This document shows, piece after piece, positions 1 to 33,409 of a DNA stretch of 33,409 bases. Source of the DNA: Ferruginibacter sp. (lineage in GTDB: Bacteria; Bacteroidota; Bacteroidia; Chitinophagales; Chitinophagaceae). The first letter of the stretch is position 1; each line of letters opens with the position of its first letter. Location of the stretch: assembly GCA_031430955.1 (NCBI GenBank), contig JANPCM010000085.1; one strand, given 5' to 3'. The position numbers and the translations under genes are program-made. The notes beneath the pieces are model-generated. The model saw only the letters and a list, made by a program, of their open reading frames with translations, was not told the DNA's origin and did no database searches.

Positions 1-323
1 GGCAAATGCTCATGTGTGGTAGGATGCCCCTGTAAACGGGAGTTTAATTTTCTGAATGTGGCCAGTTCTTTAACCGGGAAATAACCACTACGGGCAAGGG
101 CACTGTAAAACACGGGAGATATATGTCCGTTACTTAAAAAAAACACATCTTCGCCGGCAGCATCCATATTAAATGCAGGATTGTGTTTCATAATATTAAA
201 ATACAGGGCAGTAAAATATTCGGTACAGCCTAAAGAACCGCCGGGGTGGCCACTTTGCACACCATGAACCATGCGTACAATATCCCTGCGTATTTGCGAT
301 GCTATTTCGGGTAAACTATTCAT
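1..323 (-). CDS. Transketolase, N-terminal (TPP-binding) region; partial, runs off the left edge
   Basis: Hand translation from ATG at 323: MNSLPEIASQIRRDIVRMVHGVQSGHPGGSLGCTEY...DVFFLSNGHISPVFY...FRKLNSRLQGHPTTHEHL. SGHPGG, LSNGH and LQGHP are transketolase motifs. Not in the ORF track because it is truncated. Confidence 0.93.
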   Translation of the reverse strand, partial: MNSLPEIASQIRRDIVRMVHGVQSGHPGGSLGCTEYFTALYFNIMKHNPAFNMDAAGEDVFFLSNGHISPVFYSALARSGYFPVKELATFRKLNSRLQGHPTTHEHL

Positions 324-377
324 TTGGATGATTAATTTTATTATTAAGAATTAAAGTTTTAAACTATTTTTTCGCTG

Positions 378-385
378 CAAACCTA
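378..385 (-). promoter_or_regulatory. Bacteroidetes sigma70 -7 element (TAGGTTTG) for transketolase
   Basis: Matches the TAnnTTTG consensus about 55 nt upstream of the ATG. Confidence 0.55.
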
Positions 386-609
386 CTCTAAATCAATTTA
401 CAGAAAAATTAAAAAACGGCTGTTTGGTTAAATAGTTAATAATAAGTTTATAATTTTTCCGTTATTTTAAAAATAATCACGGGAAAACGATTTTTTAAGC
501 AAATTCTCCCGAAATTAAATATGAGGCAGCTTTCTGGCATTAAGTTGGGTCTTACCCAAAAGTTATAAGTATTTCTTTAAAATATTAAGGTTACTTAAAA
601 CATATTTAA

Positions 610-617
610 TACTTTTG
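610..617 (+). promoter_or_regulatory. Bacteroidetes -7 element (TACTTTTG) for the wecA-like gene
   Basis: TAnnTTTG consensus 30 nt upstream of ATG 648. Confidence 0.6.
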
Positions 618-647
618 CAGCATAATAAATGCCATTAAATAAATTGA

Positions 648-1778
648 ATGGATAATATCTTACTTAGTGCGGCCCTGGCTTTTTTAATAACTTTTTTTGC
701 AATACCTATTATTATTCAGGTAGCCAAGGATAAAAAATTATTTGATGAGCCTGATGAACGCAAAGTTCATAAAACAGTTATCCCAACCTTAGGTGGCCTT
801 GGCATTTTTGCAGGGTTTATTATTGCTACATTAATGGGTGTTCCTTCTGGTATTGGTTCCGAATTACAATATTTTGCAGCAGCTGCAACAGTTATTTTCT
901 TTTTAGGCCTTAAAGATGATATTCTGGTTTTATCGGCCAGTAAAAAATTTATAGGCCAGTTAATAGCAGCAGGTATTGTTATAAAATTTGGCGGCGTACA
1001 GCTATCTAATATGCACGGCTTTTTAGGCATTTACGAAATACCCCATATTGCAAGTATTATACTTACTATTTTTACCATTATAGTTATTACCAACTCTTTT
1101 AATTTAATTGATGGTGTAGATGGACTGGCGGGCAGCCTTGGTGTACTTACTACACTTGTATTTGGCACTTACTTTTTTATTGCAGGCCAGTTAACTTATG
1201 CTGTGATGGCGTTTGCACTTTCGGGCAGTATTATTGCATTTTTAATTTATAATTTTTCTCCTGCAAAAATATTTATGGGTGATACCGGCTCTCTTTTATT
1301 GGGCCTGGTGAATGCCATTTTAGTTATTAAGTTTATTAATATTGCCGGCAACCCTGCCGCTGCATACGCATTAGAAGCATCGCCTGCAATTGGTTTTGCT
1401 ATTTTAATGATTCCTCTTTTTGATACTTTAAGGGTTTTTACTTTAAGGATTTTAGACCGCCGCTCTCCTTTTAGCCCCGACAGAACACATGTACACCACT
1501 TTTTATTAGATATTGGCTTTAGCCACCGCATGGTAACTTTTACCTGTGTATCGGTTAATATTATTTTTATTGCATCAGCTTATTTTTTACGCCATTTGGG
1601 AACTACAACTTTACTCGGTATTTTATTGGTTTCAGCTTTCACATTTATTGGTATTATTTATTACAGCCGTCCAAAAAACAAAACTGTAGCAAATAATAAT
1701 ACTGTAGCCACCAATAACAATATTATAAAGCCACGCAAAATATTTTCGCTTGCCCCCGAAAGTGTGGAGGCTGATTAA
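648..1778 (+). CDS. wecA: Undecaprenyl-phosphate alpha-N-acetylglucosaminyl 1-phosphate transferase (WecA/TagO, MraY-like GT4 family)
   Basis: Polytopic membrane protein with RKVH..IPTLGG, GLKDD, NSFNLIDGVDGLA, KIFMGDTGS and DRTHVHH motifs. Confidence 0.88.
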   Translation: MDNILLSAALAFLITFFAIPIIIQVAKDKKLFDEPDERKVHKTVIPTLGGLGIFAGFIIATLMGVPSGIGSELQYFAAAATVIFFLGLKDDILVLSASKKFIGQLIAAGIVIKFGGVQLSNMHGFLGIYEIPHIASIILTIFTIIVITNSFNLIDGVDGLAGSLGVLTTLVFGTYFFIAGQLTYAVMAFALSGSIIAFLIYNFSPAKIFMGDTGSLLLGLVNAILVIKFINIAGNPAAAYALEASPAIGFAILMIPLFDTLRVFTLRILDRRSPFSPDRTHVHHFLLDIGFSHRMVTFTCVSVNIIFIASAYFLRHLGTTTLLGILLVSAFTFIGIIYYSRPKNKTVANNNTVATNNNIIKPRKIFSLAPESVEAD

Positions 1779-1901
1779 TTTTTTGCTGCCTTCATTTCAT
1801 TTTTCATTTTACTTATTTTTAAACAGCATATAAAATAAAAATGCATTTATTTTATGTACCGTTAATTTTAAATGTATACCGTAAATAACGGTTCTTTTTT
1901 A

Positions 1902-1909
1902 TAGCTTTG
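1902..1909 (+). promoter_or_regulatory. Bacteroidetes -7 element (TAGCTTTG) for frr
   Basis: TAnnTTTG consensus 22 nt upstream of ATG 1932. Confidence 0.6.
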
Positions 1910-1931
1910 CAGCCACCTAATATTTATAATT

Positions 1932-2495
1932 ATGGCCGAAGGATTAGATAAAATACTCAGCGACACAGAATCATCAATGAATAAAGCCATTAACCACCTG
2001 GAAACAGAGCTGGTTAAAATACGTGCAGGCAAAGCCAACCCCACAATGCTGGATGGTATTATGGCAGATTATTATGGCAACCCCACAGCCATTAATCAAA
2101 TTGCCAATGTATCTGTATTAGATGCCCGTACTATTTCGGTACAGCCCTGGGAAAAAAATATGCTACAGGCAATTGAAAGGGCAATCACTATGGCCAATAT
2201 TGGCATCAATCCGCAAAATGATGGCACCGTAATACGTTTGTTTTTACCACCCCTTACCGAAGAAAGAAGAAAGGAAATGGTAAAACGCTGTAACAACGAA
2301 GGCGAGCAAGCAAAAATTGCCGTACGCAACATACGCAGGGATAATATAGAAGCTATAAAAAAATTACAGAAAGAAGGCCTTAGCGAAGATATTTGTAAAG
2401 ATGCCGAAAAAGAGGCGCAGGATATTACCGATAAATTTATTGGGCTTATAGAAAAACATTTAGCTGCAAAAGAAAAAGAAATAATGGCAGTGTAG
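1932..2495 (+). CDS. frr: Ribosome recycling factor
   Basis: IRAGKANP, YYG.PT, PPLTEERRKE, AVRNIRRD and KEKEIM motifs; 187 aa. Confidence 0.98.
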   Translation: MAEGLDKILSDTESSMNKAINHLETELVKIRAGKANPTMLDGIMADYYGNPTAINQIANVSVLDARTISVQPWEKNMLQAIERAITMANIGINPQNDGTVIRLFLPPLTEERRKEMVKRCNNEGEQAKIAVRNIRRDNIEAIKKLQKEGLSEDICKDAEKEAQDITDKFIGLIEKHLAAKEKEIMAV

Positions 2496-2498
2496 GCA

Positions 2499-2630
2499 AT
2501 TTCTGATTTCTGATTTTAGATTTCTGATTTAAGTAGCAGTACAGTGATTTGATTTGTTTTACAAATCCAGTATCAAACTACAGACATTTGACATCATAAA
2601 TCAGACATCCAACTTTAACCATTCAACATA
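2499..2630. repeat. Heptamer tandem arrays in two opposed arms
   Basis: (ATTTCTG)-type units at 2499-2530; degenerate complementary heptamers (GACATCA, TAAATCA, GACATCC) at ~2562-2630. Confidence 0.7.
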
Positions 2631-2639
2631 CAATTGTCT

Positions 2640-3521
2640 ATGCAGTCTGCAAGGGAAACATTGTTTATACTTTTATCAGTTCCCTTTTATACCATTTTAA
2701 TTGGTACAGAAATTTTATTGAGCAACTGGCAGCAAAAAAAATTTTATTCTTTAAAAGCTACACTGCAAAATGTTTACCTCACCCTGGTAAATGCAGGTCT
2801 CGATTTGTTTTTGCGCTGGTTATTTTACATCAGCATACTTACCTGGAGTTTTGAACATCATTTTTTTAAAATCGAAAATGCTTATTTCTACTGGTTTGCA
2901 TTATTTATTTTAGAAGATTTTACATTTTACATTGAGCATCGTATAGATCATTATTGCCGTATATTTTGGGCAGTACATATTACACACCATTCATCAGAAG
3001 AGTTTAATCTTACCACAGGTTTCCGTTCATCTGTATTACAGCCGGTGTACCGGTTTTTTTATTTTATTCCTCTGGCATTATTTGGTTTTCATCCTGTGGA
3101 TATTGTTTTTATGTATTCCATTACACAAACCTATGGCATACTGGTACACACACAATACATAAACAAAATGCCGCGTTGGTTTGAAGTTTTTTTTGTAAGT
3201 CCCAGCCACCACAGGGTGCATCATGCAAGCAATATTATTTACTTAGATAAAAACATGGGCATGTGCCTCATTATCTGGGATAAAATATTGGGAACATTTC
3301 AGGAAGAAATAAAAGGAGAGCCTGTAAAATACGGACTTACAAAAACTGTGATTAACAGCAATCATCCACTTAAAATAATTTTTCACGAGTGGCAAAATAT
3401 TGGTAAAGATGTTACAAAAAAGTTGCCATTAAGCATCCGCCTAAAATATTTATTTATGCCCCCCGGATGGAGCCACGATGGAAGCAGTAAAACCGCCAGG
3501 CAAATGAGGCAGGAATTATAA
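2640..3521 (+). CDS. Sterol desaturase / fatty acid hydroxylase family membrane di-iron enzyme
   Basis: His boxes HRIDH, HITHHS and HHRVHHA, with hydrophobic segments. ATG 2640 preferred over TTG 2634. Confidence 0.9.
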   Translation: MQSARETLFILLSVPFYTILIGTEILLSNWQQKKFYSLKATLQNVYLTLVNAGLDLFLRWLFYISILTWSFEHHFFKIENAYFYWFALFILEDFTFYIEHRIDHYCRIFWAVHITHHSSEEFNLTTGFRSSVLQPVYRFFYFIPLALFGFHPVDIVFMYSITQTYGILVHTQYINKMPRWFEVFFVSPSHHRVHHASNIIYLDKNMGMCLIIWDKILGTFQEEIKGEPVKYGLTKTVINSNHPLKIIFHEWQNIGKDVTKKLPLSIRLKYLFMPPGWSHDGSSKTARQMRQEL

Positions 3522-3705
3522 ATACAAAAAATATTCGTTTAATCTTGCGCATAATTTCGAATTAAGCGGAATCAAGAAATGAGAATCCATTATACCATTT
3601 ATTAAAATGAAAAACAACTATCTGTTAAAAAGTAAAAATGTTTTTGTTGAGTTGTTGGTAGTAGAATTATAAAGCCTTCAACTATTTTTTGATAGACCAC
3701 AAAAT

Positions 3706-5793
3706 TTATATCTCTGAAGGAATGGTTACAGTTAAAACACAGCCTTTACCCGGCTGAGAAACAAAATTGGCTGTACCATTATAAGACACTGCCCTGTTTT
3801 TGATATTTTCAATTCCTATACCGTTTTGTTTTACAGCAGTATTAAAACCAATACCATTATCTGTAATAATCAGCGAAATCGTTTTTTGTTTTTTTGTAAG
3901 GCTTATCCATATTTCTTTTGCCTTAGCATGCTTAAAAATATTATTTAACTGTTCCTGCACCATTCTTAAAATGTTCAATTTTAATTTATTGGTCACGCTA
4001 TTTTCGGTAAATTTTTTTAGCGAAAAATATATTTTTACAGGGTTAACTTCCATCATATCTGCAGCAAGTTTTTCTATTGCTTCAGCAAGCCCCATATTTT
4101 TAATAATATCAGTAATAAGTCCCTTTGATAATTTTCTAATTTCTTCAATAGCAGAAAGTGTGTATTCAGTAGAGCGGTTTAAATACATGTGGCTGTTTGC
4201 TCCGCCCCGCTTTGCCATTTCAATATACATTTTTGATGTACCAAGTAACTGGTTAATATTATCATGCAGCTCTTTACCAATATCCGATCTTTCTGTTTCC
4301 TTTGCATCTTCCGCAGCTTCGGCAATTTGCAGCCCTTTTAATTTAATTTCAAGTTCCAATTTTTCTTCCAGTATTTTTTGTCTTGATAAATCCTGCATAG
4401 CACCAATCATTCTGTGTGCTTTACCATCTGCATGCCTGATGATGCTTGCCCTTACATATACTTTAGCAATAGATCCATCGGCACGGGTAACACGGTAAGC
4501 ATGTTCCCAATGTGCCGCTGCAGATGCAATAGTATTTCGCAATTCTATTGTTATCGCTTCTTTATCATCAGGGTGCAGATAATTTACCCAGTCAGTAATC
4601 ATATTACCTTTATTATCTTTAATTACATAGCCAAACAATTCCTCAAAGCCATCACCTAAAAAAACTTCATTAGTTTTTAAATCCCAGTCCCATATCACAT
4701 CAAAAGAAAGTTTTGCAGCAAGCAAAAATTTTTTGCGCTGTTCTTCCTGTATTATAATTTGATCTCTCAGTTTTTTTTCCAGTTGCTGCAGCCTGTTTAT
4801 GTCTTTCGTAGCGCCTATTAATCTAACCGCCTTACCTTTTTCATCTCTCAAAATACTTCCCCTGCTGGTAACTTCAGCTATTGAGCCATCTTTTCGCCTG
4901 AGCATGTATGAATCACTCCAGCTATTTTTTGAAGAACCGAGTGTTTTCAATATTTTTTTTTCTACAATACTTTTTTCAGCGGGAAGAAGGCACTTCAGAA
5001 AATCTGAAAAGCTTATCGTATTGTTTTGCACTTTGTAGCCAAACACTTCTTCAATACTATCGCCTGCATAAATTTGGTTAGTAGCGGTATCCCAGTCCCA
5101 CATTACATCGTACGATGTTTTGGCAATACTTTTTATCCATTTATTATTTTCTACAACCCTGGCATCAGATTTTGCACGGGCAAGAATAATATTAGCTGCT
5201 ACAACTTTTTCTTTTTTTATATCAATTTTTTTTTGTGTTGATTTAGCAATACTTATATTAGCTGCTACAGTTTTTTCTTTTTTTATGTCAATTTCCTTTT
5301 GTGTTAATTTAGCGATACTGATATTATCTGCAACAACCTTTTCCTTTTTACTGTCAATTTCCTTTTGCAATAAAATTCTGGGGCTTATATCTGCAACTGT
5401 TGTAATCGCTCTTTTTCTTCCATTCTGATCTGTAAAAACTGCAGAAGTAATTTCGCAGGTAAATGTTTTAGCACTCTTTTTTATTGCAGTTATCAATCCA
5501 ACAGATTTTCCTTCTTCTTTTCTTTGTTTCAGTAATTTTTTAAAACTGCTGTCTCTTATATCAAAAATATCTGTTCGGTTTTTAGTTACCAGTTCTTTTT
5601 TAGAATACCCAAAAAGTTTGCAGGCGGCGCTGTTAACGGTTATTATTTTTCCTGTATTGGCAGCAGTAATAATATTTGCCTGTGCTGCATTATCAAAAGC
5701 CAGATAGCGTAGATTATCACCTTGCAAAGCAGTATTTTTTTTAAATGTGCCGTTTAGTTTTTTGGTAATGCTTTGTAAATTTTTATACATCAT
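3706..5793 (-). CDS. Cytoplasmic multi-PAS sensor histidine kinase (HisKA_3 / NarX-like class)
   Basis: N-terminal PAS (VNSAACKLFGYSKKEL), two WDWD-type PAS_3 domains, H-box ERSDIGKELHDNINQLL, ATPase motifs QEQLNNIFKHA, DNGIGF, GIGIENI; no TM segment. Confidence 0.92.
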   Translation of the reverse strand: MMYKNLQSITKKLNGTFKKNTALQGDNLRYLAFDNAAQANIITAANTGKIITVNSAACKLFGYSKKELVTKNRTDIFDIRDSSFKKLLKQRKEEGKSVGLITAIKKSAKTFTCEITSAVFTDQNGRKRAITTVADISPRILLQKEIDSKKEKVVADNISIAKLTQKEIDIKKEKTVAANISIAKSTQKKIDIKKEKVVAANIILARAKSDARVVENNKWIKSIAKTSYDVMWDWDTATNQIYAGDSIEEVFGYKVQNNTISFSDFLKCLLPAEKSIVEKKILKTLGSSKNSWSDSYMLRRKDGSIAEVTSRGSILRDEKGKAVRLIGATKDINRLQQLEKKLRDQIIIQEEQRKKFLLAAKLSFDVIWDWDLKTNEVFLGDGFEELFGYVIKDNKGNMITDWVNYLHPDDKEAITIELRNTIASAAAHWEHAYRVTRADGSIAKVYVRASIIRHADGKAHRMIGAMQDLSRQKILEEKLELEIKLKGLQIAEAAEDAKETERSDIGKELHDNINQLLGTSKMYIEMAKRGGANSHMYLNRSTEYTLSAIEEIRKLSKGLITDIIKNMGLAEAIEKLAADMMEVNPVKIYFSLKKFTENSVTNKLKLNILRMVQEQLNNIFKHAKAKEIWISLTKKQKTISLIITDNGIGFNTAVKQNGIGIENIKNRAVSYNGTANFVSQPGKGCVLTVTIPSEI
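5170..5367 (-). repeat. Three in-frame 66-bp (22-aa) tandem repeats within the PAS kinase
   Basis: ATATTA(G/T)CTG anchors at 5189, 5255 and 5321; QKEIDSKKEKVVADNISIAKLT / QKEIDIKKEKTVAANISIAKST / QKKIDIKKEKVVAANIILARAK. Confidence 0.92.
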
Positions 5794-5955
5794 AAATAAA
5801 TACTTAACTTGAAAGGTATTTCAATATTATGTATAACCCTTATATAATTTAAAATTTTACTTATACAATTCACACATTTAAAAAAGAGAGCAAATTTTAA
5901 ATTGAAGTTATTATCAGGCTGAAAGTAATAAAAATATTTTCGTGTACTTGCTTAA

Positions 5956-6327
5956 TTAATTGTCTTTGTATAAAACAACATCAATTTCCTTTAAAAGTTT
6001 TTTCATTTCAAAAGGTTTAGCGATATAACCCTGTGCTTTATACTGGTGAGTTATTTCTTCAATATTGGAATTGGCCGAAACAAATATTACAGGAATTTTT
6101 TTAGTTAATTTATTTTCTTTTAAACGTTTACATATTTCTCTGCCATCTAACCCCGACATCCAGATATCCAGCAATATTAAATCTGGTAAATCTTCCTGGT
6201 ATTTAAATATATCATTGGCATTAGTACTTGCCTGCACATTGTATTTATTGGTACGCAGCATTAAAGACAATATCTCTAAAATGTCGGGATCATCATCGGC
6301 AATAAATATTTTTTTTTCTTTTGTCAT
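5956..6327 (-). CDS. Single-domain response regulator (receiver only)
   Basis: IADDD, PDLILLDIWM (phospho-Asp), VIFVSA and KPF motifs; 123 aa. Confidence 0.95.
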   Translation of the reverse strand: MTKEKKIFIADDDPDILEILSLMLRTNKYNVQASTNANDIFKYQEDLPDLILLDIWMSGLDGREICKRLKENKLTKKIPVIFVSANSNIEEITHQYKAQGYIAKPFEMKKLLKEIDVVLYKDN

Positions 6328-6342
6328 TATAATAATTAAATT

Positions 6343-7137
6343 TTAACCGGCAGGTAATTTAAAATAAAATTCAGCCCCTTTACCTTTTACACTTTTTACA
6401 CCAATAGTCCCATTATGATGTTTAATAATTTCGGAACAAATATATAAACCAAGGCCAAGGCCTGAATAAGTATTTTCTTTATCGTCATCAACCTTGTAAT
6501 ACTTTTCAAATACTTTGGATTGCTGCTTTTCAGGTATTCCAATGCCATAATCCTGCACTGTTAATAGAATTGAATTTTGTTTTTTAACACTTTTAATATC
6601 TATTAAACTGCCGGGTACAGAATACTTGCCTGCATTTTCCAGAAAATTTTTTATTACCTGGCCAATTTTATTTCTATCGCCATAAATATTTTTTACAGGC
6701 CCAAGTGTTGTTACAATAACATGCTCCTTTAAAACGTTTTCCATTTCTTCTGCAATTTCTTTAACCAGTTCATTAAGATCAAAGCAACCGGTATGATATT
6801 GCAATTGACCGTTTTTTATTTTTTTTACATCCAGCAAATCACTTATAAGATTTGCAAGTTTATTTACCTGCATATCTACCCTTTTTAATAATCCGGCAGC
6901 TTTTGTATTACCTTCTTTTTTAAAAGTGTATTGCAACAATTGCACATATCCTTTAATACTTGTAACTGGTGTTTTTAATTCGTGGCTGGCTGTACTTATA
7001 AATTCATCTTTTTTCACAATAAAAGCATCTGCTTGCACCGAGCGGATAGTATCAATAATATTATTGGCTTTCCTAAGCCGGGATTTCAATTCCTCAACCT
7101 GAGTAATTAATTCTTCATATCTTTTTGTAATTATCAT
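6343..7137 (-). CDS. Histidine kinase (HisKA + HATPase_c) with a short N-terminal coiled coil and no sensor domain
   Basis: KKDEFISTASHELKTP H-box, NFLENAGKYS N-box, DYGIGI, GLGLGL. Confidence 0.93.
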   Translation of the reverse strand: MIITKRYEELITQVEELKSRLRKANNIIDTIRSVQADAFIVKKDEFISTASHELKTPVTSIKGYVQLLQYTFKKEGNTKAAGLLKRVDMQVNKLANLISDLLDVKKIKNGQLQYHTGCFDLNELVKEIAEEMENVLKEHVIVTTLGPVKNIYGDRNKIGQVIKNFLENAGKYSVPGSLIDIKSVKKQNSILLTVQDYGIGIPEKQQSKVFEKYYKVDDDKENTYSGLGLGLYICSEIIKHHNGTIGVKSVKGKGAEFYFKLPAG

Positions 7138-7467
7138 TTAAAAAAATCTTTCAAATTTATTTCAGCTGTTTTTTTAAAGCTTTTAATTCTGTTTTAGTAT
7201 GGCGGTTTAATCATTTTATGATATTTGCTATACTTTTATTAACAAACAGTGTACAATACTGTGTCCGCTTTCTCTTAAAATTATAAAAAGTGAAATATTT
7301 ATTAAATTCTTTTATCGGATTAGCGTGGAAATTATTTGGATTTTACCCATAAAATCAATGGAAAATTTAATCATAAGCAATTTTTAATTTTAATGGGTGC
7401 AACTCCTGTATTAACAGCAACAATATTTAAGCTACTACTATTTTTTAGTTTGATACATACTGCTGTT

Positions 7468-7594
7468 ATACCAATTGGACATTGAAAATACATTGTCAGC
7501 CTGAACTTGTGGAAGGCGTGTTTACTCTTGCACCCGGTTTCGACAAGCTCAACCTGACAATTTTTAGCAGGTAGATTAAATGTCCAATTGGTAT
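7468..7594. mobile_element. MITE-like element with 16-bp perfect terminal inverted repeats enclosing a REP-like doublet
   Basis: ATACCAATTGGACATT (7468-7483) / AATGTCCAATTGGTAT (7579-7594). Inner IR TTGTCAGCCTGAACTTGTGGAA (7493-7514) vs TTCGACAAGCTCAACCTGACAA (7539-7560), 18/22 complementary. Confidence 0.65.
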
Positions 7595-7660
7595 TATATT
7601 ATTAGCTGCAAATTTTTCGCCTAGCTACCTGGCAAAAAAATACGGAGGATATATGCATAA

Positions 7661-7684
7661 AGCCCCGCTTTTTCAAGCAGGGCT
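7661..7684 (-). terminator. Probable intrinsic terminator downstream of ftsZ
   Basis: AGCCCCGCTT-tttc-AAGCAGGGCT stem about 35 nt after the ftsZ stop; only a short U tail. Confidence 0.55.
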
Positions 7685-7718
7685 ATAAATATAAATTTTA
7701 AATAAATGTTGCTATACT

Positions 7719-9638
7719 TTAATCTGGTTTTTTGCCTTCTAAAAAACTGTTGATGGTGCTGATCTCCGCCTGGTTATTATCGTCGGATTTTACAGTGTAG
7801 TTGCTGTAAAAATTTTCTACTTCTGCAATAGAATTATGTAATTCCATATTGCGGCGAAGGTAAGCTGGAACCATTTCAAACTCATTATTCGGATCGGCTG
7901 CATTGATGTTGAATGACAAATTACGCAGCTTCGCAATGCGTTCTATAGCCCGGCGCCTAAGTTCCTCTGTTTCGTCCTGCGGTGCAAGATCCTCAACATT
8001 GGACATCATGATGGGCTGAGTTTGTTGTACAAGTTGCTCTTCCTCCGCCGCTTGATGGGATTTAACTACCATCTGCATGTCTTCAATCCCGGTTTCGTCG
8101 GCCTTGATTGTTATCTGCAACGGCAGTAGCTCCTCTTTAGAATTGGATTTTGCTTCTGGCTGTTCCTCCACATAAATTTGTGCAGGCTTCGCCAATTTAA
8201 CCCCCGACGAAGGAGCATTGCTAGCATTTTTATTTGTTGAAATAATTGTTTGAACGCTGGTTTTAATAACGGGTTTTTCGCTGGGTACCGGAGTTGTGGG
8301 TATATCAAACGCTATTACAGGTGTTTGATCTTTCGCCGAAGATATTTCAAAAAACACAGGCGCTTCTTCAATTTTTTCCCCAAGCTTTTCCCCAGTAATT
8401 TTACCTGGTGGTTCTACTTTTATTTTTTCACTTTTAGTTTCTACCAGCTTAGGCATCATTTCATCTTCAACAAATTGCACAGCGGGTGTTTCACTTATTT
8501 CTGCAATGGCTTTATCCTCTTCTTCTTCAAATTGCAAAGTGGGTTGCTGTATTGGTTTTACAACTTTTAAAACAGGTATTTCTTTTACCGGCATCTCCAG
8601 TGTCATCACAATTTTATCGTCATCTTTCTTTACTTCTGTTGTTTCAACAGTTGCCTTTTTTTCAAACGGATCCTTATGTTCAAAACCTGTTGCTATTAAT
8701 GTAATACCAATCTGGCTGCCTAAACTATTATCGTAACCCAAACCTAAAATAACATCAGTATCTTCTCCTGCATTACTCAATAAATGATTTTGAATTACTT
8801 CCAATTCATCCATGGTAAACTCATGTTCGCCTTCAGCAGAATTAATATTTATCAAAATCCATTTTGCACCTTTAATGTCGTTATCGTTCAGCAATGGAGA
8901 GTTCAAAGCATTTTCAATAGCATCCTGTGCCCTGTTTTCGCCTTCGGCAGATGCGCTGCCTAAAATTGCTACACCACCATTACTCATTACTGTACATACA
9001 TCGGCAAAATCCACATTAATTTGACCGGTGCTGTTAATTACATCCGTAATACATTTTGCTGCAGTGGCTAAAACATTATCTGCTTTTGCAAAAGCTTCTT
9101 TCATTTTTAAATTACCAAACTGGTGGCGCAGTTTATCATTGCTTATCACCAGCAAAGTATCCACATGATTTTTCAACAGCATCACACCTTCTTCTGCCTG
9201 TGCAATTCTTTTCTTTCCTTCATAAGCAAACGGAGTGGTAACAATCCCCACCGTTAGTATACCTAAATCTTTACAAATTTTTGCTAAGATTGGTGCGCCA
9301 CCTGTACCGGTACCACCACCCATGCCGGCAGTAATAAATGCCATCTTGGTATTTACTTCCAGTATCCGTTTTATTTCTTCTAAACTTTCTTCGGTTGCCT
9401 GCCTGCCAATGGCAGGATTTGCACCAGCGCCTAAGCCTTGTGTTAAGTGCGGCCCCAACTGAATTTTGTTAGGCACTTTACTTAATGCAATTGCCTGTGC
9501 ATCTGTATTGCAAATAATAAAATTTACACCTTCAATGTTTTGCGAAAACATATGGTTAACTGCATTGCTGCCACCGCCGCCAACTCCAATCACTTTAATA
9601 ATGGAGGATTGTTCTTTTGGCAAATCAAAATGTATCAT
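7719..9638 (-). CDS. ftsZ: Cell division protein FtsZ with a long C-terminal linker
   Basis: IKVIGVGGGGSNAV, tubulin signature GMGGGTGTG, INVDFADV; C-terminal VPAYLRR peptide. Confidence 0.99.
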   Translation of the reverse strand: MIHFDLPKEQSSIIKVIGVGGGGSNAVNHMFSQNIEGVNFIICNTDAQAIALSKVPNKIQLGPHLTQGLGAGANPAIGRQATEESLEEIKRILEVNTKMAFITAGMGGGTGTGGAPILAKICKDLGILTVGIVTTPFAYEGKKRIAQAEEGVMLLKNHVDTLLVISNDKLRHQFGNLKMKEAFAKADNVLATAAKCITDVINSTGQINVDFADVCTVMSNGGVAILGSASAEGENRAQDAIENALNSPLLNDNDIKGAKWILININSAEGEHEFTMDELEVIQNHLLSNAGEDTDVILGLGYDNSLGSQIGITLIATGFEHKDPFEKKATVETTEVKKDDDKIVMTLEMPVKEIPVLKVVKPIQQPTLQFEEEEDKAIAEISETPAVQFVEDEMMPKLVETKSEKIKVEPPGKITGEKLGEKIEEAPVFFEISSAKDQTPVIAFDIPTTPVPSEKPVIKTSVQTIISTNKNASNAPSSGVKLAKPAQIYVEEQPEAKSNSKEELLPLQITIKADETGIEDMQMVVKSHQAAEEEQLVQQTQPIMMSNVEDLAPQDETEELRRRAIERIAKLRNLSFNINAADPNNEFEMVPAYLRRNMELHNSIAEVENFYSNYTVKSDDNNQAEISTINSFLEGKKPD

Positions 9639-9654
9639 AGTTGTTTGTTTTAAA

Positions 9655-9682
9655 GCCCCCTAAATCCCCTAAGGGGGACTTT
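9655..9682 (+). repeat. REP-like hairpin (CCCCTAAATCCCCTAAGGGGGACT family)
   Basis: GCCCCCTAAATCCCCTAAGGGGGACTTT; related copies at other gene junctions in this window. Confidence 0.8.
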
Positions 9683-9789
9683 GAAGAACTGTTAGAATTT
9701 ATACAGCACCTAATTTTCGATTAGTAAACAAGGAAAAATATGTACTGAACATTAATATTGGGTTAGTTAAGAATTTTTTTTTAAACGGT

Positions 9790-9840
9790 CATTTAATCTT
9801 TAATCATCATTGTTGTGTCACTTCCCGATTTTTATCGGGA
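9790..9840 (+). repeat. 5' half of a dispersed repeat (family 2), truncated by a TCCCGAT-tttt-ATCGGGA mini-palindrome
   Basis: 9790-9822 matches 23486-23518 at 30/33 nt; palindrome at 9823-9840. Confidence 0.8.
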
Positions 9841-9897
9841 TACTATTATTTCTTTATTCATCTTTAATTATGTTATGCTATCCTATGCGTCTTCGAA

Positions 9898-9942
9898 ATA
9901 ATCTTCTCCATTTCCCTCCCCTCCGGGGAGGATAGGAGGGGC
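9898..9942 (-). repeat. REP-like hairpin abutting the ftsA stop codon
   Basis: Minus strand GCCCCTCCTATCCTCCCCGGAGGGGAGGGAAATGGAGAAGATTAT aligns with the plus-strand copy at 12718-12758. Confidence 0.8.
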
Positions 9943-11312
9943 TACAATTTTGCGTCCTCTTCTTCTTTAAATAAATCTATCAATCCAATTTTAAAAGAAT
10001 CCATAAAACCTTTTAATGTTTTGCGCTGTTTAACTTTTACAGCTTTAGTGTCTTCCACCACATCAAGCGTTTCGTCAACAGGTTGCTGCTGCAAACTTTC
10101 GGGCACTTCCACTTTTCTGAAAGTTTCTTCAAACTGTTTGTTTTTATTCTCATAATCATTGTAGCCTTTTAATATTAAACCAATACAGGTGCTGTACATG
10201 GGTTTTGCCAACTCATCAATATGGCCGGCTGCAAGATGTTCATTAGGATAACCAATTCGTGCATTCAATCCTGTTACATACTCTGTTAACTGAATTAAAT
10301 GTTTTAATTGAGAACCTCCACCAGTTAATATTACACCGCCGTTCAACATTCTTGTATCCAGCCCAACCTGTTTTAAATGATAAGTAACAAAATCCATTAT
10401 CTCACTCATACGTGCCTGTATAATGCCTGCTAAATTTTTTACAGAAATTTCTTTTGGCGCCATACCACGTAAACCCGGAATTGTAATGAATGCATTTGAT
10501 TTTGCTTCGTCGCTCAATGCACTTCCGAACTGCACTTTCATTTGCTCTGCCTGAGTTTTTAAAACCCCTAATCCGGTTTTAATATCGTTGGTAATATTTT
10601 CGCCGCCGAAAGGGATAACCGCAGTATGTTTTAAAATGCCTTCGTAAAAAACGGCAAGGTCTGTTGTACCGCCGCCAATATCTACAATGGCAACACCAGC
10701 TTCTAAATCCTGGTCGCACATTACTGCAGCTGCAGAAGCCAATGGTTGCAATACCAAATCTTTTGTTTGCAAGCCTGCTTTTTCAACACTGCGGTTAATG
10801 TTGCGGATAGCATTTTTATCTCCGGTTATTATATGAAAGTTAGCACCCACTTTTACACCACTGTATCCAATGGGGTTGGGGATATTTTGAAAATTATCTA
10901 CTGTAAATTCCTGCGGAATAACATCAATAATTTGATCTCCTGCAGGAATATAAGTACGGTATTGATCTGCAACTAAGCGGTCAATTTCTTCCTGGCGAAT
11001 TTCTTCTTCAATACTTTGCCTTACAATATCGCCACGTGTTTGCAAACTTTTTATATGATGGCCAGCAATACCTACATACACTTCTCCAATTTCTAAATTG
11101 GGGTTACTGTCGTAGCAATTTTTTAATGCCATTTCAATGGCCTTAATAGTTTGATCGATGTTTAACACCATGCCGTGTTGTACACCGTTACTGTTGGCAC
11201 GGCCAAAACCTAGAATTTCAAGTTTGCCGTATTCGTTTTTACGTCCGGCAATAGCAGCAATTTTTGTGGTGCCGATATCGAGTCCTACAATGATGGGTTG
11301 TTCGTGATGCAT
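9942..11312 (-). CDS. ftsA: Cell division protein FtsA
   Basis: VGLDIGTTKI, IVDIGGGTTD and ILTGGGSQL motifs; lies between ftsQ and ftsZ. Confidence 0.99.
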   Translation of the reverse strand: MHHEQPIIVGLDIGTTKIAAIAGRKNEYGKLEILGFGRANSNGVQHGMVLNIDQTIKAIEMALKNCYDSNPNLEIGEVYVGIAGHHIKSLQTRGDIVRQSIEEEIRQEEIDRLVADQYRTYIPAGDQIIDVIPQEFTVDNFQNIPNPIGYSGVKVGANFHIITGDKNAIRNINRSVEKAGLQTKDLVLQPLASAAAVMCDQDLEAGVAIVDIGGGTTDLAVFYEGILKHTAVIPFGGENITNDIKTGLGVLKTQAEQMKVQFGSALSDEAKSNAFITIPGLRGMAPKEISVKNLAGIIQARMSEIMDFVTYHLKQVGLDTRMLNGGVILTGGGSQLKHLIQLTEYVTGLNARIGYPNEHLAAGHIDELAKPMYSTCIGLILKGYNDYENKNKQFEETFRKVEVPESLQQQPVDETLDVVEDTKAVKVKQRKTLKGFMDSFKIGLIDLFKEEEDAKL

Positions 11313-11332
11313 AGTTGTATGTTTTGTTTGTA

Positions 11333-11456
11333 CCCCTACCCCTTAAAAAGGAACAAGAATGTTTGTGTATGTTTATTTAATCTTTTCTATTAAATTTTTC
11401 TAATTTTCTTATTTATATTTTATTATACAATCATTCCCCTTTTAAGGCACAGGAGC
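11333..11456. repeat. Inverted pair of degenerate REP-like hairpins flanking the ftsQ-ftsA spacer
   Basis: CCCCTACCCCTTAAAAAGGAAC (11333-11354, +) and a minus-strand copy at 11433-11456 (GCTCCTGTGCCTTAAAAGGGGAAT) containing the ftsQ stop. Confidence 0.55.
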
Positions 11457-12710
11457 ATAATCATTTTTATTGGGCATTACCACTTTTGGTTTTGCCGGTA
11501 TTGGTTTAATAACTGAATTGATGATTGGTTTTTTAACAGGAGCAACAATATTACTCTTGCTAACTGGATTGGATTTTACAACTGCAGGTTTTGCAGCTAT
11601 TGGTTTTTTAGAAGAAATTGGATTGGATGCTGCCGTTTTTGTAACCGCAGGTTTTACAATGGGTAACGGATTAGTGTTTGCCGGAATTATTACCGGCTGA
11701 GTGGTTGTTGGCTGCGGAGGTAAATTATTTAAACGATGTGATGTTTCGTAATTATCTTCTCTTTGTATCGATTGCTGAATCATACTGCTGTCGGCAGTAT
11801 TGTTATTATTATCCTGCAAAATTGTTTGTACAGAATCTTCTGACTGCTTTGCAGCATTGGATGCAATAATTTGCATTATTTGTATTGTTCTAATTGAGTC
11901 GGCCGTTTTTTCTTCGGCACCTTTTATTTTTGCCACCACCTGGTTTTTAAACTGCACATTAATTACACTGTATTTATTCCAGCCGGTTTTTACCATTACA
12001 TTTTTATAAAATAACTGCAGCTTATTAAATTTTTCTTCGGCATCAGTTGCATCGCCAAACACAATTAACTGGTTACCAATTTTAGGAACCATTTCAAAAT
12101 TTCTTTCCGCAGTAATATCTACCTGGTCTATCATCGCCATTCTAAAAGTATCTTTTTGAATGGCGATGCTGATATTTTTTATATCATTTAATAAACTACT
12201 GTCGGCTGCTGATAAAACAATATTTTCCGAAGGAAAACCAGTGAACACCGGCAGCCTTGCAGAAAATTTATCGCTTAGTGGCAACATCGTTAATGCAGTA
12301 TCAATATAAAAAGATGTACCGGATGCTGTAAATACTCTTGCTACAGGTTCTCTCTCCCGCAGATTTACTTTTAAGATATCATTATTATCAAAGAATAACT
12401 CCGCATTTTTTACCCACTTACTTTTTTCCAGTTCTGTTTCAATTTTTCTTAAATCGAACGAGCCTATTGCCTGGCCAATGGGATTGGTTTTGCAAACATT
12501 TTTTATTGCATTTAAAATATCATCTTCATCAACAAATTTTGGACCGCCAGTATTTTCAATACCGGATATTTTTATTTCAACATCTTTACATTTTTTTAGA
12601 TCATTTTTTTTAATAGCAGCTACCAGCAGCACAGTTGTACTTACTCCTACAGTTAACCATAATATGGCAAAAAGTATTTTTTTAATGCTGTATCGTTTTT
12701 GTTTGTTCAT
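11442..12710 (-). CDS. ftsQ: Cell division protein FtsQ/DivIB with a Pro/Lys-rich C-terminal extension
   Basis: One N-terminal TM helix, POTRA-like region (IETELEKSKWVKNAEL..REPVARV), YSVINVQFKNQVV; between murC and ftsA. ATG 12710 preferred because TTG 12734 lies inside a REP. Confidence 0.9.
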   Translation of the reverse strand: MNKQKRYSIKKILFAILWLTVGVSTTVLLVAAIKKNDLKKCKDVEIKISGIENTGGPKFVDEDDILNAIKNVCKTNPIGQAIGSFDLRKIETELEKSKWVKNAELFFDNNDILKVNLREREPVARVFTASGTSFYIDTALTMLPLSDKFSARLPVFTGFPSENIVLSAADSSLLNDIKNISIAIQKDTFRMAMIDQVDITAERNFEMVPKIGNQLIVFGDATDAEEKFNKLQLFYKNVMVKTGWNKYSVINVQFKNQVVAKIKGAEEKTADSIRTIQIMQIIASNAAKQSEDSVQTILQDNNNNTADSSMIQQSIQREDNYETSHRLNNLPPQPTTTQPVIIPANTNPLPIVKPAVTKTAASNPISSKKPIAAKPAVVKSNPVSKSNIVAPVKKPIINSVIKPIPAKPKVVMPNKNDYAPVP

Positions 12711-12717
12711 TCCGGCC

Positions 12718-12758
12718 GCCTCTATCTCCCCCAAAGGGGAGGAAAAGGAGAAGATTAT
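12718..12758 (+). repeat. REP-like hairpin in the murC-ftsQ spacer
   Basis: GCCTCTATCTCCCCCAAAGGGGAGGAAAAGGAGAAGATTAT, homologous to 9898-9942 (-). Confidence 0.75.
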
Positions 12759-12764
12759 GTTTTA

Positions 12765-14180
12765 TTAATTACTGTTTGTTAATATTTTTTTTATTGGTTC
12801 TACTACTGTATCTATATCTCCTGCTCCTGCAGTTATCAGTAATTCTGTTTTACTATTTTTAATCCAGTCTAAAATTTCAGTTTTATGCAACACTTTTTTA
12901 TTGGTACTTTTCATTTTATTTAAAATCATTTCGCTGTTCACTCCTTCCATTGGTAATTCTCTTGCCGGATAAATGGGTAAAAGAATTATTTCATCTGCAC
13001 TGTCTAAACTTTCTGCAAAGCCATCTGCAAAATCTTTGGTGCGGCTAAACAGGTGTGGCTGAAAAATGATAGTACATTTTTTATCAGGAAATAATTTTTT
13101 TGCTCCGGTTAATAATGCTTTCAATTCATCTGGATGATGTGCATAGTCATCAATAAAAATTTGTTTTTCATTTTTAACTATATACTCAAACCTCCTTTTT
13201 ACCCCTTTAAAAGAACTTACTGCAGCTTTTATTTTTTCGTCTTCAATATTTAAATGATGCGCTACTGCAATGGCTGCAATCATATTTTCAATATTGTGCA
13301 TGCCGCCCATGTTCAATTCTACCTCATTTAATTTCCAGGTTATGGCAACCGGGTTTTTATAAATTATGTCGAACCGGTAACTGCCGTTACTCATTTTTAT
13401 ATTAGCAGCACATACATTTGCTTTTACATCATTTAAATGATACGTTAAATGATGCGATGCTTTTAATGCAGCTGTTCTGCTTAGTCCAAATTTGCTCAGC
13501 AACAAACCGCCGTCTTTTAGCTTTGTACTAAAATCAATAAATGCCTGCTCTACATTTTCTGCTGTGCCATAAATATCTAAATGGTCGGCATCCATTGCTG
13601 TTATTATCGCTACATCCGGACTTAATTTCAAAAAACTCCTATCGTATTCATCCGCTTCAACCACACAAACATTTTTTTCACTTGGCCAAAAATTACTGTT
13701 GTAGTTAACTGCAATGCCCCCAAGAAAAGCATTACAACCATAACCGCTGTGTTGTAAGATATGTGCCACCATTGCACTGGTTGTTGTTTTACCATGTGTA
13801 CCTGCTACACAAATATTAAAAGAGCTGCCTGTAATTGCACCCAGCACATCGCTGCGTTTTACAACAGCGTAATTATGTGCCAGGTAATAATTTAATTCTG
13901 CATGATCTTTTGGAACCGCCGGTGTATAAACTATTAATTGTGCATCTGTATCAATGAACTCAATATTATCTTCGTAATGCACTCTTATTCCTTCTGCTGC
14001 CAACTGCTTTGTTAAAGCAGTTTCTGTTTTATCGTAACCACTTACTGTAACATTCTTAGCATTGAAGTATCTTGCCAGCGCACTCATACCAATACCTCCA
14101 ATACCAATTAAATAAATTCTGCCCCCGTTCCCTGAAGGGGAGTTCTTCATCGAGTCTACAATTTCTTTTACATCTTTCAT
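12765..14180 (-). CDS. murC: UDP-N-acetylmuramate--L-alanine ligase
   Basis: IGIGGIGMSALA, AGTHGKTTTS, EADEYD, GVKRRFE and DDYAHHP motifs; start could be ATG 14150. Confidence 0.99.
   Translation of the reverse strand: MKDVKEIVDSMKNSPSGNGGRIYLIGIGGIGMSALARYFNAKNVTVSGYDKTETALTKQLAAEGIRVHYEDNIEFIDTDAQLIVYTPAVPKDHAELNYYLAHNYAVVKRSDVLGAITGSSFNICVAGTHGKTTTSAMVAHILQHSGYGCNAFLGGIAVNYNSNFWPSEKNVCVVEADEYDRSFLKLSPDVAIITAMDADHLDIYGTAENVEQAFIDFSTKLKDGGLLLSKFGLSRTAALKASHHLTYHLNDVKANVCAANIKMSNGSYRFDIIYKNPVAITWKLNEVELNMGGMHNIENMIAAIAVAHHLNIEDEKIKAAVSSFKGVKRRFEYIVKNEKQIFIDDYAHHPDELKALLTGAKKLFPDKKCTIIFQPHLFSRTKDFADGFAESLDSADEIILLPIYPARELPMEGVNSEMILNKMKSTNKKVLHKTEILDWIKNSKTELLITAGAGDIDTVVEPIKKILTNSN
14121..14145 (+). 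repeat. REP-like hairpin inside the 5' end of murC
   Basis: GCCCCCGTTCCCTGAAGGGGAGTTC, translated on the minus strand as NSPSGNGG. Confidence 0.7.
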
Positions 14181-14205
14181 TCTGTTACAATCCCTGCTGG
14201 ATTTT

Positions 14206-15339
14206 TTAAATACAATTCAATATTTCTTTAGCAATAATTTCATCTGCATTAGTAATGCCCAGTTTGCTGATGTTAGTAATTAATTCATGTTGTTTATTTT
14301 CACTTCTAGATAAACTGACAATTGCTGTTACCAACTTATCTAACGCCTCATTATCTTTTACCATTATGCCAGCATTTATATTAACTAAACTTTGTGCATT
14401 TGCCGTTTGATGATCTTCCGCTGCAAAAGGAAATGGCACAAATACCGCCGGTTTTTTCGATACACATATTTCTGCAATTGCCATAGCACCGCTGCGGCTT
14501 ATTATTAAATCTGCTGCAGCGTAAGCATATTCCATTTGGGTAATAAAATCGTTTACCCAAATATTGCTTTTACCTTCAGCTCTTTCTTTTCCCTTTTCGG
14601 CATAAGGTTTACCTGTTTGCCAAATAAGTTGTAAATCATTTTTTTCAAACTCGTCGATGTGTTTATCTATCGCCTCGTTAATGCTTTTTGCACCCAGGCT
14701 GCCGCCAATGGAAAGAATAGTTTTTTTTTGTGGATCTAATCCAAAATAACTGATACCTTCCGCTCTTGTTAAAGTGCTGTGCGATATGGCGGCCCTTACC
14801 GGGTTACCCGTCTGCATTATTTTATTCCCGGGAAAAAATTTTTCCATTCCATCGCTGGCGGTAAAAATGCGGATGGCTTTTTTACCCAGCAGTATGTTGC
14901 TTTTGCCGGCAAATGAGTTACTCTCGTGAATAAAAGTTTTAATTTTTTTTGACTGGGCATAACGCAATACAGGATAACTTGAATAGCCGCCAACGCCAAT
15001 TACTGCTGTTGGATGAAACGAATTAAAAATTTGCCGCACCTGGAAAAAACTTTTTACCAGTTTATATGGTAAGCCAATATTTTTTATCAAAGAACTTCTG
15101 TTAAACCCTGCTATATCCAACCCTTTAATTTCAAAACCTGCCTGCGGTACTTTTTCCATTTCCATTTTTCCTTTTGCACCTATAAATAAAAAAGCTGTTT
15201 GCGGCTGCAATTTTTTTATGGCATTAGCAATAGCTATTGCCGGAAAAATGTGGCCGCCTGTGCCGCCACCTGCGATAATAATACCTCTGCCCCCTAAAGG
15301 CAAATCTGGATTATTACTATCATTTTTTTCTTCATTCAT
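14206..15339 (-). CDS. murG: Undecaprenyldiphospho-muramoylpentapeptide beta-N-acetylglucosaminyltransferase
   Basis: AGGGTGGHIFP, HESN, TGNPVR, GGSLGA, SRSGA and DHQTANA motifs. Confidence 0.99.
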   Translation of the reverse strand: MNEEKNDSNNPDLPLGGRGIIIAGGGTGGHIFPAIAIANAIKKLQPQTAFLFIGAKGKMEMEKVPQAGFEIKGLDIAGFNRSSLIKNIGLPYKLVKSFFQVRQIFNSFHPTAVIGVGGYSSYPVLRYAQSKKIKTFIHESNSFAGKSNILLGKKAIRIFTASDGMEKFFPGNKIMQTGNPVRAAISHSTLTRAEGISYFGLDPQKKTILSIGGSLGAKSINEAIDKHIDEFEKNDLQLIWQTGKPYAEKGKERAEGKSNIWVNDFITQMEYAYAAADLIISRSGAMAIAEICVSKKPAVFVPFPFAAEDHQTANAQSLVNINAGIMVKDNEALDKLVTAIVSLSRSENKQHELITNISKLGITNADEIIAKEILNCI

Positions 15340-15446
15340 TTATTAAACTCAATACCTTTACTGCTTTCAACATTTAAACAAATACTACATCAACTCTCTT
15401 CCAAGCTTCTACATCAATAATTCCCCCTTCAGGGGGCGGAGGGGGC
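15284..15446. repeat. Inverted REP-like pair straddling the ftsW-murG junction
   Basis: CCTCTGCCCCCTAAAGGCAAATC (15284-15306, in the murG 5' end) and TTCCCCCTTCAGGGGGCGGAGGGGGC (15421-15446, supplies the ftsW stop). Confidence 0.7.
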
Positions 15447-16679
15447 TGCGGGGGCTGGCTCTAACTGCTCCACATTTCTTGCAACACTTAAAATAATACC
15501 AATTGATAAACAGGTAAACAAAAAACTGCTGCCACCCATACTTACTAACGGTAACGTAACACCTGTATTAGGGAATGCATTTACTGCCACTCCCATATTT
15601 GCCATTGCCTGAATTACTAATGTGAAGCTTAATGCCAGCGCCAAAAATGCACCAAAGGCAAAAGGGCATTTTCTATACAATCTTATACAACGGTATAAAA
15701 ACAACAGGTAAATAAAAACCATAAATGCAGCGCCAAAAAAACCATACTCCTCAATAATTATTGCATAGATAAAATCGCTGTAAGAATGCGGTAAAAAATT
15801 TCTTGCTTCGCTGTTGCCGGGGCCCCTTCCCAACCATCCGCCATTAGCAATAGCAATTTTTGCCTGGTTAATCTGGTAGGTTTTTTCTGTTTCATCATTT
15901 TTACTGCTGTACACAAATGTTTGTATGCGGCTTACCCATGTTTTTACACGGCCTGCATCAAAAATTGCAGGTAATTCTTTTGCTTTATTGGCTGCTTTAT
16001 CATAATTAGTAACAGCAAGTGTAAATAAAAATATTACCGGTATCAAAGCAATGGCTATTGATAACAACATGTGTTTTGTATTTGCCCGCCCAATAAACAT
16101 GAGCATAAAACTTGTTGCACCCACCAGCAAAGCAGTAGATAAATTTGCCGGGGCAATAAGTGCACAGATAATTATGACCGGCGTAATGATCGGTAAAAAA
16201 CCTTTTTTAAAATCTTTAATTACATTTTGTTTACGGCTCAGCTGAAGGCTTAAATACATGAACAGCGCCAGCTTTGCCATATCGGATGTTTGCAAAGTCA
16301 TGTTAATTACCGGTAATTTTATCCAGCGGCTGCCCTTATTAATCTCTTCTCCAAAAAAAGTTGTATAAAACATTAATGGTATAGAAATTAAAAATAAGAT
16401 TTTGGCCACCCTTGCATAAATGGTATAATTAACCCGGTGTGCAAAATATATAACCAACAACCCAATAATTATAAATGCAAATTGCTTAAACAAATAACTT
16501 TCGTTGCTCTTACTGTATTTATAAGCCAATGAACCAGTACTGCTGTACACTACTAATAAACTTACCAGTGTAAGAATAACAACGATACCCCAAATAACAC
16601 GATCGCCTTTGGTTTTACTAACCAAATTGTTACTGATGTTTGGCGTAAATAATTCTTTTATGTTTATTAAACTTGCCAT
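15429..16679 (-). CDS. ftsW: SEDS peptidoglycan polymerase FtsW
   Basis: GSRWIKL, LQTSDMAK, LPHSYSDFIYAIIIEEYG, TGVTLPLVSMGGSS; between murD and murG. Confidence 0.97.
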   Translation of the reverse strand: MASLINIKELFTPNISNNLVSKTKGDRVIWGIVVILTLVSLLVVYSSTGSLAYKYSKSNESYLFKQFAFIIIGLLVIYFAHRVNYTIYARVAKILFLISIPLMFYTTFFGEEINKGSRWIKLPVINMTLQTSDMAKLALFMYLSLQLSRKQNVIKDFKKGFLPIITPVIIICALIAPANLSTALLVGATSFMLMFIGRANTKHMLLSIAIALIPVIFLFTLAVTNYDKAANKAKELPAIFDAGRVKTWVSRIQTFVYSSKNDETEKTYQINQAKIAIANGGWLGRGPGNSEARNFLPHSYSDFIYAIIIEEYGFFGAAFMVFIYLLFLYRCIRLYRKCPFAFGAFLALALSFTLVIQAMANMGVAVNAFPNTGVTLPLVSMGGSSFLFTCLSIGIILSVARNVEQLEPAPAAPSAP

Positions 16680-16680
16680 A

Positions 16681-16712
16681 CCCCTATCTCCGCCAGCTGG
16701 CGGAGGATTATT
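16681..16712 (+). repeat. REP-like element with a perfect CTCCGCCAGCTGGCGGAG palindromic core
   Basis: CCCCTATC-TCCGCCAGCTGGCGGA-GGATTATT; identical 18-mer at 30604 and 30829. Confidence 0.85.
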
Positions 16713-16799
16713 AATTTTTTATTTTTGCTTTATAATTATTCATTTCAACTTTTATTTTTTTACAGCTTTTTTAACAAGGTCAGACGAGACGTCAGACCT

Positions 16800-18140
16800 T
16801 TATAATTCCTTCACCGCTTTTTTAAATTGATTGCCCCTGTCTTCGTAATTTTTAAACAGATCAAAACTTGCACATGCAGGGCTTAATAAAACCACATCGC
16901 CTTTTGCCGCAAAATGAAATGCAGCTTCTGTTGCTTCTTTGGCCGAGGTGGCATTTACAATCAGTGGCATTATATCTCCAAATGCTTCATGAATTTTTCT
17001 GTTATCAGCACCCATACAAACAATAGCCTTTACTTTTTCCTTAACTAATTCTTTTAATAAGGAATAATCGTTGCCTTTATCTACACCTCCTAAAATTAAT
17101 ACCACAGGTTTTTCCATACTCTCTAATGCAAACCAGGTACTGTTTACATTTGTAGCTTTACTGTCGTTAATAAATTCTACATTTTTTATTGATGCAACAG
17201 GTTCCATCCTGTGTTCTAAGCTTTCAAAAGTTTGTAACGCCTCTCTTATATTTTCCTTTCGAATATCAACCGCTGATGCTGCTAAACTTGCGGCCATACT
17301 GTTATACTGATTGTGTTTGCCTTTTAAAGCAAAGTCTTCAATACTCATTTGCATTTCTTCGTTCTTCCATTTCAAATGCATTTTTGCGTTCATCAGGTAT
17401 GCACCCTGCGGCAGTGGTTTACTCATGGTAAATGGGGCTAGTATTGATTTAATGTGATAGTTGCTGATATATTTTTTTGTTGTGGCATCATCGAGAGAAT
17501 AAATAAAAACATCTCCGGGCTGCTGATTCATTGCAATACGAAATTTGCTGCTGATATAATTTTCTATTTTGTAATCATACCTGTCTAAATGATCTTCGGT
17601 GATGTTGGTTAACACCGCAACATCAGGCCTGAAAGTTTTTATATCATCTAACTGAAAAGAACTTATTTCGGCTATGTATAAAGGTTTAGGATCTAGTGCA
17701 ACCTGTTTTGCAAACGAATAACCAATGTTGCCCACCATGGCGCAATTACTGCCTGCATGTTTGCAGATGTGATAAATTAATGCGGTAGTAGTTGTTTTTC
17801 CGTTACTGCCTGTTACAGCAATTATTTTACTGTTGCCTTTATAGCGGTAAGCAAATTCTATTTCGCTGATGATGGCAATGCCTTTTGTTCTTATCTTTTT
17901 TACGAGTTCGTTTTTTTCCGGTATGCCCGGGCTTTTCATCACTTCATCTGCATTTAAAATTTTTTCTTCTGTATGAGTTGCTTCTTCAAATTCAATTTTG
18001 TTAATTGATAATTCTGTTCTGTAATTATCTTTTATTGCTCCGCCATCACTTACAAAAACATCATAGCCCTGCTGCCTGGCAAGAATAGCTGCGCCAATTC
18101 CGCTTTCGCCTGCACCCAATATGACTAACCGCTTCATCAT
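16800..18140 (-). CDS. murD: UDP-N-acetylmuramoyl-L-alanine--D-glutamate ligase
   Basis: ILGAGESG, TGSNGKTTT, EISSFQL, DHLDRY, NDSKATN, LLSPACASFDLF. Start uncertain (18137/18140/18161). Confidence 0.99.
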   Translation of the reverse strand: MMKRLVILGAGESGIGAAILARQQGYDVFVSDGGAIKDNYRTELSINKIEFEEATHTEEKILNADEVMKSPGIPEKNELVKKIRTKGIAIISEIEFAYRYKGNSKIIAVTGSNGKTTTTALIYHICKHAGSNCAMVGNIGYSFAKQVALDPKPLYIAEISSFQLDDIKTFRPDVAVLTNITEDHLDRYDYKIENYISSKFRIAMNQQPGDVFIYSLDDATTKKYISNYHIKSILAPFTMSKPLPQGAYLMNAKMHLKWKNEEMQMSIEDFALKGKHNQYNSMAASLAASAVDIRKENIREALQTFESLEHRMEPVASIKNVEFINDSKATNVNSTWFALESMEKPVVLILGGVDKGNDYSLLKELVKEKVKAIVCMGADNRKIHEAFGDIMPLIVNATSAKEATEAAFHFAAKGDVVLLSPACASFDLFKNYEDRGNQFKKAVKEL

Positions 18141-18174
18141 TTTACAATGTTGTTTATACATTTCGTTTTAAACG

Positions 18175-18270
18175 AAATAAAAAAGGTTTTTCAACAGCAT
18201 AGAATTTACCAAATACTTACTCTGTGCTTTTACTTAAATAAAAAGGTTCTTCAAAAGCATAGAATTTAAC
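18175..18270. repeat. Direct repeat with 60-bp period in the mraY-murD spacer
   Basis: AAAAGGTTTTTCAACAGCATAGAATTTA (18181-18208) vs AAAAGGTTCTTCAAAAGCATAGAATTTA (18241-18268), 26/28 identical. Confidence 0.8.
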
Positions 18271-18412
18271 GGGTATAGGGTTCTACTGGTCGTACAAAGT
18301 TTTTTCACAGATATTGTTTGTTCAAAATTGAAAAACATAGAATGTCAACTGCTGACAAATTCCAGGTTGCGGTTTTTCACCAAAGCATTAACCCAGCCAC
18401 AGGGCCTTTTTA

Positions 18413-19735
18413 TTATCTTAATTTTAATGTTGCTATTGCTACTATCATACTTAATATTGTTACAATCCAAAACCTAACTGCTATTTTACTTTCGTGATAA
18501 CCCAATTTTTGATAATGATGATGCAACGGGCTCATTAAAAATACCCGGCGCCCCTCGCCATACTTTCGTTTGGTGTATTTAAAATAAGTTACCTGTATCA
18601 TCACACTTAAATTTTCTACCAAAAACACGAAACAAAAAATGGGTATCAATAATTCTTTACGTACAATTATGGCCAGTGCTGCAATAATTCCACCGAGTGC
18701 AAGGCTGCCTGTATCTCCCATAAAAACCTGTGCCGGGTAACTGTTGTACCATAAAAAACCAATGCATGCCCCAACGAATGCCGCAATAAAAATGGACAGT
18801 TCGCCAATGTTGGGTATGTACATAATATTGAGGTACTCTGCAAATTTTGTATTACCACTTACATAAGCAAAAATGCCCAGCCCCAAACCAATTACAGCAC
18901 TTACCCCTGTTGCCAATCCATCCAGCCCGTCAGTAATATTGGCGCCATTGCTAACTGCGGTTACTATAAATATTACAATAATGATATACAGAATATAGGT
19001 TGCAGATTCCCAACTTTTTGGTAAAAGCTTTGCATAATTAAACTCATGATTTTTTACAAATGGTATAGTAGTAATGGTAGATTTTACATTTACAAACTTA
19101 TGCGGCACACCATCTGTAATATGAATGATAACACTGTCGCCGATCCATTTACTGCCGCCTTTCATACCTTCAATTTCTTTTCTTATTTCATCTTTATTAC
19201 TGCCATACACTTCACGCTGCACAGTAACACTTGGCGTAAAATATAAAGTGGCGCCTACAATTATGCCGAGCATTACCTGACCAAAAATTTTAAACCTTCC
19301 AGCCAATCCATCACTGTCACTTTTTTTATAAGTTCCACCTTTTGCCAGTGCTATTCTTTTTGCTCTTATTTTTAAATAGTCGTCAATAAAACCAATGGCG
19401 CCCAACCAAACAGTACACAACAACATTAAGCGGACATACACTTTTTCTAAATTGGCAAATAATAATGTAGGAATTAAAATGGCCAGAATAATAATGATAC
19501 CACCCATTGTTGGCGTGCCTTTTTTTGCCTGCTCACCTGCCAAACCTAAATCCCTTACACTTTCGCCTAATTGCTTTTTTTGTAAGAACCTGATTAATTT
19601 TTTTCCATACACTGTTGTAATGATGAGACTTAAAACCATGGCAAGCATTACCCGGAAGCTCTGGAACCTGTACAGTTCGCTGCCGGAAAATTTAATGCCT
19701 TCTGATTTTAGCCAATCAAATAAGTGATACAACAT
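18413..19735 (-). CDS. mraY: Phospho-N-acetylmuramoyl-pentapeptide transferase
   Basis: [37 protein letters not shown] and PLHHHY motifs. Confidence 0.99.
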
Positions 19736-19740
19736 TTTTT

Positions 19741-19846
19741 TAATGTGCCAATTTGCAAATATGCAAATGTGCTAATTTTAGATTTTTACAATCTTGATTT
19801 ATTATTACTCTTTTATTTTTGCAAATTTTTTCATTTGCACATTATG
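19741..19846. repeat. Octamer tandem arrays in two opposed arms in the murE-mraY spacer
   Basis: TAATGTGC CAATTTGC AAATATGC AAATGTGC TAATTTTA (from 19741) and complementary TTTGCAAA TTTTTTCA TTTGCACA (from 19818). Confidence 0.7.
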
Positions 19847-21310
19847 CTATTTCTCTAACAATTCAAACATTTCATTCAAAACTTTCTTATCATCAAAATC
19901 ATACTTCACTCCTTTTATATCCTGGTACTTCTCATGCCCTTTGCCTGCTATTAAAACAATATCTTCTTTTTGTGCCAGGCTTATGGCTGTTTTAATAGCT
20001 TCTCTTCTATCTGCAATTGCAATAACTTTTTTTTTTGCTGATATTTTTACGCCCGCTTCCATATCTTTTAAAATTTCCAACGGGTCTTCACTTCGTGGAT
20101 TATCGGAAGTAAGAATTACTTTATCGCTGTACTCACAAGCCACTTCTGCCATTACAGGTCTTTTTGTTTTATCCCTGTCGCCACCGCAGCCCACTACGGT
20201 TATTACCTGCTCAATTCCTTTACGTAATTTTTTTATTGTTGCCAGTACATTTAATAAAGCATCAGGCGTATGGGCATAATCTACAATACCAATTAATTTT
20301 TCATTCTTACTTATTGTATAATCAAATCGGCCTTCTGCACCATCAAGGCTGCTGAGTATTTGCAGCACTTCATTTTTTTCTTTACCCAAACAAATTGCTG
20401 CGCCATACACCGCTAATAAATTATATGCATTAAATTCTCCTATCAATCTAAAATGTACTTCTATATCATTTATAGTAAGATGCAAACCTGTTAAACTGTT
20501 ATCTAAAATCTTCCCTTTAAAATCAGCCATTGTTTTAAGGCTGTAATAATATTTTTTAGCAACAGTATTTTGCAGCATCACTGTCCCTCTTTTATCATCG
20601 GCGTTGCTTATTGCAAATGCTGCTGAACTTAAATTATCGAACCACATTTTTTTTACACGGATGTATTCATCAAATGTTTTATGATAATCTAAGTGGTCGT
20701 GGGTAATGTTACTGAACAATGCACCTGTAAATTGCAAACCTGTAATGCGGTGCTGGTGTATGGCATGGCTGCTCACTTCAATAAAAACATATTCGCAACC
20801 TTCATCCACCATTTGTTTTAATAAGGCATTTAAACTTATGGCATCGGGTGTGGTATGTGTTGCAGGAATAATTGTATCTGCAATTTGATTTTGCACTGTA
20901 CTTATTAAACCACATTTATAATTTAAGCCGGAAAATAATTTGAATAATAATGTAGCAATTGTGGTTTTGCCATTAGTACCTGTTACGCCAACCAATTTTA
21001 TTTTTGCAGAAGGTTCGCCATAAAAATTGTGGCTCATTAAACCAGCTGCTGCTGCACTGTCCTCCACTTCTATGTAAGTAATATCTTCTTTTAAAACTGC
21101 AGGCAAAACTTCACACACAATTACTGATGCACCATTTTCTGTTGCTTTTTCAATAAATGCATGGCCATCTGCAGCAGTTCCTTTTACAGCAATAAAGCAA
21201 CAACCTTTGCTGGTCTTTCTTGAATCAATCTGCAAACTGGTTACATCAATATTGGTATTACCCTTTACTGAGCTGATAGCAACTTTATATAGTATGTCCT
21301 GTAAAATCAA
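19847..21310 (-). CDS. murE: UDP-N-acetylmuramoyl-L-alanyl-D-glutamate--2,6-diaminopimelate ligase
   Basis: TGTNGKTT, EVSSH, DHLDYH, DYAHTPD, DNPR (DAP-specific), GKGHE; TTG start overlaps the ftsI TGA stop. Confidence 0.98.
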   Translation of the reverse strand: MILQDILYKVAISSVKGNTNIDVTSLQIDSRKTSKGCCFIAVKGTAADGHAFIEKATENGASVIVCEVLPAVLKEDITYIEVEDSAAAAGLMSHNFYGEPSAKIKLVGVTGTNGKTTIATLLFKLFSGLNYKCGLISTVQNQIADTIIPATHTTPDAISLNALLKQMVDEGCEYVFIEVSSHAIHQHRITGLQFTGALFSNITHDHLDYHKTFDEYIRVKKMWFDNLSSAAFAISNADDKRGTVMLQNTVAKKYYYSLKTMADFKGKILDNSLTGLHLTINDIEVHFRLIGEFNAYNLLAVYGAAICLGKEKNEVLQILSSLDGAEGRFDYTISKNEKLIGIVDYAHTPDALLNVLATIKKLRKGIEQVITVVGCGGDRDKTKRPVMAEVACEYSDKVILTSDNPRSEDPLEILKDMEAGVKISAKKKVIAIADRREAIKTAISLAQKEDIVLIAGKGHEKYQDIKGVKYDFDDKKVLNEMFELLEK

Positions 21311-23436
21311 TTTAATACTAAAGAAATGGTTTGACCTTTTTTAAAATTTGTTGCTGCTGTTATTGATTGATTCACCACTCTCCCTCTTCCGGCTGTGGTA
21401 ACTTTTAATCCTGAATTTTCTAATAAATACACTGCATCTTTCAATCCCATTCCCACAACGTTGGGGGTTACAGAAGCGGATGATACTGTTGAACTCCACG
21501 ATGTATTTAAAAAAGAAAAATTATTTTTCATACTCGATTTTCTAAAATCGCCATTAACTGCAGAATCGCTAAACGGCATTTTTAAAAATCCAAAAACAGA
21601 TACCAGTTCTTTTTTCATTCCAAAAAAATTATATTGAGCAGTATCAGTATTTGCAGGTGCTGCAAATTGTTTGTTGCTTAAATAGCGGCCATAAATTCTG
21701 TCGCTTATTTCTTTAAACACCGTACCCGATACATCGGCACCATAAACTAATTTAGATTCATTACTGTTTTGTATAACTACAGCCATTGTATATTTAGGAT
21801 CGTTTGAAGGAAAATATCCTATAAAAGATGCCTGGTAAATTTTATTGCCTTTGTTGTATCCTTTATTATTTAATGCCGTTACTGCAGTTCCGGTTTTGCC
21901 TGCAATGCCATAAGTATTATCCGATAAAACTTTATGCCCTGTGCCATGTACACTATCTACTACTGCTCTTAAACATTCTTTTAATTGTGATAAAGTTTCT
22001 TCGCTGCAAATTTTATCAACCAAAACTTTTGGTTCCATAGTTTTTACATCCACGCCATAATCCCTTACTGCATTTACCAAATATGGTTTCATCATTTTTC
22101 CATTGTTGGCAACTGCGTTGTACAACATCAGCATATGTAATGGTGTTACCAATTCTTCGTAGCCATGCGCCATAAAAGGAATAGTTGTGTTGGCCCAACT
22201 TCTGTTAGTTGGTTTTTTTATAGTTGTTTTTGCAGAGGCGGCATCAATATCCACACCGGTCATAACATCTAGCCTGTATTTATGAAGATGATCGATAAAT
22301 TTTGATGGTTGTGAATGATAATATTGATCGGCCATTTTTGCAAATGCCACGTTGCTGCTGGCAGCAAATGCTTCTTTAACCGTCATCACACCATTAGGAT
22401 GAGTATCGTGAATGCGTAGCCCATAAAATTCTTTTACACCTCTTTCACAATCAACGTTTGATTTTATAGTTACATATTTATCATCCAGCAAACTCATTAA
22501 TGTAGCCAGTTTAAAAATAGAACCGGGCTCTGTTGCTTTACCAATACCATAATTTAAATCTTCGGCATAACTGCCATCGGTTTGTTTGCCTAAATTGGCA
22601 ATTGCTTTTATTTTACCGGTTGCGGTTTCCATTACAATAGCAGTACCATGCAGGGAGTTATTACCTACCATCATTTTCATTAAAGCATTTTCTGTTACGT
22701 CCTGCATGTAAGTATCTAAAGTGGTGATGATATCTTTTCCTCTTTCCGGTTCAACCAGTTCCGCATCATTCACCGGAATGTATGCTCCGGCGATGTACCT
22801 TGCTAAACGCTGGCCCGATGCACCTTTAAGTAAACTGTCATAACTTCTTTCTAACCCAACATTTTTTGTACTGTCTTCTCTTGATAAACCAATAGTTCTG
22901 TTGGCAAGCAAAACATAAGGGTTAATTCTTTTGTCTCTTGTATCAAAGATGAAACCGCTTTTATTTCTGCCCTGTCTTACCAATGGAAAATCTCTTAACT
23001 CCTTATACTCAGCAAATGAAATTTTCTTCTTCAAAATAAAATACCGGTCTTCTTTTTTATAAGCCTGCTGCAATAATTTTTTATAAGCTGCAGCATTTTT
23101 ATCTTTAAAAAGATTAGCAAGACTTATACTCAAAGAATCAATATTGTCTTTAAATCTTTTACCGTTTTTTTCTCTCAGGCCTTCTGCACCAAAATCAACA
23201 AACACATCAAATATGGGCACCGATGTACTCAGCATATTTCCATCTTCGCTGTAAATAGTTCCTCTTTCTGCATCAATGGGTAAATATTTTAAGTGTAAAT
23301 TTTTTCCTAAATCTTTCCAGTAATTTCCTTCTATGCGTTGAATATAAAATGCCCTGCCCAGCACTACTGCACCTAAAAGTATCATCCCTAAAAAACAGAG
23401 ATACACCCGCCACAATATGTCTTTTTTTATATCCAT
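21307..23436 (-). CDS. ftsI: Division transpeptidase (class B PBP, FtsI) with a C-terminal PASTA domain
   Basis: RGTIYS, EPGSIFK (SxxK), SSN (SxN), GKTGTA (KTG); PNVVGMGLKDAVYLLEN PASTA. Confidence 0.95.
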   Translation of the reverse strand: MDIKKDILWRVYLCFLGMILLGAVVLGRAFYIQRIEGNYWKDLGKNLHLKYLPIDAERGTIYSEDGNMLSTSVPIFDVFVDFGAEGLREKNGKRFKDNIDSLSISLANLFKDKNAAAYKKLLQQAYKKEDRYFILKKKISFAEYKELRDFPLVRQGRNKSGFIFDTRDKRINPYVLLANRTIGLSREDSTKNVGLERSYDSLLKGASGQRLARYIAGAYIPVNDAELVEPERGKDIITTLDTYMQDVTENALMKMMVGNNSLHGTAIVMETATGKIKAIANLGKQTDGSYAEDLNYGIGKATEPGSIFKLATLMSLLDDKYVTIKSNVDCERGVKEFYGLRIHDTHPNGVMTVKEAFAASSNVAFAKMADQYYHSQPSKFIDHLHKYRLDVMTGVDIDAASAKTTIKKPTNRSWANTTIPFMAHGYEELVTPLHMLMLYNAVANNGKMMKPYLVNAVRDYGVDVKTMEPKVLVDKICSEETLSQLKECLRAVVDSVHGTGHKVLSDNTYGIAGKTGTAVTALNNKGYNKGNKIYQASFIGYFPSNDPKYTMAVVIQNSNESKLVYGADVSGTVFKEISDRIYGRYLSNKQFAAPANTDTAQYNFFGMKKELVSVFGFLKMPFSDSAVNGDFRKSSMKNNFSFLNTSWSSTVSSASVTPNVVGMGLKDAVYLLENSGLKVTTAGRGRVVNQSITAATNFKKGQTISLVLN

Positions 23437-23462
23437 CCCCTATCCCCTAAAGGGGGATTATT
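23437..23462 (+). repeat. REP-like hairpin abutting the ftsI start codon
   Basis: CCCCTATC-CCCTAAAGGG-GGATTATT. Confidence 0.8.
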
Positions 23463-23485
23463 ATGTTTTATTTTTTTTGAGCAAA

Positions 23486-23558
23486 CATTTGATCTCTAAT
23501 CATCATCGTTGTGTCACTCACTTGTACCGCATACCGTTATTGAACTTTTATCTAAGCG
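23486..23558 (+). repeat. Apparently intact copy of dispersed repeat family 2
   Basis: 5' half matches 9790-9822 (30/33); 3' half (23521-23558) matches 30744-30781 (33/38). Confidence 0.85.
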
Positions 23559-23577
23559 TATTTTTATACTTCAGCAA

Positions 23578-23925
23578 TTATTTTTTCTTTTCTTCCTGTG
23601 GTGATAACACCACCGGCGGCGCCACCAATTCTTTTAGCCCCAATGGTTCTACTGCTTTTGCCAGTTCGCTTGCTTTACTTCTAAAAATCACTTCGCTCTT
23701 TACTGTTTTATATTCGTACTCTAATTCTTTGATGTGCTTTTCTGTTACATTTATTTTTCTAACTAACTTATCTGCGTAATGGCCGTTATAGATGTACAAT
23801 ACCGCCAGTACCGATAAAAACAAAAAGAATGGGATATTTTTAACTACCCATTTATAACTCAGCAACCTCCTCCACTCAATTTTTTGAGTAAGTGATGGTT
23901 CATTTATTTTTTTTTCTTCCTGCAT
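23578..23925 (-). CDS. ftsL: FtsL-like cell division protein
   Basis: Single TM followed by a coiled coil and LGL..PP motif; between rsmH and ftsI. Confidence 0.88.
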   Translation of the reverse strand: MQEEKKINEPSLTQKIEWRRLLSYKWVVKNIPFFLFLSVLAVLYIYNGHYADKLVRKINVTEKHIKELEYEYKTVKSEVIFRSKASELAKAVEPLGLKELVAPPVVLSPQEEKKK

Positions 23926-23954
23926 TAATTTTTTATATTTTTTTATTGAAACTT

Positions 23955-24899
23955 TTATTTTAATTCGGCCACCCTCAGCTTTGCACTTCTGCTGCGGGGG
24001 TTTTGTTTTTGTTCTGCCGCTGCAGCAACAATTGGTTTTTTTGTAATGATGATAAAAGGGCTTTCGGGTTTAATACCATACACATTATCTGCTTCAGTTT
24101 CGGAAAAACTTCCGTAACGAAAAAATGTTTTCACTATCCTGTCTTCCAAAGAATGAAAGGTGATAATTACTGCTCGTCCGCCGGGCTTTAATAGTGTGGG
24201 GGTTTGTTGTAATAATTCTTTTAATGCGCCTAACTCATCGTTCACTTCAATACGCAGTGCCTGAAATACCTGGGCAAAGTATTTTTGAGGGTTTCCTTTT
24301 ACCGCAGTATGCACAGCATGTTTAAATTCATTAATGGTACGCACAGGTGCTAAAGCTCTTTGCTGTACAATTATTTTAGCAAGCGTTTTCGAATTGGTTA
24401 CTTCGCCATATTGCTCAAACATTTTATGCAGTTGTTGTTCTGTAAAATTTTTCAGCACATCGGCAGCAGTAATTTTTTCACGCTGGTCCATTCGCATATC
24501 CAATGCAGCATCAAAGCGAATAGAAAAACCTCTAGCTGCTTCATCAAACTGGTGACTGGATACGCCAAGATCTGCCAAAATACCATCTACCTTACTAATT
24601 TTATGCAATCGTAAAAAGCGTTGCAGGTGCCGGAAATTTTGCGGAATAAAAATTATCCGTTCATCATCAGGCAAGTTATTTTTTGCATCAGCATCCTGGT
24701 CAAAAACATAGAGCCTGCCATTTTGGTTTAGCTGTTGCAAAATAGCCAGGCTGTGTCCGCCGCCGCCAAATGTGGCATCCACATAAATACCATCTGCTTT
24801 AATTTGCAATCCTTCCATGGCTTCGTTTAGTAAAACGGGCGTGTGGTAATTGGGTAATTGGGAATTTGGAATTGGTATGTTACCTTTTTCGTTATTCAT
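23955..24899 (-). CDS. rsmH: 16S rRNA m4C1402 methyltransferase
   Basis: HTPVLL, DATFGGGGHS, DLGVSSHQFD, FQALRIEVNDEL, TFHSLEDR, NPRSRSAKLR. Confidence 0.99.
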   Translation of the reverse strand: MNNEKGNIPIPNSQLPNYHTPVLLNEAMEGLQIKADGIYVDATFGGGGHSLAILQQLNQNGRLYVFDQDADAKNNLPDDERIIFIPQNFRHLQRFLRLHKISKVDGILADLGVSSHQFDEAARGFSIRFDAALDMRMDQREKITAADVLKNFTEQQLHKMFEQYGEVTNSKTLAKIIVQQRALAPVRTINEFKHAVHTAVKGNPQKYFAQVFQALRIEVNDELGALKELLQQTPTLLKPGGRAVIITFHSLEDRIVKTFFRYGSFSETEADNVYGIKPESPFIIITKKPIVAAAAEQKQNPRSRSAKLRVAELK

Positions 24900-24930
24900 T
24901 CCATTTTACTAATTACAAATTCCTAATTAC
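24846..24930. repeat. Heptamer arrays straddling the mraZ-rsmH junction
   Basis: GTAATTG GGTAATTG GGAATTT GGAATTG-type run (24846-24881, inside the rsmH 5' end) and complementary CTAATTA CAAATTC CTAATTA (24909-24930, includes the mraZ stop). Confidence 0.7.
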
Positions 24931-25378
24931 TTGTTTTATTCATCACCTCGTTAGCCAAATCGCTAAAGCTTTGCGGTGTAAAAGTTTCAAAGAACTGTGT
25001 ATACTTACTTTTATCCCAGATCTCAATTTTGTTTACGGCACTCACCAGCACAATATCTTTTTCCAGGCCTGCATGTTCGCTAAGGTTTTTGGGCAGCAAT
25101 AATCTGCCTGCCGAATCCAGCTCTAACTGAATGGCGCCGTTTAAAAAATAGCGGCGAAATTCTCTAACTTTAGGATCAAAATCGTTCAGCTTGCTTATTT
25201 CAGAAAATATAGGTTCCCAGCTTTGCAATGGGTATAACGTAAGGCATTTTTCAAACCCCCGGTTAAGCACAAACTGGTTGGCACTCTTATGCGTAAGCTG
25301 TTTTTTAAAACCAGCCGGCAGCAAAAAGCGACCCTTTAAGTCCAATGTAGCTTCATATTCACCGAGGAAACCTATCAT
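24923..25378 (-). CDS. mraZ: Division/cell wall cluster transcriptional repressor MraZ
   Basis: FLGEYEATLDLKGR, LDSAGRLLLP, IEIWD; first gene of the cluster. ATG 25378 preferred. Confidence 0.98.
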   Translation of the reverse strand: MIGFLGEYEATLDLKGRFLLPAGFKKQLTHKSANQFVLNRGFEKCLTLYPLQSWEPIFSEISKLNDFDPKVREFRRYFLNGAIQLELDSAGRLLLPKNLSEHAGLEKDIVLVSAVNKIEIWDKSKYTQFFETFTPQSFSDLANEVMNKTSN

Positions 25379-25400
25379 TTTCAATTATTTAGCCCTGCTT

Positions 25401-25440
25401 AAACAGAAACTTACACAAAATAACACTTTTTCCCACTTCG
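25401..25440 (-). promoter_or_regulatory. Putative MraZ operator (dcw box): GTG-core repeats with 10-bp period
   Basis: Minus strand cgaaGTGgga aaaaGTGtta ttttGTGtaa gtttCTGttt; CAC at 25414, 25424 and 25434 on the + strand, directly upstream of mraZ. Confidence 0.75.
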
Positions 25441-25464
25441 CAATCATTTTTTAGATAAAGTTTT

Positions 25465-25566
25465 TTATCCACATGAATTATATGCAAACAGGGCTTGGGT
25501 TTGAGGGAGCTTTATAAGAATTTAAATGTGCGTTGGGTGTGAATTGATGTGGATAGGTGTTGATAA
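25465..25566. promoter_or_regulatory. Cluster of DnaA-box-like 9-mers
   Basis: Perfect TTATCCACA at 25465-25473; reverse-oriented TGTGAATTG (25538), TGTGGATAG (25548), TGTTGATAA (25558) at 10-bp spacing. Confidence 0.6.
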
Positions 25567-25592
25567 CACAATTTTAAAATAGAATTTTAGGT

Positions 25593-25814
25593 ATGTCAAC
25601 TGCAGGATATTCAGGTACACCACTTTTAAAAAACCTGGGCATTAAACCCGAAGTGAAAATTTTGCTGATAGATGCGCCGGGTAATTATTTTGATATTTTA
25701 GGAAGATAACATAAGAAATTTGCACTGCAAAATAATTTAGTTGATATAAAAATTTGCGCCATTAGTGATTTGTGGAGCGGATTAAAATTAGTAATGCCTG
25801 TTACAAAAAGATAA
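25593..25814 (+). pseudogene. DUF3052-family pseudogene (internal deletion plus frameshift)
   Basis: MSTAGYSGTPLLKNLGIKPEVKILLIDAPGNYFDILGR* (25593-25709), then in shifted frames EDNIRN and FALQNNLVDIKICAISDLWSGLKLVMPVTKR*. Both ends resemble DUF3052; the middle is missing. Confidence 0.78.
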
Positions 25815-25815
25815 A

Positions 25816-27135
25816 TTATATCGCAGCCAGCGGCATACTAATAACAAACGTACTTCCTTTCCCTAACACACTATCTGCCTTAATAGTTCCATGATGCGCC
25901 TGCACCATAATTTTTACATAACTCAGCCCCAGGCCAAAGCCTTTTACGTTATGGATATTACCCGTATGGGCACGGTAAAATTTTTCAAAAATACGGTTTA
26001 CGGTTTCTTTGTTCATACCAATGCCGTTATCTTCTATTTTTATTTTTAGCTGATTACCGCTATTTTCAGTAGTTAGTTTTATCTGCAAATTTTCTTTGGA
26101 ATATTTTACCGCATTATCTAAAAGGTTATTTATTAAATTGGTAAAATGTACTTCATCGGCCAGTATCAAATCTTTTTCTGCATTTAACTTCACATCAAGT
26201 GTACCCTGTTTTTCTTCTACCTGTAATGTAATATTATTTAATGCACTGGTAATTAAATCGTGTGCCGAGGATTTTTTAAGATTTAATTGTACTTCCTGCT
26301 TATCCAGCAAAGCCGCCTGCAGTATGGTTTCCACCTGCTTGTTCATGCGTTTGTTTTCTTCTTTAATTATATGGGTAAAGTAATTGGTTTTTTCTTCGTT
26401 GCCTTTTACCTTATCATTTTTTAACGCATCTACTGCCAGCGAAATAGTAGCCAGCGGTGTTTTAAATTCATGCGTCATGTTATTAATAAAATCAGATTTT
26501 ATTTCACTTAATTTTTTTTGTTTCAGCAATGTTCTTATAGTAATAAAAAAAGCGGTGGTAATAATTAAAGTAAACAAAATAGCACCAATTATAAACCAGT
26601 ACATTTCTTTCCAGATGATATTTTTTTGGTTGGGTATAATTACACAAAGCAATTCTTCATTCACCAAATTTTCGTAGTTGCTGCCGCTGGGTGGTTGTAA
26701 CGCAATTACATGGTTTATGTTATTGGCAGAGTCAACATAAAGTTTATAATAATTATCGGTAAGTAATTGCCTTCCGCTTATGGAGTTTTCGGTAATGGCA
26801 AATTCAAAAGGATAATGCTTAAGATTTTTTTGGTTAAATGCATTTCGTATAATCTCTGATATCTCTTCTTTTGAAAATCTTTGTATTACTGATGATTTAA
26901 AATATTGTAACCTGTCACCTGGAAAAAGCATATCGTTCCTGTTGGCAAAAGGTATAATGGTATTTTTACCCTGAGATAATGTTTCGCCAGCTATTTCCAA
27001 AGCGTGGATAATATTTTCCTCCACCTGCTTATCCTTGGCATCCCTTGCACTTTTTATCCAGAGAAACTGAAAAAAAATCAGCCCCAGCAGCGATAAAAAA
27101 ATCAGTATGGTTATAATAGGGAAAATTCTTTTCAT
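25816..27135 (-). CDS. Membrane-bound sensor histidine kinase (RprX-like)
   Basis: Two TM helices flanking a periplasmic domain; KSDFINNMTHEFKTP, NLLDNAVKYS, DNGIGM, GFGLGL. Confidence 0.93.
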   Translation of the reverse strand: MKRIFPIITILIFLSLLGLIFFQFLWIKSARDAKDKQVEENIIHALEIAGETLSQGKNTIIPFANRNDMLFPGDRLQYFKSSVIQRFSKEEISEIIRNAFNQKNLKHYPFEFAITENSISGRQLLTDNYYKLYVDSANNINHVIALQPPSGSNYENLVNEELLCVIIPNQKNIIWKEMYWFIIGAILFTLIITTAFFITIRTLLKQKKLSEIKSDFINNMTHEFKTPLATISLAVDALKNDKVKGNEEKTNYFTHIIKEENKRMNKQVETILQAALLDKQEVQLNLKKSSAHDLITSALNNITLQVEEKQGTLDVKLNAEKDLILADEVHFTNLINNLLDNAVKYSKENLQIKLTTENSGNQLKIKIEDNGIGMNKETVNRIFEKFYRAHTGNIHNVKGFGLGLSYVKIMVQAHHGTIKADSVLGKGSTFVISMPLAAI

Positions 27136-27140
27136 CTATG

Positions 27141-27148
27141 CAAAAGTA
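27141..27148 (-). promoter_or_regulatory. Bacteroidetes -7 element (TACTTTTG) for the kinase gene; implies a very short or absent leader
   Basis: TAnnTTTG ending 5 nt upstream of ATG 27135. Confidence 0.55.
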
Positions 27149-27228
27149 TATCAGTTAGAGGGTGTAAAATATGGTAAAACTGCCAAACTGTAAATTTAAC
27201 GAAGGTTTAGTTTTTTTCTACATCTGAC

Positions 27229-27295
27229 CGTACTCATCTGGCCGCTATAAATCTCTTTAATTTATAAACAATATTTTTAGCGGCCTATGAGTACG
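27229..27295. repeat. Long inverted repeat in a divergent intergenic region
   Basis: CGTACTCAT-ct-GGCCGCTA (27229-27247) / TAGCGGCC-t-ATGAGTACG (27278-27295) around an AT-rich loop. Confidence 0.75.
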
Positions 27296-27390
27296 ATAAA
27301 AGCTTATCCGTAGTGGCCTGACACCTAAATATCTTCAATAAATTTTACTTTTCTCTTTTGTAATTTGCAATTAAATCTTATTTTAGGAAT

Positions 27391-27942
27391 ATGATTGACC
27401 CAGGGCCCGGCATATTATTAATTGCAGACCCGTTTTTAAAAGATCCCAATTTTTTAAGAACGGTAGTACTGTTGTGCGATCATAAAGAAGAAGGCAGTTT
27501 TGGTTTTGTGCTGAATAAAAAAATTGAACAAACCCTTGATGAACTACTTAATAATTTTGATGGCTTTCCCTTACCGGTTTTTTATGGCGGCCCGGTGCAA
27601 ACAGATACTATTCACTTTGTACACCAATACCCCGATTTAATACCCGAAGCTTTTGAAATTAGTGATGGTATTTATTGGGGTGGCAATTTTGACACTGTTA
27701 CTGCTTTAATAAAAAATAAAAGTCTTGACCCAAAAAAAATAAAATTTTTTATTGGTTACAGTGGCTGGAGCGATGGGCAACTGAATGATGAAATGAAAGA
27801 AAAAAGTTGGTTAACAGTTGACGCTACAAAAAATTTAGTGTTCCATACAAAAGATACCGAAGTATGGAAAAGCAGCCTGATACATTTGGGCGGCGATTAT
27901 GAAATGATGGTGAATTTTCCGATTGATCCGCAATTGAATTAA
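27391..27942 (+). CDS. YqgE/AlgH family protein (DUF179)
   Basis: LLIADP..DPNFLRTVVLLCDH..GSFGFVLN, YGGPV, FIGYSGW..GQL..E...SW. Confidence 0.95.
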   Translation: MIDPGPGILLIADPFLKDPNFLRTVVLLCDHKEEGSFGFVLNKKIEQTLDELLNNFDGFPLPVFYGGPVQTDTIHFVHQYPDLIPEAFEISDGIYWGGNFDTVTALIKNKSLDPKKIKFFIGYSGWSDGQLNDEMKEKSWLTVDATKNLVFHTKDTEVWKSSLIHLGGDYEMMVNFPIDPQLN

Positions 27943-27946
27943 GGGG

Positions 27947-28103
27947 GTGAATGGGCAATGGTCAATAGGCAATTAGCAATGCACCAATATTTCATTATTC
28001 ACCATTGATCATTCACCATTCGCAATTGACCATTCACAATTGACCATTCACAATTGACCATTCACAATTGACCATTCACAATTGACCATTCACAATTGAC
28101 CAC
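27947..28103. repeat. Heptamer-based tandem array with an opposed complementary arm between convergent genes
   Basis: Five perfect CAATTGACCATTCA units plus a partial unit at 28023-28102; left arm GTGAATG GGCAATG GTCAATA GGCAATT AGCAATG at 27947-27981. Confidence 0.92.
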
Positions 28104-28928
28104 TTACCGCAGCCCTCCAATAACTTCTGCAAACAGTTCACTCAACTTTGCATCAGCTTTACCAGCTACTGCAATTATTTCTCCAATATCAACAGGTTGC
28201 AAATTATCTGGGTCGCATTCGTCAGTTATTACACTTATTGCAGCACAGGGCAAACCCACATGATTGGCAACAATTACTTCGGGCACAGTACTCATGCCCA
28301 CCATATCGGCACCCATATTTCTTAAATGCCTGTACTCTGCTCTGGTTTCTAAATTGGGCCCTGCAACAGCAACATAAATACCTTCTTTAACTGGTATAGA
28401 TAATTTTTTTGCAGCAGTTAAAATTTTATTGTTCAAATCTTTGTTGTACGGGCAACTCATATCTACAAAACGATTTCCAAAAGCGGCATCATTCAATCCA
28501 CGTAAAGGATTTTCGGGTTGCTCATTAATATGATCGGTCAATAAAACCAGATCGCCTTTTTTGTAAGCAGCATTCATACCCCCTGCTGCATTACTCAATA
28601 GTAAATATTGTACCCCTAATTCTTTCATTACTCTTACCGGAAAAGTTACCTGCTGCATACTGTACCCCTCGTAATAATGAAATCTGCCCTGCATGGCAAT
28701 TACCGGCACATTATTCAACAACCCATAAATTAAATTTCCTTTATGAAACTCTACCGTTGCTTCCGGAAAATCAGGTATTTCATTATAGGGTATTGTAATT
28801 TTTATATCAATTTTATGTATCAACGCACTCAGACCTGTGCCTAATACAATGCCTGCTAAAGGTTTTTCCATACCCTTACTATGTAAAAATGCCGCACATT
28901 CTTTTATCATTTTTAAAGAATACTCCAT
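28104..28928 (-). CDS. punA: Purine nucleoside phosphorylase (trimeric PNP type)
   Basis: GIVLGTGL, MQGRFHYYEGY, NAAGG, GPNLET.AE, VGMSTVPEV; has ITDEC where canonical PNPs have ITN. Confidence 0.93.
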   Translation of the reverse strand: MEYSLKMIKECAAFLHSKGMEKPLAGIVLGTGLSALIHKIDIKITIPYNEIPDFPEATVEFHKGNLIYGLLNNVPVIAMQGRFHYYEGYSMQQVTFPVRVMKELGVQYLLLSNAAGGMNAAYKKGDLVLLTDHINEQPENPLRGLNDAAFGNRFVDMSCPYNKDLNNKILTAAKKLSIPVKEGIYVAVAGPNLETRAEYRHLRNMGADMVGMSTVPEVIVANHVGLPCAAISVITDECDPDNLQPVDIGEIIAVAGKADAKLSELFAEVIGGLR

Positions 28929-28988
28929 AACTAAATCTTTATTGGGTGAATGTACGTAAATTGGTTTTAAACTGTTTTACATTTATAT

Positions 28989-30257
28989 ATGAAATTTCTT
29001 TCTGCAATATTTATTTTTTTATCAATAAACAGCTTTGCCCAAAACGGTTACAAAACCGGCGATGCTGTGGGTGATCTGCAGGCAAAAAAAATTCTCAATT
29101 ATACTACACCCTCTTCTTCTCTTAAAAATTTAAAAGGCAATATAACCATTATAGATTTTTTTGGTACCTGGTGTGTGCCTTGTATTAAGGTTTTACCTGA
29201 ACTTACCAGTTTTAAAAATAAATTTGCTGCAGATGTAAATATTTTTTTAGTATCAAACGAAGCAGAGGATAAATTAAATAAATTTATCAGCAGCCGAAAA
29301 CCTTTTGCCTTACCCCTTGTTGTGGATGAAGGCAATATTTTTACAAATGCTTTTCAGCCACCATCTTATCCTTACACGGTGGTGCTGGATAAAAATTTAA
29401 AAGTAATTTCAATTACCAATGCTGCAGACCTTACAGAAGCCATGCTGCAAAAGTTTATTGAGGATGGAAAAAATATGATGGTAACAAAAACTGTTGAAGT
29501 TAAAAGTGAAACTAAAGCAGAAATAAAAACTGATACCAAAATGCCTGCCTATACTGCAAGTAAAAATGTATTGATAAAACTTTCGCAGGATTTTATGTAT
29601 GCCGCCAAATTAAATGAGGACGTTACAGCATTTATCGATCAGCTTAAAAATTTATCATTTGATGAGTTGAAAAAAAATATTAGTGGCGATGAAGAAAAAA
29701 AAGCCTTTTGGATAAATCTTTACAATGGTTATGTAAATTCATCGCTGCATAAAAATCCTGATCTTTATAAAGACAGGGGCGAATTTTTTTCTGCAAAAAA
29801 TATTATTGTTGCCGGTAAAACATTCAGCCTTGATGTAATAGAACATGGTATTTTAAGGAAAAGTAAAATAAAATGGAGCCTGGGCTATTTTAATAAATTA
29901 TTTCCTAATAAAACAGAAAAGGCTTTACGGGTACGCCATTTAGATAAGCGCATACATTTTGCCTTAAACTGCGGCGCTAAAAGTTGCCCGCCTATTGCAT
30001 TTTATAACGCTGAAAATATTAACCAACAATTAGACATAGCTACAAAAGCATATTTAACCGGCGAGGCAACTTATAATGCAGCAGAAAATAAATTATATCT
30101 TCCTGCAATTATGGGATGGTTTAGAAGGGATTTTAGCGGAAAGAAAAAAATGATCAGTATGGTTAAGTCATTAAATATTGTTCCTGAAAAAGTTTCGCCA
30201 TCAATTGAATTTAAACCTTACGACTGGACACTATATTTAGAAAATTATAAACTGTAA
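28989..30257 (+). CDS. Exported TlpA/thioredoxin-like domain + DUF547 fusion protein
   Basis: Signal peptide ending SFA-Q; DFFGTWCVPC and SYPYT; DUF547 motifs AFWINLYN, SLDVIEHGILR, RIHFALNCGAKSCPP. Confidence 0.85.
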   Translation: MKFLSAIFIFLSINSFAQNGYKTGDAVGDLQAKKILNYTTPSSSLKNLKGNITIIDFFGTWCVPCIKVLPELTSFKNKFAADVNIFLVSNEAEDKLNKFISSRKPFALPLVVDEGNIFTNAFQPPSYPYTVVLDKNLKVISITNAADLTEAMLQKFIEDGKNMMVTKTVEVKSETKAEIKTDTKMPAYTASKNVLIKLSQDFMYAAKLNEDVTAFIDQLKNLSFDELKKNISGDEEKKAFWINLYNGYVNSSLHKNPDLYKDRGEFFSAKNIIVAGKTFSLDVIEHGILRKSKIKWSLGYFNKLFPNKTEKALRVRHLDKRIHFALNCGAKSCPPIAFYNAENINQQLDIATKAYLTGEATYNAAENKLYLPAIMGWFRRDFSGKKKMISMVKSLNIVPEKVSPSIEFKPYDWTLYLENYKL

Positions 30258-30260
30258 ATT

Positions 30261-30596
30261 ATGAGCGACCATTATTACAATGCAGCTGACCTTGCAAAAT
30301 TTGGTAACATCGGCGAATACCAAAAAGATTTGGCAGATAAATTTTTTGCCTGGTACGGTGCAGCCTTTGCCGATAGTGCATTAACTGCAAAAGAAAAATC
30401 GCTGATCGCCTTAGCCGTTGCACATGCCGTACAATGCCCTTACTGCATTGATGCTTACAGCAGTGATGCCTACGAAAAAGGTTACAGCGAAGCACAGATG
30501 ATGGAAGCTGTACACATTGCCGCAGCCATAAAAGGTGGCGCTGCATTGGTGCATGGCGTGCAAATGATGAATAAAGTAAAGGAGATTGCGATGTAG
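30261..30596 (+). CDS. AhpD/CMD-family peroxidase-like protein of the type associated with arsS
   Basis: LTAKEKSLIALAVAHAVQCPYCIDAY (CxxC), GAALVHGVQM; directly upstream of arsS. Confidence 0.9.
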   Translation: MSDHYYNAADLAKFGNIGEYQKDLADKFFAWYGAAFADSALTAKEKSLIALAVAHAVQCPYCIDAYSSDAYEKGYSEAQMMEAVHIAAAIKGGAALVHGVQMMNKVKEIAM

Positions 30597-30854
30597 CCCC
30601 TGTCTCCGCCAGCTGGCGGAGAACTAAGATTGCTACTGTATAATTTTTTTAGTAACAGCTATTAATTTTATTGGTACAAGACTTTTGAGCCGGTCTTTTG
30701 AATTACTATTTAACTTCATTGGTCTGGCCTAAGGCGAGACACTCTTGTACAGCAAATCCTTATTGAACTTTTATCTCAGCGATTGATAAACGGAATAAAA
30801 AATAAATTATAAACTTTAAAATTATGTTCTCCGCCAGCTGGCGGAGTCAGGGGC
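30596..30854. mobile_element. 259-bp element bounded by 29-bp inverted repeats (REPIN/MITE-like)
   Basis: GCCCCTGTCTCCGCCAGCTGGCGGAGAAC (30596-30624) vs reverse complement of 30826-30854, 28/29 identical; contains a family 2 repeat at 30744-30781. Confidence 0.7.
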
Positions 30855-30857
30855 AAA

Positions 30858-31919
30858 ATGAAATCATTAAAAGCACAACATAACATTCTTGCAGATGCAC
30901 ATGAGCAAATAGAAATATTAGAGCATGGCGTAAATCATGATGATGCATTCAGGCTAATTCCATTTCAACAAAAATTGGAAGCCATTGGATTGTATCCTTT
31001 GCTGCCAACAGCATTAGAAGTTTTTCAAATTAACGTAGGCAAAATGTGTAACCAGGTTTGCAAACATTGTCATGTAGATGCCGGGCCCGACCGTAAAGAA
31101 ATAATGACCAGGGAAACAATGCTGCAATGTGTTGAAGTAATAAAAAATAATCCTTCATTTACCACAGTTGATCTAACAGGGGGTGCACCCGAAATGAATC
31201 CTGATTTTAGGTTTTTTGTAACCGAAATAAAAAAAGCTAATCCTCAAATAAAAATAATTGTACGGTGCAATCTTACCATCATCCGTGCCAATAAAAAATA
31301 TTACGATCTGCCCGAATTTTTTAAATTGCATAATATTGAAGTAGTTTCTTCTCTACCTTTTTATACTGCCGACAGAACAGATAAGCAAAGGGGCGATGGA
31401 GTTTTTGAAGACAGTATTACAGCCTTACAAATGCTTAATGCAGTTGGGTATGGTATGGAAGGCAGCGGCCTTATCTTAAATTTGGTATATAATCCGGCAG
31501 GCGCTTTTTTACCACCATCGCAAACGGCGTTAGAAAAAGAATTTAAAACCGCATTAAAAAAAGATTTTAATATTTCTTTCAATGCGCTTTTTGCCATTAC
31601 TAATTTACCCATCAGCCGTTATTTAGATTATTTGTTGCAAAGCGGCAATTACGAAAAGTATATGGAAAAATTGATTGCTGCATTTAACCCCGTGGCAGCA
31701 AGTAATGTAATGTGCCGCAATACACTTTCTATTGGTTGGGATGGATTTATTTACGATTGCGATTTTAACCAGATGCTGGAATTAAAAGTGGATTGCAGCA
31801 GTAAACATATTGCACAATACAACAGTACTGCATTACAAAACCGTTCTATCGTAGTTAACCAGCATTGCTTTGGTTGCACGGCGGGTGCAGGCAGCAGTTG
31901 CGGAGGTGCAGTAACCTAA
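30858..31919 (+). CDS. arsS: Radical SAM / Cys-rich protein of the arsenosugar biosynthesis ArsS family
   Basis: QINVGKMCNQVCKHCHVDAGP (CxxxCxxC), DLTGGAPEMNP, MCR, YDCDFNQML, C-terminal HCFGCTAGAGSSCGG. Confidence 0.92.
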   Translation: MKSLKAQHNILADAHEQIEILEHGVNHDDAFRLIPFQQKLEAIGLYPLLPTALEVFQINVGKMCNQVCKHCHVDAGPDRKEIMTRETMLQCVEVIKNNPSFTTVDLTGGAPEMNPDFRFFVTEIKKANPQIKIIVRCNLTIIRANKKYYDLPEFFKLHNIEVVSSLPFYTADRTDKQRGDGVFEDSITALQMLNAVGYGMEGSGLILNLVYNPAGAFLPPSQTALEKEFKTALKKDFNISFNALFAITNLPISRYLDYLLQSGNYEKYMEKLIAAFNPVAASNVMCRNTLSIGWDGFIYDCDFNQMLELKVDCSSKHIAQYNSTALQNRSIVVNQHCFGCTAGAGSSCGGAVT

Positions 31920-31923
31920 TAAA

Positions 31924-32517
31924 ATGAAATCAGGTCTAATAATATTCGTTCGCAATCCAGTTTTATCAAAGGTAAAAACAAGATTGGCAGCAACTATTGG
32001 TGAGGAAAAAGCATTGCAGGTGTGTAAACATTTATTACAGCATACCCATACAAGTACTAAAGATATATCAGTTACTAAATTTGTTTACTATGCCGACTAC
32101 ATAAATGAAGATGATATTTGGAATGGTTTTGAAAAAAAATTGCAGCAGGGTAATAATTTAGGCCAAAGAATGCAAATAGCTTTTCAGGAATTGTTTGAGG
32201 CTGACTTTACAAAAGTTTGCATAATAGGAAGTGATTGTTATGAGCTAAACAGCAATATTATAGAAAGGGCATTCGAAAAACTTAATACTGCTGATATTGT
32301 TATTGGCCCAGTAACAGATGGTGGTTATTATCTGTTGGGTCTGAATAAATTGATACCGGAACTTTTTATTAATAAATCATGGAGTACTGAAACCGTTTTT
32401 GCTGATACAATTAAAGATGCCACATCCCTCCAAATCAACTTTCATCAATTACCTGTACTAAATGATATTGATACTGAAAAAGACCTCCGCAACTCCACAC
32501 TTGCCTTTTTTATTTGA
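31924..32517 (+). CDS. TIGR04282/DUF2064 family CofC-like (GT-A fold) transferase associated with ArsS
   Basis: LIIFVRNP...KVKTRLA, QQGNNLGQRM, IIGSDC, IGPVTDGGYYLLG, LNDIDT..DL. Confidence 0.9.
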   Translation: MKSGLIIFVRNPVLSKVKTRLAATIGEEKALQVCKHLLQHTHTSTKDISVTKFVYYADYINEDDIWNGFEKKLQQGNNLGQRMQIAFQELFEADFTKVCIIGSDCYELNSNIIERAFEKLNTADIVIGPVTDGGYYLLGLNKLIPELFINKSWSTETVFADTIKDATSLQINFHQLPVLNDIDTEKDLRNSTLAFFI

Positions 32518-32552
32518 TTTATATTTATCTTCCCTGTTCAAACTAATTAAAA

Positions 32553-33409
32553 TTGCTTTATTCATTTGTAAAAATTATTGCAAGGCTGGCCTTACCCATT
32601 TATTGCAGAAATATAGCGATTAATAAAAAAGAACTCTTAAAACACAAAGGGCCATTACTTCTTGCAGTTAATCATCCAAACTCGTTTTTAGATGCTATAA
32701 TATTATGTACTTTATTTGATGGTACAGTATACTCCCTTGCCAGAGGCGATGCCTTTAAGAATAAATTTTTTGCTAAAATTTTATTCCTGTTTAAAATGTT
32801 TCCGGTGTACAGGGTTAGTGAAGGAGTAGAAAATATGGATGAGAATTACAAAACATTTGACCAGTGCAAAGAAATATTTAAGCAAAATGGTATTGTATTA
32901 ATTTTTAGCGAAGGAAGATGCATTAACGAATGGCATTTACGGCCCTTAATGAAAGGAACGGCAAGATTAGCCATCAGCAGTTGGGAAGAGGGCATTCCTT
33001 TACAAGTTTTGCCGGTTGGTATTAATTACAGTTCTTTTAGAAAAATGGGTAAAAATATACAATTGTTTTTTGGAGAGTTGATTACCAAAAATAATATTGA
33101 AAGCAGTAACGGGCATGGCAAAAGTATCCAATCGTTTAATACTAAACTTTTGCAACAATTACAACCCTTTGTTTTTGAAATAAATAAATCAAATAAAGAA
33201 GAACTGCACAAAAGATTTTATGTACCACAATCATTATTGAAAAAAATATTACTGTTTATTCCTTCCATAATTGGATGGCTGCTGCATGTTCCATTGTACT
33301 TTCCAGTTAAAATTTATGTACAAAACGCAGCTTTTGATAACGACCATTACGATTCTATTGTTGTGGCTTTATTATTTCTTATTTATCCCCTCTACCTTAT
33401 TATACTTTC
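32553..33409 (+). CDS. PlsC-like glycerolipid acyltransferase; partial, runs off the right edge
   Basis: Hand translation from TTG 32553: MLYSFVKIIARLALPIYCR...LLAVNHPNSFLDA (HxxxxD), ARGDAF, FPVYR, IFSEG, KGTARLA, LPVGINY. Confidence 0.9.
   Translation, partial: MLYSFVKIIARLALPIYCRNIAINKKELLKHKGPLLLAVNHPNSFLDAIILCTLFDGTVYSLARGDAFKNKFFAKILFLFKMFPVYRVSEGVENMDENYKTFDQCKEIFKQNGIVLIFSEGRCINEWHLRPLMKGTARLAISSWEEGIPLQVLPVGINYSSFRKMGKNIQLFFGELITKNNIESSNGHGKSIQSFNTKLLQQLQPFVFEINKSNKEELHKRFYVPQSLLKKILLFIPSIIGWLLHVPLYFPVKIYVQNAAFDNDHYDSIVVALLFLIYPLYLIIL

Follow-up and report, generated by a model that had tools for sequence, protein, structure and literature searches.

A 14-16-nt hairpin module found in place of host hairpin segments in Ferruginibacter sp. 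and its relatives

How can one short palindrome come to occupy the core of a repeat whose flanks stay as they were? The question arises in a 33,409-nt stretch of DNA from Ferruginibacter sp. (contig JANPCM010000085.1, assembly GCA_031430955.1), which was analysed as a whole and is called the window here. The repeats beginning at 16681 and 23437 read as the initial annotation of this DNA had stated, with identical 8-nt flanks (16681-16688 and 16705-16712; 23437-23444 and 23455-23462) enclosing different cores. The first core is a 16-nt perfect palindrome, referred to as M1, and the same 16-mer, reported without mismatch near 30596 and 30826, was indeed found at 30605-30620 and 30830-30845. The relevant features of the window are as follows.

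9823..9840, no strand assigned: M2 (18-nt hairpin) in the ftsA-ftsZ spacer; 6 nt of an unrelated repeat replaced
16681..16712, no strand assigned: family A host repeat (C-run/G-run hairpin) carrying M1
16689..16704, no strand assigned: M1 in the murD-ftsW spacer, in a repeat touching the ftsW start codon; 10-nt stem-loop replaced
23437..23462, no strand assigned: unfilled family A repeat touching the ftsI start codon; its 10-nt stem-loop at 23445-23454 is the original one
30605..30620, no strand assigned: M1 in a repeat directly after the stop codon of a carboxymuconolactone-decarboxylase-family gene
30723..30739, no strand assigned: probable further module (17-nt imperfect hairpin); 5 nt replaced, in the repeat family that hosts M2
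30830..30845, no strand assigned: M1 in an inverted repeat ahead of a radical-SAM/DUF3641 gene

Within the genome under study (G000; 4.35 Mb, 36% G+C, 94% complete), the exact 16-mer occurs 20 times, against about 6e-5 copies expected by base-frequency arithmetic, and the reversed pattern, searched as a control, returned 0 copies. Including loop variants, G000 holds 46 copies, of which the exact 16-mer makes up 20. The core had been described as invariant; this applies to the 6-bp stem, which is fixed and constant across phyla, but not to the loop of 2-4 nt, so that M1 measures 14-16 nt. Filled sites have predicted folding energies of -8 to -9 kcal/mol, with z-scores of -2.4 to -3.3 versus -0.25 at an unfilled site. 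The same 16-mer is present in Patescibacteria, Cloacimonadota and other phyla. Because the window segment 30465-30628 is matched without difference in contigs of two sediment runs (X1 and X2, possibly from the source study), M1 is not confined to a single assembly. Relatives, the genome of an isolate (L173/L174) and contigs of both runs all contain it, which rules out an assembly artefact.

Filled and original cores, whose comparison at orthologous sites had been proposed in the initial annotation, coexist at six such sites: 16689, 23445 (reversed), 30605, 30830, trpA, and L309 versus G000:C521. At 16689, M1 is found in G000, in G056 and, decayed, in G134, and the 10-nt original in G011, G132, G116 and G063. 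On the tree, the filled pair of G000 and G056 (support 100/100) is nested among unfilled relatives, which makes the filled state derived and bears out the suspicion that the core is younger than its host. The ftsI site presents the reversed pair, unfilled in G000 and occupied by a 14-nt M1 variant in G011. At 30605, G056 retains a 10-nt original between matching flanks, and G011 has a 10-nt original in a related repeat; at 30830, G056 has a degenerate unfilled repeat and G011 a 14-nt M1 variant. The second module suspected at 9823 proved real: M2 is common to G000 and G056, and two damaged tRNA-Lys copies adjoining GIY-YIG genes have an identical module. Similarly, the hairpin at 30723-30739, represented by only 5 nt in G011, has a related hairpin in a damaged tRNA-Asp copy (G000:C623:4194). 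Across the filled/unfilled pairs, 5-18 host bases are lost and none duplicated; the earlier claim that target duplication is absent agrees with these pairs. Nor do the terminal bases of the module match the host bases at the junctions.

The hosts of M1 are diverse. Inside the window, the left flank at 30597 (family D9) has a single mismatch in 8 bases to its counterpart at 16681, so that all three M1 copies belong to one repeat superfamily; the claim of unlike flanks is therefore weak there, and the case for unrelated hosts rests on sites outside the window. The hosts comprise four repeat families, an in-frame repeat in trpA and a copy of a tRNA-Met gene, the intact gene lying about 330 nt away; further hosts are coding sequences, a riboswitch and RNase P RNA, three genes of which carry M1 as helices with the fold preserved. 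The initial assignment of M1 to REP elements was too narrow. Most G000 copies sit in family A flanks, and the genome-wide count with classification of flanks revealed several flank lineages, which excludes a single lineage for all copies. At trpA, site-specific flanks are retained on both sides of M1. Traffic is one-way: host tips were not found in the flanks of other hosts, and no reciprocal tip swapping between host families was seen across nine flank patterns.

Where a usable paralogue permitted reconstruction, the segment lost to M1 (24 of 54 sites) measured 10 nt in 17 cases, 12 in four, 11 in two and 9 in one, and that lost to M2 (20 of 24 sites) 6-8 nt in 18 cases and 17 nt in two. The first and last bases of the replaced segment are complementary in 43 of 44 rows (M1, 24/24; M2, 19/20), these being raw counts at the observed boundaries. 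In a junction table for tRNA copies (41 rows, counted by eye), the ends pair in all 28 rows with a score of at least 15 and non-zero length, corresponding to 14 distinct junctions; of ten low-score rows, five pair, four are unpaired and one has zero length, and the remaining three show nothing but the insertion of a 20-nt palindrome. Many segments replaced by M2 have no predicted fold (0.0 kcal/mol), and the complementary ends therefore do not simply restate that hosts are hairpins. In C-run/G-run hosts and whole tRNA arms, complementary ends are expected regardless.

Replacement of this kind, with neither target duplication nor junction homology, in unrelated hosts and with the filled state derived, likely reflects a cut-and-replace reaction, so far undescribed, that exchanges one hairpin arm for another. 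Our search for hairpin-by-hairpin replacement, including the 14-nt core as a string, covered main texts, with subscription journals largely outside its reach, and found no description. More specifically, M1, a non-coding hairpin of 14-16 nt, would take the place of loops closed by a base pair in a structure-directed swap of arms, the enzyme for which is encoded elsewhere; we consider this reading evenly poised between right and wrong. A host stretch would be extruded as a hairpin or cruciform arm and one strand cut at both feet of that arm; the module hairpin, with its 5' and 3' ends held adjacent by its own stem, would be joined into the gap while the hairpin of the opposite strand keeps both flanks together, and replication would then fix the filled allele. 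Filled repeats would additionally be copied as whole units by whatever mobilises the host repeat.

The initial annotation had named HUH/RAYT enzymes, reverse transcriptase and DUF559 as candidates, none of which stands out. Gene counts across 71 genomes of one genus, which are non-independent, singled out no enzyme, the correlations with module count being weak throughout, at 0.43 for Y1, 0.34 for GIY-YIG, 0.28 for DUF559 and 0.25 for genome size. Of 23 genomes that lack DUF559, 21 contain the module, and a search of G000 (94% complete) for reverse transcriptase (PF00078) gave no match. Our favoured candidate for the cutter, itself doubtful, is a clade of SLX1-like GIY-YIG nucleases of about 80 residues encoded beside tRNA genes. 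A module is present at 22 of 40 GIY-YIG loci; for Y1 loci the figure is 2 of 20, and for random windows 114 of 5000. On the GIY-YIG tree, tRNA-linked and repeat-flanked proteins separate at 100/99, and a module accompanies 26 of 27 rows in the former clade versus 2 of 10 in the latter, where the 26/27 count uses patterns widened after the loci were seen, omits 12 of 49 loci (protein not extracted) and confounds module type with locus descent. The best solved-structure matches of the tRNA-linked proteins are SLX1 (E 0.004) and UPF0213. Their single-domain genes are flanked by a module hairpin, but the majority of module copies are remote from genes of this kind; G105 has 65 modules with only four GIY-YIG matches, and G024 has 16 modules with one. 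GIY-YIG enzymes are hydrolytic and, to our knowledge, do not join DNA; the joining step would require either a ligase of the host or another enzyme. In G012, the tRNA unit has a loop variant that is unique to it among 25 copies, so the tRNA units are not clearly a current donor, and damaged tRNA copies may be no more than targets that tolerate a module.

A wider proposal, possible although we lean against it, is that 14-20-nt hairpin modules spread over Bacteroidota, Patescibacteria and other phyla by dedicated DNA arm exchange, in which any strand segment held shut by even a single base pair would be excised at its two feet and a module hairpin put in, without homology or duplication, the driver being tiny tRNA-linked SLX1-like nucleases. 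No neighbour gene shared by module sites in other phyla emerged: 913 frames from 127 loci, compared all against all by BLAST, formed no informative cluster, and Pfam searches of 150 of 161 nearby frames identified two GIY-YIG proteins and one Y1.

The same replacement could instead be written by a Y1/HUH transposase of the RAYT or TIRYT type through successive strand transfers on single-stranded DNA. HUH cutting and rejoining at hairpins is not known to leave a target duplication. The cutting and rejoining of single-stranded DNA at hairpins, as set out in PMC6006769, would also provide the joining step, and Y1 has the highest of the above correlations. Nevertheless, the three Y1 genes of G000 are bracketed by their own repeats, with M1 or M2 flanking none of them (0/3); the two Y1 loci of relatives with a nearby module have it within another host sequence; five of the seven genomes without a Y1 match still contain the module; and inspection of the junction bases, which vary, showed neither a tag nor a dinucleotide in common. 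We regard a Y1 writer as unlikely.

In-place writing does not account for every copy. The initial annotation had envisaged a process that writes a fixed palindrome in place, and replacement at orthologous sites agrees with this, but of 25 informative sites filled in relatives, 10 have either no repeat at all or a different repeat in G000, indicating whole-unit spread or loss; 12 are shared by descent and only one is a clean in-place swap. Filled repeats thus also move as whole units, and some copies are not swaps. These counts, the predominance of family A flanks and the turnover of whole repeats between species in the murD-ftsW spacer would suit a history in which a few ancient swaps or mutations made filled subfamilies, later spread by repeat duplication and conversion via 8-12-nt flanks with no active writer. 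Such spread is a valid contributor to copy number. We consider this history improbable, and as the sole explanation it is refuted: it cannot put the module in hosts without common flanks (families B, C and D, the tRNA-Met copy, RNase P helices, coding sequences), and it conflicts with the intact flanks at trpA and the identical 16-mer in distant phyla.

Enzyme-free template switching during replication, in which a stalled hairpin is either lost or made perfect and the nascent strand takes its copy of the module from elsewhere, appears very improbable. The commonest M1 variants are perfect palindromes and the remainder mostly one or two transitions away, as palindrome correction would yield, and long palindromic flanks occur at G000:C675 and C379; against this, traffic is one-way and the stem constant across phyla, and the unlike terminal bases of module and host leave no junction microhomology in the present set for template switching to use. 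An RNA intermediate, with the module joined to structured RNAs by splicing or ligation and returned to DNA by reverse transcriptase, is hardly credible: the hosts do include tRNA, RNase P RNA and a riboswitch, but G000 has no reverse transcriptase match and the hosts are mostly intergenic repeats in either orientation.

The arm-swap reading can be set beside several known systems. Phage T4 SegB is a free-standing GIY-YIG homing endonuclease in a tRNA cluster and shares the linkage of a GIY-YIG gene to tRNA genes; homing, however, transfers an entire allele by means of long homology, which would not put a 16-mer into unrelated hairpins. A retroelement-derived insertion differs in that PF00078 has no match in G000. 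According to the parts of PMC3733652 and PMC6006769 drawn on here, REP/REPIN repeats with RAYT (TnpA-REP) and TIRs with TIRYT are short non-autonomous hairpin repeats presumed to be moved in trans on single-stranded DNA, some REPs are inserted within other palindromes, and repeats sometimes lie in frame in genes. M1 is likewise a multi-copy palindrome able to fold as a single-stranded hairpin, but it lacks a GTAG/CGTC tag (20 exact copies and 54 M1-type sites, by inspection), brackets no cognate Y1 gene, measures only 14-16 nt, substitutes host bases rather than adding to them, and overwrites several families of repeats that in turn flank nuclease genes of their own.

Small GIY-YIG (Ssn) proteins cleave single-stranded DNA beside their hairpin repeats (NTS/SRM), and the hairpin loop is dispensable for cleavage (main text of PMC11893778). 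A tiny GIY-YIG gene between hairpin-bearing repeats is seen in Ssn and, here, at the tRNA-linked genes, from which most copies of the module are remote; the loop is dispensable in Ssn and variable in M1. In contrast, the genes linked to modules group in a tRNA-associated clade distinct from the repeat-flanked one. The main text of PMC11893778 contains neither tRNA nor Bacteroid*, and the passages used here describe cleavage, not replacement. The GC clusters of yeast mitochondria (GC42), as presented in the portions of PMC4478555 used here, are short G+C-rich palindromes in A+T-rich DNA with conserved stems, variable loops, presence/absence at homologous sites and an unknown mover. The base composition, stem, loop and presence/absence pattern recur in M1. 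The mark of MITEs and GC clusters is a target duplication with the host sequence kept, short direct repeats resembling one being described for the clusters, and GC42 has 42 nt, whereas M1 is shorter, has no duplication and is accompanied by loss of host bases.

The origin, spread and change of REP-type repeats constitute a long-standing question, for which dated before/after pairs are available here at housekeeping-gene junctions, and the complementary ends offer a geometric rule open to test. Hairpin-arm replacement without homology or duplication, a reaction we did not find described, alters copies of tRNA genes, helices of RNase P RNA and loops of proteins in several phyla and connects modules nested in repeats with palindrome-marked tRNA copies beside small GIY-YIG genes. 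If enzymatic, it would be a candidate tool for structure-directed editing of single-stranded DNA; if the arm-exchange reading is true, the modules would rank with the smallest known mobile units and the exchange would be a natural structure-programmed DNA editing reaction.

Some minor observations complete the survey. The context of L239, judged by eye to be 5S rRNA, had no Rfam match and was rejected. Viral contigs contain 56 loci with the 16-mer, many of them G+C-rich, where the matches are probably due to chance; no relative of the G000:C95 GIY-YIG nuclease, an 84-residue protein encoded on the minus strand at L032:507-758, was found in these contigs. Some M1 sites, such as the two cited above, are surrounded by long palindromic flanks. 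Finally, the damaged tRNA copies flanking SLX1-like GIY-YIG genes nearly always carry a hairpin module of this class.

The feature is real, and replacement of a host segment by a hairpin module is shown for the genome studied (G000; 4.35 Mb, 36% G+C). The window, its contig C85, carries a cell-division and cell-wall cluster from mraZ to ftsZ that includes a Bacteroidetes-type FtsL domain, and hairpin repeats abut the start and stop codons of the cluster genes. Re-reading the sequence confirmed all coordinates of the initial annotation, which had described the 16-nt module, here M1, as invariant. The exact 16-mer occurs 20 times in G000, against none for a reversed control, and is present in 11 of the 41 genomes searched, G000 counted. 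However, allowing a loop of 2-4 nt raises the count in G000 to 46, so the constant part is the six-base-pair stem, while the loop varies. This loop-tolerant pattern matches 61 of 71 genus genomes (control, 0-1); the commonest loops yield perfect palindromes, and most others lie one or two transitions away.

Sixteen exact M1 copies recur with a 91-nt period at G017:C4:293973-295353, and a variant is centred in a perfect palindrome reaching a contig end (G000:C675:5040-5133), possibly an assembly fold-back. A tandem array of 14-nt units (window 27977-28116, inverted copy 27946-27981) lies between DUF179 and nucleoside phosphorylase genes; tracts of 7-nt period resembling it flank M1 in several distant genomes.

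Orthologous sites document the exchange. Among 30 murD-ftsW loci, the site is filled by M1 in G000 and its relative G056, holds a decayed module in G134, and retains a 10-nt original in G011, G132, G116 and G063; the remaining loci carry other repeats, decayed repeats or no repeat. In the murD+ftsW tree, the filled pair (100/100) stands among unfilled relatives, and G134 branches separately from it, at a fork that the tree does not resolve. The ftsL-ftsI site is unfilled in G000 and filled in G011, so that the filled/unfilled pair initially noted within G000 is exactly reversed in G011. At window 30605, both G056 and G011 lack the M1 that G000 has; at 30830, G056 shows a degenerate unfilled site and G011 a 14-nt M1 variant. 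An 18-nt module, M2, alternates with another 18-nt hairpin at a single orthologous position of the murD-ftsW spacer (M2 in 3 loci, the other hairpin in 4). For the reverse comparison, 40 sites around matches in G056, G011 and G132 were aligned with G000 and judged by eye: 12 were common with G000, 1 was a clean in-place swap, 2 were ambiguous and 15 uninformative, and at 10 G000 lacked the whole repeat or carried another. Modules replace host bases in place, and filled repeats also move or disappear as entire units. Separately, in the G011 ftsL-ftsI spacer (L348), an extra ~39-nt insertion with a short inverted repeat breaks a family-E repeat, a further nested element.

The unrelated hosts proposed initially exist in the rest of the genome, but the three within the window are related. 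Besides several variants of a C-run/G-run hairpin repeat (family A), M1 occupies repeats of families B, C and D, all three unrelated. A flank-anchored paralogue search recovered unfilled counterparts for 24 of 54 M1-type sites, with lost segments of 10 nt in 17, 12 nt in 4, 11 nt in 2 and 9 nt in 1. M1 also replaces 10 nt of a partial tRNA-Met copy ~330 nt from the intact gene. In trpA, it lies in frame within an older in-frame repeat; at this position G056 has identical site-specific flanks that enclose 10 nt. M2 (window 9823-9840; 25 copies) takes the place of 6-8 nt in a tRNA-Leu-like copy and in five repeat contexts; in tRNA-Lys copies it replaces the whole anticodon arm. Neither a duplication nor bases common to module end and host end were seen at any compared site. 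Flank searches found no host tips in the flanks of other hosts: traffic is one-way.

The trpA loop (G000:C356:1645; L037, L038) has no in-frame repeat in G116, G134 and G132, while G000, G056 and G011 each have a different one; ~1.2 kb from it is a stop-interrupted DUF559 gene. In the long ftsZ (639 aa), window 9398-9416 resembles a 20-nt palindromic module, perhaps by chance.

Beyond the genus, M1 was found at no fewer than 127 loci in species genomes; 100 of the 127 listed lie at ≤55% G+C, where chance is unlikely. By record title, most of the matches listed come from Patescibacteria and Bacteroidota, and some from Cloacimonadota and Elusimicrobia. M1 appears as helices in three RNase P RNA genes (241-270 bits). 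M1 also lies in frame in eight housekeeping genes (CysRS, MetK, RecJ, a Mur ligase, TsaD, PNPase, a Glu/Leu/Phe/Val dehydrogenase and PheT), and a cobalamin riboswitch has a near-match in its variable region. The RNase P RNA genes L192, L213 and L189 each hold several modules, of both the M1 and the M2 type, within variable helices.

The first and last bases of the lost segment are complementary in 24/24 M1 rows, 19/20 M2 rows and 28/28 well-aligned tRNA rows (14 distinct junctions). In 10 low-scoring tRNA rows the ends pair in 5 and do not in 4, and three good tRNA rows show a 20-nt palindrome inserted with no host base lost. These rows are not independent, and C-run/G-run stems and whole tRNA arms would give this outcome anyway; the informative cases are segments of 5-8 nt that one to three pairs close and for which hardly any fold, or none, is predicted. 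Chance pairing would be expected, by estimate, in roughly one case in four. The rule suggests that the closing base pair brings the two cut points together, as the stem does the module's two ends, which points to an arm swap in which a host hairpin or cruciform arm would be exchanged for the module hairpin. We give this mechanism about an even chance of being correct.

M1 behaves like a non-autonomous REP-type hairpin. It fails the tests for GTAG/CGTC REPs (PMC3733652 and PMC6006769), for MITEs and for GC clusters (PMC4478555); the comparison with Ssn/SRM (PMC11893778) gives no clear match or mismatch. PMC3733652 reports REPs within other palindromes, but as insertions, whereas M1 replaces host bases. 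No description of such replacement was found in the literature searched, and there is a fair chance that it is a new reaction. The window contributes the reversed orthologous pair, the complementary-ends rule, and nested modules and tRNA-nuclease units linked within one genome.

Among candidate enzymes, the three Y1 genes of G000 are each accompanied by repeats of their own and have no module beside them. The genome also contains one stop-interrupted DUF559 gene, no reverse transcriptase match and nine GIY-YIG matches. Six of its seven small GIY-YIG genes adjoin a tRNA gene or damaged tRNA copies, and all six loci include a copy bearing a palindrome of the module class:

tRNA-linked small GIY-YIG genes of G000
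C95:978-1385, small GIY-YIG gene
C659:6958-7366, small GIY-YIG gene
C176:4-302, small GIY-YIG gene
C623:4194-4443, small GIY-YIG gene
C500:485-694, small GIY-YIG gene
C252:2919-3134, small GIY-YIG gene

In relatives, a module lies within ~300 nt of 22/40 GIY-YIG loci, against 2/20 Y1 loci and 114/5000 random G000 windows (Fisher p 0.0008, kin not being independent). In a tree of 37 of the 49 GIY-YIG proteins, 26/27 members of the tRNA-linked clade have a module (patterns widened afterwards), as do 2/10 of the repeat-flanked clade, one picked because module-bearing. M1 accompanies the Met and Phe branches and one Pro-type locus. The best solved-structure matches of the C95 protein, though weak, are SLX1 and UPF0213 proteins. 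Several points weigh against a GIY-YIG writer. Module number correlates similarly with Y1 (0.43), GIY-YIG (0.34), DUF559 (0.28) and genome size (0.25), and GIY-YIG matches are few in some genomes rich in modules. In G012, the tRNA unit has a loop variant that was not found elsewhere in that genome. A hydrolytic nuclease cannot by itself join DNA. The association is strong, but does not tell a cutter from a favoured target, and the GIY-YIG enzyme is a tentative lead, rather doubtful at present.

In relatives G103, G017, G070 and G089, the tRNA/GIY-YIG unit is repeated in tandem at periods of ~340-440 nt. Inverted copies of family B bracket the genes of a second GIY-YIG clade (G000:C124:2284-2601; L241-L243), an arrangement like that of REP-flanked transposase genes; one of these GIY-YIG loci (L279) matches the Rfam Flavo-1 RNA, which may be the same as family B. 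DUF559 matches in many genus genomes often lie within open frames of 800-1380 codons, suggesting that the domain has become part of large proteins by insertion or fusion.

Follow-up and report, generated by a model that had tools for sequence, protein, structure and literature searches.

Among the organoarsenicals of algae, arsenosugars predominate, and many arsenolipids carry them as head groups; to our knowledge, only ArsM and ArsS have been assigned in their pathway. The question raised by the present locus is which enzymes act after ArsS. The window, a stretch of 33,409 nucleotides from Ferruginibacter sp. (GCA_031430955.1, contig JANPCM010000085.1), contains arsS among the following features:

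28104..28928, minus strand: nucleoside phosphorylase (PNP) of the trimeric type, TDECxP clade (profile matches, alignment and fold)
28929..28988, no strand: divergent gap of exactly 60 bp between the PNP gene and the plus-strand genes
28989..30257, plus strand: Trx-DUF547, a TlpA/thioredoxin-like domain (CVPC) joined to DUF547, with a signal-peptide-like N-terminus
30261..30596, plus strand: TIGR04169 AhpD/CMD-like CxxC protein (CPYC; profile match)
30597..30857, no strand: intergenic insert with two 19-bp near-palindrome copies at its borders
30858..31919, plus strand: arsS, TIGR04167 radical SAM protein (profile match and Cys motifs)
31924..32517, plus strand: TIGR04282/DUF2064 protein with a CofC-like nucleotidyltransferase fold
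32553..33409, plus strand: flanking plsC-like acyltransferase gene, incomplete because the contig ends within it

The five cluster ORFs are genuine and lie where the earlier note on this DNA had placed them, with the PNP gene divergent from the other four over the 60-bp gap. The arsS–TIGR04282 junction is spanned by contigs from two public runs (records 8 and 15). Cassette genes are again clustered, in several orders, at the 15 other arsS loci of a family sample (201 related, not independent genomes, 16 with and 185 without arsS), so that their grouping is not due to chance. The note's designation of an arsenosugar-type cluster also holds, as the ArsS, AhpD-like and 31924..32517 products all exceed the NCBIfam cut-offs of TIGR04167 (436.6 bits; cut-off 300), TIGR04169 (171.8; 120) and TIGR04282 (205.6; 134), respectively. 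The NCBIfam arsenosugar set, to be compared with the ArsM/ArsS pathway of Synechocystis sp. PCC 6803, consists of these three families, TIGR04283 and NF038099, the last two being encoded elsewhere in the assembly. The cluster type is thus already catalogued, and the PNP is an addition to it: in contrast to the Synechocystis system, the host is non-cyanobacterial, the window allele lacks arsM, and a nucleoside phosphorylase is present, an enzyme not linked to the pathway by any NCBIfam model. No phosphorylase was seen at the one cyanobacterial arsM–arsS locus viewed.

ArsS carries a CX3CX2C motif at residues 64–71 (C64, C68 and C71) and a C-terminal CxGCxAGxGSSC motif, both invariant among six ArsS from three phyla; it shares 45% identity with a cyanobacterial ArsS whose gene is linked to arsM. 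Formation of the arsenic nucleoside DDMAA from DMA(III) by ArsS is described in the available portions of two sources (PMC13598754; bioRxiv 10.64898/2026.04.29.721666), and family membership suggests the same reaction for the window enzyme. As to its substrate, an arsenosugar-type arsM (NF038099) passes the cut-off on contig C349, which probably represents a second allele of this locus, or may come from a second strain in the bin, while C516 carries a canonical arsR–arsM operon with an arsC-like gene. Among the 16 arsS genomes of the family sample, arsenosugar-type arsM was found in only 7; canonical ArsM exceeded its cut-off in 7 of the other 9, so that 14 of the 16 have some ArsM and two (G190 and G055) neither type.

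The assignment of the PNP to the trimeric family is supported by score (345.3 bits against NF006054, cut-off 218; 311.9 against TIGR01700, cut-off 293.35) and fold (4M1E: Z 41.8, rmsd 1.3, 273 aligned residues). Human residue numbering is used for its active site. Like human and bovine PNP, PunA and the solved structures 4LNA, 4M1E and 8SWT, the window PNP retains the equivalent of Glu201 (E194; Glu in 118 of 118 aligned PNPs); it differs by Asp for Asn243, Leu for the Phe preceding the Glu, an invariant TDECxP loop and Ile for His257. The earlier note had taken ITDEC in place of ITN (residues 234–238; D236 is the Asn243 equivalent, followed by E237 and C238) to indicate an unusual substrate. 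This argument fails, since the Asp is lineage-wide: it is present in the housekeeping PNP of the same genome (C718, ITDIG), in 27 of 27 family housekeeping PNPs examined and in the B. fragilis enzyme 8SWT. Sequence comparison instead indicates that the discriminating change is the replacement of the His257 equivalent by I248. The equivalence was set by alignment to the HEEV motif, which is retained in 8SWT and 8SWU; all 22 clade PNPs have an aliphatic residue there, and all 27 housekeeping PNPs a His. By their titles and sequences, 4LNA and 4M1E also lack this His. According to the parts seen of the respective papers, His257 hydrogen-bonds the 5′-OH (PMC12648331) and adenosine is accepted when position 243 is Asp (PMC6274182). 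The enzyme is accordingly described here as a predicted 5′-substituted-adenosine phosphorylase.

MTAP (MtnP, TIGR01694) offers a parallel, having no His at the 5′ position, an Asp at the base-binding position and a Cys-containing loop after TD. The two proteins are nevertheless distinct, the window PNP being about 25% identical to MTAP, keeping the PNP Glu and scoring only 105.4 bits against TIGR01694 (cut-off 274.85). Of the adenine-binding TDxD pair, given as D220 and D222 in the accessible text of PMC5738077, it has only the first Asp (TDEC). The dimethylarsinoyl group of DDMAA exceeds methylthio in both bulk and polarity, which counts against DDMAA as the substrate. MTAP occupies the identical slot in proteobacterial cassettes: it takes the place of the PNP at 11 of 80 non-Bacteroidota, mostly proteobacterial, arsS loci (within 250 bp of arsS at 7 of the 11; absent from the other 69), and occurs in two annotated plasmid cassettes. 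One MTAN query gave no match in 139 arsS loci, which argues that the recruited enzyme is a phosphorylase rather than a hydrolase. In addition, mtnA is immediately preceded by the gene for a His-less TDECFP PNP in all five genomes of family f23; in eight other families such PNPs coexist with a canonical Asn/His PNP (10 of 10 genomes). Loss of the His, the mtnA linkage of relatives and displacement by MTAP together suggest that the window PNP phosphorolyses 5′-substituted adenosines, although the mtnA link points to 5′-deoxyadenosine or MTA as much as to DDMAA.

Profiling of this PNP subfamily against arsS had been proposed beforehand, and it revealed the co-occurrence: the TDECxP clade (22 full-length rows, 100/100 support) is represented in 16 of 16 arsS genomes of the family sample and in 8 of 185 arsS-negative ones. 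The gene is full length in 14 of the 16; in the other two it is interrupted by contig ends, next to cassette genes. Its distance from arsS is about 8 kb or less at 8 of the 15 other family loci, and at 4 of the remaining 7 it neighbours TIGR04282, TIGR04283 or AhpD. The pattern recurs in family f5 (all 12 arsS genomes have it, as does 1 of the 16 others, this last copy lying between TIGR04282 and DUF547/TIGR04283) and in genus g162, where arsS is found in 1 of 15 genomes and the clade PNP in that genome alone, within the cassette and in addition to a His-type PNP. At class level (78 genomes), a His-less PNP is present in every one of the 27 arsS genomes and in 18 of the 51 others. The PNP and TIGR04282 are less than 100 bp apart (alignment ends) in 8 of 13 fetched loci with both. 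More broadly, of 40 loci from the phylum, only 6 have a PNP within 7 kb of arsS; the 25 outside the class have none. The PNP, absent from the named NCBIfam set, follows arsS across genomes, and this tracking, together with the lost 5′-OH-binding His, makes it a likely candidate for removing adenine from the arsenic nucleoside.

Its role need not be exclusive. In eight genomes of the family the clade PNP persists although arsS and TIGR04282 are both absent, and no other trimeric PNP was found in G191, G148, G102, G158 and 11 of 12 f5 arsS genomes, where the clade PNP must therefore also do ordinary work. The His-less PNPs of family f6 are plain housekeeping genes, so that the signature is not specific to arsenic. 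Probably the enzyme is a broad 5′-substituted-adenosine phosphorylase, recruited into the cassette where the lineage's own PNP keeps the His, and not confined to arsenic.

The TIGR04282 protein is labelled a glycosyltransferase by NCBIfam. Its structure model (pLDDT 95.8; top structural match 3CGX, Z 26.8) places its fold nearest, among characterised enzymes, to the CofC/FbiD-type phosphomonoester guanylyltransferases 7P97 (Z 19.7, rmsd 2.5, 186 aligned), 2I5E (19.4) and 6BWG (16.1), as compared with 13.2 for the best glycosyltransferase, which backs the activating nucleotidyltransferase proposed earlier. Identity to these enzymes is only 16–17%, and the score of 40.5 bits against the CofC profile TIGR03552 is far under the cut-off of 105, while Pfam CofC is passed (32.1, above 22). 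K18, R20, D104, D181 and D183 are invariant, the basic N-terminal motif and C-terminal DxD being so in 20 homologues. The TIGR04283 protein encoded on C664 (203.5 bits; cut-off 182) is presumably linked to the window cassette.

The reading that we prefer, and to which we give an even chance, is that the PNP phosphorolyses DDMAA, TIGR04282 activates the product and TIGR04283 transfers arsinoyl-ribose to an acceptor. Dimethylarsenite would be supplied by an ArsM encoded on C516 or C349 and might be held trivalent by the AhpD-like CxxC protein; ArsS would add the 5′-deoxyadenosyl group to give DDMAA. The PNP would then, quite probably, use phosphate to cleave the N-glycosidic bond, yielding adenine and 5-dimethylarsinoyl-ribose-1-phosphate. 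TIGR04282 might, judging from its modelled fold, make an NDP-arsinoyl-ribose, most likely with GTP, a step that could as well be wrong as right, and TIGR04283, an inverting GT2 enzyme, would form a β-riboside. In the fluorometabolite and salinosporamide pathways, a halogenase is likewise followed by a dedicated PNP that yields 5-halo-ribose-1-phosphate. The likeness lies in a cluster-encoded phosphorylase that cleaves a SAM-derived 5′-substituted adenosine; there, however, the 1-phosphate is isomerised, whereas here there is no isomerase and a nucleotidyltransferase-like gene follows.

As the chief alternative, the PNP may clean up 5′-deoxyadenosine from abortive ArsS turnover and MTA, which would inhibit the radical SAM enzyme, while another enzyme removes the adenine of DDMAA or TIGR04282/TIGR04283 use DDMAA directly. 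We consider this unlikely, even though one of the five f23 genomes with the PNP upstream of mtnA is arsS-negative, MTAP is often closer to arsS than to TIGR04282 in proteobacterial loci, and mtnA shows a mild enrichment in clade-bearing genomes (3 of 24, compared with 4 of 177). Among 37 clade-PNP genomes, MTAN was found in 1, its absence from 36 favouring clean-up, and mtnA in only 3, which in the other 34 leaves the sugar phosphate without a known salvage route. Moreover, 177 of the 185 arsS-negative family genomes do without the clade PNP, the 139 loci yielded no MTAN match even though a hydrolase could do the clean-up just as well, and the PNP–TIGR04282 pairing persists where arsS lies elsewhere or was not found (G147, G114, G462, G477, G481, G539 and G294).

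If DDMAA is indeed cleaved, this might serve detoxification and adenine recovery, the arsinoyl-ribose being exported or degraded rather than built via an NDP-sugar into glycerol arsenosugars or arsenolipids. Cassettes often include transporters and redox proteins (of a phosphate-transporter family, aquaporin-like, TonB-dependent receptor, FAD oxidoreductase), and we found no publication showing arsenosugars in this phylum. Such an end is nonetheless improbable: all but one of the 15 other arsS genomes of the family have TIGR04282; among 80 distant loci, TIGR04282 and TIGR04283 are found close to arsS in 46 and 51, respectively; and a nucleotidyltransferase-like protein paired with a GT2 implies glycoside construction. 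More improbable still is a cassette making a non-arsenic 5′-substituted riboside from selenium, sulfur or another nucleophile, its names inherited from the cyanobacterial enzyme. The patchy arsenosugar-type arsM, the two arsS genomes with neither ArsM type and the sheer frequency of arsS (148 of 401 phylum genomes) would suit it, as would the tabulation of TIGR04167 as a selenoprotein family in the portion seen of PMC13188914; against it stand the presence of some ArsM in most arsS genomes, the arsR–arsM–arsC-like genes of this assembly and the resemblance to arsM-linked cyanobacterial ArsS. Finally, that chance has placed a common inosine/guanosine salvage PNP here, as its TIGR01700 match and its position between yqgE and plsC in the cassette-free, same-genus G191 might suggest, is scarcely credible given a second, housekeeping PNP in the genome and the co-occurrence with arsS in at least five gene orders.

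On a bolder reading, tempting if rather doubtful, a His-less PNP-scaffold MTAP (MTAP itself in Proteobacteria) would form arsinoyl-ribose-1-phosphate, and TIGR04282 would make an undescribed arsenic nucleotide sugar, GDP-dimethylarsinoylribose, for transfer by TIGR04283. These genes would then supply everything still missing from the later half of arsenosugar synthesis in bacteria, and common sediment and marine heterotrophs, with arsS in 148 of 401 phylum genomes, would be major producers that have gone unrecognised as such. The locus and its relatives offer three small soluble candidates and a reaction order testable in vitro. They also draw attention to a common PNP subfamily whose annotation is inosine/guanosine-specific but which is probably active on 5′-substituted adenosines.

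Pieces of the 30597..30857 insert are repeated on 68 contigs of the assembly, and both its sides are connected by contigs from two runs; as far as shown, it is no functional part of the cassette. The plsC-like gene follows TIGR04282 also in G079, G102 and C465, but is excluded from the cassette because it adjoins the PNP in cassette-free G191. The CxxC proteins had been proposed as redox managers. This fits the AhpD-like protein (CxxC at residues 59–62), the steadiest neighbour of arsS across the phylum (at 32 of 40 loci), but not Trx-DUF547 (CxxC at residues 62–65), whose hydrophobic, signal-peptide-like start suggests that it is probably exported and thus unable to control the redox state of the cytoplasmic ArsS reaction. 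Among the family loci printed, the Trx and DUF547 domains are fused only here and in G055, DUF547 being a separate cassette gene at the others.

The earlier note's five genes were confirmed in the window: a purine nucleoside phosphorylase (PNP) on the minus strand and, divergent from it across a gap of 60 bp, plus-strand genes for a Trx-DUF547 protein, an AhpD-like protein, a radical SAM protein and a TIGR04282 protein. Three products exceed the cut-offs of NCBIfam models whose names already read 'arsenosugar biosynthesis', namely TIGR04167 (ArsS; 436.6 bits against 300), TIGR04169 (171.8 against 120) and TIGR04282 (205.6 against 134). The cassette is of an already known kind. The PNP passes the cut-offs of general PNP models only, and its status as an unannotated extra member of the cassette is well supported. 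The host is of Bacteroidota type, the window ArsS being 64.7% identical to a Hymenobacter protein. The remainder of the window holds mainly a cell-division cluster and two-component genes. Most runs containing at least half of the stretch's sampled words (six runs, two studies) are recorded as sediment metagenomes; no RNA dataset is among the listed runs containing the stretch. The PNP and some minor features of the window are as follows.

28104-28928, minus strand: the window PNP.
27997-28102: tandem repeat of a 14-bp unit (6.6 copies, 97% matches) that separates yqgE from the PNP gene, the two being convergent; an incomplete copy in inverse orientation is at 27946-27981, and the unit is present on 14 contigs.
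30597-30857: intergenic insert in which a 19-bp near-palindrome occurs twice (and 20 times in the whole assembly); its middle matches many contigs, and contigs from two runs connect 30595 to 30858 across it.
7719-9638: FtsZ of 639 aa, of which about 300 form a C-terminal extension without Pfam match.

When the PNP subfamily was profiled against arsS, as the earlier note had proposed, the two were found to co-occur in the family. With the window PNP as query, the 201 family genomes yielded 22 full-length matches of at least 324 bits and a lower bulk. In a tree of 49 proteins (these 22 and 27 hand-chosen lower matches, including second copies where a genome has both), the subfamily, here termed the TDECxP clade, separated from the housekeeping clade with support of 100/100. 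The clade is present in 16/16 genomes with arsS over the cut-off, as against 8/185 arsS-negative ones, counts that come from related and not from independent genomes, so that Fisher values computed from such counts carry no weight here. Fourteen of the 16 copies are full length, that of G143 is in two halves with the motif present, and that of G018 is an N-terminal half adjoining the AhpD gene, the motif lying outside the view. A second family (f5), presumably Flavobacteriaceae-like as our own is presumably Chitinophagaceae-like, has the clade PNP in 12/12 arsS genomes and 1/16 others, usually as a tight TIGR04282–PNP pair followed by arsM. Contrasts within genera agree in g12, g29, g51 and g162, and in g1 G056 agrees but G191 is an exception. 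In the latter, of the same genus as the window, contig C31 (L103) keeps the order atpC, plsC, PNP, yqgE without the cassette or TIGR04283, the PNP remaining where the other cassette genes are missing. Besides the window's own genome, TIGR04282 occurs in 14/15 arsS genomes of the family, in none of the eight arsS-negative clade genomes and in 1/19 further family genomes. Arsenosugar-type arsM was found in 7/16 arsS genomes and canonical ArsM in seven of the other nine; one arsenosugar-type arsM (G161:C3:17005-17965) is split over two overlapping frames, by frameshift or assembly error.

In 8/15 loci of the family the PNP is no more than about 8 kb away from arsS, in several gene orders, and it adjoins another cassette gene in four of the remaining seven. 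Across the phylum, 148/401 genomes carry arsS, and among 40 loci hand-picked across families a PNP was within 7 kb of arsS in 6/15 from the class and 0/25 from other classes, a canonical-type PNP standing at the edge of one (L141). Universal adjacency is thus ruled out (6/40). Eight family genomes keep the PNP without the cassette, and in several genomes the clade PNP is the sole trimeric PNP. The exact motif TDEC[DN]PD, found in only 8/401 genomes, was too strict as a phylum-wide profile because relatives vary (TDECFP, TDDC, TDLC); alignment search and trees were used in its place. Linkage to mtnA is weak within the family, since only 7/201 genomes have mtnA, three of them with the clade PNP, and the three mtnA neighbourhoods viewed contained no PNP.

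The earlier note had taken an Asp of the PNP (ITDEC where ITN is usual) as a hint at an adenine-type substrate. This is not borne out, since the same Asp occurs in 27/27 family housekeeping PNPs examined; it also occurs in 109/118 aligned PNPs and in the solved structure 8SWT. The discriminating residue is at position 248, which is Ile, Leu or Val in 22/22 clade members versus His in 27/27 housekeeping PNPs. By alignment it corresponds to the His in the HEEV motif of 8SWT and 8SWU, which we take to be human His257. PMC12648331 describes PNP His257 as hydrogen-bonding the 5'-OH, and such side-chain hydrogen bonds as almost never present in MTAP complexes. At this position the two cassette MTAPs carry Ala and Val, and the 5'-OH is absent from the ArsS product (DDMAA), MTA and 5'-deoxyadenosine alike. 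Among 78 class-level genomes, a His-less PNP is present in 27/27 with arsS; the 51 arsS-negative ones comprise 18 with a His-less PNP, 19 with the His type only, 13 without a match and one ambiguous. Arsenic specificity of the His loss is ruled out by housekeeping His-less copies in three families (f6, f2, f12). A consistent reading is that arsS depends on a PNP without this His, and comes with one wherever the host's resident enzyme has kept the residue. Two arsS-negative genomes (L164 in G302, L166 in G543) have tandem clade-related PNPs, one TND (Asn) and one TDD (Asp), both His-less.

A TDECFP His-less PNP was found in 15/15 genomes from other classes, 14 of them arsS-positive. It lies directly upstream of mtnA in 5/5 genomes of f23, presumably green sulfur bacteria (L317-L321: G218, G289, G317, G204, G240), and 10/10 of the others have, at another site in the genome, a canonical Asn/His paralog as well. 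This placement and these paralogs suggest that the type, which does not qualify as an MTAP, most likely has an MTAP-like activity built on the PNP scaffold. The f23 enzyme, annotated as plain PNP, is probably an MTA/5'-deoxyadenosine phosphorylase.

True MTAP accompanies arsS in more distant organisms. When at least 597 loci were ordered by the similarity of their ArsS to one from Acinetobacter, the best 80 (mostly Proteobacteria, some picocyanobacteria; 26 under 15 kb) contain TIGR04283 in 51, TIGR04282 in 46 and MTAP in 11. The last include Psychrobacter, Microbulbifer, Hylemonella, Caldimonas and Noviherbaspirillum, and seven of the 11 MTAPs are at most 250 bp from arsS. MTAP is also present in 2/4 annotated plasmid cassettes viewed; a single MTAN query, of limited reach, found no match in 139 arsS loci. 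Since two unrelated phosphorylase subfamilies and no hydrolase were found, the 1-phosphate product of phosphorolysis may be what matters. The arsS gene is plasmid-borne in 48 Burkholderia records, B. glumae predominating among those listed, and the B. thailandensis plasmid locus (L150) encodes, besides MTAP, both TIGR04283 and TIGR04282, another radical SAM protein and a sigma/anti-sigma pair of the ECF type.

The reading of the earlier note is borne out in part, on other grounds than those it gave: it is the His loss, not the Asp, that discriminates. The window PNP is the best candidate for adenine removal, an assignment that we consider rather likely, the main rival being that it cleans up a by-product. 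ArsS makes DDMAA (PMC13598754), from which adenine 'can then be removed' (bioRxiv 10.64898/2026.04.29.721666); further sources were drawn on (PMC8552651, PMC12159101, 10.1101/2024.02.01.577332, PMC13188914, PMC5738077, PMC6274182, PMC12608789, PMC11009773). Literature assigning the adenine-removing enzyme or later steps was not found in a coverage that excludes most subscription journals, which is weak evidence, and PMC7408626 contained no passage on the fluorometabolite PNP.

The structure model of TIGR04282 (pLDDT 95.8) best matches the uncharacterised 3CGX (Z 26.8), followed by three CofC/FbiD structures (Z 19.7, 19.4, 16.1) and, lower, other nucleotidyltransferases (Z at most 14.2) and glycosyltransferases (Z at most 13.2). 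Small phosphomonoesters are the substrates that enzymes of the CofC type guanylylate (title of 7P97), and sugar 1-phosphates would be a fitting class of substrate. The product of PNPs is alpha-ribose-1-phosphate; inversion by a GT2 enzyme would turn this into a beta-riboside, the form in which natural arsenosugars occur. We give the full PNP–TIGR04282–TIGR04283 chain an even chance.

TIGR04169 lies near arsS in 32/40 phylum loci and weakly matches the ArsM/AhpD fusion model NF041537 (E 1.9e-6), which makes it plausible that it holds methyl-arsenic in the trivalent state. Trx-DUF547, with its hydrophobic N-terminus, is probably exported. arsS and TIGR04282 are often separated by a gene of rhodanese homology (NF045521; L113, L115, L116, L305 and others), a hint of thio-arsenical chemistry. 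A 356-aa Cys-rich flavodoxin-like protein, accompanied by a sterol-desaturase-like gene, recurs in arsS cassettes (L045:5698-6771, L052, L304, L308:549-1616); it had no NCBIfam match at 1e-8, and FMN_red matched weakly.

In the assembly of the window (G000; 93.7% complete, 2.3% contaminated), a second trimeric PNP, the housekeeping paralog, is on contig C718; no MTAP or MTAN exceeded the cut-off, and no mtnA-like gene was found. C516 carries a canonical arsR–arsM–GNAT–arsC-like run, in which the HMM test covered arsM; short motifs for Acr3 and ArsC gave no match, the ArsC-like gene of C516 notwithstanding. C315, C349 and C465 together hold a second arsS end of 94% DNA identity and are probably a longer allele of the window locus from a co-binned strain, C349 and C465 overlapping by 358 bp (96.4%). 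They also carry (L309, L308, L311) a divergent second DUF2064, a TonB-dependent receptor, an arsenosugar-type arsM, a second TIGR04282, a second plsC, a small membrane protein and a flavodoxin-like protein, a layout that G018 resembles. In four runs C349 was covered in 30/30 bins, its depth roughly matching that of the PNP–arsS part of the window, whose TIGR04282–plsC part is shallower; contig depth is a rough measure. Contigs from two runs span the short junction of the window as well, so the window allele lacks arsM. TIGR04283 lies behind atpC on C664, which shows no direct overlap with the end of the window, nor does any other contig; synteny with G191 and G102 suggests that C664 may be linked to one or other allele.
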